From assembly GCA_038087875.1 (NCBI GenBank), contig CM075993.1, positions 6,946,001 to 7,010,000 of the forward strand: a stretch of DNA of 64,000 nt. The letters run 5' to 3'. This document shows positions 1 to 64,000 of the stretch, piece after piece. Each line of letters begins with the position of its first letter. Positions within the stretch are counted from its first letter, which is position 1. The translations under genes were made by a program, and so were the position numbers. This DNA comes from Malacoraja senta (taxonomy: Eukaryota). Under the pieces are notes generated by a model. It had not been told where the DNA came from. It ran no database searches and saw only the letters and a program-made list of their open reading frames with translations.

Positions 1-1179
1 CTCCGCCCACAAGTAACAACATGACATACAGTGACAGTTACGAATGACTCAGAAAACACTAAGCATTAATAATACTAAAACATGAATGATAAAACACCAT
101 TGATCAAGCATGTGAACCAACAAAATTAGAGTAAGAGAATTAGACTACTGTCGCATGGAGACAAGCATTTATCTCCGTCAATGCCTAGCATCTTTTTAAT
201 AAGAACAAATTGCATTTATATAATGCCTTTAATGTAGTAAAACATCTTAACAGGAGAATAGCAGATAAATAAGAGTTGACCTAACTATATAAGATCTCAA
301 AGGAGCTGACCAAAAGATTGGTCAAATTGGTTTTATGCACAGAGGTAAAAGATGCAAGAGGTAAATTAATAAGGATATTGAAGAAGAAAATTCCAGGGGA
401 TGGCACTGCTGCCAATGGTGGGTGATAACAATTAGTGTTGCACGGGAAGGTAGGTCTGCAGGAACACAGAGATCCTCGAGGCTTGGGATAAATACAACAA
501 AAGTAACTTCACACAAAAGTTTGCAATTGCAAAACTGAAAAGGCTCGATGACAGCTTTTCAGTTAAAATTACTTACAACAGGAGACTTGCAGCACATCCA
601 TTATAATGCTCTTTATTTCTCATTCTTGTTTTTAATTCATTTACATTTCACAAAACATTTACGTACGTAGTTTCTGCAAAGCTTGGTTGTAATTTAATAT
701 AGTTATAAGGGATTCAATTTCTCTGAAGTGTCTGACGCATGCATGATATACTACAGCTATTTTTAAATTGATGTTACAGGTTTTCACCTATTGTTAAAAG
801 TGAAGCTCATTCTCACGATCTGTGGTCACGACCAGTGAAGTAATAGTTGCAAGGAATTAAATGGTAATAAACATAGTGGGAAGCATCAGGGCTGCACTCA
901 ATTCTGAAGTCGTTGTAAAAGCATCTGTGAGACCATTTGATAATACTTTAATGCAACAGAGAGACTTACATTAATAAAGCATCTTTTAAAACTTAAGGAT
1001 GTCCCAAACTACTCTGAAGCAAATGAAGTACTTCTTGAAAGTCAGCAGGTGAGGCAGCATCTATGGAGCGAAGGAATAGGTGACGTCACCATTATATTCA
1101 AAGACCTGTGGTAACTAATTTGCACATGGCAAGGTTACACCAACCATAATGTGCCAAAAGCCCGTTAATCTAATTTGGT

Positions 1180-1362
1180 GTAGGAAGGAACTGTAGATGC
1201 TGGTTTACACCAAAGGTGGATACAAAATGCTGGAGTAGCTCAGCGGGGCAGGCAGCATCTTTGGAAAAAAGGAATAGGTGACTTTTCAGGTCGAGACCCT
1301 TCTTCAGATGAAGAGTCAGGGGATAGGGTAACTAGAGGTATGAAAAGATACAGAACAGATCT
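1180..1362. mobile_element. Penelope-associated short repeat (GGAACTGCAGATGCTGG family)
   Basis: Same sequence family as 17059-17184, 42928-43162 and 62262-62345; includes GTCGAGACCCTTCTTCAG. Boundaries approximate. Confidence 0.6.
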
Positions 1363-1632
1363 GACTGAAACTCGAATTAAGGATTAGATGAAAAGTTATA
1401 TTTTAAAATTTACGAATTTATCTCCAATGTTGTACTTTTAGTAATTTACTCTTCTTCTTTATCATGGTTTTTTTTCCCTTCTTTCTTTTATTCTCTTATT
1501 TTCTACCTATATAAAAAAAATAAAAAAATACTAGAAGCAGAGTTAATATCAATCGATAATATTAGTAATGTAGGAATGAAATGTTTTCAATATAATATGT
1601 ACCTGCCTCTAATAAAAATATTATTAAAAAAA
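1363..1632 (+). mobile_element. Probable L1-type 3' UTR fragment with polyA signal and short A tail
   Basis: AT-rich stretch ending CTCTAATAAAAATATTATTAAAAAAA, similar in style to the 3' end of the L1 at 49182. It interrupts the preceding short repeat. Confidence 0.4.
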
Positions 1633-2927
1633 GAGGTGGCACCGATGACTAAAGAGCCCACAATGGTTTTGGTGAAGGGGTAAATGTTGGTAAACATTGC
1701 AAGTGTTTTAGTATTTAGTTTGAGAAGGAAAATAGTTCTTGATTTAAAGAGTCAATCTCTAAATGAGTAATACAGTAATTTCTGATTTTGTGTCCAGATT
1801 TTGGATGTACAAACTTAAAAGACATTCAGATTTAGGGCCATCAGTGCCATAAAGTGAGTTGCATCTGCTCAATATTAAACAAAGGCTTGCTTCAGGTAGC
1901 ATACAACCAATGTGAATGCTACATAACTCGTTCATCATGAATGTGTATGTGTATAACTCCAAATGTTGTTTTCCAAATACAAGGAACATTTTCTAAATTA
2001 GCAACGGACAAAACATCCTTTCAGCATGAAATGTCGTCGTTCATTTCCATTAACCACAGTATAAATATAATATCTTCAAACAGATTTTCAAAAAGCATTC
2101 ACTGAGGTGATGTTTATGAGGTATTATGTAGCTGTGCTGTGGCGACATTTTGTAAGCAGTAGAACAGGTCAGGATCAAATATAGCAGCTTTGAACTTCTA
2201 CAGTTAAAAGAAACAGCACAAATCAGTAGCAGGCTGCTCGTCCATTTAAATGGATTAGGGCTATTGTGATCTACCGACGGCAAAAGAGTTACTGATGGCA
2301 AGGGAAACAACATCCTCAACCTTGTGGTAGATCACACATACAGTGATTACAGTGCCTGAAAATGCTGGGAGTGGCCTCCATTGTCCCCGGAAATGTGGTT
2401 AGCGGGACAGCCTACAAGTAAGATTGTTGTATTTTCAAAGACCTTACATAAATATACCAAAGATTTCCCTTTCATAAAAACAGGCTGACTATAGTTTAAA
2501 AAAGACACAAAGCGCTGGAGTAACTCAACGAGTCAGGCTAACCTAGAGAACATGGATAGGCGATGTTTCAAGTTGTTATCCAAAGAATTTGTCATCCTTA
2601 AATCTCAACACCTTACCTTGTACCATTTCTATAGTAATGTTAACTGATTCCTCCCTTCATTTTGCTTCTTCGTTTCCTGTTAATTGTGGGATGCTTCCAA
2701 TGTCTTCCATTTTGAATGAAGACACAAAAGGTTTGTCAGTCTAAACCTTTTGACTGGTTTACTTTCCTTATTTTCTTTATCAAGTTGAGTTTACTTGATC
2801 CTTACTTTTTTTATGAAGTTGAGTTTATTGCCATAAGCACAAATAGGTGCAGGTGCAATGAATATTGTGCTTGAGCAACTTCACAGGCACATAGATTCAG
2901 ACAAACTTGTAGTAGGCCTACAAACTT

Positions 2928-3321
2928 GTAGTAGCCCCCTCGGTCATGACTGACCATGGGTGATGCATCCTAGTTTGCAGGTGATGTGTGCTCGGATGCA
3001 AGCCTGGGCGATGTCATATGGAGGACAGGCTGTTGCCCATGCAGCGTGTTCTCCCTCTCCACGTCGCTGATCGATCCAAAGGAACAGCAGGGCCGTCGCA
3101 GGAACTGCCTTAAGGGCACCGACTCCGGATTTTCTTGAGGTTTACTCCTGGAGCCTTTTCCATGACTGGATATGGCCACAAGGCAGTGCAGGTTTTAAAT
3201 CAGAGTTTTCCCTCTCCTAGGTGGACTGCCTTCCCAGGCTGACGAGCCCCATCTGCCCGAGACTCGTGGGGGCGGGAGCGTCTACTTTCCTGTGCAGGTC
3301 TATAGCACCTGCCCACTGCCC
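2928..3321 (-). mobile_element. RTE-related short non-autonomous retroelement
   Basis: Minus strand contains GGGCAGATGGGGCTCGTCAGCCTGGGAAGGCAG...GAGGGAAAACTCTGATT, which I recall as typical of vertebrate RTE 5' regions, and ends in a short (CTA)n tail. Family assignment is from memory. Confidence 0.5.
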
Positions 3322-3434
3322 AAATACACAAACATAAATTATATATAAATTATACAAAGTTTCTAAAAGAAGACAGTGCAAAAAAAAAAAAGATATTGGC
3401 GCAAAACAAAATTAGAAAACAGTAGCTATCCCCT

Positions 3435-3815
3435 AAGATACAAGATACAAGATACATTTATTGTCACATGTGCCAGTTGGCACAGTGAAATGTGTGATCA
3501 CCATACAGCCATACAATAAAAATAAAGAACACAACACACGATAGAGTTCAACATAAAACATCCCCACGCAGCAGAATCAAAGTTAGCCACTGTGAGGGAA
3601 GGCACCAAAGTCAGTCATCTTCCTCTAATGTTCCCCAATGTTCACCCGTGGTCGGGGCCTCCCCGAGCCCACCGCAGTCACCGCTACGGGCGGCCCGATG
3701 TTCAGGCCCGCTCGCCGGGGTGATGTAAGTCCGACATCGGGGCTGGGGGACCTCAGCGGCCTGGACATCAGAGTCGGCCACCTCCTACCGGAGTCCGCGG
3801 CTCCCAAAGTCCGCA
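3435..3815 (-). mobile_element. 5'-truncated non-LTR retroelement 3' end with (TATCTTG)n tail
   Basis: (CAAGATA)n run followed by TTTATTGTCAC on plus (AATAAA plus microsatellite tail on minus), then a GC-rich body related to 4420-4730 and 31350-31975. Confidence 0.5.
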
Positions 3816-4161
3816 AGAAGCAAGATACTTCTACAAAGTACTAGTAATATTGACAATTCTAATGTTTAAAGGATAAACTTTGTGACAACCTTTCATTGGG
3901 ACAAGACATTCCACGTTTGCCATTGAGGTAAATCGTATGGATGCATTTAAAGTTAGCAAAATGAGTACATTCGAGGGAAAATAATATATTGATGTGGTGG
4001 AAGGAAGCAAACAGGGCAAGTGAAAACAGGGTTAAGCAGAGGGCAAACATATGAATGTTCTATGCTATACAATCTATGTAAAAAAAGAAAAAAGTACTAA
4101 AGTCTCTCCTCAGTATATTAATAACTGAGTACATATCACGTCATGCAAAATCTGGGCTGAC

Positions 4162-4730
4162 ATAATAATAATAATAATAATACATTTTATTTATGGGCGC
4201 CTTTCAAATCTCAAGGACACAGATTTTAAAGTAAATGGAATGAAATCAATAGTAAAGACATCACAAGTACACAAATTAAAACAGAATTTTTAAAAATCAC
4301 AAAAATCAAAAACACAGTATGGAAGAGAGAGCAGCGGCTGCTAATACGCGCCTGCGTCCACTCCCCCTTCTGGCAGCCATCTTGGACACAAAGTAAAACA
4401 ATCAATTAACATTTAACATTTACACACAAAAATCATCCCCCCACAATGATTACCACTGTGGGGGAAGGCACAATGTCCAGTCCCCAACCCCAGTTCTCCC
4501 AAAGACGGCATATTGAGGCCTCCACAGTTGCCTCTACGGAGGCCCGATGTTCCTGGCCGTTCTCGCCGGGTGCAGTTGTCCCGGCGTCGGGAGAGTCCTC
4601 GCAGCGGCTGGGACGGCTGGAACGGCCGATCTCCTATTGGAGTCCGTGGCTTCCGAAGCCGACAAGGCCGCGCCGATTTGGAGCTCAGAGGCTCCCGATG
4701 TTGGAGTCGGCGCCACCGCCCGTCACTGTA
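4162..4730 (-). mobile_element. Non-LTR retroelement 3' fragments with (TTA)n tail
   Basis: (TAA)n followed by TTTTATTTAT on plus; GC-rich body related to 3435-3815. Boundaries approximate. Confidence 0.45.
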
Positions 4731-5388
4731 GTACTGGGGATGCTGCATTATCGTAAGCGCTGCCATTTAGATGAGGTTTTAAATGCATCTTTGGGTCTTG
4801 GACACTCCTTTATGTCTTGTATAGTAGAATTTATACAAAAACAGTAATTTCTTTCACACACATGGCTGTTAACTCAGTGGTGTCAACAGGCTCATTTGAT
4901 CCTCATGATCTTTAACTGGCATTTAGCAAATCCTAACTTACAGGATGAACCTCAGAAAATAGCAGCTGAGTTGAAGAGAAAAGAAAAGTGGAATATTTAC
5001 TTTCATTCATTGAGTTACTTTGCAGAAGTCATTTTATTATCTTCATTTCTGCAAAAACTAAGCTAGCACTTCACATATTTGTTTAAAATATTGAAAGCAT
5101 GCCTATGAGGAATTTTATCTTAGCTTCTATGTTTTCCTTCTCGGTGCACATTCCTTCGTGCTCGGTAGTTCATTGCTGCAATCCAAGGTTTGGTTTACTC
5201 AGTTTTGTTTGGGTCTCGGATTGGGTGCGTAGACTCCAAACCCAAGAGTAGCCAGAAGGTGGGAGAGGCCAAGATGGAGGCCAGTGAACTTTGAAATGGC
5301 GAAGACCAGAGACCCCAAAAGTGAAAGCAGTTTGGATGACCCCGCACATTACAATAAATATTGTAGAATCTGTTATATGACATATGTT

Positions 5389-5835
5389 ATATGAGAGAAT
5401 GAAGCAGCTGGGCTTGTACACTCTGGAGTTTAGGAGGATGAGAGGGTATCTCATTGAAACATATAAGATTCTTAAGGGCTTGGACACGCTAGAGGCAGGA
5501 AACATGTTCCCGATGTTGGGGGAGTCCAGAACCAGGGGCCACAGTTTAAGAATAAGGAGTAAGCCATTTAGAATGGAGATGAGGAAACGCTTTATCTCAG
5601 AGAGAGTGGTGAGTCTGTGGAATTCTCTGCCTCAGAGGGCGGTGGAGGCAGGTTCTCTGGATGCTTTCAAGAGAGAGCTAGATAGGGCTCTTAAAAATAA
5701 CAGAGTCAGGGGATATGGGGAGAAGGCAGGAACGGGGTACTGATTGGGGATGATCAGCCATGATCACCTTGAATGGCGGTGCTGGCTCGAAGGGCCAAAT
5801 GGCCTACTCCTGCACCTATTGTCTATTGTCTATTG
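5389..5835 (+). mobile_element. CR1 LINE 3' fragment
   Basis: [16 protein letters not shown]...RTRGHSLRI...RVVSLWNSLP (CR1 ORF2 C-terminus), conserved 3' UTR and (TATTGTC)n tail. Confidence 0.9.
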
Positions 5836-6047
5836 ACATGAAGTTTCAGTTTAAATTTTATTGCAGGATTATTTACACATAGACAAGCCATGAGGGAACA
5901 TTTTCATATATTATCAAAGTCTGTTCATGGTAACTAAGATAGTACAAGACACAGGAATAGATGATATTTCAAAGGAAACAACACTTTTTTAAACTAGTGA
6001 CAGAGTTCCAAACAATATCGTGGTCTTTCCTTTGTATTAAATTATAT

Positions 6048-6190
6048 CTCTTCTTCTTCTTGCGTATGGCGTGCACAGCCTAAAGTTGTAGGACAACTTG
6101 TTCTATTTGATCTTACTTGATTGTGCACGCCAGGTTGATTGCATTCGTCGAAACAGGGCGGACCACGTGAAGGTTGCAATCTCCCACCTC
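6048..6190 (-). mobile_element. ~140-bp retroposon with 5' HDV-like ribozyme and (AAG)n tail, copy A
   Basis: Near-identical to copies at 15368, 17860 and 41446. TSD ATTAAATTA(T/C)AT at 6036-6047 and 6191-6202. Confidence 0.85.
6138..6190 (-). ncRNA. Minimal HDV-like ribozyme, copy A (one P1 mismatch)
   Basis: GAGGTGG-GAG-ATTGCA-ACC-TTCACGT-GGT-CCGCCCT-GTTTCGA-CGAA-TGCAAT; putative catalytic C at 6147. Confidence 0.65.
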
Positions 6191-7149
6191 ATTAAATTAC
6201 ATGATACCCCAATTTAATAAAAATGTATCCATCTCAGTCTTAATGCTGTCTTTAGAGGAAGTTGTGGTGTTTAAAATTCCAGCCTTGTTTAAAGAAAGAA
6301 TATTCAGGTTTGCAACAATCAAATAAATTAGATACCAGAGGATGATTGATGAGTTACAAATGCAAAATAATGAATTGCCAGGCTTTTGTGCACCAGGTGA
6401 ATAGATTATGATAGCACAATTTGTAGGAGAGAGTGAGATATCACTTGACATGTGGCTTTTTTCCCCCCAAGCAAGAGAAATAACGACCTGTCAAATTGCT
6501 GTGACAATCATAAAATTTACAAACTCTGAGTAACCCTTGTGGACAAATTATGTCACCTTAAAGTAATCATCAGCTGATTTCCAAACACCGAGGGCAGCCT
6601 CTGTCAAGTCTTAATCGCTTGGCATAAAGTTCACGCTATTGGATATTTTTAAAATTACTGTCACATCTCTCAACAAACAAGATATTGTAATGTTTTCTGC
6701 TTTGTTTTCAGTTTGATATGCTTATAAATTTCACTTTTGAGGAAATGATTACATCCTTTCACTAACTATATGCACTTTTATATGCAGCTACAAAAAGCAC
6801 ATTGCAATTAACAATAAGCTTTGAACTATCATTATAAACTTTTGATATGTACATAGTGCATTTATAAAATGATCGTATTTACTTTATATTCTTCCTAGGA
6901 AGAGGCGAGGCAGGAGCTAGCATGCAACAGATGAATCCAGGAGGGGTTGATGAGTGATGGCCACCCATCCCTTTCTCTCTCCATTTCTGCTGCATCTGCT
7001 CTCAAGATGAAGCTTTCCATTCCTGGACACTCCTGGTTCAGGAAGCATGGCCTTCCCACCAGTGTGGTTGATGGAGCCCTGTAGATTGTTGGATCCAGTC
7101 CCAGAAATTGGCTGGTTCAGAAGGTCAAGAGACCAGGGCTTTGAAGCAT

Positions 7150-8100
7150 GTTGGCAAGCTGGATCTAAAATTAGCTTGGTGTAGCAGGCAAAAAGTAATG
7201 GTGCATGGATTATTTTCTGAATGGAAGTCTAGAACAAGTGGTGTACTACTGGGATCAGTGCTCGGACCATTGTTGTTTGTAAAATATATATAAATGACAT
7301 GGACAAAATGTATGTCCAATAGATTTGGAGGTTTGCAGATGACACGAAAATTGGGGAAAGTCATAAACAGATCGCCTGAAAATACGTTCAAAAAGAAACT
7401 GCAGATGCTGGAGAATCGAAGGTAGACAAAAGTGCTGGAGAAACTCAGCGGGTGCGGCAGCATCTATGGAGCGAAGGAAATAGGCAACGTTTCGGCCCGA
7501 AACCCTTCGGGTTTCGACCCGAAACGTTGCCTATTTCCTCTGGGTTTCGGCCCGAAACGTTGCCTATTTCCTTCGCTCCATAGATGCTGCCGCACCCGCT
7601 GAGTTTCTCCAGCACTTTTGCCTACCTTCGCCTGAAAATACTGCAGGACAAAGATCACTGGAAAAGTTGGGCAGAGGGATGGCAAATAGAATTTAATCCA
7701 GAAAAGTGTGCGGTAATGCATTTGGGTAAGTTGAATTGCAGGACATAAAGTAAATAGCAGGGAACTTGGGAGCATCAATGTACCTGTCGACAAGTCCATT
7801 GTTCCTAGAAAATGGCAACTCAGATGCATTGGGGCATACGGATAAGATAAATAAATAATCTCTCAGGGCAGGGAAGTCTAGAACTAGAGGACACACATTT
7901 AAGGTGAGAGGGGAAAAACTTAATCTATATGGAACGAACTGCCAGAGGAAGTTGGTAGAGCCGGATACAATTAAACATTTAAAAGACATTTGGACAGGTA
8001 CTTGGATAGGAAAGATATAGAGGGATTTGGGCCAAATGCAGACAAATAGGATTAGTGAAGATAGATATCACAGTCACCATGGATGAAGTGAGCCCAGAGG
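7150..8100 (+). mobile_element. Old degraded CR1 (RT region), interrupted by an insertion at 7386-7627
   Basis: Remnant translation SGVLLGSVLGPLLF, FADDTK-like codons, TRGHTFKVRG. Boundaries approximate. Confidence 0.7.
7386..7627. mobile_element. Inverted (hairpin) dimer of Penelope-associated short repeat
   Basis: Arms 7427-7500 and 7550-7630 are reverse complements; 14-bp TSD TCGCCTGAAAATAC at 7372-7385 and 7628-7641. Confidence 0.75.
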
Positions 8101-8186
8101 AATTAAATAAGGTGCTTGGTTCATAAACAGGTCGTCCCGTCCAGCTACTCCATGCGGTTGGGCAGAAAGCTCCTTGAATGGATATA

Positions 8187-9805
8187 CAGTGGCTTGCAAA
8201 AGTTTTCATACCTCTTGAACTTTTCCACATTTTGTCACGTTACAACCACAAACGTAAATGTATTTTATTGGGATTTTATGTGATAGACCAACGCAAAGTG
8301 GTGCATAATTGTGAAGTGGAAGGAAAATGATACATGGTTCTCAAATTTTTTTACAATTTAATAAACTGAAAAGTGTCACGTGCAAAAGTATTCAGCCCCC
8401 CTGAGTCAATACTTTGTAGAACCACCTTTCGCTGCAATTACAGCTGCAAGTCTTTTGGGGTATGTCTCTACCAGCTTTGCACATCTAGAGACTGACATTT
8501 TTGCCCATTCTTCTTTGCAAAATAGCTCAAGCTCAGTCAGATTGGATGGAGAGCGTCTGTGAACAGCAATTTTCAAGTCTTGCCAGAGATTCTCAATTGG
8601 ATTTAGGTCTGGACTTTGACTGGGCCATTCTAACACATGAATATGCTTTGATCTAAACCATTCCATTGTAGCTCTGGCTGTATGTTTAGGGTCGTTGTCC
8701 TGCTGGAAGGTGAACCTCCGCCCCAGTCTCAAGTCTTTTGCAGACTCTAACAGGTTTTCTTCCAAGATTGCCCTGTATTTGGCTCCATCCATCTTCCCAT
8801 CAACTCTGACCAGCTTCCCTGTCCCTGCTGAAGAAAAGCATCCCCACAGCATGATGCTGCCACCACCATGTTTCACAGTGGGGATGGTGTGTTCAGGGTG
8901 ATGTGCAATGTTAGGTTTCCGCCACACATAGCGTTTTGCATTTAGGCCAAAAACTTCAATTTTGGTCTCATCTGACCAGAGCACCTTCCTCCACATGTTT
9001 GCTGTGTCCCCCACATGGCTTGTGGCAAACTGCAAATGGGACTTCTTATGGCTTTTTTCCCAACAATGGCTTTCTTCTTGCCACTCTTCCATAAAGGCCC
9101 GATTTGTGGAGTGCACGACTAATAGTTGTCCTGTGGACAGATTCTCCCACCTGAGCTGTGGATCTCTGCAGCTCCTCCAGAGTTTCCATGGGCCTCTTGA
9201 CTGCTTCTCTGATCAATGCTCTCCTTGCCCGGCCTGTCAGTTTAGGTGGACGGCCATGTCTTGGTAGGTTTGCAGTTGTGCCATACTCTTTCCATTTTCG
9301 GATGATGCATTGAACAGTGCTCCGTGAGATGTTCAAAGCTTGGTATATTTGTTTATAACCTAACCCTGCTTTAAACTTCTCCACAACTTTATCCCTGACC
9401 TGTCTGGTGTGTTCCTTGGGCTTCATGATGCTGTTTGTTCACTAATGTTCTCTAACAAACCTCTGAGGCCTTCACAGAACAGCTGTATTTATACTCAGAT
9501 TAGATTACACACAAGTGGACTCTATTTACTAATTAGGTGACTTCTGAAGGCAATTGGTTGCACTGGATTTTATTTAGGGGTATCAGAGTAAAGGGGGCTG
9601 AATACTTTTGCACGCGACACTTTTCAGTTTTTTATTTGTAAAAATATTTGAAAACCATGTATCATTTTCCTTCCACTTCACAATTATGCGCCACTTTGTG
9701 TTGGTCTATCACATAAAATCCCAATAAAATACATTTACGTTTGTGGTTGTAACATGACAAAATGTGGAAAAGTTCAAGGGGTATGAATACTTTTGCAAGC
9801 CACTG
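8187..9805 (-). mobile_element. Full-length Tc1/mariner DNA transposon (DD34E, long IR/DR-type TIRs)
   Basis: Starts CAGTGGCTTGCAAAAG and ends CTTTTGCAAGCCACTG; TA on both sides (8185-8186, 9806-9807); ~215-bp TIRs with outer and inner TGCAAAAGT(A/T)TTCA repeats. Confidence 0.97.
8406..9426 (-). pseudogene. Tc1 transposase with one frameshift near 9055
   Basis: Paired-like HTH and GRPPKL in ORF 9046-9426; [14 protein letters not shown] and SPDLNPIE in ORF 8406-9116, with 34 residues between the second D and the E. Confidence 0.95.
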
Positions 9806-9833
9806 TACATGCTCCATTTATGCTCCATTCAAA

Positions 9834-9935
9834 GGTACACAAAAATGCTGGAGAAACTCAGCGGGTGCAGCAGCATCTATGGAGCAAAGGAAATAGGCAA
9901 CGTTTCAGGCCGAAACCCTTCTTCAGACTGATGAG
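9834..9935. mobile_element. Penelope-associated short repeat, monomer
   Basis: 14-bp TSD ATGCTCCATTCAAA at 9820-9833 and 9936-9949. Confidence 0.75.
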
Positions 9936-10778
9936 ATGCTCCATTCAAACTCTGTTCTCTCTTTTCCCAGCCAAACCTACTAACAAACAAGGAATGGTCC
10001 GGTATTGAAGAGGGAAAGGTGAATGCAAAGGAGAAACCTAAACAGTCAGTACAGTAATGTAAATCTAGGGCACATCAGAAGAATATCATCAACTATATAT
10101 TATGTATTGATATCAACTATGCTAAACTTGCAAAGTATGACAGACAAAAAGTTGATCTTATTTCAGAATTGAAATTGGATTCATTCAAAATTGCTGACTA
10201 ATTTACACTAAAGCCATTTTTAAAAATCCAACTACATGAATAGTTAATTTACAGATGATGAATACACTCATTTTAATCAATTTTACATTGTTTGCTGAAT
10301 GACATTTGAGTTAATGTCAAAAATAATGGTGCGATTATTCATTACCTTAAATGTTTGCTATCAGAATATTTGCATTCCTGTGACCTTCCAAATATAAAGA
10401 TTATTTTATTTCTGTGCATTATTTGCATTGTTACAATTTAATATGATTAATTTCAGCTGAAACAAAAGACCCAAAGATATGTGGTTCAAATAAAACATAT
10501 ATTATCCAAATTCTACATTGGATCTTCAATTAGGTAAATGACAAGACTGGAAAATGAATACCAAAAGAAGTGACTTTAATTAGATTTCTATAACCAGTGC
10601 AACACGCAAGAACTGTATTTACAAAGGCAATGTTAGTGGTCGAATGCAAACTGAATCAATATTCTACTGTCCTCATGGTAATAAATGAAATATTCCAGAG
10701 CATTTCTGAGCTTTGCTCTTATCATTCTCACATCTGAATGGATGACTTAGAATGGATGACTTAATAGCCATTCTGATA

Positions 10779-11296
10779 GGCGGCACGGTGACTCAGCGGT
10801 AGAGTTGCTGCCTTCCAGGGCTTGCAGCGCCGGAGACCCGAGTTCAATCCCGACTACGGGTGCTGTCTATACGGAGTTTGTACGTTCTCCCCGTGACCTG
10901 TGTGGGTTTTCTCCGAGATCTTCGGTTTCCTCCCACACTCCAAAGACGTACGGGTTTGTAGGTTGACACAAAATGCTGGAGTAACTCAACGGGTGAGGCA
11001 GCATCTCTGGAGAGAAGGAATGGGCGATGTTTCGGGTCGAGACATCACCTATTCCTTCTCTCCAGAGGTGCTGCCTCACCCGCTGAGTCACGCCAGCATT
11101 TTGTGTCTAGCTTCGATTTTAACCAGCATCTGTAATTCTTTCTTACACAGGTTTGTAGGTTAATTGGCTGGGTGTATGTGTAAAATTGTCCCTGGTGTGT
11201 GTATGACAGGTTTAGTGTGCGGGGATCGCTGGTCGGCGTGGAGTCAGTGGGCTGAAGGGCCTGTTTCCGCGCTCTATCTCTAAACTAAAAACTAAA
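10779..11296 (+). mobile_element. tRNA-derived V-SINE (HE1-like) with nested insertion
   Basis: A/B-box-like head, V-domain GGAGTTTGTACGTTCTCCCCGTG...TTCCTCCCACACTCCAAAGAC, CR1-like tail ending (CTAAA)n. Confidence 0.85.
10965..11149. mobile_element. Inverted dimer of Penelope-associated short repeat nested in V-SINE
   Basis: Palindromic arms centred near 11040; 12-bp TSD GGTTTGTAGGTT at 10953-10964 and 11150-11161. Confidence 0.75.
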
Positions 11297-11606
11297 GTTC
11301 CACTCTGATCAATGACACATTATTTTTATTTTGCATTGTAAAAAAATATTTGTGTTGTTTCCCGAGTCAGCAGGTTTTGGGTTTGAGTCCCATTCCAGAG
11401 ATTGATTGATTGATACAGCGTTGAAACAGGCCCAAGCCAACACCAACCATCGATCATCCGTTAATACTAGTCGTATCTTATCCCACTTTCTCATCCACTC
11501 CCTTCATGCTAGGGGGGATTTACAGAGATCAATTAACCTACAAACCCACAAGTCTTTGGGATTTGAGAATGGAATCTCGCTGATACTCCACCACAGCACA
11601 AAGGTC

Positions 11607-12293
11607 TATGAAAGTAAGCATGCAGGTACAGCAGGCAGTGAAGAAAGCGAATGGCATGTTGGCCTTTATAACAAGAGGAATCGAATATAGGAGCAAAGAG
11701 GTCCTTCTGCAGTTGTACAGAGCCCTAGTGAGATCACACCTAGAGTATTGTGTGCAGTTTTGGTCCCCTAATTTGAGGAAGGACATTCTTGCTATTGAGG
11801 GAGTGCAGCGTAGGTTTACAAGGTTAATTCCCGGGATGGCGGGACTGTCATATGCTGAGAGAATGGAGCAGCTGGGCTTGTACACTCTTGAGTTTAGAAG
11901 GGATGAGAGGGGATCTCATTGAAACATATAAGATTGTTAAGGGCTTGGACACACTAGAGGCAGGAAACATGTTCCCGATGTTGGGGGAGTGCAGAACCAG
12001 GGGCCACAGTTTAAGAATAAGGAGTAAGCCATTTAGAACGGAGACGAGGAAACACTTTTTCTCACAGAGAGTGGTCAGTCTGTGGAATTCTCTGCCTCAG
12101 AGGGCGGTGGAGGCAGGTTCTCTGGATGCTTTCAAGAGAGAGCTAGATAGGGCTCTTAAAAATAGCGGAGTCAGGGGATATGGGGAGAAGGCATGTACGG
12201 GGTACTGATTGGGGATGATCAGCCATGATCACATTGAATGGCGGTGCTGGCTCGAAGGGCCAAATGGCCTACTCCTGCACCTATTGTCTATTG
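11607..12293 (+). mobile_element. CR1 LINE 3' fragment (frameshifted)
   Basis: ORFs [29 protein letters not shown] and [18 protein letters not shown]1 3' UTR. Confidence 0.92.
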
Positions 12294-14447
12294 AATGTAA
12301 AACTGTCTGTCCCTTCAGGTGACTGTTAACGGCCCCATAAAACAATTCTGAACAAGGACGTGGAGATTTTCCAGCTTTCCTGGTCAATTTCTATCTCTCA
12401 AACAATCTCACAAATAAATAGATTACTCGGACATGAAAAATGATACAGGGTGTGAGTGCTTCATTCTTTCTTTCCTCCATACTATTGTACTGCCAAATGA
12501 AAAATATCAACAATGAGCAACCTGAAATAGTTTGTTTTTTTATTTTTGCTAAGAAGCAACAGGATATCAATCCAAAGAAATTAATGAGAACACTTACCAT
12601 GGGAGGGACTTTAATGTTTGGGATTTTTTCAAATGAATCAAAGGTTATACAAATGCCATATTGTGGATAACGTGCAAATAGAGAATGATTTCTGAGAGAT
12701 TCATGTATAAATATAACCTCTAATAATACTGTGTATAGCTTCCTACATTAAAAAGTACTTAATTGAACAGAAAATATTTTGAGTGTCCTAAAAGGGATGT
12801 GAATGCAACTTTATAAATTTAAGCCTTTTTCTTCAGCATCTTCTTACGAGTCCTTCATCAACACGAGAAACATTGTCAGGAATATATTTTATTCATTGTA
12901 GGATGAAGCAAACACCAGAGAAGTGTTGCTCGATTTAAGGTCTTGGATAAAGATAAAATTCACAAAATAGAAGAAATGTTATCTGAACCCTAGTACATTA
13001 TAGCAGTATGTTGGCCGTTGATGGGTATTTAGCCCAATCATCATTCAAATCTACACTCTGCCATCATAACATCCACATGGAAATATGTAATGTAATGTTG
13101 ACAAGTGAAAGTTGTTACATTTTCAAAAGTTAAACCACGAAGGACTTACACAGTAAATGGTAGAGTTCTGGAGAGTGTTGTAAAACAGATCCATGGATGC
13201 TGGGTAAATAGTTCCCTGAAAGTGACAACACAGATAGACAGGTTAGTTAAGAAGGCATTTGGCATACTTGTCAGTCAGGGCACTGAGTACAGGAGTTGAT
13301 ACATCATGTTACAACCAAACTCCAGCACCAGAGGACAGGATCGATCCTGGGTCTCTGTCACTGTGAGGCTTTACCAGCTGCGTCACTGTGCCACTAGTTT
13401 TTTGTTTTAAATATGTTTCAATGATTTAGATGAAGAGAGCAAATCTATACAGATTGAAGGATAATATAAAAATAGATGGCAATATGAGCTCTGAGGAGGA
13501 TGTGGAGACATTTGAAAGGGATAGACAGGTTGTCACTGTACAAGGACATGACAGATGGAATATAATGTTGATGTGAAATGATCCACTTTTGTAGAAATAA
13601 TCGAAGAGCAGAGTGTTTTTTAAACTGATGAAAGCTGGAAAGATATTGGAGTGTAGAGGAACTTCTGTGTTCAGCACATACATATTAACAGAATCAAGAG
13701 ATGTAGAGTTGGTGTTGGAACGTGTGGCTGAGTAAAAGATCTGTCAATTATCTCTTTGAAGGTAGAGCAGATACAAGTGGGTGAATAGTTACTCCTGCTT
13801 CTAGTTTTTAAGTTCTAAGTAAATATCTCTGACTCCAGAACTAATTTCAGGAAAACCCCCCTCAAATGCAGCATATCTGACTAACGCTGCCAGCTAAGCT
13901 CAGGGAGAATGCTACAAATTATTCAGCTTACATTAGAACAGGTAAAGGAAACAGGCCTTTCTTGTATTTTTGGCAATAGATTGCAAAATGTGTTAAAATT
14001 AATCTATTAAGAACCCTGTCATTTGTATTATTCTGCATACTTGGCAAGAGATTTGGTACAAAGATAAAAAGTCCATGCTATAATAGAAACACACAGACTG
14101 TCAGTGATACGTTCATATGCATTATGCAATGATTCATGAAGTGCTTTAGTATGATTTCCTTAGTTAAACTGGTCACCTTTAGCAAAAATGTACACTGCCA
14201 CAGTACGTGAAAAGTTATGAAAGTGATGATTTCATTGTGAGAGTGATAATGTGGTTCTGTTACGCTCATAGAACACAGAACAGAACAGCACAGAAACATG
14301 TCCTTCAATCCATCAGTTGGTCATGTCCTTCATCCGTCAGTGCCGAACATGATGCTAAATTAAACGAATCCTGCCCTTCTGCATGATCTATACACCTGCA
14401 CAACTATGGGCCTATCTAAAAGCCTCTATTGTATTTGCCTCTACCAT

Positions 14448-14942
14448 TAGGGTTACCAACTGTTCTGTATTTGCCAGGACATCCCGTTTTTTGGGCTAAA
14501 TTGGTTTGTCCTGTACGGGACCGCCCTTGTCCCGTATTTGACTGCTACTACTTGGGTCGAGGGGACTGTCGAGTCGGAGCCCCGCCACACCCGTCCCGAC
14601 GTAGTGCAGCCCATGGAGTGCAGCAGCAGCGCCTCGCCCGTGGCCCCGTCGGTTGGCAGCCCGGCCGTCTGTCCGACCGTCGCTTGCCGCCGACACCACC
14701 ACCCCTCCTTCTCATGGCCGGTCATCGGTTCACGGGTTGGATGGGGTGGCGGACTTTACGGGCAACATCGCGTGGGCCAAAACTCCTCAGCTGGCCCGCT
14801 GGCTGGGCTTTGTGTGCATCCAGCACCCGGGCCAACTCATCATTCACCCAGCCACAGCCGAGTATGCACCTTGCCTTCTGGAGTTTGTCCCTTATTTTTA
14901 TCTTTTGTCCCTTATTTGGGAGTGAGAAAGTTGGCAACCCAA
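14448..14942. mobile_element. Non-autonomous hAT element (TAGGGTTGCCA-type TIR)
   Basis: TIRs TAGGGTTACCAAC / GTTGGCAACCCAA; 8-bp TSD TCTACCAT (14440-14447) / TCTACCAG (14943-14950); inserted in an old minus-strand CR1. Confidence 0.85.
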
Positions 14943-15367
14943 TCTACCAGCACCCCTATCAGCATGTGACAGGTACCTACCACACTCTATGTAGAAATAC
15001 ATGCCCTGTGCATCTCTTTTAAACCTATCCCCTCTCATCTTAAAGCTATGACCTTCAGTATTTGACATTTCCATCCTGGGGAAAAAAGCTTTAACTGTCT
15101 ACCCTATCTATTCCTCGCATCATTTTGCAAACTTCCATTAGATCTTCTTTCAGCCTCTGATGTTCCAGAGAAAACTATTTAACTTTGTCCAACTTCTCCT
15201 TATAGCCAACAAATCTAATCCAGATAGCATGCTGGTAAACCTCTTCTGCACCCTCCCCAACACCTCCATATCCTTCTTGTAATACAGAGACCAGACCTAC
15301 GCACAACACTCCAACTGTTGTCACTCCACTGGATCCTCGACTTCCTGACCAACAGACCCCAATCAGT

Positions 15368-15420
15368 GGGGTGGACGATTGCGACCTTCACGTGGTCCGC
15401 CCTGTTTCGACAAATGCAAT
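15368..15420 (+). ncRNA. Minimal HDV-like ribozyme, copy B
   Basis: P1 GGGGTGG/CCGCCCT, P2 ATTGCG/TGCAAT, P3 ACC/GGT, L3 TTCACGT, J4/2 CAAA (C at 15411). Confidence 0.75.
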
Positions 15421-15506
15421 CAACCCGGCGTGCACAATCAAATAAGATCAAATAGAACAAGTTGTCCTACAACTTTAGGCTGTGCACGCCATACGCAAGA
15501 AGAAGA
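15368..15506 (+). mobile_element. ~140-bp retroposon with 5' HDV-like ribozyme and (AAG)n tail, copy B
   Basis: TSD AGACCCCAATCAGT at 15354-15367 and 15507-15520; cleanly interrupts a LINE RT sequence. Confidence 0.9.
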
Positions 15507-17058
15507 AGACCCCAATCAGTGAGTATCGGGGACAAATCATCCTCCACGATAATCCTCAACATGGGGCTCCACAAGGATGCGCTCAGCCCCCATCTTCACT
15601 CCTTGCACACCCAAGACTGCGCAGCTATGTACAAATCTAATTCAATTTCCAAATTCGCTGACGACACCACCATTGGAGGACGGATGTCAAATAATGAGGA
15701 GACGGAGTACAGGAAGGAGATTGAGTAACTCGTGTCTTAACGTCAGCCAGACAAAGGAGATAGTGATCGACTTCAGAAAGCAAAGTGGTTCACATACCCC
15801 AGTTTGCATTGAAGGTGCCGAAGAAGAGATGGTCGAAAACCTCAAATTCCTAAGAGTCAATATCACCAACACCTTCTCCTGGACCACTCATGTTGAAGCA
15901 ACGACCAAGACGGCACACTTCCTCTACTTCCTTAGATGGCTTAGGAAGTTTGGCATATCCCCTAAAACTCTCACCAACTTCTACAGATGCACCGTAGAAA
16001 GAATTTCATCAGGATGCATCACAGCTTGGTTGGGAACAGCTCCATCCAGGACCGCAAGAAATTGCAGCGAATTGTGGACGTAGCCCCAGCCATTACACAA
16101 ACCAACCTCCCTTTCATCGACTCCATTTATACCTCATGCTGCCTCGGCAAGGCCAGCAGCATAATCATGGACGAGTCGCATAATCCTGGCTACTCCCTCT
16201 TCTCCCTCTACCATCAGGAAAAAGGTATAGAAGTGTGAAAACGCACACCACCAGATTAGGGACAGTTTCTTCCCAGCTGTTATCAGGCAACTGAATCATC
16301 CTACCACAACCAGAGAGCAGTGCTGAACTACTATCTCTTTAATAACCCTCAGACTATCCTTGATCAGACTTTGCTGGCTACACCTTGAACTAAACGTTAT
16401 TCCCTTATCATGTATCTATACACTGTAACTGGATAGATTGTAATCATGTTACAGTGGTGCAGCGGTAGAGTTGGTAGAGGGTCGCTGGTTGGTGCAGACT
16501 CGGTGGGCCAAAGGGCCTGTTTCCACGCTGTATCTCTAAACTAAAATGCATTGTCTTTCTGCTGACTGGTTAGTATGCAACAAAAGCTTTTCACTGTACC
16601 TCGGTACATGTTTATCTTTATCTACTGTGTTACCACTTTCAGAGAGTTAAGGGCTTGGACTTCAAGATCTCTCTGTATATAAATGCTGTTCACAGTCATG
16701 CCATCAATTGTATACTTTCCTCTTACATTTGACCTCTCAAAGTGCAACACCTCAAATTTACCTAGATTATACTCCATCTGCTACTTCTCCGCCCATATCT
16801 GCAACTATCTTTTGACAGCCTTTTTCGTTGAATTTTAGGGGAAAGTACTAAACTGGTGTAGGGTAAATTACAACATTATTAAACATGAGCTACGGAGAGT
16901 TAATTTGAAACAGCTGTTATGGGATAAGTCCACATCTTACATATGTGAATCATTTAAAGGCAAGCAGATCAAAGTTCAAGACCGGCATGTTCCAATAAAG
17001 GAGAAGGAATGTTTGCTTTGTTTGCAAACTCACTAACGAACTCATCTACATTTTAATC

Positions 17059-17184
17059 TGAAGAAGGGTCTCGACCCGAAACGTCACCCATTCCTTCTCT
17101 CAAGAGATGCTGCCTGTCCCGCTGAGTTACTCCAGCATTTTGTGTCTACCTTCGATTTAAACCAGCATCTGCAGTTCTTTCTTA
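17059..17184 (+). mobile_element. Penelope-associated short repeat with minimal hammerhead-like core
   Basis: CTGAAGA-A-GGGT-CTCG-ACCC-GAAA-CGTC at 17058-17085; 12-bp TSD TACATTTTAATC at 17047-17058 and 17185-17196. Confidence 0.75.
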
Positions 17185-17859
17185 TACATTTTAATCCTAG
17201 TCATTTATGTATATCACAAACAACAGATATCCCAGCAGAGATCCCTGCAGAACACCAGTGGTCACGGATCTCCAGCCAGAATATCATCCTTCCACGACTA
17301 CCATCTATGGTTAAAGCAGTTCAGAATCCAACCCATCATTATCCAAGGTTCCATTACCTTGCTATCCTTGTCCCTGGTCCTTACTGGAACTACCGGTCCC
17401 GAAATCAAATTAGCTTATTTAAACGATTCACACGTCTGATGTGGACTTACCCAATAACAGTTGCTGTAAATTAACTCTCTCTAGCAGCTGCCTAATAATG
17501 TTGCAATTTACTCAACCTCATGTTAGTACTATCCCCAAGGTCCAGACTTATTCATAATTATCTTACAACTTTGAGGTATTGTGATTACTGTCCCCAAAAC
17601 GTTCTCCCACTGAAATGCCGGTCACATGGCCAAGCTCTTTCCATAAGACCATATAATTTCCCAATAAAGTATGACCCCTCCTCTGGTTGGACTATTCACA
17701 TACTATTTCAAGAAGCCCTCTTGGATATACCTAACAAATTCTGCCCTGTCTAAGCCACTTGCACTCAGCAAGTCCTATTCAATATTAGGAAAGTTAAAGT
17801 CACCGAATACGACAACTCTGTTGCTTTTACATTTGTTTCATAATCTGAGCACATATCTT

Positions 17860-17912
17860 GGGGTGGGAGGTTGCAACCTTCACGTGGTCCGCCCTGTTTC
17901 GACTAATGCAAT
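17860..17912 (+). ncRNA. Minimal HDV-like ribozyme, copy C
   Basis: P1 GGGGTGG/CCGCCCT, P2 GTTGCA/TGCAAT, P3 ACC/GGT, J4/2 CTAA (C at 17903). Confidence 0.75.
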
Positions 17913-17996
17913 CAACTCGACGTGCACAAACAGAAGATCAAATAGAACAAGTTGTCCTACAACTTTAGGCTGTGCACGCCACACGACAGAAGAAGA
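17860..17996 (+). mobile_element. ~140-bp retroposon with 5' HDV-like ribozyme and (AAG)n tail, copy C (diverged variant)
   Basis: TSD AGCACATATCT at 17848-17858 and 17997-18007. Confidence 0.88.
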
Positions 17997-18310
17997 AGCA
18001 CATATCTGTTCCTCTATCTGGCTATTGGGAGGCCTATAGTATAATCCCATCAGAGTGATTGCATCCATCTTATTTTTAAGCTCTGCCCATATTGCCTTAG
18101 TGGATGATCCTGCCAGTAAAGCTGTGACATGCTCCTTGATTGAGAATGTAACTCCTCCACCTCTTAACCTCCCTCTCTATCACACCTGAAACGCAAAACC
18201 CAGGAACATTGAGCCTCCACTCCTGCTCCTCTCATAACCAAGTCGCTGTGAAACTCGTAACATGTTCGATATAAATCTGGGTGTGTGTTTAAACATTCGT
18301 GATGAAAGAT

Positions 18311-18673
18311 GTATCAGTATCAGTATGTATCAGTATTTCAGTATCAGTATTTCTTTAATATCATTTCACTGAGTACTCGCATACACAGAGGAAACGAAAA
18401 AACGTTGCTCAATCGGTTTCCATTCAGTGTAAAAAACAAAAGGATAATACATAGAGCTTTAAAAACAAATTAAAATTACCATTCTTAAAAAGAAAGTAGG
18501 CCTAAAAATTAACAATATAATAAAAACAGTCATTCTGATCGACAGTGGCTTCACAGTGGCTTTACTTTGACAGGTGCCTAACTGTCAAAGTATGGGCGCT
18601 GTTGGATGTGTGGATGAGCGATGTTTTGGGAGGGGACAAAGTCCGTTAATCAGTCTTATTGCCTGTGGGAAGA
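18311..18673 (-). mobile_element. LINE 3' end fragment with (TACTGA)n tail
   Basis: (TCAGTA)n followed by TTTCTTTAAT on plus; Rex-like 3' ORF remnant. Approximate. Confidence 0.45.
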
Positions 18674-19109
18674 TGTCATAAATCAATGAAGTATCATTGT
18701 CATTAATTCTAATCAGTAGAAACTCCTACTCTCGTTATCCTTCAATCTATATTCTCTTTCATGAAGCTCGATAAACAATTAGTCTGTTTTGGGACCCAGC
18801 TCCTGTTTATAATCTCAATATCCAATTATAATGAACTGAATCTGTATTGCAATAAAAGTACTGTATCAAGTTGCGCAACAGCAACTCATGACTATTATAA
18901 CCAGAGCAAGCATTGCCATTGTTCAGCCACATATATTAGTGCAACTAGTAATAGTATAGTAACCAATAAAATTACTGAAATTAGCAACTATAGTGCAACA
19001 AGGAAAAAACAAAGCAGTTAATAATTGCACTGTGACCAGTACCACCACAATCAACCAATAATAGTACTGCAACAATATAGTAGCCAATACCTGTTTAGCA
19101 ACTAGTAAC

Positions 19110-19502
19110 CAAAGATCCTATAGCGAGCAAGATAGCCCACTTGACGGAAAAGACGTAGTATGATCATGGGCAGATGTATGGGAACTTTCGGCCCCATTTC
19201 CGTAACCGGCTTCCGTCTCCGCACCAAAGATCCCATAGATACTAGTGCGGAGACGGAAGCCGGTTACGGAAACATCCTTGTAAAAATAAAAGTTCTTTGG
19301 TAAAAATCTTCTCCTCATTTTCAGAATTATAATTTATTAACACAAACTGTTCCCCCGCAACGTTGATTACACTGCGAGTCGGGTCGGGTCGGGTTACTGA
19401 AATGGATGAAAAAAAGGCCCACGTTCCGCTCCGTTGCGTACTACACGTCAGCCCATTGCATTTAGCAGGAGTGGTCTATCTTGCTCCGCTATAGGATCTT
19501 TG
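19110..19502. mobile_element. MITE with ~33-bp TIRs and 8-bp TSD (probably hAT)
   Basis: CAAAGATCCTATAGCGAGCAAGATAG... / ...CTATCTTGCTCCGCTATAGGATCTTTG; TSD CTAGTAAC at 19102-19109 and 19503-19510. Confidence 0.9.
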
Positions 19503-19951
19503 CTAGTAACAGCACTGCAATGGCCCACCTACTGACTTGCGGCGGAGAGGCATGCACTGCGGATGATCTCTGCAGAGGCACAGATGTGGCACTGGCCGTG
19601 GCAAAGCGATGGCAGAACGTCGTCTGACACACGAGCGTGCGAACGAACTGCAACAAGTAAAAACATTGCAGATAGTAATTCTACTGCAACATAAAAATGC
19701 TGCAAACATCTGTAATAACACTGCAACCAATAACAATATATCATCCCAGTACCACATTTCCAACTAGTACTTGACTTGCACCTAATAATGTAGGTTAATT
19801 GCTCGCTGTAAATTACCCCTAGTGTGTAGGGAGTGGATGGAAAAGCGGGATAATAGAATGAGGATGAACGGGTGATCGATGGTCGGTGTGGACTTGTTGG
19901 CCAAAGGGCCTGTTTCCATGCTGTATCTCAGATTAACAAAACTAAACTAAT

Positions 19952-20397
19952 AAGTCAAGTCGTCAAGTCACATTTATTTATATAGCACATTTAAAAAACA
20001 ACTCTCGTTGACCAAAGTGCTTTACATTTGTTATAAGAATAGTATAAACAAACAAACTACATACATATATACATATAGCCCTCGCTCAGAGGACGTCAAG
20101 AAAGGCTTGGGAGTATAGATTAGTCTTTAGTCTTGACTTAAAGGAGTCGATGGAGGGGGCAGATCTGATGGGAAGGGGGGTGCTGTTCCACAGTCTAGGA
20201 GCTGCAACCGCAAAGGCGCGGTCGCCCCTGAGCTTATGCCTAGACCGCGGGATATTCAGCAACCCCAAGTCGGCCGATCTGAGGGACCTGGAGGTGGAGT
20301 GGTGGGTGAGAAGACTTTTGATGTAGGTGGGGGCAAGCCCATTGAGGGCTTTGTAGACATAGAGGAGGATCTAGAAATGTATACGGAACCGCACAGT
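19952..20397 (-). mobile_element. L2-like LINE 3' fragment
   Basis: GDRAFAVAAPRLWNS..IRSAPSIDSFKSRLKT; AATAAA and (GACTT)n tail. Confidence 0.8.
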
Positions 20398-20794
20398 TCC
20401 GTATACTGAAGAATAACAATAAAATACCTGGAGGAACACCACAAGGCATATTATTGGACAGTACTGTGTGGCAAAAACATTTTGAAGAATGCCACTTATT
20501 GTAGTGTTTTAAAAATTACTCCCTCAAGAAATGCAGGTAAAACAGGTAAATCGGTCATGAATTGATTTGTTAAATTCTGCCATGCGCCAAGTGGCTGATG
20601 CATTTACCCAAACACTAATTTAGTTGGTGTCAGATTAATCATTGCCCATGAAGAACTTTGATAGAAGTTTGAAGACTATGACAGCATGGTAACAAGGCCA
20701 GCCTTTTGTAATCCATTTATTAATTAAGTGGCTGCAATACCATGAAGTGCCTGTTAGGAGTGACATTGAGCTTCCAATCACTCAAAGAAATAAG

Positions 20795-21237
20795 TGTTAG
20801 ATAGATAGATAGATAGAATCTTTATTTGCCACACGACCAGGGTTGGTGGTATTTGGGTTCGGTAATAAGGAAGGAACTGCAGATGCTGCAAAATCGAAGG
20901 TACACAAAAATGCTGGAGAAACTCAGCGGGTGCGGCAGCATCTATGGAGCGAAGGAAATAGGCAACGTTTCGCGCCAAAACCCTTCTTCAGACTGATAGG
21001 GGGTGGGGGGAAGAAAGGAAAAAAGGAAAAAGGCGGAGGAGCCCGAGGGCTGGGGGAGGGGAGGAGACAACCAGAGGGCTGATGAAGGGGAGGGGACAGC
21101 AAGGGCTAGCAGAATTGGGAGACAACCAGAGGGCTGATGAAGGGGAGGGGACAGCAAGGGCTAGCAGAACAGCCCTCGGGCTCCTCCTCCGCCTTTTTCC
21201 TTGCCGCACCCGCTGAGTTTCTCCAGCATTTTTGTGT
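20795..21237. mobile_element. Composite Penelope-associated insertion with partial inverted arm
   Basis: 15-bp TSD ACTCAAAGAAATAAG at 20780-20794 and 21238-21252. Confidence 0.7.
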
Positions 21238-21396
21238 ACTCAAAGAAATAAGGCTGGAATCCAGTTGATCTCAAACTTCATATCAATGGATCAATATTAA
21301 TTTTGTTGTCCTATATTTCATTTCCTTTCAGACATTAGGTTCTTTTCCAATATATGTACCATGATCTATTCCTGTTATAATAAATAAAGGAGCGGT

Positions 21397-21826
21397 TTGC
21401 GGCGAATTGTGGACGCAGTCCAGACCACCACACAAACCAACCTCCCTTCTATTGACTCCATTTATACCTCACGCTGCCTCTGCAAAGCCAGCAGCATAAT
21501 CAAAGACGAGTCGCTCCCTGGCTTCTCTATTCTCCCATCAGGGAAAAGGTATAGAAGTGTGAAAACGCACACCTCCAGATTCAGGGACAGTTTCTTCCCA
21601 GCTGTTCTCAGACAAAGTGCAGTGCTGAACTACTATCTACCTTTTTGGTGACCCTCGGTCTATCCTTGATTGGACTTTGCTGGCTTCGCCTTGCTCTAAA
21701 CCTATTCCCTTATCACTGTAATGGCTCGATTGCAATCATGTATTGTCTTTCTGCTGACGGGATAGCACGCAACAAAAGCTTTTCACTGTACCTCGGTACA
21801 CGTGACAATAAACTAAACTGAACTGA
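21397..21826 (+). mobile_element. Rex1/Babar-like LINE 3' end
   Basis: LPSGKRYRSVKTHTSRFRDSFFP; AATAAA and (ACTGA)n tail; same family as 15323-16610. Confidence 0.8.
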
Positions 21827-22129
21827 AAGTAAGTATGGTATGTGATTTATTATAAGTCAATGTGTGATCTAATTTCTTCCTATCCTTTAGAATGACCCTG
21901 ACCCTGTACTTTACTGGCAACTCACAGTTACTCAGAATTTGTTGCACACGGCATTATGCAAGCAGCATGATGCACAATGCCATTATATGATTATGCCAGG
22001 TCATTGGACTTCTGATTCAATTGATTTTATTCTGTTAGTCCAAGATAATCAAGTGGACTTGTTGGTCTCATTGTGACTTGCTGCAACTAGTAACGACTTG
22101 CTGGTGCATTATCGTCAACAGCTGTGATC

Positions 22130-22475
22130 TTCATCATCATCATTGAAAACATCAACGGACACGGTGCCTCACAATGCTATGTACGATGTGATCGCAACTT
22201 CTACTGAAGTGTGGATGGCAGCTGGCTCGCTAGGAGGGTGTGCACAATCAAATAAGATCAAATAGAACAAGTTGTCCAACAACTTTAGGCTGTGCACGCC
22301 ATACGCAAGAAGAAGAAGAAGGCTCGCTAGGAGCTCATCCGCCCTTTGACAGGTCTTGTTTTTGGTCCTGCTGAGGGTCCACAGCCCCCTCCTCACCTGG
22401 CAAACCAGGTGGGGGAGACGGTTTAGTCGTCGACTATCCGACCAAGGAGCAGGTAGCACGTGATTATCCCCCCCG
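22130..22475 (-). mobile_element. RTE-related short element with (TGA)n tail, interrupted by copy D
   Basis: (CAT)n on plus at 22130-22143 and a GC-rich structured body; family assignment tentative. Confidence 0.4.
22237..22320 (+). mobile_element. 5'-truncated copy D of the ribozyme retroposon (ribozyme absent)
   Basis: Hairpin domain plus (AAG)n only; TSD GGCTCGCTAGGAG at 22224-22236 and 22321-22333. Confidence 0.88.
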
Positions 22476-23162
22476 ACCTGACAATGAGGTGTGATCATAT
22501 AACCTCTGATCATATAACACTTTTCCACACTTGGATTTAACTACAAAAGAAACAGGAATTATTTTTCGTGTCACTTAGGGAACTGTAGAAAGATTTTTAA
22601 AAAAGATGATGATTTATATTTATCGACAGCTTTCTCTTCCAGGTAATGTATAACAATATGATATTTTTTATGGCATACAGACACTAGTTTTTATTTCCAA
22701 AATAGGCTGAAGGGCCTATTTCCCCTGTTGTATGACTCTACAACGCTGTTGCAGGCTTTGAATGTGCATGTCCCTGAGTTATTATTGTTGGCCTCTGAAT
22801 CTATAGTACAATAATATAAACATGTTGATATGTCTTGGAAATGTAGAGAAAATAGCCTCGCTACAACTTGGCGCAGACCAAACTCCAAAGAATGCCAACA
22901 ATAGATCTTATTTAACAAGCTTTACTGCGACAGATGGAATGTTGGGTGAAAGGCTCGGAGCTCATAAGGACCAAAGCAATGAATTTATTTATAGGAAGAA
23001 AGTGCATAATGGCAAATGTAATCATCTGCTTTATATGTGATATAAAGTAGAAAATGCTGGAAATATTTCAGGAGACTAGGCAGTAACTGGAAAAAGAAAT
23101 AGTTAACCTTTCAGATCGATCATTCCAAGTTCTGATGGGGAGTCTTCAACGTTTAATGTCCA

Positions 23163-25046
23163 CTAGACAAACTGGTCACACGGGAGGCCTGGTCCCCCAA
23201 CGCAACCCGTTCCCCTTATTCCAGCACTCACCCATAGCCGATAACTGCGCAGGGGCTGCTCATTTTGCCTGATTCAGCCTCCCTCATTTTTAAACTTTAA
23301 AAAAATACTAGACCAAGGGGGACCCGTTGGGTCCCGTCCCCTCAACGCGCAGTTGCGGAGGATTGGCCTGCGGCGTCACACACACACACTGTGGAGGGGG
23401 ATGAGAGAGGGGGGAAGGGGGTGGGAGGAGGAGGGGGGGAGACGGGGGAGAGGGAGTAGAGAAGGGGAGGGGGAGGGGAAGAGGGGGAGGGGGGAGAGGG
23501 GGAGGTTGGGGGGAGTTGGGGAGGGCTGGAGGGGGTGCAGAGGGGGGAGGGGGAGAGAGAGAAGGGGAGAGAGCGGGGAAGGGGGAGAGAGGGAAGGGAG
23601 GGGGAGGGAGATGGAGGGGGAGGGGGAGAGGGAGGGTGAGAGTCGAGGAAGGGGGTGAGAGGGGAAGGGGGGAGGAGGGGGGGAGTGGGGTGGGCTGGAG
23701 GGGGGAAAGGGGGGGAGGGGGAGAGAGAGGAGTGGAGAGAGAGGGGGAAGGGGGGAGAGAGTGGGGAGTGGGGAGAAGGGAGAGTGGCGGGGAAGCGAGA
23801 GTAAAGGGGAAGAGGAGGGGGAAAGAAGAAGGGGGGGAGAGGAGGGGAGAGAGAGGAGGGGAGAGAGGAGGTGGGGAGAGAGGAGGTGGGGAGAGAGCAC
23901 TTGCTAGGGCGAGCAGAACTCATTGTACTTGGATACCAACAATGCTGCGAGCAGGGCTAAGCACAGGGCTATGCACAGGGGAAAAGCTGTTTTTTTTCCG
24001 TTTCTGCATATTTGTGAACATTTTCATTAAAAAAAATAATAACTCGGGAAATAATGCATCAAATTTTCAGATGAGACGATTTTTGACATCATGGCGTAAA
24101 TCTCTATCGGAATATGTAAAAATTTCACCGTTAGCGCGTCGTGTTTTTGAGGAGATGTGAAACGCAGACGAACACACAAATACACAAATAAATACACACA
24201 CATCCAAGATCAGAGTTTTATAAGTATACTAGACCAAGAGCAGACCCGTTGGGTCTGGACCCCGAACGTGCTTCAGACCCCGGGGCGAAAATCGCTCGCG
24301 AAAGAAAAAAATGGCGGCCTTTTTGGAGCAGAGCCGGTCGGCAGCAGCCGTTATGGTGGCTGGCCAGCAGGAGGAGACAAAATGAGTGAGTGGGGGGGGG
24401 GGGGGGGGAGAAGGATTTTATTAAAAATGTGTACATAAACACGACGAAATTTAATCAGGAGTGGATACTTGGAATGAAAAGTGAAATCTCTACCGAAATG
24501 GAAACAATCTCGGCGTTTCTGCGTGTGGTGTTGGCGTAGCAACGAATCAAAAGAAGGCTGGCACCCACAAGACAGGCAGAAACACACACACAAGGCAGAA
24601 ACACACACACACACACACACACAGAGTTTTAAATACTAGACCAAGAGCAGACCCGTTGGGTCTGGACCCCGAACGTGCTTCAGACCCCGGGGTCTGGTTC
24701 CCGAGCGTGCTTCAGATTTTTTTTAAATTGCGTCGTTTTTGGAGCAGAGCCGGGCGGCAGCAGCCGTTATGGTGGCTGGCCAGCAGGAGGAGACAAAATG
24801 AGTGAGTGGGGGGGGGGGGGGAGAAGGATTTTATTAAAAATGTGTACATAAACACGACGAAATTTAATCAGGAGTGGATACTTGGAATGAAAAGTGATAT
24901 CTCTACCGAAATGGAAAAAATCTCGGCTATTTTGCGTGTGGTGTTGGCGTAGCAACAAATCAAAGGCTGGCTGGCACTCACAAGACAGGCAGAAACACAC
25001 ACACACACACACAGAAACACACACACACACAGTTTTAAAGATAGAT
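23163..25046 (-). mobile_element. Cluster of non-autonomous Helitrons, head-to-tail
   Basis: CTAG termini at 23163, 23308, 24229 and 24636. The last three are preceded on minus by a hairpin such as GGGACCC-AAC-GGGTCCC or CAGACCC-AAC-GGGTCTG. No TSD. Confidence 0.75.
23391..23897. repeat. Polypurine G-rich low-complexity tract inside Helitron
   Basis: Almost pure G/A on plus. Confidence 0.95.
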
Positions 25047-25951
25047 AGTGAGGGAAGTCAATGTTCATACCGCTGTGGTATAAGCTGCCCAAGCGAAATA
25101 TGAGGTGCTGTTACTCCAATTTGCGCTGGGCCTCACTCTGATAATGGAGGACAGAAAGGTCAGTGTGGGAATGGGAGGGGGAGTTAAAGTGTTGAGCAAC
25201 CGGGAGATCAGGGAGGTTTAGGCGGACTGAGAGGAGGTGTTCAAAGAAATGATCGCCGAGCCTGCGCTTGGTCTCACCGATATACAGGAGTCCACACCTG
25301 GAACAGCAGATACAGTAGATGAGGTTGGAGAAAATGCAAGTGAACCTCTGCCTCACCTGAAAAGACTGTCGGGATCCTTGGACGGAGTCAAGAGGGGAGG
25401 TATAGGGACAGGAGTTGCATCTCCTGCGGTTGCAGGGTAAAGTACCTGGGGAGGGGGTGGTTTGGGTGGGAAGGGATCGGTTGACCAGGGAGTTGCGGAG
25501 GGAACGGTCTCTGTGGAAAGAGGTGGGGATTGGAAGATGTGGCTAGTAGTGGGATCCTGTTGGAGGTGGCGAAAAAGTCAGAGGATTATGTGCTGTATGC
25601 GACAGTTGATGGAGTGGAAGGTGAGGACAAGGGGGACTCTGTCCTTGTTACGAATGGGGGGAGGGGGAGCAAGAGCAGAGCTGTGGGATATCGAGAAGAC
25701 CCTAGTGAGGGCCTCACCTATAATGGAAGAGGGGAACCCCCTTTCCCTAAAGAATGAGGACATCTCCGATGACCTGGTATGGATCACCTCATACCAGGGC
25801 GCAGATGCGGCGCAGATGGAGGAATTGGGAGTAGGGGATAGTCTTTACAGGAAGCAGGGTGGGAAGAAGTGTAGTCTAGATAGCTATGGGTCATTGAGTT
25901 TATGATAGATGTCAGTCGATAGTCTGCTTCCTGTGATGGATACGGTGAGAT
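25047..25951 (-). mobile_element. Penelope-like element fragment (RT C-terminus and GIY-YIG endonuclease), degraded
   Basis: RQRFTC..NLIYCICCSRCGLLYIGETKRRLGDHFFEH, RVPLVLTFH, LSTDIYHK. Confidence 0.88.
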
Positions 25952-26250
25952 CTAGGAATAGGAATACTTTATTGTCACATGTGAGTAGGCAGTGAGATTC
26001 TTTGCTTGCATACACAATGTATAGAAATAACAGCCACCTATGGGCCTGAAAAGTTACAAAGCATGCCGGCTCCCCCTTTTGTCCCCACCCCCCCCCCCCC
26101 CCCCAACAGTTCCCCCACACCGGGTCCTCCATTGTTCTTCCCCTCCCCCCTCACGGTGGTCCCACCATGCTCTCATCGACCGTCGACCGCGGGTCGCCCC
26201 ACGAAACATCGCCGCTGCCGCGAGGCTTCACCACCGTCGAGGCCCCAACA

Positions 26251-27350
26251 TCATATAGAAACATAGAAAATAGGCACAGGAGTAGGCCATTCGGCCCTTA
26301 GAGCCTGCACCGCCATTCAATTTGATCATGGCTGATCATCCAACTCAGTATCCTGTACCTGCCTTCTCTCCATACCCCCTGATCCCTTTAGCCACAAGGG
26401 CCATATCTAACTCCCTCTTAAATATAGCCAATGAACTGGCCTCAACTACCTTCTGTGGCAGAGAATTCCACAGATTCACCACTCTCTGTGTAAAAAATGA
26501 TTTTCTCATCTCGGTCCTAAAAGACTTCCCCCTTATCCTTAAACTGTGACCCCTTGTTCTGGACTCCCTCTATGGCAAGAATGTCTTTTCTCAGATTTGG
26601 AGACCAAAACTGTACGCAATACTCCAGGTGTGGTCTCACCAAGACCCTGTACAACTGCAGTAGAACCTCCCTGCTCTTATACTCAAATCCTTTTGCTATG
26701 AATGCTAACATACCATTCGCTTTCTTCATTGCCTGCTGCACCTGCATGCCTACTTTCAATGACTGGTGTACCATGACACCCAGGTCTCGTTGCATCTCCC
26801 CTTTTCCTAATCGGCCACCATTCGGATAATAGTCTACTTTCCTGTTTTTGCCACCAAAGTGGATAACCTCACATTTATCCACATTATACTGCATCTGCCA
26901 TGCATTTGCCCACTCACCCAACCTATCCAAGTCACCTTGCAGCCTCCTAGCATCCTCCTCACAGCTAACACTGCCCCCCAGCTTTGTGTCATCCGCAAAC
27001 TTGGAGATGTTGCATTCAATTCCCTCATCCAGATCATTAATATATATTGTAAATAGCTGGGGTCCCAGCACTGAGCCTTGCGGTACCCCACTAGTCACTG
27101 CCTGCCATTCTGAAAAGGACCCGTTTACTCCTACTCTTTGCTTCCTGTCTGCCAGCCAGTTCTCTATCCACATCAATACTGAACCCCCAATACCGTGTGC
27201 TTTAAGTTTGTATACTAATCTCTTATGTGGGACCTTGTCGAAAGCCTTCTGAAAGTCCAGATATAACACATCCACTGGTTCTCCCTTATCCACTCTACTA
27301 GTTACATCCTCGAAAAATTCTGTAAGATTCGTCAGACATGATTTACCTAT
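26251..27350 (-). mobile_element. CR1 LINE RT fragment with internal deletion
   Basis: ORF with YLDFQKAFDKV, GVPQGSVLGP, KFADDTK; jumps from IEGVQ directly to the RTRGHS region near 26565; (TTTCTATG) tail. Confidence 0.93.
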
Positions 27351-27828
27351 CATAAGCTTCACCGCTGCCACCGCCAAGGCCTAACGGCTGTCAACGCCCC
27401 ACTTCACGCCTCCTTAGTGCCGACCCAGGCTCCAGCCGCGGGCTCCGTCGGTCGCTTCGCCCCACCCGGGCTTCTACCCGCGAGGTCCCGGCCGGGCCCC
27501 GACTCGGGCTTCTACGCGGCAATCCGGGAGGCATCGAGACCACGGTGCCTCGATGGGGCAGTGTCGGAGATGGTCCAAGTGAATTTGAGTGCAGGAGGGA
27601 AATTAGTAGGAAAGTTAATGGTCAGTGAGTTCTGCATGGGTGCAGGAGGTAGTCAATGTAGTGGAGGTAGAGTTCAGGGATAGGGCCGGTGTACACCTGG
27701 AACAGTGATTGTTCAACGTACCTTACAAAGAGGCAGATATACCTGGGGCCCATGCAAGTACCCATAGCCACGCCTTTGAATTGGTGGAAGTGGGAGGAGT
27801 CGAAGGAGAGTTTGCCAAACTACTTTGA

Positions 27829-28136
27829 GCGGCACGGTGGTATAGCAGTAGAGCTACTGCCTTATAGTGTATGAGACCCGGATTCGATCCTGACTACAGG
27901 TGCTTGTCTATATGGAATTTGTACGTTCTCCCTGTAACCGCTTGGGTTTTCTCCGAGATCTTCGGTTTCTTCCCACACTCCAAAGACGTCCAGGTTTGTA
28001 GGTTAATTGGCTTTGTATAAATGTAATTTGCCCCTAGTGTGTGTAGGATAGTGCTAGTGAGCAAGGATTGCTGGTTTGATGCGGACTCGGTGGACCGAAG
28101 GGCCTGTTTTGTGCTGTATCTCTAAACTAAACTAAA
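27829..28136 (+). mobile_element. tRNA-derived V-SINE (HE1-like)
   Basis: tRNA-like head, V-domain, (CTAAA)n tail. Confidence 0.88.
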
Positions 28137-30736
28137 AAACTATACGGCAGTAGATTGTTCGCATTTTTTAATCTAGGTATTCACAAGCTTCACAACAAGC
28201 ATTTGAAATGAATCAACAAAGCAACGTCAGTCACGTGATATGCATACTTTGTAACCAGTCACTAAACTAATTGCTGGACCCCAAGGCAGATATTTCCATA
28301 GATCTTTGGTATAAATCCAGACTGAATCAATACTCTAAAATCTGTATTCCATATTGAGAAATTAGTTGATAACAAATCTAAGGCAAGAAAACACCACAAT
28401 GCTTATGTGTAGACACAATGAAATCCACAGTCACATGTCCCATGTTATAATTTATTTTTTATTTTTAATTTTAATATTTAAAACACACACATTTGTGATG
28501 CAACTATTTTTTTAAATAAACTTTAGAGTGTTTATTTGCCAAATTCCCGTCACACTGCAAACCCAAGGGTAGCATATATATTTCTGTATTTATTTTGTTT
28601 CATGTATAAGGTACTGTTTCACTGTGTAACCCAGAAGCAGCAGAAGGCATAATGATGCCAACACAAACTAAAAACTGAACAGCTAGCTAGGAATTTGTGT
28701 ACATAATCAGTCTGGCACTACAGTGCAGTTGTGAGACGATTCTGCATCATCACAGATACTGTCTTTCAGCTGAGAGTTTAAACAGAGGCTCAATAGCGCC
28801 CAGCAAGTAGAAACATTTCCCAGGAAAACCTGCAAAGAAAAATAAGATATATCTTCCAGGTGTTTTGGCGAAATTTAGCCCTTAATAAAAAGCACAAATC
28901 AAGTTCAAGTTCAAGTGAGTTTATTGTCGTGTGTCCCTGATAGGACAATGAAATTCTTGCTTTGCTTCAGCACAACAGAACAGATCAGTGTGTCCATATA
29001 TCATTATATAAATATATACACACATGAATAAATAAACTGATAAAGTGCAAATAAACAGATAATGGGCTATTAATGTTCATAGTTTTGTCCGAGCCAAGTT
29101 TAATAATCTGGTGCTTATCCCATTGCTGTTTGCAAGCCCTAGCTGTCCAGAAATTAACTAACATGTTTCATGATGTTTCTTTCCTGAGTACGTATATGAA
29201 CAAGCAAATTATCTGTTTTCTTCGTCATATGAATGATAAATATTGGCCTGGATGCCAGCAATAACCTTTCTGCACTCCATGAGATATTTACACTTGCCTG
29301 CAAAAACAGAGGGTGCCTAGGGTGAACTGCACGCAACAAACGTGAACATATAATAGTCACATTGTAAATCTCCTGGAGCAGATAAGCACAAACTAATCCA
29401 TAAAATTAATAGATTAAAACAGAAATTTTGGAGTGCTCTACTGACATGTTTACTTTTAAATAGTATGAGGTGAATATGCCTTGACACAAGATTATAATGT
29501 TGCCTAATTAGACAGGATGGATAAAACGACTGAAAGATGATCAAAATATGCACTTGTGTTATTCATTCTCTCCGGGTGAATTTCCCAATGTTGATTAAAG
29601 TCATTTGCAGATGTCTAACTTTTCCAGTCGTGATATTAATACAATTTGTACAACACAAAATTCTGTTTCCATCACAGGACCTCAGTACATGTGATGATAA
29701 TAAACCTACACCTATCCTTCACACTCAAGGTTAGGATTGAACCTACAGAAGGTCTCTGGAGCGATCAGGTAGTGTATGCCCATTCTGTCTGTGATCCTGT
29801 GGTTTTCTGGCTGGTCTAAATTTTTCCCACATCCTAAAGACATGTAGACAAGTTAACTGACCACTTCAAGTTAATACTTGATGCAAGTTAATGGCAATAA
29901 GAATCAAAGAAAAATGGTGAGAGCGAACAAATTGCAGGGGTTCAAGGAGAAAAAAGGTGGTGCTAGGGGGGAGACTAATGGGACTGCTCCCCTAATGACA
30001 GCCTTTTATTGCAATTTATCAGCCTGCATCACTATAAATTTAGCAAAACTAACCTCGCCAACCATATTTTACCCTACTAATTCAGAGCTCATTCAAGTAA
30101 TGTCGTCTTATTCCTCATCCACATCAGTTAAAGATGAAGTTAAAGTGAACACAGAACAAATTAATTATATTTTCTATAATCCAGACTTACTTCATTCTTA
30201 CTTCGTATCCCTAACTTTGCATTGCCATTTTATTTTAAATAGTAAGTTATACTCTATTTCTATAAAGTTCTGGTTAGAAGATAACTGGTGCAGTTCTAAA
30301 CACTGAACTTCAAAGAGTAAACAGAGGATGCCTAGGTCCTCAGTGGTGTTAAATTATGAAAAACAGTTTGCCAAGTATATGTTCCTTGTACTGGATGCAA
30401 CTTACACCAAACTCTATTGTGCTTATAATAAATATACCTGTTCAAATATTTTTATGCAGACATGAACAAGTTTCTAGAGTTGGGTTACATAAAAACTTTC
30501 AATAAAAACAAAATTATAACTTGGCAACTGTTACAAGCTTCCTGCTATGGGTCACCTTTGAATGCATGGTTTCTGTGTCAGCCATTCAGATGAATTATGA
30601 GAACAATTATATCGTGTTGTTATATAACCATTGCTGGATTGGAAGCATGAATGGCAATTCCCTTGTTTACAATTGTACCTGCTCCCGGCTGACAAATTGT
30701 AATTGTAATTGTAATTGATTTTTTATTAGCCAAGTA

Positions 30737-31343
30737 TGAAAACAAAACAAGTGTGGCGCCATTAGGCCAGTGATAGATCGAACCCTTGTTAGTAGAACTG
30801 GATCGGGCACGTGACTGCGTTTGGCGGGAAGATGACGTCATGAGTCACGGATGTGCACAACTGCAACTGCAGAGACTCATAGATACATAGATACATAGAT
30901 ACATAGAAAATAGGTGCAGGAGTAGGCCATTCGGCCCTTCGAGCCTGCACCGCCATTCAATATGATCATGGCTGATCATCCAACTCAGTATCCCGTACCT
31001 GCCTTCTCTCCATACCCCCTGATCCCTTTAGCCACAAGGGCCACATCTAACTCCCTCTTAAATATAGCCAATGAACTGGCCTCAACTACCCTCTGTGGCA
31101 GAGAGTTCCAGAGATTCACCACTCTCTGTGTGAAAAAGTTTTTCCTCATCTCGGTCTTAAAGGATTTCCCCCTTATCCTTAAGCTGTGACCCCTTGTCCT
31201 GGACTTCCCCAACATCGGGAATAATCTTCCTGCATCTAGCCTGTCCAACCCGTGTCAGTGAGTGCTCACTCTCAGCGCGCGAGTATCTGACTGTATCTGC
31301 CAATAAAGATCACTTTGTTCTCAATTGTGTGTCTCGCTATACA
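30737..31343 (+). mobile_element. Probable solo LTR (Gypsy-like) containing a CR1 insertion
   Basis: TG...CA ends, 4-bp TSD AGTA (30733-30736, 31344-31347), AATAAA at 31302; interrupts a minus-strand retroelement tail (30697-31975). Confidence 0.55.
30878..31250 (-). mobile_element. CR1 LINE 3' fragment
   Basis: DRLDAGRLFPMLGKSRTRGHSLRI...; (TATCTATG)n tail. Confidence 0.92.
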
Positions 31344-32186
31344 AGTATGTAAATCACACGAGGAATTTGATCTGCCATACAGTCATACCAAAGCAACAAA
31401 ACATGCAACCACATAAAAATTTAACATAAACATCCATCACAGCGGCTCCTCCACATTCCTCACTGTGATGGAAGGCAATAAAGTCTTATTTAATTTCCTC
31501 CTTTTTCTTCCGGGGTCGGGGGAATCGAACCATCCGCATAGTCGGCAATCAAGCTCCCACGTCGGGGCGATCGAAGCTCCTGCAGCTTGGAACTCCCGAA
31601 GCCGGTCCCAAACCAGGGAACGCGAGCTCCATGATGTTAAAGTCTGCAGGCTTTGAGTTTCCGAGGTCGATCTCTGGCAAAGGAACCGCCATCTCCGAGA
31701 TGTTAAATCTGCATGCTCCCGCGGTTGGAGCTCCCAAGGTCGATCCCCAGCAAGAGGCCGCCAGCGCCACGATGTTAGGCCGCAGTGCAGACGGAGATAC
31801 GATAAGGAAAAAGTCGCATCTCCGTCAAGGAAAAAGATAAAAAAAGTTTCCCCCCACCCTCCCTCCACCCCCCACATAATACAAACTAAAGATACACTAA
31901 AACAACATTTACTGTAACTACAGAAGAGAGAAATGGATGAGGCAGACTGTTGGCGAGGCAGCATTGTACGACGCCACCCGGCATTGAGCCTCCAAACCAC
32001 TCTGTCCCGTGACTCCAAAGGACCCAAATTGTTTTTCTTTCCCCCTCCAGCATAACATCCATGACCATCACAGCACAACTCCCAACCATTCTTTCCACCC
32101 AACCTCCCCTATACCCCACATCCATGCTGGTTCTATCTCCCCACCCAACCACTAAACAAGCCCAGTTCATTCTATAAAGTAGAAAC

Positions 32187-32725
32187 GGCGGCACGGTGGC
32201 GCAGCAGTAGAGTTGCTGCCTTGCAGCGCCAAATACCCGGGTTTGATCCTGACTATGGGTGCCAATTTCGGGCGGTTAAGGTGGCGCAGCGGTAGAGTTG
32301 CTGCCTTACAGCGAATATAGCGCCGGAGACCCGGGTTCGGTCCCGACTACGGGTTCTGTCTGTATGGAGTTTGTACGTTCTCCCCGTGACCTCGTGGGTT
32401 TTCTCCGAGATCTTCAGTTTCCTCCCACACTCCAAAGACATACAGGTTTGCAGGTTAATTGGCTTGGTAAATGTAAAAATTGTCCCCAGTAGGTGTAGGA
32501 TGGTGATCATGTGCGTGGATCGCTGGTTGGCGCGGACCCGGTGGGCCGAAGGGCCTGTTTCTCTAAACTAATCTAAACTAAACTAAACGTGCAGGTTTGT
32601 AGGTTAATTGGCTTCTGAAGATTATCCCTAGTGTGTAGGATAGAACTTGTGTACGGGGATTGCTAGTCGTCAAGGACTCGGTGGATCAAAGGGCTGTTTC
32701 CACGCTGTATCTCTATCTAAACTAA
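32187..32725 (+). mobile_element. V-SINE nested within another V-SINE
   Basis: Two tRNA-like heads (32187, ~32270) and two (CTAAA)n tails (~32587, ~32725); the outer copy lacks its V-domain. Confidence 0.8.
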
Positions 32726-34257
32726 AAAAAAAACAAGGAACTGCAGATGCTGGTTACTAAGGGAGAGACACAAAATCCTGTAGTAACTCAGTAGGTCGGG
32801 CAGGATATCTGGAGAACATGGATAGGTGAGGTTTGGGGGGGGAACAAAAGGGGAAGCCGGCGTGCTTTGTAACTTTGTCAGCGCTGTAGGTGACTGCTAT
32901 GTGTATACATTGTGCATACAAGCAAAGAATCTCACAGTGCCTAGTCACATGTGACATTAAAGTATTCCTATTCCTCAGACTGATCTCTGAGGAAAGGTCC
33001 CGACCCACAAATGTCACTTCCCCATGTTCTCCAGGGATCCTGTCTGGCCCGCTGAGTTACTGCAGCACTTTATGTTTTCCATGTTCATTTTACCAACTTT
33101 GCCCGATCATCTACCATGACCATTCAACAACACCCAATTGGGTAACACGTGAAAAAACAAGGAAATTGAGGATAAATCATAAGAGCGATTTTCATAATAT
33201 TCTTGTGTAAAAATGTTATCTGTGTAGTTCCCAGTAGCAAAAGCTAGGAAAGTTCACTGCTGCTCGTCACTGTTGCTGTGAAGCACGAGAAGGCAATTAA
33301 AGCAACTCTCCCTAAAAGGCAGCCACAGAATGACTACAGTAAAGGCTGCATGGAGGTGACGGAAAAAGTAGAGAAGGGTCGATACATGATTCCTGAATTT
33401 CACCTCCCACATCCTATCCTCCACAATGCCATAGATGCCATAGAGTCCTGTGAGGATGCCATAGAGTCCAAACCACACAGGAAAAGGCCCTGAGGCTCAG
33501 CGTTCAAATTGATTATCATGTACCCATCTATGCTAATCCTATTCTAACCACATTTTATTCTCCCCACATCCTCATCAACTTCTTCAGATTCTACCACTCG
33601 CCTGTTCACTCGGGACATTTTACAGAGGCGATTTAGCTTTCCAGCCTGTACATCTTTGAGATGTGGAAGAAAGTGGAACTTCCAGAGAAATCTATGCATC
33701 GCAAGGAGAACATGCAAACTCCACACAGGGTTAACTGGGGTCATGAATTGAAAATGGAGCACAGAAGATATGTACCAGCAGCTGTACTAGCCTGGCCACG
33801 GTGTCACCCGTATCTGTCTATACAGATCTTAGTTCTGTGATGTATGGCCACACACCACTGTAAAGCACTGACTTACCATTCTGACAGAGATAACAGCCTG
33901 CATCAATGCTGGACATTACGTATAACAGGACACCAAGCAATGCTGTTTGAAATGTGCCAAGTGATTAAAAATTAAGACTGACAGAAACTGTGGGGCCAAT
34001 ATGTCGCAGCGCCTGTTTTAGTGAATGAAATGCATTAAAATCTCATTTCTATCAGTCCTCATGGAAAAGGGCCCTGTGCACCACAAGATATCATTAGATG
34101 CATGCCTGATGAGCGGCAAATGTTAGATGCACTGCAATGAATCTTGATGGTGGCTTATCAACCTGAAAATACTGCACAATCAAACATATGCAAAATGGCT
34201 TTTATGCATAAATCGTGCATAGAAAAGTGCATAAATAGGTCTGATCTCCAGATAACA

Positions 34258-34406
34258 GAAGACGCAAAGTGCTGGAGTAACTCAGCGGGACAGGTTGCAT
34301 CTCTGGAGAGATTCCTTCTCTCCAGAGATGCTGCTTGTCCCACTTAATTATTCCAGCTTTTTGTGTCTACCTTCGATTAAACCAGCAACTGCAGTTATTT
34401 CCTACA
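34258..34406. mobile_element. Short inverted dimer of Penelope-associated repeat
   Basis: GCTGGAGTAA...GCATCTCTGGAGAGA / TCTCTCCAGAGATGC...TTATTCCAGC. Confidence 0.65.
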
Positions 34407-34825
34407 CTCTAGATAATGAATGGTTTCAGGTACAGATTAATAACGACTTATTGAATGGTGGAGCAGATTCAGGGGCTGAATGATAAACTCCTATTTGCTT
34501 TGTTAAAATTAATTCTTAGCCTTGACGTGGGTTTGTCTACATTATTCACTTTTGTAAGATATGCTGTCAAGGCCATGGAATCACAAAACATTCTGTTATG
34601 TCTTTCATATAATCACCAAGGATGGATGGTATCTTTACATACTTTAATACGTGTTTAATCACGTGCCAAATAATTTAAAAACTCTTAACTATTAACATTA
34701 ATGGAATTGGAGAGGCTTTCGTTCACTGAGCTTAAAGATTCATCGCCTTCGGGATGAAGACATTTCTCTTCATCTCTATCTTGATGGTTGACCCACTATT
34801 TTGAGACAGTAACACTTGTTGCAAA

Positions 34826-35573
34826 CCCAGAGGGTCTTCATCAATGGGATAGTGGTGGAGAGAGTCAAGAATTCCTAGGTGTGCATATCTCCAAAGAACT
34901 GTCCTGGACCCAGCAGACTGATGCAATCTTAAAAAAAGGCCCATCAACGCCTCTAGCTCCTCAGAAGATTGAGGAGAATGAATACTCTCCTGAACCTCTA
35001 TAGGTGTACAGTAGAGAGCATATTGACTGGTTGCATCAAGGTCTGGTTCGACAATTCGAGTGACCAGGAACGAAGAAGATTGCAAAAAGTGATGAACACT
35101 ACCCTGTCCATCACTGGCCTCCCCATCATCGAAAGGATCTACAGGTCGCTCAAAAAGGCAGCCAGCATCATCAAAGACCCACACCACCCCAGTCATGCTC
35201 TCATTTCATGCCTGCCATCGGGGAAAAGGTATAGGAGCCTGAAAACTGTAACATCATGTTCAGGGGAAGCTTCTTCCCAACAAACCATTACGTTATTAAA
35301 CACAACAACCTATAAAATAAGCTCCAAACTACATAGACTCGGGGAGGCATTGTTTTTGTCTTTGCACTATTAGAGTCATCACGTCATACAGCACCGAAAC
35401 AGGCCCTTTGGTCCAGCATGCCCATGACGACCAAGATACCCCACCTACACTAGTCCTACCTGCCCTAGTTTGGTGTTTATAGAGTACTATGTTTACATAT
35501 CTGTTGTCCTGCTGCAAGTAAGAATTTCATTATTCCATTTCAGGACACCTAACAATAAAACTCTTGACTTGAC
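34826..35573 (+). mobile_element. Older Rex1/Babar-like LINE 3' fragment
   Basis: LYRCTVESILTGCIKVWF, AASIIKDPHHP, LPSGKRYRSLKT. Confidence 0.78.
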
Positions 35574-38500
35574 TCTGGATCTACCCAGCCAAACACAGTT
35601 TAATTTTGTATAAATAAACAATACTGCAGATACTCAGGCAGAATCTGTCGAAAGAGAAACAGAAGTAATGGTTCTGTTCAATGACCTGTCAACTAAAATT
35701 TTCTATGTTTCAGTGACATCACCTCTCCTAAACTCATAAGAATATAGACTTTACTTGCTTCACCTCTCCTCACAGAATTGACTTCGAAATCAAATCGGTA
35801 AACTGTTGCTACATTCCCTCAATTGCTGGCGTATCTTCACTGGATGGAGGAGATCATAACTTGAACACAATGTTCCCAAAGCAAACTCATCAAAATCCTC
35901 TTTAATTTAAACAAGACACATTTACTCAAATCCTCTTGCAGTAAAAGTTATCATATTATTTGGCTTCCCTTATGTTTGCTGCAGCTGCATGTTAACTTCT
36001 AATGATGTGGATGTAAATGCCCTCTGAACACCAACATCGTTCAAATTCCCAACATCTAAAAAACGTTCCACCCTTCCGTTCTTTATAGAAAGGTTGCAGC
36101 CCTCACATTTTCCCATTTTGCCCATTCATACAATGTTTCTATCTTTCCGAGAAGTCTGCATCATTCTCACAGCTTACTGTGCCACCCAATTTTATATTGT
36201 CAGAAAAACTTGGAGAGATTAAGCAGATAATGATTTACTCCCCTCAACAAAATCATTGATGTTGACTCTGAAGAACTGGAGCCTTGACACTGATACTTAT
36301 GGCAACTCATAAATCACAGCCTCCCAGTCTGAAAATTAATTTATTCTAAAGGCAATTTAGAATGGACAATAAAAGCCAGACTTTTCAGTGGCACCCACAA
36401 TCTGTAAATGAATACGTTAAAATAAACTCTATCACAGGCTACTGAAAATAGATGTTAGGGTAACTGGTTAATAATTCTTATTTGCAAGTTGTGGTCAATT
36501 ATACAAAAGGTAGGATAGAAGGCATTTGTTTTTTTAATTAATTTCTGGGATATGAATATTGTTGGTTGGCTAGTATATATAGTAGTGCCCACCTCCAATT
36601 GTCCTTCAGAATCCAATGGAATGCCACCTTCTTGATCGGCGGCAGTGGTAGTGATGAAGATGTTCCCATGTCACCATTAACTAGGTAGATGCCCTTAAGA
36701 AAGATAACAAACCTCAGTGAAAATATTCCAGGCGAGATGCAGAGGTTACAACTCTGCCTGCAAAAGTGTCACATCTCATTGACATTTTCAGAGAATCTCA
36801 GACTCGGAAGGCATTGGTCCTTGAAAAGATATAACTAAAATCTGTGCTCCCAAATATCTTTGGTAATATAATGCCTCCTTAAAATGTTATAAAGGATATA
36901 GTGAGATGAAAGAAAAAACATTTTAATGAAGGGCATTATGATAATCAAGAAGTCACTGCCTGTAAGGAAAGTGAATACAGTTAATTGGGCTTTTAAAACA
37001 GAATTTAATAGGTACCTGAAAATAATTTGCAGGATTATGCAGGAGTATGAAATAGGTGGATTACTATACTCGGAACTTAATTACACTCAATGGCCTCCTT
37101 CTGTGTCATTACAATTATATTCTTACTGCATAGAGCTCTTCTCCCTGTCTTTGGTAGCTTAATCTGACTTTTTGTGCCATCCTATATTTCATGTTATAGA
37201 TTCAGTGGAACTACCAACAAGATGCCCACCTACCCAAGACAAGGTAATCCCTGTGCACTGAGATATCTTCGCCAAAGTTTTAAAATTCACCATAGTTCTC
37301 TCCAATCACCTCTAAACCCCAGCAGCTCTCCACAAATCTGCATATTATTGTATTCTTTTAAATTTCGAAGACGGTTGGTTCTTTCTGCTCCAAAACACAC
37401 AGAATTATGTAATTTACTACAAACCGTGTTTTTCAGTTCTAACATTCAATCGTTTTTACATTGGGATAAACACCATCAAATACCTATTCTATATTCTTCC
37501 CAAATGTACAATTCAAATATTCTGAGTAGTGTGTGGTCCTATCAGAGTGCTCATCAGTAACGAATCAAATCAGCAACTGCAGTATCAAAACAAACGTGCT
37601 ACTTGGTGCAATTTTGAGATCGATACCCTTGATGCCTACCATTTAAACACACGTTGAAATGTCAAATGCTCAGTACTTGCTTTCAGGTTGAAAATAAACC
37701 ATATAGTCCGTAAATCAGTTTATACAAATAATTTAATTTTGCTCAGCTAAAGGCGATTGAAGCTCAAAAGGGAAAAAAATGGTCCTGGCTACAAATTTTG
37801 TTCTTCAGCTGTTCACTGGCTTAGAAGTTATGTTCATCTGGTCTTTTGCAAATAATGCAAAGATTAATTCTTATTCAGCAGCATTGTTTTGCATAATTGG
37901 CAGTTGCATAATTTAGATTTGTGTACTTCAAAAACAACTGGATATTTACTTTTTTTATTTGTACTGAACTGGTAGATTTTATGATGCCCAACATTTTTTT
38001 TTTTTAATGTGTTTATACTCTCATTTTTATACCTTCATTTATCCACCTCATGCAGTTTAATGGCTAAATTGAGAAATGACAATGTAAAGTGACACCTGCA
38101 GCTGAATCTTACTTCAGATCAGAAGGTTGAAGATTTGACCACACTAGTATACAAAATGTAGGTTAATGGTGAAAGAGTGCTTCACTAATGGAGATGCTGT
38201 TTTTAGGTGAGACATTAGATGAAAGTCTCAGCAGATTTTCATTTTAAATTTTAAAGATACGTTAGCTCAGTTCTGGAAAAGAACAGAGATCTTCTTGCAA
38301 CACTTGATAATTTTTAACCTTTATTCAATATCACTAAAAATATCCAATCATTACTACATTAGATGCAATAGATTTACACAGATCCAATGCACCTTCTTAA
38401 TGTAGTGAGTGACAAATGCCAATATATCCATCACTCTACTTTTTTGCTGGCGAGTCCAGCAGCAGAACTCAATAATAATTTGATTATTTCTCTTATTACC

Positions 38501-39009
38501 ATTTTCTGTTCTTTAGTACATGCTTTTGTTTGTATTCTCATGTCACCTTCCTACACAATCACTTCCCTGGACTGCATCCAGTCTTTTTTCCAGTATTCCA
38601 TATTTCTCTCCACTGAAGCCCTTCTCCGGACACTACTTAGTTTAATGCACTATTTGTCTCCCCGGTTATTTAATTTATCAGAACTCTAGTTCATAGCATG
38701 GTTCATTTGTAATCCATTTCAATGAAACTGTTATACCTATCTCCAGTAATGATGCCAGTGTCTCATGAATTGAAACTCACCATCTATTCATCTTATTTAC
38801 CAAGTACCAATTTACAGCTTGGGTAACATTGAGAGATTTTCTTTGTGGTTCTCCTTTATAATTTAATCTTAAACACCTCAAATTCTCTTAGCAGAACCTC
38901 TTTCTTAGTCTAGTCTATGTCATTAGTATTTAAGAGCACCAACAACACCTGAATCCTCTTTGTGCCTCTCCAAGTTTCTCATCAAACTAGAGGAAATGTC
39001 CCTTACACA

Positions 39010-39290
39010 TCAAACAGGCATTGAAACATTTATTTTATTGGTACTTCTTTCAAATTAATAAACTGCATTGTTGTTCAAAATGTGGCATCCTCTACTTTAA
39101 GGAAACCAAATGCAGATTGGATAACCACTTTGCAGAACGGCACTGTTTAATTCATAAGGGTGACCCTAAGCTTCATTCACTGTATTTTTCCCATTCCATA
39201 TGGCAACTAAGTGCAACGTAAGCTCAAGAAACAGCATTGCATTTTATGATATATTACATAATTTAGTACTCATCATCAAATTCAATAATT
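39010..39290 (+). mobile_element. Old Penelope GIY-YIG remnant
   Basis: CSKCGILYFKETKCRLDNHFAE aligns by eye with the 25111-25356 ORF. Confidence 0.6.
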
Positions 39291-40755
39291 ACAGACATTT
39301 CAGACCCGTCTCAAATATTCCTCACATTTGATTTCTCATCTCCCCCTACTACATGTCCTTCAGGCATAAATTTACCATTCCTTTTCAACGGGCAACTTGT
39401 GGTCTCCATGCTATTGCATTTTCCCTTCTGCTCTTTCTATCCCTCTGCCCTTTTTCTGCAACTTAAAATATGTTCATCTCTAACTTTTCCTAGTTCTGGT
39501 GAAATGCCTGCAACCTGAAACATAAATTTTCCATCCAACTCAGTCCATGAATACCTTCTCACATTCCTCCTTTGTTACCCCTTTGACCAATTTTTCTATC
39601 TTTAGAAAACTTTTTCATCATGCTCTTTACACTCGTCTAAATTATTAACATATTCTACAACAACCAAGTTTTAGGCCTGTGGCAACCCATTGGAAACAGC
39701 CTTCAGGTCACAAGAACGCCTGTTGATCATTACCCTTTTATATGCTACAACCAGACCAATTTTGGACCCAATTAGCCAACCTTCTTTGAAGGTCATAAGA
39801 TTTTACTTTATTGATGGGCCTATTATATAAAAGGCCTTGCTAAAATCCACATAAACATACTGCCCATATAGAAACCACCCTGCTCTCCATTTTATTATCT
39901 CCTCAAAAAATTCAGTGAATAGTCAGACAAACTTTCCATAACACATCCTGGTCATTCGTGTACTTTATGTCTTTCAACATGAAGATTTATACTGCCACTT
40001 ACAATTAATTTCAATAAACTGCCCACCTTCACAGTTGAACCACAGTTGAGGCTGGAGTAAATCAACTGATTATTCTCTCTCGTTTGCAATAATCCAATTG
40101 TCTGGCACCACTCTTGTAGCCAGACTGAATTGGAAATGATATTCAGAGCCTCTGCAAGATCTTCCTTACTTTACCTCCCAACTGCAACACAAAAGGCCTT
40201 TTGGCCCATCAGACCCATACAGGCTTCCCACAGGGCAATCCCATCTGTCCCATTCCCTTTATTCCCCTATAACATGCATCTCAATCTCTCCCACATGCCA
40301 ATCAACCTGTGTCCACCCCCCCCCCCAGATTTTAATTATCTACCTTCCATGCCTCTCAGAATCTTATATACTATTAAGTTATCTCCCAGCCTCCATTGTT
40401 TCAAGGAAAAAAGGCCCAACCTGTATAATCTTTCCCCATAACTAAAGTCCTCCAATGCAGGCAACATTCTGGTGAATGTCCACAACACTCTCTCCCACAC
40501 AACCACATTCCTCTTATAGTGTGGTGAGCAGAATTACACACAAAGATCCACATGTGCCCTGACAAATGTTTACAAAGTTGGAAAATAACATCCAAACTCT
40601 TATCTTCTGTGCCACAACCCATGAAGGCACTCCTGCCAAATGCCTTCTATGTAATCTTTATTAACCTGTGCTGCCAATTTTGGGAAACTATGGACTTTGA
40701 CCCCTCAGTCTTTCTGTTCATCAACACTCCTTGGTGCCCTACCTTTTAATATATA

Positions 40756-41083
40756 CTAGACCAAGTGTGGACCTATTAGGTCCGATTCCCCCAATGCAAA
40801 ATTCCACCAAACTGCGCATGCGCGGCTGACGGGCCCGCACTGTGCAGGCGCGACTGACGCATTCAAACTTGTGCCATTGACGGCACAAATTAAGTTAAAG
40901 TTAATAAAGTGAACAAAGGACCCGTGGAGCCGTTTGTAAAATAGAACGAAACTTACCCGTGGTGTGCCCGTTGTGAGACAAATACACGCAAAAAAAAAAA
41001 TGGCGATCTGAAAATCGGCAAAGCCAACCAAGGTGGGCCAAAAATTGTAGCGCTATCGTGTACCATTTTGGCTGTATTTCGAG

Positions 41084-41115
<32 letters not shown>

Positions 41116-41175
41116 CAAACAAACAAATATACATACATACAAGATGAGAGCTTTAGTTATTTATAGATAGATAGA
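40756..41175 (-). mobile_element. Non-autonomous Helitron
   Basis: Minus 5' TCTATAAATAACTAAAGCTCTCATCTTG; 3' hairpin GGACCTA-A-TAGGTCC then CTTGGTCTAG|T; no TSD. Confidence 0.78.
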
Positions 41176-41314
41176 TGTCCTACCTTGATGTTGCAAAATC
41201 CATCACCACACTTATCAAGATTAAATTCTATCTGCCAATGCTCTGCCAAACTTTCATTTGATTAATATCCTACTGTAGCCTCAGGCAAGCCTTACTCACC
41301 CTGCTGACCTTCTT

Positions 41315-41446
41315 CTTCTTGCGTATGGCGTGCACAGGAAAGTTGTCGGACAACTTGTCTATTTGATCTTATTTGATTGTGCACTCCAGGTTGATTGCAT
41401 TCGTCGAAACAGGGCGGACCACGTGAAGGTTGCAATCTCCTACCCC
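41315..41446 (-). mobile_element. ~140-bp retroposon with 5' HDV-like ribozyme and (AAG)n tail, copy E
   Basis: TSD GCTGACCTTCTT at 41303-41314 and 41447-41458 (overlaps the tail); small deletions in the hairpin domain. Confidence 0.85.
41394..41446 (-). ncRNA. Minimal HDV-like ribozyme, copy E (one P1 mismatch)
   Basis: GGGGTAG-GAG-ATTGCA-ACC-TTCACGT-GGT-CCGCCCT-GTTTCGA-CGAA-TGCAAT; C at 41403. Confidence 0.65.
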
Positions 41447-42927
41447 GCTGACCTTCTTAAATAAAGGAACAACATTAGGTATATTCCCAGTGTTCTGGAA
41501 TCTCATATTGTGGCTAACGAAGATGCAGAAATCTCTTCCAGGCCCCAAGCACTCTCCTTCCTCGTTTCCCATAACATCATGGGATAGAATACTTTCAAAG
41601 ATGCTCAACCTCTTATAGCTTCATTTCTTACTGTGCTTATCCCATCAAATATTTTTCACACTTCCTGCTGAACCACAATGTCATCATTGTCCTCTTACTT
41701 TGTGAAGGCAGGTGCAATATATTCATTCAATATATTCTTACCCTTATCCTCTGTCTACACATAGAGATTACCTTTGTGGCCCCTAATAGGCTGTGCTCTT
41801 TCTGCATTTATCCCCTTGCACTCTATATAGTTATGCAACATTTTTGAATGATTACTTTGATATGTCCTCCCTTATATTATCATGCCTTCTCTTTGCTCTT
41901 TGAATTTTAATCAATTTAATTTTAAATTCTTAATTTTGCCAAAGCACTCTCTTTACTAATCTATATTTTTCTGCAGGCTCTCAGTCTGATACAAGCTCTT
42001 CTTTTTGCTTTTTCTTACACACCATACAGCTTGTCATCCAGGGGCTCTAGGTGTGGCAGATCTACTCTTTATGTTTAGGGCAGTATATTACTCTGAATCC
42101 CTTGGATCTTCTTTCTGAATGCGCTCTACTGCACTGATACTGATATTTGTACATATCACTCTGTTTACAAAATATAATGGACTCAGCAAATAAAGGCTTA
42201 ACTGTTCTCACATCCCCTAAAGCTTGAATGTTATCAGTCTGGAAGAATCTGTAATTTGAAAAGTACCAACTTCCATGATTCTGAAAAACTGATTCCAAGC
42301 AGTTATGACAGTGATCATATCTCTCATGTACCAGAAAACCACAAAAATATCTGAATGGTGTTTCTCAATATTGTTGTGAAGTGCATAATTTTTAACCTCA
42401 AGTAGCTACAAAGCATTTTTATTAACTTTGTTACGATCTAATCGTATTTTGTCTCATAATATTTTATAATAGCCTTCAAAATTAGTTTCAACCAAAGTTA
42501 ATATCAGAGATTCAGTATATTCCATCTCTTCTATCACTATTATATTGCATTCCTATTGTCCTTGTTGATTTTAAGCCACTATTGATTTTACCTTACAGAT
42601 GTCATTGAAGACACCTAATTGACCCTTCCCCTGAGGTGAATTCCCCATGGAGAACGTCTATGGGAATTATTTTATAATTTACTTGGTGCATACGATCAAG
42701 CCATCAAATGCATTGAAGGCTGAGTGGTGTGAATACGTTGGGACATCATACTTTTTGATTCTCTTTTACATCGCTTCTTTCGATGTTTCCCTATCGAGTA
42801 TTAACAACACAGACTTTGTACACACAGATTTTTGATAGCTCAGTATGGTGAGGGCTCAGCAACTACTTTCTACATTACAATAATCTTCTACCAAATAAAT
42901 GCAAGCCCCAAATCAGTCCAAGAGGTG

Positions 42928-43162
42928 TATAAGAAAGAACTGCAGATGCTGGTTTACACCGAAGATAGACACAAAATGCTGGAGTAACTCAGCGGATCAG
43001 GCAGCATCTCTGGAGAAAAGAAATAGGTGAAGTTTTGGGTCGAGACCCTTCTTCAGACTTCAGGGAGTGATGAAGAGTCTTGACCTGAAACATCACCTAT
43101 TCCTTTTCTCCAGAGATGCTGCCTGACCCGCTGAGTTACTCCAACATGTTGTGTCTATCTTC
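42928..43162. mobile_element. Inverted dimer of Penelope-associated short repeat
   Basis: 42961-43057 and 43068-43162 are approximate reverse complements; each arm ends in the hammerhead-like core. Confidence 0.75.
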
Positions 43163-45390
43163 ATTCCATAAGCTACTGGGGATGTTCTTCTGCATGTGTC
43201 ATCACATCATTAAAAAAAAGAAATCTCTAATGAGGACCATAATTACTTTTGGTTTTACTCTGAATCTGGACAGTTGTGTCTATTTCCATTTTTAATCTGC
43301 ATGCTGTGACTAAAATGGAACAACTGCATCTATTTTCTAGACTTTTGTTTGCACCTACTGGGCATTTTAGAAATAAGAATTATCCAATAAGAATTAAATT
43401 CCCTTATAATCACATAATATAATGGTATGGAGCTGCTATTTTGAACTTTGTATAGCATCTGTAACCTCTATATTCAACTGATGACTAATTATGGCAATCA
43501 CACTCCACCAGTGCTTCTTAAAGTTTGAGGCACAAAGTAAAGAAATCCCCAGTGGCAGACCAGAACCACCTGATCTTTTAAGTCTGCTACATTTCCCATA
43601 TGTCTTATTTTAAATTACATAATCACTTCTATATTGTATTTCAAAATATTAGCTTCTGACATAAATCACCAATACTTCCTTCCACCATTTCCCCTGGGGA
43701 ACTGGTTTCATAGATTTACTATTCATTCATTGAAATAATGTTCCAACAGGTTGGTTTTAAATTTAACCCTTTACAAGGAAGGCTGATCCAGGCAGCAGGA
43801 AATTGGGTCATGCCTTATGTTATCTTATGTTATCTTAACACAAGGCATAACCCAATTTCCTGCTACCTGGAACTGCCTATTAGATTACAAAACACTAAAG
43901 TCCTGCAGCATGAATGTAGAGAGTTATCTAGCAAACTAAAGCGAAGGATGTCTAAGATTGTATTCTCTTGATCACTTCCAGTGCGATATGCTAGTAGGTT
44001 TAGAAATAGGAAGATGTTAGATAAATGGGTGGCAAAAGGCTGTTGTAGGAGGGAGACTGAAAAGATGTATAGAGCTACAATGAAATATTGAAAGAAATAT
44101 ATCAGTCCAATGGGCAGGCCCGGCATTGGCATGCAAAATTTTTGTGTGGTTTGGAAGGCTAAATTGCATCCATTTTAATGCAAGAAGGCTGACTGTAAGG
44201 CAGAATAACTTAGACCACATGGGGATATGATATTGTTGCATTGCAGAAACATGGTTGAAAGAAAGGCCAGATTGGTGTCTCAGTGTTTCAAGGCAGAGAA
44301 GTTTTGGGTGTGATCGTGTGGGAAATAAAACTGTTGGCATTGCAATACTGCAATACTGATTAATGGGACCATTACCTGTAGTAATGCCATATGCTCAAAC
44401 TAAAGATGCTGAAGCCAACTTGACATTCACAAAATGCTTCAACATGTGTCAACTTGTCTTCTCTTTGGCACATCAGGTTTTTATGGAGCAAACCCATTGT
44501 ATTAAAGACACACAGAATTACAGGAGAAATAGATACAGGATCAAAATGGACTCAGTGTTAAAAATTTGCCTGCAATGTCTGAAGAAATAAGATCTGTATT
44601 TCAAAACTATTTTCAAACTGACATGCAAATTCTCAATTTTCTCATTTTAGCAGATATTTACACATTCCTACCATAGCATTAAACTCTCAAAATTTGCAAA
44701 CTGAGGAATTTAAAGGTCAATTATCACTCTTACTTGAAAAACAGACCATTACATAATTTGTTCTGAACCTGACTGCCCTCCCAAGTTAAATACTCTAAAG
44801 GTTAACATAGATTTGCTTTTATGGGGCTAAAATGTAACTCGGTGCTGGTTTGCCTTACAATGGGTATAATGGTCCACTAGAAGAACTTTGACTTGAGCTA
44901 AGCATGTTTTTCTGTCTTCTCTTATATCTTTAAATTTTCTGTCTTATTGTTAATCTGCAAAATATAATTTCGAGGGATAAAATTTGGCAGCTCACAATAA
45001 CATGTAATCCGACTACTTTACTTTTATTTTCAGTGTCTCTCTCTTCTTAAGCATGGTAATAAGAACATAAGGAAAAGGAATGGGAGTAAACCACATGGCC
45101 CCTCAAGGCTTCTTCACCATTCACTAAGTTTGTGACTGATCTGATCTTTGGTCCAAAATCATTTTCTTCTTCAATTCCCCTGCAGTCCAAACATCTATCT
45201 CAGTCTTGAATACACACAAAGATGGTCACAATGCTGTCCAAAAGAATCCCACAGTTCCAAAGACCTATATAGGAAGAAATTCATTCTCATCTCAGTCATA
45301 AATAAGAGACTTTTTATCCTGGAACTATTTCCTCTAGTTCAAGACTCTCCCCCACAGAAAACATATTTACATCAGCTTTAAGATGTAGAG

Positions 45391-45925
45391 AGAAGGCTTG
45401 GGCCCCACATCTGAGGAAGGATGTGCTAACATTGGAGATGGTCCAGAGGAGGTTTACAAGAATGACCCGGAGTTGATTGGGTAAATGTATGAGGAACATT
45501 TGATGGCTCTGGGCCAGTAATTGCTGTGGTTTAGAAGGATGAGGAGGAATCTCATTGAAACCTACCAAATAATGAAAGACCTAGATAGAGTTGATGTCGA
45601 GACGATGTTTCCAGTAGTGGGAGAGTTTAGGACCTGAGGGCATGGTCTCAGAATAAAAGGTGGTACCTTTAAAATGGAGATGAGGAGGAATTTCTGTTGC
45701 CAGAGGATGGTGAATCTGTGGAATTCATTGCCACAGATGGCGGTGGAGGACAGGTCATTGGGTATTTTTAAAGCAGAGATTGATAGATTCTTGGTTAGTA
45801 AGGGTGTCAAAGGTCACAGGGAGAAGGCATGAAAATGGGGTTGAGAGGGGATAATAGATCACCCATTATCAAATAGCAGAGTAGACTTGATGGGCTGAAT
45901 GGCCTAATTCTGCTCCAATATCTTA
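45391..45925 (+). mobile_element. Older CR1 3' fragment
   Basis: Homologous by eye to 11760-12290 (GGAAGGATGTG...GTGAATCTGTGGAATTC...GGCTGAATGGCCTAATTCTGCTCC). Confidence 0.8.
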
Positions 45926-46171
45926 GGATTTGATGGCTTAAAATAATTGGATGCATTAAAAGAAGCAAAATAGTTTTAAGACGTCTGGAACTCATTGCCT
46001 GAAATGGTAGCACAGCCAGAAACCAACCTCACATTAAAAACTATTTAGATTTGTACCTAAGGAGCAGTGACTTAGAACCATGGACCTGGTGCTGAAATCT
46101 GGAATTAGCCTTGGGTTCTCAACCAGCACTGATACAAGGGACCAAATGGGTCCTTTATTTTTTTAAATTTA

Positions 46172-48280
46172 CTAGTAGACCAAGTGGGACGGGTCCCTGT
46201 CACACGGGAGGCCTGGTCCCCCAACGCAACCCGTTCCCTCAACGCAATATTCCACCACTCACCTGTTCCCCCAATGCAACCCGTTCCCCCAACGCAATAT
46301 TCCACCACTCACCTGTTCCCCCAACGCTACCCGTTCCCCCAAAGCAATATTCCACCACTCACCCATAGCTCCCAATTGCGCAGGGGCGGCTCATTTCCGC
46401 ATTATCCTCCAGCACTCCCTCCTCCTCCTCTTCAGCCTCCCAATTGCACTTGCTGCCAGGAATTTTAAAAAAAATCCAATTGCACTTCCCATGCCTCCCT
46501 CAGCACTCCCTCCCTCTCCTGTTCAGCCTCCCTGTTTTTAAACTTTAAAAACTTGCTGGCAGGACTCAGCGTTCTGTGATTGCAACATTGTTGCAAGCGG
46601 GACCCGTTGGGTCTCTGTCACACGGGAGGCCTGATCCCCCAATGCAACCCGTTCCCCCAACGCAATATTCCGCCACTCACCCATAGTCCCCAACCGTGCA
46701 GGGGGCGGCTCATTTCCCCTTGTTCACCCTCCCTCATTTAAAACTTTTTTAAAAAAATGCAATTGCACTTGCTAGGGCTGCCAGGACACAATGTAGCGGG
46801 CAGGGCTACATTCCCATAGTGATGTCATAGCTGTAACTTCCAGTGCAGATGGAAGAAAATTTTCTCAAAGTGGGATTTTGTAAAGTTAAAAATGTGAATA
46901 ACTTAAAATATAACATCAATCTGAACGAAACTTGATACACCACACCACAGGAAAATTGTGAGTAAGGTGGTGCAAACGTTGTAGCGCTATCGTGCACCGT
47001 TTTGGCGTAGTTCCAAGATCACATGGCCAGACATGCACACACAGACAGACACACACACACACATAGAAACAGACAAGATGAGAGTTTTAGTAATATACTA
47101 GACCAAGTGGGAACCGTTGGGTCCTTGTCACATGGAACCCGTTCTCCCAACGCAATATTCCACCACTCACCCGTTCCCCCAACGCAATATTCCACCACTC
47201 ACCCATAGCCCGGATGGTATGCCTTGTCCCCCAACGCAACCCGTTCCCCAACGTAAGATTCCACCACTCACCTGCCTCCCCCAGCAATGGACTTTAAAAA
47301 AAAATCCAATTGCACTTCTTTTGCCTCCCCCAGCACTTACAATTCCAATTCCACTTCCCCTGGCCCCTCCCCCTCCTATTCAATCACTTGCTGCCAGGAC
47401 CACGACTAAAAGGCCTGTCTCACGAGTCTGCGGTCATTGGCGGCGAAACGGGAAGAATCTGCCGCCATAGACCGCGCACTCGTGAGAACTCACAATTCCG
47501 GGGCCGTGCGGCGGTGTTCCCAACACCGCACGGTGCTAAAATAAAACCTACACGGTGCTAAAATAAAAATATTTTCCTACCGCACAGCCTCCACCAGTGA
47601 TGCACGGCCGCCGCCAGTGTGGCTCGAGCGCCGTGCGTCAAACTTGCACCGCCACAGCCTCCGCCAGTGAGGCACGTGTGCGGCACGGCCGCAGGCACAG
47701 CCACCGCTATAGCGCCGCGATCAGGACGGCCGCCGCCACAGCCGCCGCTCGTGAGTCACGTGCGGCGGGCCGACGTCATCACAGTCGGCCCGCCCTTTTT
47801 TTTACTTACCGCAAGCACGTGGGACCAGCCGTATTTGAATCACTCGGCCCCCGCGCAGCATCCGTGCGCCGCTCCCGTGGATAGACTCGGCGCTCTCGCC
47901 GTTGCCGTGCGGTCCACTCTACAGGCGAAGCCGCGCTTCACCGCCGATGACCGCAAACACGTAAGACAGAGCCTTTAGTGTTCTATGATGGCAACATTGT
48001 TGCAAATGTTGGGTGGAGGACTGTGAGATCCCATTGTGATGTCATAGCTGCAACTGCCAGCACTGAAGTGTTGAAGTGATTATCAAAGTGGATTTAGTAA
48101 ACTTAAAAATGTGATAATGTGAAATATAACATCAATCTGAACAAAACTTGATACAAATAACCACAGGTGAGTAAGGTGATGCTAAAATGTTTGCGCTATT
48201 GTGTACCGTTTTGGCATATATCCTTGAGCTCACCCTATCACAGACACACACGCAAACAAGACGAGACTTTTAGAGATGGA
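46172..48280 (-). mobile_element. Tandem non-autonomous Helitrons with internal minisatellite
   Basis: CTAG-type 3' ends at ~46172 and 47098; repeated CCCCAACGCAATATTCCACCACTCACC units; shared subterminal CAAGATGAGAGTTTT motif. Confidence 0.72.
47410..47974. mobile_element. PIF/Harbinger-like MITE nested in Helitron
   Basis: Imperfect TIRs AAGGCCTGTCTCACG / CGTAAGACAGAGCCT, flanked by TAA / TTA; the empty site matches the paralogous Helitron sequence near 46563. Confidence 0.65.
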
Positions 48281-48339
48281 TGGATGGATGGATGGATGGA
48301 TGGATGGATGGATGGATGGATGGATAGATGGATAGATGA
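48274..48339. repeat. (GATG)n microsatellite
   Basis: Direct reading. Confidence 0.95.
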
Positions 48340-49171
48340 TTTTGTGCTGACCTATCAAGCCTCTTCAGAATATTATATGTTTCAACGGGATCAGTCCTTA
48401 CTCCAGAGATTATAGGCTAACTCTACTCAGTCATCCTCATAAGACTATCTCCTCATCTCTGGAATCAGTATAGTGAACATACAACAAAAATATATCCTTC
48501 CTTAAGTTAGGGGATCAAAACTGCACAGAGTACTCGGGGTCTGTACGGTTTCAGTGTATTCTTATCTCATATACTTCACTTGTTGCATATTTGTCATCTG
48601 AATCGTTTGTGGTGCCTGCATAATCTCTCTGAACACAGGCATTCATTGGTCTACAACCTTTTAAATAATAACATGCTTTTCCATTTTCTCTACTAAGGTG
48701 GGCAACCTCATGTATCACTTCGTAATATATCACCCCACCTAAACATGGCACCGCTAATCATTTTTGTCTTTGGCCCACTACATAAGCCTCCGTTTGTATT
48801 CAGGAGCTTAACGTCCATAGTCTTAATAAAATCTGTAGTGAGTTTGAAGAGTGACATTGGATCCCAGCATATGCAGGAGAGGAAAAATTAAAATTGGGAC
48901 AAAGTTGGGCAATTGGGTGAGTGTCAGACTGAAAGAAGATTGAAGGATGAAGGCATGATGGATTATTAATAGTTCAGTGGTGGGGTGGAGATATGGCAGA
49001 CATTTGAGAGCCTGCAAACAACTGGGGGACTGGGAGAGCATGGACTCTTACAGACTGCTGAGAAACAAGATGCATAAGGGGAGGAACCAACATGATTGAG
49101 TTATATAATATGTCAACATAAGGAAACTATTCCCAATATCAGAGGTAGGTAAAACTAGAGGACATTGATTG

Positions 49172-49216
<45 letters not shown>

Positions 49217-49611
49217 TTATTTATTAGAAGTACATTACATCACAGCCACATACATTAATACTCGTCATTTATATCTTCTTACAATTAATGTACTCCCTTT
49301 ATTTATTTTTTTTACACTAAAGAAAGAAAAGATTGAAAGAGAGAAGAAAGTGAAGGAAAAAGTGCAAGTGTAGAAAAGTGTAGAAAATGTAACAACAAAA
49401 AAAAAGGACGAGGACCCTATGAGAGCGAAATTAAAAACAAAAAGAAAAAGAGTTAAGAAATAGGCCCTAAGAAAAGAAAAGAGAGAGAGAAAAAAAGAAA
49501 AACAAATGTTTTTTTTTTTGAGCATCACGTAAATAGGACATACCAACTCTTCAACTATCATCCCCCCTTACCCGACCTCAATTTTTTATTTTTTTAAAGT
49601 ACTTTTGCACC

Positions 49612-52600
49612 CTATGTTTGTAATAATTCTATAAATGCAGACCACGTCAGGTGGAAGTGATCTGGTTTACCTGCTAGGAGGAGTCTTATCTCTTCAAGGT
49701 GTAGTGTTTCAAACATATTTGAAATCCACATATTTATAGTTGGTATTGGAGCCTTCTTCCAAAATTTTAGAATTAGCTTTTTTCCAGTTATTAACCCATA
49801 ATCCATTAATTTCTTTTGAAACACATTTAGTTCTGGATCATCTTCCGTTATTCCGAAGATAATCCATTCTGCTTTGGGTATCAGTCTTGTTTTAAATAAC
49901 TTTGTAAAGATTTCAAAAATTTCATTCCAAAATTTTTGAATTTTTGTACAGAAGACAAATGAGTGCGCTATAGTTGCTTCTTGGGATTGACATTTATCAC
50001 AAATAGATGATACGTTTGGGAAAATTTTATGAATTTTAGTTTTCGAATAATATAATCTATGTAAAATTTTAAATTGTATTAAAGTGTGTCTTACATTAAT
50101 CGAGCATTTATGTACTTTTAATAAGTATTCATTCCAACTTTCCTTTGAAATTTTAATAGCTAACTCTTGTTCCCAGTCTCTTCTGATACCCTCCGTAGAT
50201 GGTATTTGTACATTTAAGATAATATTGTACAAATATGATATTAAGTTTGTTGATTCCGCTTTTGTCTGCATTGCCTCGTCCAGTACATCTGCTGGGTTAT
50301 TATGATGATCTTTTATATATTTTTTCAAATAGTCGCATATTTGAAAGTATTTAAAATATTGATTATTTCCGAGTTTATATTTTATTTGTAATTGTTGAAA
50401 TGAAAGTAATTTTCCAGTTTCATACAAGTCACCAAGCGTTTTAATTCCTAGTCTATCCCATTGTGTATAAGCTTTATCTATAATAGAAGGACTAAACGAA
50501 GGGTTATTGACTATAGGTAATAAAAGTGATAAGTTTCTTAATTTTAAATTTTGTTTTATTTGTTTCCAAATACGGATTGTACTATGAATAATTGGGTTCT
50601 TATTATAGTTTATGTTATTCAATTTCATTGGAGAGAGGAGGATCGCTCCAATGTTTCTAGAGGAGCAATCCTCTTTCTCCATTACAATCCAGTCTACTTG
50701 CTGGGCGGAGTTATTCATCAGTTGAATCATGTTTTTAATATTTACTGACCAATAATAATACATAAAATTGGGTAGTGCTAGACCCCCCAATACTTTAGAT
50801 TTATTCAGATGGGTTTTTTGTATTCTATGTGATTTATAGTCCCATATAAAATTAGTGATATCTGAGTCGAGTTTTTTAAAAAACTTCTTAGGTAAGTATA
50901 TAGGAATTGATTGAAATAGGTATAAAATTTGTGGTAAAAAGATCATTTTTATTGCGTTTATTCGGCCTATTAAAGACATCGGAAGCGTTTTCCAGAATTT
51001 AATTAATGTATTCAGTTTATTAAGTAGGGGGTCAAAATTTGCCCTGAGCATACCTTGATATGCTCTGGTAATTTCGATTCCCAAATATTTAAATTTTTCT
51101 GTAGCTATTTTAAAAGGGAATTTTAAAAGATGTGTTGAATCTTTCGGTTTTATTGACATAATTTCACTTTTATTCCAATTTATTCTATATCCAGAAAAAG
51201 ATCCGAAGTCTTCAATTAAATGTAATATATTTGGTATAGTGATTTGAGGTTTTGTAATATACAATAATATATCATCCGCGTATAAAGATATTTTATTATA
51301 TGAGTCTTTAGTATTATATCCATGAATATCAGGGTGTATTCTAATTTTTTCTGCTAGCGGTTCAATAATGAGAGCAAACAGCTGTGGTGATAATGAGCAT
51401 CGTTGTCTATTTCCCCTTGATAGTTGAAATTTCGAGGATAATATGTTATTAGTAAGTATTCTAGCTGTAGGTTTGTTATATAGTAACTTAATCCATAAAA
51501 TAAAATTCTCTCCCAGTTGAAATTTTTGTAATACTTTATCCATATAATTCCATTCTACTTGATCAAATGCTTTTTCAGCATCCAGCGAAATAATTGATAA
51601 TTCTTGATCTTCAGATTTGTGTGAGTGCATTATGTTGAGTAGACGTCTCATATTATTAGAAGAGTATCTCTTAGGGATAAACCCTGTCTGATCTGGATTT
51701 ATTAATTTACTAATGTATTTACTTAATCTTCTGGCTAATGTTTTCGCTAATATTTTTTGATCTGTGTTTAACAATGCTATAGCTCTATATGAGCCAGGTT
51801 CTTCTAAATCCTTATTTTTCTTAGGTATTAATGTAATCGTTGATTCCGCTAATGTATCAGGTAGTATTCGTTTTTTAAAAGCGTATTGGTACATTTATTG
51901 TAATCTTGGTATTATTTTATCATAAAAGTTTTTATAAAATTCATTAGTAAATCCATCAGGGCCTGGTGTTTTTCCATTTTTTAGTGAGTTTATTGTATCT
52001 TCTAATTCCTTAATTGAGATTTGTGCACCCAGTTCCTCTTGTTCCTTCAGCTCTAACTTTGGAAGATTACAGGTATCCAAGAACTTTGTGATATTATTGG
52101 AATCAATTATCGTTTTAGATGTATACAAATTCTCGTAAAATTGCGCAAATCTTTTATTAATATCCTTCGGTGTTGTTAATAATTCCCCTTTATCTGATTT
52201 GATCTTTGGTATAGTATGTTCCTTTTCTCGTTTTTTTAGCTGGCGAGCCAAAAGTTTATGCGGTTTATCCCCAAATTCAAAGTGCTCTTGTTTTGTAATT
52301 TGAAAAAGTCTTATAAGTTTGGCAGATAATAATTTATTTAATTTAAATTTTAAAATTATTATTTTATTATGTTTATCTATTGTTGGATCTTTAGCATTAT
52401 CTATATCCATTTGTCTAATAAGTTCTTCTAACTGTCTTTGTTCATTCTTATTCTTTTTATTTTGAAAAGCTTGATATGAAATTATAATACCCCTAATGTA
52501 TGCTTTAAAAGATTCCCAAAGTAAAGTAGGCGATATATCTGAAGTATCATTTGTTTGAAAAAAGACCTCCATTTGTTCTTTTAAATATATACTCGCTTGT

Positions 52601-53403
52601 GGATCTTTTAAAATTTGAGAGTTAAATCTCCAGAATGAATTATTCTTAGACAATCCTTCCAGTTTTAAAAAGAAAGTTAGTGGAGAATGGTCTGAAATTG
52701 AATTTGTATGATATATTGCATTAGATGTTTGGGGGATTAATTTTGTATCCAGCAGAAAGTAGTCTATACGTGAGTATGTCTTATGTACCATTGAGTAAAA
52801 CGAATATTCCCTGCCAGTTGGATTCACAATTCTCCAAACATCTGCTATATTAGTGTTGTTTATGTAGGTATTGAGGAGTTCCCCAGTTTTCGATTTCATA
52901 TTCCCTCTCTGTTTTTGACTTGATTTATCTAAGTACGGGTCTAAAACACAATTAAAGTCTCCGCCTATTATAACATTTTGATAGTTTGACTCTGCAATTA
53001 TATTGAAGATTTTATTGAAAAAGTGGGGGTTATCAAAGTTAGGGGCATATATATTTACCAAAGTAAGTGGAGTGTCATGGATTTCTCCATTAACTATTAG
53101 GTATCTCCCTTCTATATCTGTTATAATATTCTTTGCTTTAAATGGTATACCTTTTCTTATGATAATTGACGTGCCTCTAGATTTTGAAGTGAATGAAGAG
53201 TGGTATGTTTGACCTATCCATTTCGCCCTCAGCCTAACTTGGTCCTGAGGTTTTAGGTGTGTTTCTTGTAGGAAGGTAATGTCAGAATTATACATTTTTA
53301 GCTGAGCTAATATCTTACCCCTTTTGATAGGTTCATTAATACCTCTTATATTCCAACTACAAAATGAGACTCCTCCTAGGTTCTTTTGTGTGGTGTCATG
53401 CAT
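49612..53403 (-). pseudogene. L1 ORF2 (APE endonuclease, RT, CCHC) with a single in-frame TAA at 51895-51897
   Basis: SWNIRG, QETH, GDFN, SDH; LDAEKAFD, LYADD; CDKC..H..C. The 502-aa and 760-aa ORFs are in frame and abut (CAA TAA ATG). Confidence 0.95.
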
Positions 53404-54208
53404 TTTGAATAATTATAGTACCTTTGAATCTTGTGGTGCGTCCATATCCCAGGTCTTTAGGTATTGGGGGAGTTTTTGAATTATTAACTTTTGTTGGTAT
53501 GTCCATATTATTCTTATCACTAAACACAAAACACAAACAAGTGATTTTATGTAATAAAAAAAAAACTAAAAAAGTGAGGCTACAGTGTCTATAGTCGGCA
53601 CTGTAGCAAGTGACCCACCTGTAGGTGGGAAAAAACCTTATTTTGACTTCCATTGCGTTGTTGCTCAACTCGCTCCGCTCTCTTAGTTAATCATAACATA
53701 TTAAAATATTAAAACGAGGCCTCACATTCATATATATAATACAATTTTACCCTGATATTTCCTTATAACATATATATATATCAGAGTTTAATTATTAAAC
53801 CAATATTTTTGATTTCAATAAGAATCAGCTGTTGGTTGAAGGGGTTAACGAGACGTGCTCCTGGACATAAGCCAGGAGCTCGTTTCTCATCCCCTCCTCC
53901 CGCTTATAGACAAGGTTACAATTTATTAAAAATTCATATTAGTATGTTAGTTCATTATTTTTTTGTTTTTTTTGTTAGTATTCTAATCTAACCTGCATAA
54001 CTTTTAAAGTTGTTAATAGGATAAGTTCTTACAATTGGTTATAACATTTTAATCAATAAGCAATTATTTTCTAATTCATATCCCGTTATAAAGTTGTTTA
54101 CACGTTTTGAACAGAAAATGTCCTTGCTTCAACATTCCGGAGATAACAGTGTAACTATCCCCAGACAAAACATAGCTGAGAATTATTCGGATCTGCCAAA
54201 GCTCCCTT

Positions 54209-55279
54209 TTATTTCTGTCTTTCAACAATCGTTTGGGCATATTTGAAAGCGTCTTCAGGCTTAACAAATGACTTTTCAAGACCATTAAAAGAAATACGCA
54301 TTTTAGCGGGATAAAAAACCCCGAATCTGACCCCTTCTCTCCCTCTTAAAAGATCTTTAACCTTATCAAATTTGTTTCTTTTTTGCACAATTTCATGTGG
54401 GTAGTCCCTGAATATCTTAATAGTGTCTTTGTCCAGCCGTAATTGTACACCATATTTGATATGGGTCATAACATATTCCAGTTCTGCAGTGTCTCGAAAT
54501 TTCACTATAATATGTCGTGGATAAGCTTTTCCCGCATCAAATCTTTTTCCAAATCTTGGGACACGATGAGCCACTTCGATTTTCGGTTCCTTGGGAAGAT
54601 TCAACAGTTGTTTCAACAAGCCCATGGCAAATTCACGTACCTGTTCCCCTTCTGCCCCCTCTGAAACACCAAGAATCCTCAGATTCTGGCGTCTAGAACG
54701 AGCTTCCAGGTCCAGGCATTTGAATGAGACTTTCTCTAATTGAGTCCCCATTTGTAGTGATGCTTGTTCGTTTTCTCGCCTCATTTGCTCATGTTCTTGC
54801 CTCAATTTCGCCATGTCTTCAACCAGTCGTGCCGTATTTTTCTCCAATTCCGTGATTGTCTGCATACTTGCAGCTACTGTTTCAAGTACAGCCGTGAACT
54901 TATCCGTAGTAATTACATCCATCTTATCCATTTTCTCTGATAGTCCATCTTTCACCTCATCAATTCGTTTATTCATAGTGTCCAGTAAATCCGTCATATT
55001 CTTCTGGTTACCAGCATTTAAATCCTTCATCATCTTCTGCATTCCTTCCATCATTTTTGCCGAATTTTCCTTCATTTCCTTCTTATCTTCCACCCTATTA
55101 TCCGAGATCTCATCTTTCAAATTTTTCATTGATTTTTTCAAGTCATCAAAGTCTTTCTTAGATCTTGTATCCATTTCTGCAGCCACTTCAGAGACTTCAG
55201 AGGTAACTTCAGTTTCGAACTGTTTCGACAGTTTATTCACAGCTCTCTGAGGGCTCACAGCTGGAGTCAATTTACTCAT
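54209..55279 (-). CDS. L1 ORF1p (coiled coil, RRM, CTD), 356 aa, intact
   Basis: Heptad-rich N-terminus, DLEARSRRQNLRILGV, AHR, PRHIIVKF, YPAKMRI. Confidence 0.93.
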   Translation of the reverse strand: MSKLTPAVSPQRAVNKLSKQFETEVTSEVSEVAAEMDTRSKKDFDDLKKSMKNLKDEISDNRVEDKKEMKENSAKMMEGMQKMMKDLNAGNQKNMTDLLDTMNKRIDEVKDGLSEKMDKMDVITTDKFTAVLETVAASMQTITELEKNTARLVEDMAKLRQEHEQMRRENEQASLQMGTQLEKVSFKCLDLEARSRRQNLRILGVSEGAEGEQVREFAMGLLKQLLNLPKEPKIEVAHRVPRFGKRFDAGKAYPRHIIVKFRDTAELEYVMTHIKYGVQLRLDKDTIKIFRDYPHEIVQKRNKFDKVKDLLRGREGVRFGVFYPAKMRISFNGLEKSFVKPEDAFKYAQTIVERQK

Positions 55280-55471
55280 TTAAAGGGCTTCAAACCACCG
55301 TTTAAAACATCGCGTTTAACGATGACGTCATCAGCGCGGTAACCAGAAGCTCCGGTAAGGTTTTTAAAACAATCCCGATTTTCGGACCCGTTTTACACGA
55401 TAAATCGTGAAGTTTTTCGGGAGAGGAGCTGGGTGCACGTCTGTTAGTCTAACATGACGCCACCGGAAGTC
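55280..55471 (-). promoter_or_regulatory. Short CpG-rich L1 5' UTR, putative internal promoter
   Basis: ETS-type CCGGAAGT at 55463-55470, CRE palindrome TGACGTCA at 55323-55330, retained CpGs. Confidence 0.6.
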
Positions 55472-57249
55472 GTAGTAAGAGATTTTGAGTGGATCAGAGG
55501 GGGACCGTATTCACCAGAGCGGTAGGTACCTCAAATACACTGCCTGTGAGAATTGTGAGAATTGTGGAAGCAGAGTTCCCAACAGCATTTAAGAATGGTT
55601 AGATGAGCGCTGGAATCATCTAGGCATAAGACTATAGGCCAGGTGCTGAAAGGTGAGACTTGTAATGGAAAGATCCCTACTGGTCGGCATGGACATGATG
55701 GGCCAAATGGCTTTTTTCCGTGCTGTATGACAACATGAGGTTTTAAATGCAAATTCAATAATCTTTTCTATGTTATGAATAGCAGTGTCAATGGATAAAA
55801 AGTGAATTAAGAACAGAAAAAAAGAGACAGGACTCTGACAAGGGTCAATGCAGAGGCCATTTGACAATATTGAAATATGGAGAAAATTTTCAGTTTGCCA
55901 GAGATAACAAACCTAAAGGTATGACAACGAGGATGATAGCAATCAACTGTAACAGGACATAGACAGACAAGCAAAATAGGTACACAATGTCAGACGGAAT
56001 TTAATATCAGAGAATTATGAAGTAATGCACTTTAGCAATAGCGATGGGGAGAGATGATATAGACTTAATGACACAGGTCTAAAGAGTATAGTGAAACAGG
56101 ACAATCTGGCAGTTCAGCTACATAGGTTTATAAAGCAGACAAAACATATTGAAGGATATTGCAAAGCATATGGGTTCTTGAGCTGTATAAATCTCATATT
56201 TCTTAGGAAAAAATGAAAGGCAATATAGCGCTTCAAGTCAATGCCAGTTTTCAGAGTAACCATCAATCCCTTCACTTATTACCCTGCAACACATTCTTTC
56301 CCAGATGGCATTCAAGTCCACAATTATTCTCCTACCACTCACATACATCGGGTTGCTTTACATAAATCAATTTTGCCATGAGTAGAAAAACAGGTAATTC
56401 ATGCACAAGTTTTATAAAACTCTGTTTAAAAAAATATAGATAAATACTCGACAGGTCAAGCAGCACCTGTGGACAGGGAAACAGGGTTAATGTCCCTTCA
56501 CCAGAACCACTTTAAAAAATATGTATATTTAGCAATATATTTTCAGTTCTAAAAAGAATGTTAAAGTCTTTGAGATGGTTCAAAGAGGATTTATCAAAAT
56601 GTCACATGGATGAAAAAAGAATTGGAGAACCAGGGCTCTCTGAACAAAAATAAACTGGTGAGATTCAATTGAATGATCTCCCCATGGCAGTGTGGGTCTC
56701 CATTTTCAGGAACTCCTCCCACATCCAACCTAAAAATGACCCATATTTTCCTATGATTTCTGTCCATCAACCAATTCTCAACCACTACATCGTATAATCT
56801 CAGTGCCATGTAAAGTGATTTTAATTATAGCCTTTTAAGTGGCAACCTATTGTGGCCATTGCCACAAACGGCTGTGGAGGCCAAGTTATTGGGTATTGAC
56901 AGATTTCTTGATTAATAAGGGTGTCGAGGGTTAGGCGGAGAAGGCAGGAGAATGGAGTTGAGGGAAAAATAGATCAGCCAAGATCAAAAGGTGGAGTAGA
57001 CTCGATGGTGTGAATGGCCTAATCCTGCTCCAAGATATGAACATATCACAAGGACATGTTGGAGATGGGAAAGAGAGTATGAATAGTAGAAGTGCAGTGA
57101 AATAAGGAGTGAGCGAATGGGACTGATGGGATTACTTCCAAGGGAGTTGGCACGGATTCAGTGGGCTAAACAGCCTCCTTTTGTGTCAATGTATCTGATC
57201 TTTTATCACAACACCATTCCTGTCCCTTCAATCCTTCTTTATTCCTTTA

Positions 57250-58228
57250 TGGGCCTGTCCCACAGGCGACTTTTTAGGCGACTGCAGGAGACTATGCAGT
57301 CGCCACATGGTTGCCACATGTTCGCGGGTGGTTTCCGGAGAGTCGCCTTCATGGTCGTGAGGAGTTCCCGCATTCTGGGAACTGGTTGCAGCCTCATTAT
57401 GGTCGCCACGAATTGTTCAACATGTTGAAAAATTAGTGGCGACAAGAATGAAGCCGCCATGGAGAGTAGCGAGAATCTCGAGCCGTAGGTGGGTCGCCAG
57501 GAGGTCCTAGTGGGTTGCCAAGAGGTCGAAGGTTCTTGTAGGTTCTCATAGGTTGTAACCGGTGCTGACCGGTGAATTTCATTAGCTCATTGGGAAAAAA
57601 AACATAAGCAGTAGTTTTCAGAACCAAGGATAACCTACCGGTAATGTTAAATGTCCGCCGAGCTTCACAGCCATATATCTCTGGCTTCGTAAAAGTTGTC
57701 TCTCCCCCCCCCCCCTTCTCTCCCCCCCCCCTTCTCCCCTCCCCCCCCTTCTCTCTCCCCCCCCCTTCTCTCCCCCCCCCCTTTCTCCCCCCCCCCCTTC
57801 TCTCCCCCCCCCCCTTCTCTCCCCCCCCCCCTCTCTCCCCCCCCCTTCTCTCCCCCCCCCCCCTTCTCTCCCCCCCCCTTCTCCCCCCCCTTCTCCCCCC
57901 CCTTCTCCCCCCCCCCTTCTCCCCCCCCTTCTCCCCCCCTTCTTCCCCTTTTATCGTACACTGTGCTTTAGCCGTCTTAATTACAGCGGCAACCTTCCTG
58001 TTCATCGCGGTGTGTGTCTGTATCACCTTGGCTTTGCACCGTATGAATTTCACTCAGACAGCCCTCCCCCCGCTTGCCCTGTCCCCGCCTGCGTAATGGC
58101 CTGGTGAAGGAAGCGATGTGTGTTCCACTCGGACAGTCGCCGTTCAGTTGCCGGTTTTTCAGGCGACTTCCGGCAACTTGACAGTCGCCGGCAGTCGCCT
58201 GAAAACTCGCCTGAGTGGGACAGGCCCA
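57250..58228. mobile_element. PIF/Harbinger-like non-autonomous DNA transposon
   Basis: Perfect 14-bp TIRs TGGGCCTGTCCCAC / GTGGGACAGGCCCA; TTA TSD at 57247-57249 and 58229-58231; subterminal GTCGCC repeats. Confidence 0.9.
57699..57952. repeat. Polypyrimidine (CnTTCT)n low-complexity minisatellite
   Basis: Pure C/T tract. Confidence 0.95.
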
Positions 58229-60540
58229 TTAGTCTCTAAATATTGACCAACCTCTGTTTGAATGTGATCAATGACTGAATCTCCAAACAATTCAGTAGAT
58301 GAGAATTCCATAAATTCACCACCCAGACTGAAGATTCTCATTTCAATCCTAAATGGCCTATCCCTAATTTTGAGAGGGTAACCCCTATGTTTGGAAGGAA
58401 ACATCCTCCCAGCATCTCCCCTATCTTATGAACTTGGTACATTTCATTAAGATCGCATCTCATTCATTTAAACTCTAAACAATGCATGCATACCCTACAT
58501 GATCTTTCCTCTTGTGGATGACTGGCCACCCTAGGATCAATCAGGCAAATCTTTACTGCATTCCAACTAAAACAAGTATATATGACATTAGGAAAGACAA
58601 CATTTGGAGTACGCAATACTGCAGACGTGGTCTCACTCATGCCCTATATAAGTTTAGCACTCAAATCATCTTACAATAAAGGTCAACGTAACATTTACTT
58701 TCCTAATTATCTATTTCATAAGCATATTAGCTTTCAGTGACCTGATTTTGGACAAGAGCTTCTTGAGATGTGAGGAAAACCATTTTAAGAAAGCAGATGG
58801 TAATAAATCAAAGTTCACTGCACTTCAGGTTTTGGAAGCAAGAATACTCAATGGTTTCAAAATAGAACTGGATCGGCATTTAATGGAAATTAATTTTCAG
58901 ACCTTCAAAGGTGGAAATGGTTAATGGAACTCCATAATGAGACAAGCTGGAGCTTGGATGGGCTGGATGGTCTTCTGAGTCAATTATAATTCAATGCAGC
59001 AAAACTTGGATGATATCTGGCTTGGGCTTTAAAGCAATAAGTAAAATTCATATCATCTACTGCCATCCAACTCTCATTAGCACTTCTCAGAAGGGTTTAT
59101 TTTTGTTAGGTGGACCCTCAGGATTGAGGATGGCTCGATTCCCCTGCAGTTATGTGGGTTTTGAGGTGACTAATGAGGTCATTGTGGAACCTACAGATTC
59201 TGACATAGGTGGGGCAGGAGGAGATGCCTGAATAGATGGGTGGGCATTGACGGTATCTCTTAATAGTCCATGGAGAATGGGAAAGTAAATTAACTAATAA
59301 CACACCCCTTTCAGTAAACTTCCACAACTGCCATGGCCATAGTATTCTTTTGTGCTATAAAATTACATAAATATGTGGAAAATGGTAAATTTGCATGAGT
59401 ATAGTAGGAGGCACAATGTTATAACAGTAGTATAAATGTAATTTATTGACTGGATCAGCTAGACTTAATTTGCAATACCCTGAATTAATGGTCATTTTCA
59501 AATATGGCAACGCATTTAACATCCTGGTGGGAAATTTATTATCTGTATGTCTTTGAAGCTCAGAAAAAACAATGTATCTAAAAACTCGCATTAACCTAGA
59601 TGAGTTGCAACAAAGAGCTAACTCCAACAGAATTTGGATGGTAATAAACAAAAAAGTCAAGTTGCTGCAAAGTTAGGAACTATTCCCCAATTAACTGGAA
59701 GCACATAAGTAGGAAAAGAGTAGGCCATTCAGTCTCTCAATCCTGTTTTGCCATTCATAAGTGTCATAGCTTTAACATTCCTCAAATTCATTTTCCTGCT
59801 CTTTCCCCTTAATGCATGATTCCCCTCCTGATTAGAAAAAAGATCTAACTCAGCCTTAAATACCTTAACTACACACAATGATGCTTCCCTCTGCCTACCC
59901 ACCCCCACCTCACCTAATAGCTCTGCATGAATTACTGAAATCTAGCAGACAGGTGCAGCAGGTGACAGGGCTAAGAAATATTATCCCTTATTTCAAGGGA
60001 GTTGAAATATAAAATAATGTAAGCATTGCTACAGTGGTACAAGGCACTTGTAAGCCCACTCGATAAAAAACAAATGTACTGTTAATTCATTTACGTTATT
60101 CTCATAAATTTCACAGGAGCGAATTTTTATTCCGTATCCCAAATTTCTTGGTAGTGTTTTGTGAATTCTATCAGTGCAAATTTCTGTTACATGAACTACT
60201 GTAATACAGCTATCACCTGAAACAGTTTGTCCCTAGGGCAACACTCATTTCAGGCTCCCACACCTCAGCATGGGAGTGAAGGCTAGACAAAAAAACTAGG
60301 ATCCTCGAGAAAGGCTCGAGGGAATACAGTTTAATGCAAAAAAACTGGTAAATTCAAGGTTGACATTACAATACAGAAATCTAAGATTCCGCAAGTGTTT
60401 TATGGTCACGAAACAAATGAGGAACTATTTACAAATAATTAAGATTAATCGTACTGTTATTGGTTTCCCAGCACATGTATCAAGAGACAGTGAAACACTT
60501 TGTTTTGCGTGTTATCCAGGCAAAACAATTGTGTACAGTT

Positions 60541-61151
60541 GAGTATTGTGTACAGTTTTGGTCTCCTAATTTGAGGAAGGACATCCTTGTGATGAGTATT
60601 GTGTACAGTTTTGGTCTCCTAATTTGAGGAAGGACATCCTTGTGATTGAGGCAGTGCAGCATAGGTTCACGAGATTGATCCCTGGGATGGCGGGACTGTC
60701 ATATGAGGAAAGATTGAAAAGACTAGGCTTGTATTCACTGGAGTTTAGAAGGATGAGGGGGATCTTATAGAAACATATAAAATTATAAAAGGACTGGACA
60801 AGCTAGATGCAGGAAGAATGTTCCCAATGTTGGGTGAGTCCAGAACCAGGGGCCACAGTCTTAGAATAAAGGGGAGGTCATTTAAGACTGAGGTGAGAAA
60901 AAACTTTTTCACCCAGAAGTTGTGAATTTATGGAATTCCCTGCCACAGAGGGCAGTGGAGGCCAAGTCATTGGATGGATTGAAGAGAGAGTTAGATAGAG
61001 CTCTAGGGGCTAGTGGAGTCAAGGGATATGGGGAGAAGGCAGGCACGGGTTATTGATAGAGGACATCAGCCATGATCACAATGAATGGCGGTGCTGGCTC
61101 GAAGGGCCGAATGGCCTCCTCCTGCACCTATTTTCTATGTTTCTATGTTTC
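60541..61151 (+). mobile_element. CR1 LINE 3' fragment with duplicated 5' junction
   Basis: EYCVQFWSP through the 3' UTR and (TTTCTATG)n tail; first 53 bp tandemly duplicated. Confidence 0.92.
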
Positions 61152-61648
61152 TTTTTTTTTTTTTTACATTTTTATTTATTAGAAGTACATTACATTACAA
61201 CCACATACATTAATACTCGTCATTTGTATCTTCTTACAATTAATGTACTCCCTTTATTTTTTTTATTTTTTTTACACTAGAAAAGGAAAAGATTGAAAGA
61301 AAGAAGAAAGTGAAGGAAAAAGTGAAAGTGTAGAAAAGTGTAGAAAATGTAACAACAAAAAAGGACGAAGACCCTATAAGAGCGAAATTAAAAACAAAAA
61401 AAAAAAGAGTTAAGAGATAGGCCCTAGGAAAAAAAAGAGAGGAAAAAGAAAGAAAAAAGAAATATTTTTTTTTGAGTATTACGTAAATAGGACATACCAA
61501 CTCTTCAACTATCATCCCCCCTTACCTGACCTCAATTTTTTATTTTTTTAAAGTACTTTTGCACCCTATGTTTGTAATAATTCTATAAATGCAGACCACG
61601 TCAGGTGGAAGTGATCTGGTTTACCTGCTAGGAGGAGTCTTATCTCTT
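61152..61648 (-). mobile_element. 5'-truncated L1, same family as 49182-55471
   Basis: Aligns by eye to 49197-49694; TSD ATGTTTCTATGTTTC at 61137-61151 and 61649-61663. Confidence 0.93.
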
Positions 61649-62470
61649 ATGTTTCTATGTTTCAAATCATATCGTGGCAAATCGTAATCGTAATGGTGGC
61701 GGAGCATAGATTTAAGATCAATGTCCAGAGGCCACAAGAGGAAAGAAAACTGCAGGGAAATGGAACCGTGGATTAGTCGGATGAAGCTGCAAAATAGAGG
61801 CAACCTTCAAATTACTGCAGGGGTTGATTTCCTAGAAAAAGATCCACAATTCCCATTTTCCATGGTGAAGCACATCATCCATCAAGAAATACAGTGGAAT
61901 AGAAAATTGTGCATATTTAGGCTTTTAGGTAGGCACATGAATATGCAGGGATTGGAGGGACATGAATCAGTTGCAGGCAGAGATTTGTTTAATTTGGCAT
62001 TATAATCGGCACAGATATTGTGGGCCTAAGGGCCTGTTCCTGCGCTGTACCATGCTAAGTTCTGTGTCACATAAATCACGTGAGCGTGAATTTTATTCCA
62101 TATCCAAAATATCTGGGTAGTGATTTGTCATCATCTACATGGAATCGCCAGCCCGCAAATTATGATTGATTTCCTTTGTCAGAGCACGAAGTGTGTGTGT
62201 GTGAGTGTGTCTGTCTTTCTGTCTCTATGTCTGCATATGTATGTCTGTGTGAGACGAAAAGTTGGAGTAACTCAGCAGGTCAAGCAACATCTCTGGAGAA
62301 AAGGAATAGTTGACGTTTTGGGTCGAGACCCTTCTTCAGACTCACAGGGGAAAGGGAAACAAGGTATATTATGGAAAAAATGAAAAAAGTTTAGTATATA
62401 TATATGTGTGTGTGGGGATATATATGAAATTATATATATATACACGCACACACACACACACGCACATATA

Positions 62471-64000
62471 TCTATATTACTAAAAGTCTGATCTAGACCA
62501 CTTACTGTTGTTCTGTATATTGATTTTAGAAAAAACACTGCCACTTACGGCTGTGATTTTTGGCCATCTTACTCAGAGTCCCCCTCCGCTGCGCAGGACA
62601 AGAGGATTTTTCCCATCGATGAAAAATAAAAGAGTTATTAATGTTTAAAAAATGTTGAGATTCTCTCTCCTGAAGGCCACGCCCCTTCCGGAGGGACTAT
62701 AAAACCCGGAAGTGTGGAGGTGCCTCAGTTCTCTGCAAGATGGGGGGAGCGAGAGGTCGCAATTCTCAGTCTGAGCTGTGAATAACACTGAACACATGTC
62801 TACTAAACTGTGACCTGTCAGTGTCCTTAATGTGGTTTGAAAATGAAGTTTGAAAATGCAAAAGTGTGTTTTGGTTTGAAAGTGCTAAAGCTGTGTTGCC
62901 TTTGGTTTTGAAAGTGCTAAAGCAAGCTGTGTTGCCTTTGGTTTTGAAAGTGTTAAAGCAAGCTCTGTTGCCTTTGGTTTTGAAAGTGCTAAAGCAAGCT
63001 GTGTTGCTTTTGGTTTTGAAAGTGCTACAGCAAGCTACCTTGCCTTTGGTTTTGAAAGTGCTAAAGCAAGCTGCCTTGCCTTTGGTTTTGAAAGTGCTAA
63101 AGCAAGCTGCCTTGCCTTTGGTTTTGAAAGTGCTAAAGCAAGCTGCCTTGCCTTTGGTTTTGAAAGCGAGCTGACTTGCTTTTGGTTTTGAAAGTACTAA
63201 AGCGAGCTGCCTTGCCTTTGGTTTTGAAATTGCTAAAGCGAGCTGCCTTGCCTTTGGTTTTGAAAGTGCTAAAGCTGCCTTGCCAAATTAGAGCTGCCTG
63301 GCCTAATTAGAGCTGCCTTGCCTTCTATATAATTAAACGTCTAATCTTGACCACTTGCGCATTATATTGATTTTAGTAAAAACGCTACCACGTATGGCTG
63401 TGATTTTTGTCCATCTTACTCAGAGTCCCCCTCCGCTGATCAAGTGCTAAGGATTTTTCCCATCGATGACGAATAAAAGAGTTATTAGTGTTTTAAAAAT
63501 GTTGAGATTCTCTCTCCTATCAATCACGCCATGAAGGCCACGCCCCTTCTGGTGGGAGGGGGGAGGGACTACAAAACCCGGAAGTGTGGACGTGAATCAG
63601 TCTCTGCAAGATGGGAGAGGTCACGACTCGCTGTCTTTAGTGGACTTGCACCCTGCTTGAAATGGTATGAAACTGCACTTGAATTTGGTGGCCTTGCACC
63701 CTGCTTGAAATGGAATTTCAAGGAATAGCCGTGAGTCAACTGCCAGCTCACCAGCCGTGAGTGAGTGAGTGAGCTGCCAGCACAACAGGCTTGAGTGACT
63801 GAGCCGCCAGCCCAAGAATCCATTCGGCCCACAATGTCCATACTAGCCCTCTGGAAACCAGTCCCTTCAGCGCACAACACCCATACTAGCGCTCCAGAAA
63901 ACCCCCCTCCCCACTGGCCACCAAAATTGGAATTGGTGGAGAGGTGGAATATTGCGTTGGGGGATCAGCCCTCCCATGTGATGCTGGGACCCAACGGGTC
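62471..64000 (+). mobile_element. Non-autonomous Helitron (3' end runs off the window)
   Basis: A|TCTATATTACTAAAAG 5' end; second 5'-like module at 63324; terminal hairpin GGGACCCAACGGGTC at the window end. Confidence 0.75.
62866..63283. repeat. 36-bp minisatellite (~11 units) inside Helitron
   Basis: Unit GCCTTGCCTTTGGTTTTGAAAGTGCTAAAGCAAGCT. Confidence 0.95.

What the first reader, a model, noticed from the sequence alone, without database searches (positions are those of the whole stretch)
15368..15506. Tiny retroposon family whose 5' end is a minimal HDV-like self-cleaving ribozyme
Seen: five dispersed copies (6048-6190 -, 15368-15506 +, 17860-17996 +, 22237-22320 +, 41315-41446 -), each with its own 11-14 bp TSD and an (AAG)n tail, and no tRNA A/B boxes. 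Four share the same 5' start. Their first 53 nt parse into the HDV nested double pseudoknot: P1 GGGGTGG/CCGCCCT (7 bp, G1-U wobble), J1/2 3 nt, P2 ATTGCA/TGCAAT, P3 ACC/GGT, 7-nt L3 TTCACGT (U first, G sixth, like U20/G25), a one-pair P1.1 (C in L3 with the G after P1), P4 shrunk to T-TTCG-A, and J4/2 C-N-A-A. Established: HDV-like ribozymes cleave immediately 5' of G1 and define the 5' ends of R2, RTE and L1Tc/ingi retroelements. Inference: this is a promoter-independent SINE-like element that cuts itself out of host transcripts and is copied by a partner LINE. I cannot tell whether it has been described in chondrichthyans.
Basis: partly seen in the sequence, partly recalled or inferred. Interest (0 to 1): 0.95.

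Follow-up and report, generated by a model that had tools for sequence, protein, structure and literature searches.

The report
Tiny retroposon led by HDV-like ribozyme
A 140-base genomic parasite in a cartilaginous fish starts with a stripped-down self-cutting RNA fold inherited from its parent LINE, and fuller versions of that fold in the same genome closely resemble the CPEB3 ribozyme, so far reported only from mammals.

Summary

- **The family.** It is a ~137-nt retroposon with TSDs and (AAG)n tails. Genome-wide there are 2,064 exact ribozyme cores and 5,201 exact 3' modules. In an unbiased sample, 33 of 40 copies start within 3 nt of G1.
- **Origin.** It is an internally deleted derivative of a ~3.3-kb single-ORF (endonuclease + RT) LINE. 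It keeps the LINE's first ~79 nt and last ~40 nt.
- **The fold.** The first 54 nt fit an HDV-like double pseudoknot with P4 reduced to 6 nt.
- **Specificity.** My own descriptor hit 61 sites, all in this family, and 0 in nine control sets.
- **Covariation.** Six other retroelement families in the genome carry the same fold with different helix sequences. 94% of cells pair against 37–48% in slid controls, and 10 of 18 pairs change on both sides.
- **Unexpected.** The full-P4 relatives and a second P4-minimal mini-retroposon match Rfam's mammalian CPEB3 ribozyme model. At least 39 genomic places score above its cut-off.
- **Not obtained.** Rfam does not detect the element itself, and no raw RNA reads were available.

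I class it as a new variant of a known kind; NARTc and the R2 SIDEs are the precedents.

The parts
15368..15509 (+). Copy B, full length, flanked by the duplication ccccaatcagtg (15357-15368 and 15510-15521; one base is ambiguous with G1). It sits in sense orientation inside an L2/CR1-like RT sequence.
15368..15421 (+). Ribozyme-like module of copy B: GGGGTGG AC GATTGCG ACC TTCACGT GGT CCGCCCT G TTTCGA CAAA TGCAATC. Putative catalytic C at 15411.
   Evidence: descriptor parse, row winB
17860..17998 (+). Copy C, full length, flanked by the duplication gcacatatct.
   Evidence: (100% self hit; other copies 97-99% identical)
17860..17866 (+). P1 5' strand of copy C (GGGGTGG); G1 is the predicted cleavage-site nucleotide.
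17869..17875 (+). P2 5' strand of copy C (GGTTGCA).
17876..17888 (+). P3 (ACC/GGT) enclosing the 7-nt L3 TTCACGT. The third L3 base, C at 17881, pairs with G 17896 to form the one-pair P1.1.
   Evidence: the P1.1 pair is C-G in 25 of 25 distinct rows
17889..17896 (+). P1 3' strand (CCGCCCT) followed by the P1.1 G.
17897..17902 (+). TTTCGA, a 6-nt stand-in for P4. Related families have 16-30 nt here.
17903..17913 (+). J4/2 (CTAA, with the putative catalytic C at 17903) and the P2 3' strand (TGCAATC).
   Evidence: (C kept in 82 of 84 unique copies)
17952..17998 (+). 3' module shared with the partner LINE's 3' end. In the LINE it contains the ORF's TAG stop codon. Followed by the (AAG)n tail.
6048..6190 (-). 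Copy A, full length (starts GAGGTGG), flanked by the duplication at[g/a]taatttaat.
   Evidence: (row winA)
22237..22320 (+). Copy D, 5'-truncated at about element position 62, flanked by the duplication ggctcgctaggag.
41315..41446 (-). Copy E, full length (starts GGGGTAGG), more diverged in the 3' module.
   Evidence: (row winE)

Best explanation
The element is a non-autonomous, internally deleted derivative of a ~3.3-kb single-ORF LINE (AP endonuclease + reverse transcriptase, (AAG)n tail, RTE/Rex3-like layout). It keeps the LINE's first ~79 nt and last ~40 nt. The first 54 nt fold into an HDV-like nested double pseudoknot of the CPEB3 type, with P4 reduced to six nucleotides. When a copy is transcribed as part of any longer host or transposon transcript, this fold cuts the RNA immediately 5' of G1, so every new RNA has the same 5' end without a promoter of its own. 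The shared 3' module and (AAG)n tail are then recognised by the LINE's protein, which copies the RNA into a new site by target-primed reverse transcription and creates the 9-13 bp duplications. Shown here: the retroposon anatomy, the LINE parentage, the fixed 5' end, the fit to the fold, and conservation of the fold through compensatory change. Inferred: catalysis, co-transcription with host RNA, and use of the LINE's protein.
For: Anatomy: the five window copies. 29 of 29 further copies listed start at GG[G/C]GTGG with the duplication abutting. Genome-wide there are 2,064 exact 25-nt cores and 5,201 exact 22-nt 3' modules, with 0 in the reversed-pattern controls. Among 40 places chosen only by the 3' module, 33 are full length, 4 are 5'-truncated and 3 are LINE-type. 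Parentage: the LINE shares the last 37-43 nt and positions 1-79. Its ORF has Exo_endo_phos_2 and RVT_1 domains. Where LINE copies reach the terminus (L112, L115, L104, L117, L119), the upstream flanks are unrelated to each other. Fold: a strict descriptor of my own found 61 start sites in 683,578 bases, all in this family, and 0 in one reversed and eight shuffled sets of the same size. Conservation: six other families carry the same architecture at their 5' boundaries with different P1, P2 and P3 sequences. On alignment A1, 94.2% of cells pair against 37.5-48.4% when the partners are slid. 10 of 18 pairs change on both sides against 1-4 slid. The covariation score is 0.502 against 0.043-0.111 slid, and 0 of 500 shuffles reach it. 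The L3 C, the G after P1 and the J4/2 C-N-A-A stay fixed. Curated model: the relatives with full P4, and a second P4-minimal family, pass Rfam RF00622. Constraint in source lineages: in 35 unbiased copies, shared non-CpG variants occupy 2 of 52 module positions (8 in J1/2 and 45, the N of CNAA) against 11 of 46 positions downstream (Fisher p = 0.0056). The G/A change at position 32 keeps the pair with T5. Contigs of three coded organisms list variants at 5% or more at module positions 32, 42 and 45 only. Precedent from passages read: NARTc cleaves at +1 in vitro and the active L1Tc ribozyme has a single-pair P1.1 (PMC3185411). HDV-like ribozymes lacking P4 exist and are active (PMC10879173). 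RTE and baggins elements use such ribozymes and lack their own promoters (PMC6765202).
Against: No cleavage assay exists and no raw RNA reads were available. All 24 listed runs are kept as contigs, 23 of them are not on record as RNA, and no begin/end pile-up could be read. Rfam finds nothing in the window at gathering scores, nothing at E<=10 on copy B, and nothing on two LINE 5' ends of this family. Nested MFE folding is no better than shuffles (z = +0.12 and -1.24 for the modules of copies C and B), although that program cannot model pseudoknots. P4 is nearly absent and P1.1 is a single pair, so activity could be weak. The descriptor was written after seeing the element, and a relaxed version gave one spurious hit in a low-complexity tract (L103 ~2525). 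Two of the five whole-structure measures did not beat shuffles (218/500 and 158/500), and the 26 rows represent only about seven lineages. No LINE copy with an intact ORF was found: the longest open frames were 449 aa among the 150 matches and 681 aa with an internal TGA. So current activity of the partner is not shown. A fixed 5' end could also come from an internal promoter that starts at +1.
Confidence: 0.8

Rival explanations
1. The fold is a real inherited HDV-like ribozyme scaffold, but the P4-minimal version in this family no longer cleaves. In that case the fixed 5' end is set by an internal promoter in the same ~80 nt that starts transcription at G1.
For: P4 is reduced to 6 nt and P1.1 to one pair. 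Rfam does not detect the family. There are no RNA-end data. In trypanosomes the same 77 nt act as a promoter as well as a ribozyme (PMC3383444 abstract; PMC3185411 passages).
Against: Two separate P4-minimal mini-retroposon families keep every other core feature. Shared variants avoid the paired and core positions, which a promoter alone would not predict in this pattern. The position-32 change keeps the pair. The LINE 5' UTR contains T4 runs that rule out Pol III for the LINE. P4-less HDV-like ribozymes are active in vitro (PMC10879173 passages).
Confidence: 0.12
2. Dual use: the module is both a self-cleaving ribozyme and an internal promoter or translation/protein-binding element, as proposed for Pr77/L1TcRz and for R2.
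For: In the LINE the module is almost the whole 5' UTR, with the ATG about 165 nt from G1 in L103 including a 48-nt insert. Precedents are described in PMC3383444 (abstract) and PMC6765202 (passages on an IRES-like role and R2 protein binding).
Against: Nothing here tests promoter, IRES or protein binding. The short element has no ORF, so a translation role cannot explain why it keeps the module.
Confidence: 0.2
3. The HDV-like parse is a chance resemblance in a G+C-rich 5' end.
For: The descriptor was post hoc, and thermodynamic z-scores are unremarkable.
Against: There were 0 hits in about 6.15 million control bases and 0 non-family hits in 683,578 real bases. Compensatory changes appear across seven families. 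Sister families match a curated ribozyme model at up to 64 bits.
Confidence: 0.01

Closest known systems
NARTc / L1Tc (Pr77-L1TcRz) of Trypanosoma cruzi
   Same: [quoted passage not shown] That stretch is an HDV-like ribozyme cutting at +1, with a single-pair P1.1 (PMC3185411 passages; PMC3383444 abstract).
   Different: That host is a protist with polycistronic transcription and an ingi-clade LINE, the ribozyme retains P4, and the stretch doubles as a proven promoter. Here the host is a vertebrate, the LINE is RTE/Rex3-like in layout, P4 is reduced to 6 nt, and no promoter test exists.
R2 SIDEs (short internally deleted elements) of Drosophila
   Same: They are internally deleted LINE derivatives that keep the 5' ribozyme and the 3' protein-binding end (PMC3414825 abstract).
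   Different: They are site-specific in 28S rDNA and co-transcribed by Pol I. The element here is dispersed, has variable target duplications, and numbers in the thousands.
HDV-like ribozymes of RTE and baggins LINEs (Ruminski et al. 2011, as summarised in PMC6765202 and PMC3774820; the original paper was not held)
   Same: The ribozyme sits at the exact 5' junction of promoter-less LINEs that are transcribed within host RNAs.
   Different: Those examples are from insects and other invertebrates and concern the autonomous element. Whether the LINE here belongs to the RTE clade was not established (one search returned no clade names).
Mammalian CPEB3 ribozyme (Rfam RF00622)
   Same: Same fold, identical L3 (UUCACGU), the same CCCUGU after P1 and, in one subfamily, the same CGAA. 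Sister families in this genome pass the curated model at 36-64 bits, and L151 matches it in 54 of 67 positions by my count, including 13 of 14 P4-arm bases.
   Different: The element itself does not reach any score, because P4 is missing and P2 and P3 differ. The context is LINE and mini-retroposon 5' termini in a cartilaginous fish rather than one conserved site in a mammalian intron.
Minimal HDV-like (drz-Mtgn, theta) ribozymes
   Same: They lack the P4 domain and are about 50-60 nt long (PMC10879173 passages).
   Different: Those are reported as almost (~99%) confined to Caudoviricetes phages, often next to tRNAs. This one heads an animal retroposon and derives from P4-bearing LINE ribozymes in the same genome.
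Schistosome Sm-alpha SINE-like elements
   Same: They are short retroposons that carry a self-cleaving ribozyme (PMC6765202 passages).
   Different: Their ribozyme is a hammerhead, they are Pol III transcribed, and they act on multimeric transcripts.

Membership tests
HDV-like (delta-like) self-cleaving ribozymes | Nested double pseudoknot with strands in the order P1-P2-P3-L3-P3'-P1'-P1.1-(P4)-J4/2-P2' | tested here: met
   Descriptor parse of window copies A, B, C and E and of the LINE ends. Specific against controls. 94.2% of cells paired and 10 of 18 pairs compensatory across seven families.
HDV-like (delta-like) self-cleaving ribozymes | Conserved core nucleotides: G1 opposite U at the base of P1, C in L3 pairing with the G after P1, C-N-A-A in J4/2 with the catalytic C | tested here: met
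   G1/T36, C22-G37 and C44-N-A46-A47 are present. C44 is kept in 82 of 84 unique copies. P1.1 is C-G in 25 of 25 distinct rows. That these are the defining core positions is partly my recollection of the field and partly from PMC3185411 and PMC10879173 passages.
HDV-like (delta-like) self-cleaving ribozymes | Site-specific self-cleavage 5' of G1, giving 5'-OH and 2',3'-cyclic phosphate | not testable with these tools
   Only contigs of public runs were available. The fixed genomic 5' end (33 of 40) is indirect evidence.
HDV-like (delta-like) self-cleaving ribozymes | Match to a curated Rfam model of the class | tested here: not met
   No hit for the window at gathering scores, none at E<=10 on copy B, and none on L112 or L115. 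Sister families do match RF00622.
CPEB3 ribozyme family (RF00622) | Score at or above the gathering cut-off of 35 bits | tested here: not met
   Not met by the element or its LINE. Met by 4 of 4 family-3 loci, by 8 of 8 further loci including the second minimal family, and by 39 of 59 scored genomic candidates.
CPEB3 ribozyme family (RF00622) | Single conserved copy in an intron of the mammalian CPEB3 gene | tested here: not met
   Here there are many copies at retroelement 5' boundaries. The host's closest named TE homologues are from cartilaginous fishes.
Minimal (P4-less) HDV-like ribozymes | P4 domain absent, rest of the fold intact | tested here: met
   6 nt (TTTCGA) lie between the P1.1 G and J4/2, against 16-30 nt in related families.
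Minimal (P4-less) HDV-like ribozymes | Phage context, often adjacent to tRNA genes (theta subgroup) | tested here: not met
   The context is a eukaryotic retroposon, and there is no tRNA in the window.
SINE in the strict sense | 5' head derived from a Pol III small RNA (tRNA, 7SL or 5S) with an internal promoter | tested here: not met
   The head is the LINE's own 5' end. ARAGORN finds nothing.
SINE in the strict sense | 3' end shared with a partner LINE, target-site duplications, dispersed copies | tested here: met
Internally deleted LINE derivatives (SIDE / NARTc type) | Both termini shared with the autonomous element, coding region missing | tested here: met
   Positions 1-79 align to LINE 5' ends and positions 93-131 to LINE 3' ends. 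The LINE ORF pieces are in L101-L103.
RTE-clade LINE (partner element) | ~3.3 kb, single ORF with AP endonuclease and RT, minimal UTRs, short tandem-repeat tail | tested here: inconclusive
   The layout fits: pieces L103, L102 and L101 add up to about 3.3-3.4 kb, the stop codon lies ~18 nt before (AAG)n, and the domains are present. Compare the Rex3 description in PMC6274825 passages. The ORF ends in a C-x-C...H-x4-C motif, no phylogeny was made, and homologues carry no clade names.

The most novel reading that the evidence does not exclude
The mammalian CPEB3 ribozyme is not a mammalian invention. On this reading it is a domesticated 5' end of a LINE from the lineage seen here, which was already present in early jawed vertebrates. 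The tiny retroposon carries a P4-stripped descendant of the same ribozyme. Evidence: LINE and mini-retroposon 5' termini in a cartilaginous fish match the curated CPEB3 model at 36-64 bits in at least 39 places. One family (L148, L151) also shares the P4 arms, which vary freely among the other families. This argues for common descent rather than convergence on the active site.
Probability: 0.4. Interest if true: 0.88.

Novelty: new variant of a known kind. Interest (0 to 1): 0.74.

Why it matters
1. It gives a vertebrate example of a mobile element that needs no promoter of its own. A 54-nt RNA fold would let it cut itself out of any host transcript. That would explain how a 137-nt sequence reached thousands of near-identical copies while its parent LINE decayed.

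2. It places a P4-less HDV-like ribozyme in an animal retroelement. The literature I read reports that form almost only from gut phages. The full-length ancestors sit in the same genome, so the loss of P4 can be studied as a natural deletion series.

3. It supplies outgroups for the CPEB3 ribozyme. Papers from 2010 and 2021 say it has not been found outside mammals (PMC2950038, PMC8233481 passages). This makes the origin of that memory-linked ribozyme testable.

Tried and rejected
- **Rfam on the element.** Nothing at gathering scores on the window, nothing at E<=10 on copy B, and nothing on LINE ends L112 and L115.
- **Nested MFE folding.** P1 forms, but the z-scores are not significant (+0.12, +0.66, -1.54, -1.24). 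I do not use them as evidence either way.
- **Looking for a LINE behind the exact ribozyme.** A negated pattern gave 109 hits, almost all indel variants of the short element. The LINE was found through the 3' module instead.
- **Intact partner LINE.** None was found among the scored copies. Because these searches score only the best candidates, absence is not shown.
- **Public runs.** All 24 listed are Logan contigs, and only one is on record as RNA. Laying four of them gave no begin/end table and cannot show expression, strand or ends. Run X10 laid only 2 contigs.
- **Clade placement by named homologues.** No clade names came back.
- **Ruminski 2011 (PMC3308841).** Not held, so its content is cited only through reviews.
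- **Relaxed descriptor.** Allowing one P1 mismatch and a longer linker gave one spurious low-complexity hit, so only the strict version is used for specificity.
- **Family 2 in alignment A1.** MAFFT misaligned its 3' end. I left it in, and it counts against the structure.
- **Earlier notes of this scan.** Nothing relevant.
- **Supplementary files.** None were consulted. Supplements of the ribozyme surveys could list fish examples that I could not see.

Full report
**1. Observation**

The five copies are in the window as described. A 27-nt stretch of the 5' module occurs four times without mismatch, and a 22-nt stretch of the 3' module occurs four times. Each has 0.00 expected from shuffles. 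Four copies begin at the same base, and the fifth (22237-22320) is 5'-truncated. All end in (AAG)n and are flanked by direct duplications of about 9-13 bp. In copy B the duplication is 12 nt and exact, with a one-base ambiguity against G1. ARAGORN finds no tRNA-like gene in the window.

**2. Scale and 5' end**

The window lies in a 1.94-Gb eukaryotic assembly. The closest named homologues of a transposon RT in the window are from skates, rays and chimaera at 72-89% identity, followed by turtles and birds at about 50-60%. So the host is a cartilaginous fish.

A search with copy C found 42 matches among 40 scored of 1,897 candidates, mostly 97-99% identical. In the 30 loci returned, 29 copies were listed and all 29 start at GG[G/C]GTGG with the target duplication abutting. 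Exact-pattern counts over the whole genome are 2,064 for a 25-nt core of the module and 5,201 for a 22-nt piece of the 3' module, with 0 for the reversed patterns.

To avoid bias I took the first 40 places of the 3'-module list:

| Class | Places (of 40) |
|---|---|
| Full length, starting within 3 nt of G1 | 33 |
| 5'-truncated (element positions 6, 20, 87, 96) | 4 |
| Different sequence upstream (LINE-type) | 3 |

No copy carries extra conserved sequence upstream of G1.

**3. Partner LINE**

The three odd places led to a LINE whose last 37-43 nt equal the element's 3' module. In the LINE that stretch includes the ORF's TAG stop codon, about 18 nt before the (AAG)n tail. Walking upstream through 5'-truncated copies reached a 5' end in L103. 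That end reads as follows: a G-run, a 48-nt insert peculiar to that copy, the rest of the module, about 25 further bases shared with the short element, and then an ATG opening directly into an AP-endonuclease domain. Pfam gives Exo_endo_phos_2 and RVT_1.

Across L103 and the twenty other 5' regions fetched, 18 of 21 hold the module. Five reach positions 1-3, and their upstream flanks are unrelated to each other.

The pieces add up to about 3.3-3.4 kb with a single ORF, resembling the RTE/Rex3 layout described in PMC6274825 (passages). The clade was not established, because homologues carry no clade names. The short element is therefore LINE positions 1-79, plus about 13 nt of unclear origin, plus the LINE's last ~40 nt. 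That makes it an internally deleted LINE rather than a SINE in the strict sense. No LINE copy with an intact ORF was seen among the scored matches.

**4. The fold**

The first 54 nt read:

GGGGTGG / GA / GATTGCA / ACC / TTCACGT / GGT / CC[G or A]CCCT / G / TTTCGA / C-N-A-A / TGCAATC

These segments are P1, J1/2, P2, P3, L3, P3', P1', the P1.1 G, a 6-nt stand-in for P4, J4/2 and P2'.

I wrote a strict descriptor requiring:
- a 7-bp P1 starting at G;
- P2 of 5-7 bp;
- P3 of 3 bp;
- the L3 C and the G after P1;
- C-N-A-A before P2'.

It found 61 start sites in the 683,578 bases I held (both strands), and every one lies in this family. It found none in a reversed set or in eight block-shuffled sets of the same size. 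The descriptor was written after seeing the element. A relaxed version produced one spurious low-complexity hit.

**5. Comparative support**

The endonuclease domain found related LINE families at 41-42% and 31-32% identity with long open frames. Their 5' boundaries parse into the same architecture with different helices and a full P4. Example copies:

- **L126:** GGGGGAC TAT GGATCA GCG TTCTCGT CGC GCCCCCC G [26 nt] CCAA TGATCC
- **L153:** GGGGATC AA GGTAGAA GCG TTCACGT CGC GATCCCT G [25 nt] CGAA TTCTACC
- **L130:** one extra G on the P1 5' strand matched by one extra C on the 3' strand.

Four further forms came from the Rfam hits. On one alignment of 26 sequences from seven families, the double pseudoknot gives:

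| Measure | Proposed structure | Partners slid | Shuffles reaching it |
|---|---|---|---|
| Cells forming standard pairs | 94.2% | 37.5-48.4% | 0 of 500 |
| Pairs (of 18) with changes on both sides | 10 | 1-4 | 218 of 500 |
| Covariation score | 0.502 | 0.043-0.111 | 0 of 500 |

The count of further pair types was also reached by 158 of 500 shuffles, so two of the five whole-structure measures did not exceed the shuffles. The rows come from only about seven lineages, and the structure was derived from these sequences. Two misaligned family-2 rows count against it.

**6. Constraint within the family**

Among 84 unique copies, the only frequent variants in the module are at position 8 (J1/2), position 45 (the N of C-N-A-A) and position 32. 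At position 32 the LINE has A and most short copies have G, and both pair with T5.

In the 35 copies sampled without regard to the module, non-CpG variants shared by three or more copies occupy 2 of 52 module positions against 11 of 46 downstream positions (Fisher p = 0.0056). Private substitutions differ much less, at 0.0115 against 0.0174 per site per copy.

Contigs from runs labelled with three coded organisms carry the element in 1,055, 753 and 157 contigs. At 5% or more they list variants in the module only at positions 32, 42 and 45.

**7. Link to the CPEB3 ribozyme**

Rfam does not see the element. It does match its relatives to RF00622, the mammalian CPEB3 ribozyme (gathering score 35 bits):

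| Loci tested | Scores (bits) |
|---|---|
| 4 of 4 family-3 loci | 45.0-64.2 |
| 2 of 2 family-2 loci (below cut-off) | 16.8-19.9 |
| 8 of 8 further loci | 36.3-59.7 |

Genome-wide, 39 of 59 scored candidates are above the cut-off and none of the 14 control genomes has a hit. In L151 I count 54 of 67 model positions identical, including 13 of 14 P4-arm bases, although P4 differs freely among the other families.

A second P4-minimal form passes the model with 16 P4 positions simply deleted. An example copy is L146:

GGGGTC AA GGAAAGA GCG TTCACGT CGC GGCCCC T G TTTCCA CCAA TCTTTCC

It heads another mini-retroposon of about 175 nt with 11-12-bp duplications and an (AAG)n tail. That family is rare, with 12 exact 33-mers genome-wide.

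**8. What is not shown**

There is no cleavage assay. There are no RNA ends: all listed runs are contigs, only one is on record as RNA, and no begin/end table was produced. Nested MFE folding is unremarkable. An internal promoter starting at G1 cannot be excluded, and it could coexist with the ribozyme, as in L1Tc.

**9. Comparison with the known, and novelty**

The principle is in print. HDV-like ribozymes define the 5' ends of R2, R4, L1Tc and RTE elements (PMC3774820 and PMC6765202 passages). NARTc, which shares L1Tc's first 77 nt, cleaves at +1 in vitro, and that ribozyme has a single-pair P1.1 (PMC3185411 passages). R2 SIDEs keep the R2 ribozyme (PMC3414825 abstract). The 2019 review states that some non-autonomous SINEs use hammerhead or HDV-like ribozymes.

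Three things appear to be new:
- The host group. A search for 'HDV-like' with 'shark' found 2 papers, neither on this by its title.
- The P4-minimal form in an animal retroelement. Minimal forms are reported as about 99% confined to phages (PMC10879173 passages).
- The CPEB3-type identity of the lineage. [quoted passage not shown]

My searches for CPEB3 ribozyme together with retrotransposon, origin, non-mammalian or LINE found no such report. I could not check Repbase, Dfam, Rfam's full hit lists, subscription journals or supplements. Eickbush 2013 warns that core similarity can be convergent (PMC3774820 passage). The P4 similarity of L148 and L151 argues against convergence alone.

**10. Verdict**

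I class it as a new variant of a known kind, with a side result on CPEB3 that deserves its own follow-up.

Noticed in passing
G000 loci L135, L137-L141, L153 (family 3); L148, L151; L149, L150; L152: LINE-type 5' termini in this cartilaginous-fish genome match Rfam's mammalian CPEB3 ribozyme model at 45-64 bits. At least 39 genomic places are above the cut-off. L148 and L151 even share the P4 arms with the model consensus.
   Followed up: partly
L143-L147, L154 with L155-L159: A second tiny retroposon (~175 nt) starts at GGGGTC, ends in GACTCGATAAG(AAG)n and has 11-12 bp duplications. Its 5' end is another P4-minimal ribozyme (TTTCCA in place of P4) and passes the CPEB3 model. P1 is only 6 bp and the U after it is unpaired. 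There are only 12 exact 33-mers genome-wide.
   Followed up: partly
L108-L112, L116-L119, L123; L102:4068-4143: Many 5' ends of the partner LINE abut an inverted piece of the same LINE's 3' ORF, as in twin-priming inversions. In L112 the junction lies exactly at G1.
   Followed up: no
L131:185-330, L132:195-290: Family-3 5' ends sometimes carry 3-6 tandem copies of a 26-nt unit (GATCAAGGTAGAAGCGTTCACGTCGC) that spans P1 to P3'. Both P1 strands contain the palindrome GATC, which could promote slippage or template switching.
   Followed up: no
L103:2935-2982: One LINE copy has a 48-nt insert resembling a tRNA-like SINE fragment exactly in J1/2, between the P1 5' strand and P2.
   Followed up: no
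window 17921-17977; L103:3036-3045 versus the LINE 3' end: The LINE's 5' UTR (CGTGCACA) and 3' end (TGTGCACG) are complementary over 8 nt around the palindrome GTGCAC. In the short element the deletion brings them together into a stem that encloses a 7-bp hairpin (MFE z = -1.54, not significant).
   Followed up: partly
window 1-64000: The window holds five copies in 64 kb, four of them with the exact 3' 22-mer. The genome average is about one exact 22-mer per 370 kb (5,201 in 1.94 Gb), so this is a local excess of roughly twentyfold.
   Followed up: no
window 49612-55279 (-): An L1-like element has a 356-aa ORF1 and a ~1,265-aa ORF2 that is interrupted by a single in-frame stop at about 51895.
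   Followed up: no
window 17832-17999: One contig of coded run X1 (depth 4.35) joins 17832 to 17999 with 16 other letters between, skipping copy C. This is an empty-site-like form that would fit a recent or polymorphic insertion. It is a single low-depth contig.
   Followed up: no

What the first reader, a model, noticed from the sequence alone, without database searches (positions are those of the whole stretch)
15421..15506. 3' half of the ribozyme retroposon is a nested hairpin plus (AAG)n tail, a likely LINE recognition signal
Seen: TGGCGTGCACA...TGTGCACGCCA (11-bp inverted repeat in copy A, 10 bp here) encloses a second hairpin AAGTTGT-CCT-ACAACTT, followed by TACGC(AAG)n. Inference: the element is a short internally deleted derivative keeping only the 5' ribozyme and 3' terminus of an autonomous LINE, analogous to RIME/NARTc of ingi/L1Tc or R2 SIDEs. 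CTACAACTTTAG could be the last codons of the parent ORF. My best guess for the partner is the Ingi/Vingi group, with RTE as an alternative. The partner is not in this window.
Basis: partly seen in the sequence, partly recalled or inferred. Interest (0 to 1): 0.7.

Follow-up and report, generated by a model that had tools for sequence, protein, structure and literature searches.

The report
Tiny ribozyme-headed Vingi hitchhiker retroposon
A 141-letter, very abundant jumping element appears to keep only the self-cutting RNA front end and the last 42 letters of a Vingi-type retrotransposon; the nested hairpin is formed between these two ends, a hint that such retrotransposons may be recognised by pairing their front to their back.

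Summary
The hairpins and tail are real (z = -4.1). They are the 3' half of a 141-nt retroposon (15368-15508). Five copies lie in the window, each with an 11-15 bp target-site duplication. Four start with a P4-less HDV-like ribozyme fold.

The partner left a trace. In 4 of 4 sequencing runs laid, other contigs share only 15467-15508. Their upstream letters read in frame as AVLAWMSTLD into the window's CTA CAA CTT TAG. That fits the C-terminus of RNase-H-less Vingi-like ORFs. The 3'UTR, the (AAG)n tail and the ribozyme footprint point to the same subclade. Two other bipartite Vingi derivatives turned up.

One correction: the 5' arms of both hairpins lie upstream of the junction, so the nested hairpin is not a local 3' signal copied from the LINE. 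It pairs the 5' part with the 3' part. Whether this reflects a conserved Vingi 5'-3' pairing is only hinted at.

The parts
15354..15368 (+). Left target-site duplication (up to 15 bp; last base is also the element's first G; 12 bp unambiguous, 15356-15367)
   Evidence: identical to 15507-15521
15368..15421 (+). Minimal HDV-like ribozyme fold: P1 15368-74/15397-15403 with G.U at base 1; P2 15377-83/15415-21; P3 15384-86/15394-96; L3 TTCACGT 15387-93; single-pair P1.1 via G15404; no P4 helix; putative catalytic C15411
   Evidence: (descriptor: 4 sense copies plus 1 antisense chance hit in the window, 0 in 20 shuffled windows); activity not tested
15414..15416 (+). ATG inside the ribozyme 3' end. 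In copy C (17906) it opens a 20-codon frame ending in VVLQL* at the putative LINE stop; in this copy the frame is shifted by 2 nt
15427..15436 (+). 5' arm of the outer stem, starting about 5 nt after P2; upstream of the LINE-3' junction
15459..15475 (+). Inner hairpin AAGTTGT-CCT-ACAACTT; the junction with the LINE-shared part falls in its loop (15466/15467)
15467..15478 (+). CTA CAA CTT TAG: last three codons and stop of the putative partner ORF (first base of the LINE-shared segment)
   Evidence: loose ends in 4 of 4 runs
15479..15496 (+). 18-nt 3'UTR, containing the 3' arm of the outer stem (15481-15490) and the terminal ATACGC
   Evidence: 15 of 21 columns identical to the stop plus 3'UTR of Vingi-like L074
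15497..15508 (+). (AAG)4 microsatellite tail
15507..15521 (+). Right target-site duplication (first 2 bases overlap the tail)
6050..6190 (-). Copy A, full length, 11-bp outer stem, 12-bp TSD with one mismatch
17860..17998 (+). Copy C, 2-nt shorter subtype with the in-frame mini-ORF, 11-bp TSD
22237..22321 (+). Copy E, 5'-truncated at the outer stem's 5' arm, 13-bp TSD, (AAG)5
41309..41446 (-). Copy D, full length, 12-bp TSD overlapping the tail

Best explanation
The element is a bipartite, non-autonomous derivative of a single-ORF Vingi-clade LINE. How it most likely works: (1) a copy is transcribed by read-through or an internal promoter (inferred); (2) the 54-nt HDV-like ribozyme cuts the RNA before G1 and gives a precise 5' end (fold shown, cleavage inferred); (3) the Vingi APE-RT protein, supplied in trans, recognises the RNA by its LINE-derived ends, the last 42 nt with the (AAG)n tail and probably the 5' part, and copies it by target-primed reverse transcription (inferred; TSDs and a 5'-truncated copy are shown). 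It probably arose by one internal deletion joining the first ~16 codons of the ORF to its last 3 codons. CTACAACTT may have been a microhomology present both at the start of the endonuclease domain and at the ORF end (inferred). The nested hairpin is pairing between the retained 5' part and the retained 3' part, not a stem-loop lifted whole from the LINE's 3' end.
For: Five copies with fixed ends and TSDs, one 5'-truncated. Held by runs of 7 coded organisms. Loose ends before 15467 in 56, 27, 6 and 3 contigs of runs X1, X10, X16, X17, with a shared consensus reading AVLAWMSTLD in frame with the window's LQL*. Scored against the last 13 residues of 120 Ingi/Vingi-like proteins: 9 of 45 RNase-H-less rows (3 families) reach 25-26; 0 of 75 RNase-H-bearing rows exceed 12; background frequency of 25 or more is 5.8e-5. 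Vingi-like L074 ends ...WLASTELEI* followed by a near-identical short 3'UTR and (AAG)n (1 and 0 of 20,000 shuffles as good for copies B and C). The ribozyme read as protein matches residues 2-18 of Vingi-like P0131/P0132, best of 183,973 windows, 10 of 17 identical. L074 and P0023 (same cluster as P0131/132) group at 96/93 inside an RNase-H-less clade at 98/95. That subclade's endonuclease starts [VI]LQLN in 5 of 5 protein rows. The same ribozyme architecture heads Vingi-like L054 and Repbase Vingi-2_Gav as printed in PMC5786205's supplement. L072 and L152 are independent bipartite Vingi derivatives with AAG-type tails.
Against: The partner itself was never retrieved: only a 30-letter consensus of loose ends (agreement 0.58-0.94) is seen, and no RT of it was classified. 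Searches for it found nothing. No loose end continuing from the 5' part into an endonuclease ORF appears among the rows shown (421 rows hidden), so the LINE origin of 15422-15466 and the microhomology are unproven. L074 was picked after the fact as the best of the few 3' ends seen. The terminal ACG is not diagnostic: BovB (RTE) also ends GGACACG before its tail. Rfam found no ribozyme at its gathering scores. 'Vingi' is assigned to my reference ORFs by domain content and 5'-end likeness to Vingi-2_Gav, not by a labelled sequence in the tree.
Confidence: 0.8

Rival explanations
1. Same kind of element, but the partner is an RTE-clade or RNase-H-bearing Ingi LINE.
For: RTE and Ingi also make bipartite derivatives and carry 5' ribozymes (PMC5786205, whole text parts 1-4). 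BovB ends in GGACACG plus a microsatellite and shares a 10-nt word (CCTGGCGTGC) with copies A's middle part. The partner's RT was not seen.
Against: The loose-end peptide fits only RNase-H-less C-termini. 3'UTR, tail and ribozyme footprint point to one RNase-H-less subclade. The BovB 3' end printed does not resemble the loose end. C, not T, is the majority base at 15426 in both DNA runs, which breaks the shared word. Only one RTE 3' end was compared.
Confidence: 0.07
2. Chimeric origin: the 3' 42 nt come from a Vingi LINE, but the ribozyme and middle (15368-15466) come from another element, or the 5' arms were created in the SINE by local inversion or template switching. The hairpin would then be a SINE-specific stabilising or ribozyme-insulating structure.
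For: No partner 5' end was seen. The outer stem is 11 bp in copy A but 8-9 bp in C and D, so it may have strengthened within the SINE. Pairing energies in L072 and L152 are no better than shuffles. Tail exchange is common in SINEs (PMC5786205).
Against: The ribozyme footprint and the 3' end independently point to the same Vingi subclade. Copy C's ATG frame runs without a stop into VLQL, the subclade's endonuclease start.
Confidence: 0.1
3. One reading: the nested hairpin is a stringent-type 3' stem-loop inherited whole from the LINE's 3' end.
For: The structure is strong and adjacent to the tail; 3' stem-loops are common in stringent LINE/SINE pairs (PMC3747384 passage). The outer 5' arm lies 31-40 nt before the junction, just beyond the 30 letters shown for the loose end.
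Against: In 4 of 4 runs the 30 letters upstream of 15467 in the putative LINE differ from the SINE and lack the inner 5' arm. The shared 42 nt alone fold at only -5.9 (A, B) or -3.6 (C) kcal/mol.
Confidence: 0.03

Closest known systems
Internally deleted non-autonomous Vingi derivatives (Vingi-1_EE family; Kojima et al. 2011 as cited in PMC5786205; the 2011 paper itself was not held)
   Same: Only the 5' and 3' ends of a Vingi LINE, no small-RNA head, microsatellite tail, TSDs. Same 5' architecture as Vingi-2_Gav (L3 TTCACGT, P1 ending CCCT-G).
   Different: Very short (141 nt); ribozyme without a P4 helix; strong pairing between the 5' and 3' parts. Vingi is not among the six ribozyme-bearing clades listed in PMC5786205. 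Repbase and Dfam could not be checked.
NARTc/L1Tc and RIME/ingi of trypanosomes (PMC3185411, passages; PMC5786205)
   Same: Short bipartite element sharing a 5' HDV-like ribozyme with a 3-bp P3 and a 1-2 bp P1.1, beginning at +1 of the element.
   Different: Their ribozyme is 77 nt with a P4 helix; the partner is an RNase-H-bearing Ingi-clade LINE. Here the partner's traces fit the RNase-H-less sister clade and the tail is (AAG)n.
R2 SIDE elements (PMC3414825, search listing and abstract start only)
   Same: Internally deleted LINE that keeps the 5' ribozyme and the 3' end needed by the protein.
   Different: R2 is site-specific in 28S rDNA; this element is dispersed with 11-15 bp TSDs.
Minimal (P4-less) HDV-like ribozymes, drz-Mtgn-1 and theta ribozymes (PMC10879173, passages)
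   Same: Double pseudoknot without P4; catalytic C first in J4/2.
   Different: Those were found in metagenomes and gut phages beside tRNAs; this one heads a high-copy animal retroposon and is untested for cleavage.

Membership tests
Bipartite non-autonomous LINE (PMC5786205) | 3' end identical to the 3' end of a coding LINE | tested here: met
   last 42 nt shared with contigs whose upstream letters read as a Vingi-like ORF end; only 30 upstream letters seen
Bipartite non-autonomous LINE (PMC5786205) | 5' part identical to the 5' end of the same LINE | tested here: inconclusive
   Partner 5' end not retrieved; indirect match to the N-termini of P0131/P0132 and to the endonuclease start motif
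Bipartite non-autonomous LINE (PMC5786205) | No tRNA/5S/7SL head | tested here: met
   No tRNA and no Rfam family at gathering score in the window; the element starts at the ribozyme's G1 next to the TSD
Bipartite non-autonomous LINE (PMC5786205) | Dispersed copies with TSDs, simple-repeat tail, 5' truncation | tested here: met
   5 of 5 window copies have 11-15 bp TSDs and (AAG)3-5; 1 of 5 is 5'-truncated
Vingi clade (partner) | Single ORF with APE and RT, no RNase H (PMC13708176 passage) | not testable with these tools
   Partner ORF not recovered. The best-matching references have this layout
Vingi clade (partner) | RT falls in the RNase-H-less clade related to Ingi | tested here: inconclusive
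   Shown for the look-alikes L074 and P0023, not for the partner itself; no labelled Vingi sequence in the tree
Vingi clade (partner) | ORF C-terminus, short 3'UTR and tail like those of Vingi-like elements | tested here: met
HDV-like ribozyme | Nested double pseudoknot: 7-bp P1 starting at G1, P2, 3-bp P3, L3, P1.1 | tested here: met
   pairs differ between this family and L054 while staying paired; no covariation among the 4 window copies
HDV-like ribozyme | Catalytic C at the start of J4/2 | tested here: met
   C15411 in 4 of 4 full copies; the next base varies A/G/T
HDV-like ribozyme | Match to a curated Rfam HDV-like model | tested here: not met
   0 hits at gathering score; E-value mode not run
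HDV-like ribozyme | Self-cleavage before G1, lost on C-to-U change | not testable with these tools
   Needs an in vitro assay; contigs cannot show RNA ends
Stringent LINE/SINE 3' stem-loop | Stem-loop lies wholly within the segment shared with the LINE 3' end | tested here: not met
   Junction at 15467 splits the inner hairpin; both 5' arms lie upstream
RTE-derived bipartite element (Bov-A type) | 3' end homologous to an RTE 3' end | tested here: inconclusive
   Only BovB's printed 3' end compared by eye; element motifs absent from the supplement's RTE/SINE alignments

The most novel reading that the evidence does not exclude
Vingi LINE RNAs fold their two ends together: a 10-12 nt arm about 4-6 nt after the 5' ribozyme pairs with the short 3'UTR just before the terminal ACG and tail, and this panhandle is what the RT recognises. 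The 141-nt element is that structure with the ORF looped out. This would explain why only a few LINE clades give bipartite non-autonomous elements (called unexplained in PMC5786205) and why Vingi template RNAs carry both UTRs. Hints: the best site for an element's own 3'UTR lies 4-6 nt after P2 in copies A, C and in L072, and at nt 47 in L152; the same holds in 1 of 35 heterologous pairs, L050 x L075 (11 of 12 bp, same contaminating genome, family link unproven). Against: L072 and L152 energies do not beat shuffles, and no full-length element was examined.
Probability: 0.3. Interest if true: 0.75.

Novelty: new member of a known kind. Interest (0 to 1): 0.5.

Why it matters
As it stands, this is a very compact, abundant non-autonomous Vingi-type retroposon: 141 nt, about one copy per 13 kb in this window. 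It defines a natural minimal template for a LINE clade now used as an RNA gene-writing tool (PMC13708176). It also puts a P4-less HDV-like ribozyme fold at the Vingi 5' end. I found no paper describing that: 6 papers hold both 'Vingi' and 'ribozyme', and the three relevant ones did not link them in the text I read. Patents, Repbase and Dfam were not searchable. If the 5'-3' pairing proves general, it answers why Vingi makes bipartite elements and gives a directly testable design rule for template RNAs.

Tried and rejected

Searches for the partner's DNA found nothing. The loose-end motif gave 0 hits in viral and metagenome contigs. A 3'UTR word gave 4 chance phage hits. An ORF-end-plus-3'UTR pattern gave 0 viral and 13 metagenome hits, all 13 without an RT ORF or tail. 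RT searches of viral contigs were empty.

Protein searches with the element's own frames found only two other translated SINE copies, P0002 and P0005, plus three unrelated repeats. None came from the N-terminal frame among 224-2000 aa proteins, and the ESM Atlas gave only sub-0.9 leads. These are weak negatives. PDB holds no close RT for the window's CR1-like query. A sample of 301 genomes related to G002 gave no further Vingi copy.

Hammerhead on the minus strand was considered by eye and dropped, because the plus strand fits the HDV-like descriptor. My first descriptor had a parsing bug, fixed. The pattern had the wrong spacing, redone. The L036 3' segment was mis-cut, corrected.

L054 x L042 pairing looked suggestive by eye but is not significant (p 0.13-0.35). 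L050 and L072 have degraded ribozymes that fail the descriptor; L152's 5' end is too degraded to fold. RNA runs X16 and X17 are only guessed RNA, so expression is not shown. Exact element motifs occur in 0 papers; 'panhandle' with non-LTR and ribozyme terms occurs in 0 papers. Kojima 2011 and Ruminski 2011 were not held. Earlier scan findings: none relevant.

Full report
1. Observation. The letters are as described. The outer stem is 15427-36 with 15481-90 (10 bp; 11 bp in copy A). The inner hairpin is 15459-65 with 15469-75 around the loop CCT. TACGC and (AAG)4 follow, ending at 15508. The stretch folds at -23 kcal/mol, z -4.11, with 0 of 200 shuffles as good. The four full copies keep 95.7% of 140 paired cells but show no compensatory change, so within the window the structure rests on energy, not covariation.

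2. The element. A BLAST of the region against the window finds five copies: A 6050-6190 (-), B 15368-15508 (+), C 17860-17998 (+), D 41309-41446 (-), and E 22237-22321 (+), which is 5'-truncated. All five have 11-15 bp target-site duplications. There is no tRNA and no Rfam family in the window. Runs of 7 coded organisms hold the sequence (18 of 23 listed rows with at least half the words); 14,000-15,000 contigs of each of two DNA runs lay on it (not a copy number). The neighbouring repeats look like those of sharks and rays; that label is recalled and was not tested.

3. The 5' half. Positions 15368-15421 fit an HDV-like double pseudoknot: 7-bp P1 with a G.U pair at base 1, 7-bp P2, 3-bp P3, L3 TTCACGT, a single possible P1.1 pair, no P4 helix, and C15411 opening J4/2. 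A descriptor finds the four full copies plus one antisense chance hit, and 0 hits in 20 shuffled windows. Across runs the base after the C varies freely (A, G, T), while the C is changed in under 3% of depth; that this base is unconstrained in HDV is my own knowledge. P4-less HDV-like ribozymes are active (PMC10879173, passages). Cleavage here is not shown, and Rfam models did not detect it.

4. The partner's trace. No genome is held, so I laid contigs of four runs on the element. In 4 of 4 runs, contigs (56, 27, 6 and 3) match only from 15467 to the end and carry a common different sequence upstream (agreement 0.58-0.94). In X1 and X17 it reads AVLAWMSTLD, in frame with the window's CTA CAA CTT TAG (LQL*). 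It also fixes the junction: only the last 42 nt are shared. The 5' arms of both hairpins lie upstream of it, the inner 5' arm is absent from the loose end, and the shared part alone folds at -5.9 kcal/mol.

5. Which clade. Direct searches for the partner failed. I obtained references through a recalled RT motif, which hit eukaryotic LINE pieces contaminating three bacterial or archaeal MAGs (5 LINE-like loci of 28). From these came 120 of 164 full-length relatives. In a tree of 31 of the 120, 4 loci and 2 window RTs, the 20 RNase-H-less rows form one group (98/95). That layout (APE plus RT, no RNase H, related to Ingi) is how PMC13708176 describes Vingi (passages). Their 5' ends (L054, and degraded L050 and L072) resemble Vingi-2_Gav as printed in the supplement of PMC5786205. 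Three signals then point to Vingi, two of them to one subclade. (i) The loose-end peptide plus LQL scores 25-26 against the last 13 residues of 9 of 45 RNase-H-less rows (3 families) and at most 12 against 75 RNase-H-bearing rows; background frequency is 5.8e-5. (ii) L074 ends WLASTELEI*, then a 17-nt UTR and (AAG)n; stop plus UTR align at 15 of 21 (copy B) and 17 of 21 (copy C) columns, with 1 and 0 of 20,000 shuffles as good. L074 was the best of five 3' ends seen, chosen after the fact. (iii) The ribozyme read as protein best matches residues 2-18 of P0131/P0132, 10 of 17 identical, score 45 against 31 for the next of 183,973 windows. These proteins cluster with P0023, which is sister to L074 (96/93). 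Against: BovB, an RTE, also ends in ACG before its tail, and the partner's own RT was never seen.

6. Origin. In subtype C (also a recurrent form in the runs: 68 and 54 contigs) an ATG at the ribozyme's 3' end opens MQSTRRAQTEDQIEQVVLQL*, in frame with the putative LINE stop. In the matching subclade the endonuclease begins [VI]LQLN in 5 of 5 protein rows and in L152. I infer one in-frame deletion between a CTACAACTT at the endonuclease start and the same letters at the ORF end. This is not shown: no contig continuing from the 5' part into an endonuclease appears among the loose ends listed (421 rows hidden). Two other bipartite Vingi derivatives turned up in G002. L072 is about 416 nt, with no TSD found. 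L152 is about 500 nt with an 11-bp TSD and belongs to the L074 family. Both keep the ORF start, the ORF end, a short UTR and an AAG-type tail.

7. What the hairpin is. It pairs the retained 5' part with the retained 3' part. Either the LINE itself pairs its ends over 3 kb, or the pairing arose in the SINE. I tested other Vingi-like ends. With 30-nt and 20/24-nt segments, self-pairing of the window copies is significant (p 0.001-0.007). L050 x L075 gives p 0.005-0.007, but the two may not belong to one family and 24-27 such cells were tried. L072 with itself gives 0.09-0.28, and L054 x L042 is not significant. By position, the best site for an element's own 3'UTR lies 5, 6 and 4 nt after P2 in copies A, C and L072 (99, 97 and 300 nt searched), and at nt 47 of 300 in L152. 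Only 1 of 35 heterologous pairs with a defined P2 does so, again L050 x L075. Energies beat shuffles only for copy A (0 of 60) and nearly for L050 x L075 (4 of 60); C, L152 and L072 give 14, 39 and 55 of 60. This is a hint, not a result.

8. Mechanism. Shown: fixed ends, TSDs, truncation, fold compatibility, a 3' end shared with a coding-like sequence. Inferred: read-through or internal-promoter transcription, ribozyme cleavage at G1 as for L1Tc/NARTc (PMC3185411, passages), and trans-mobilisation by a Vingi APE-RT through target-primed reverse transcription. Hypothesised: recognition of a 5'-3' panhandle.

9. Comparison with what is known. It works like NARTc, RIME, R2 SIDEs and the deleted Vingi-1_EE derivatives. 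PMC5786205 (main text parts 1-4 of 5 and supplement passages) says only RTE, Ingi, Vingi and R2 give such elements, for unknown reasons, and does not list Vingi among ribozyme-bearing clades. Searches found no paper with this family's motifs, none tying Vingi to a ribozyme in the text read, and none on a panhandle (one search listed 6 papers, of which I read PMC5786205 and passages of PMC6765202). A chondrichthyan SINE paper does not mention ribozymes or Vingi (PMC5499810, term search). Kojima 2011 and Ruminski 2011 were not held, and Repbase, Dfam and patents were out of reach, so the family may already be catalogued.

10. Verdict. Observation confirmed; interpretation largely right about kind and partner, wrong about the hairpin being a local 3' signal. 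New member of a known kind, interest 0.5. The panhandle reading has probability about 0.3 and would deserve 0.75.

Noticed in passing
window 49612-55279 (-): Nearly intact two-ORF LINE, L1/Tx1-like by recall: ORF1 356 aa; ORF2 split by one stop into a 505-aa endonuclease part and a 760-aa RT part.
   Followed up: partly
window 8406-9438 (-): Tc1/mariner-type transposase (DDE_3) in two overlapping frames, with inverted repeats 8182-8400 / 9593-9810.
   Followed up: no
window 7392-7630, 9829-9935, 10957-11149, 17053-17188, 20865-20997, 34260-34407, 42926-43166, 62251-62363: A second abundant short repeat family, often as head-to-head palindromic pairs; identity not determined.
   Followed up: no
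window 19197-19272: Strong GC-rich palindrome with arms of about 27 bp; possibly a MITE.
   Followed up: no
window 24164-25039 and 62766-63287: A direct duplication of about 410-bp period at 85% identity, and a tandem array that stays open in several frames.
   Followed up: no
window 22237: Truncated copy E begins exactly at the outer stem's 5' arm, as if reverse transcription ended at the base of the stem; one case only.
   Followed up: no
L020, L029, L036, L040, L042, L050, L054, L074 (G001-G003): Three GTDB species-representative MAGs contain eukaryotic LINE sequence, many contigs in G002: host contamination of prokaryotic reference genomes.
   Followed up: partly
L072 reverse strand about 1399-1815; L152 reverse strand about 1183-1686: Two further internally deleted Vingi-like elements (about 416 and 500 nt) that keep ORF start and end and an AAG-type tail; L152 has an 11-bp TSD.
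   Followed up: yes
L054 4-78: Clean HDV-like ribozyme fold with a P4 helix directly upstream of a Vingi-like endonuclease ORF.
   Followed up: yes
window 15462 (run X16): Two contigs share the element from 15462 on with a different upstream sequence (median 135 letters); perhaps a truncated copy or a second partner family.
   Followed up: no
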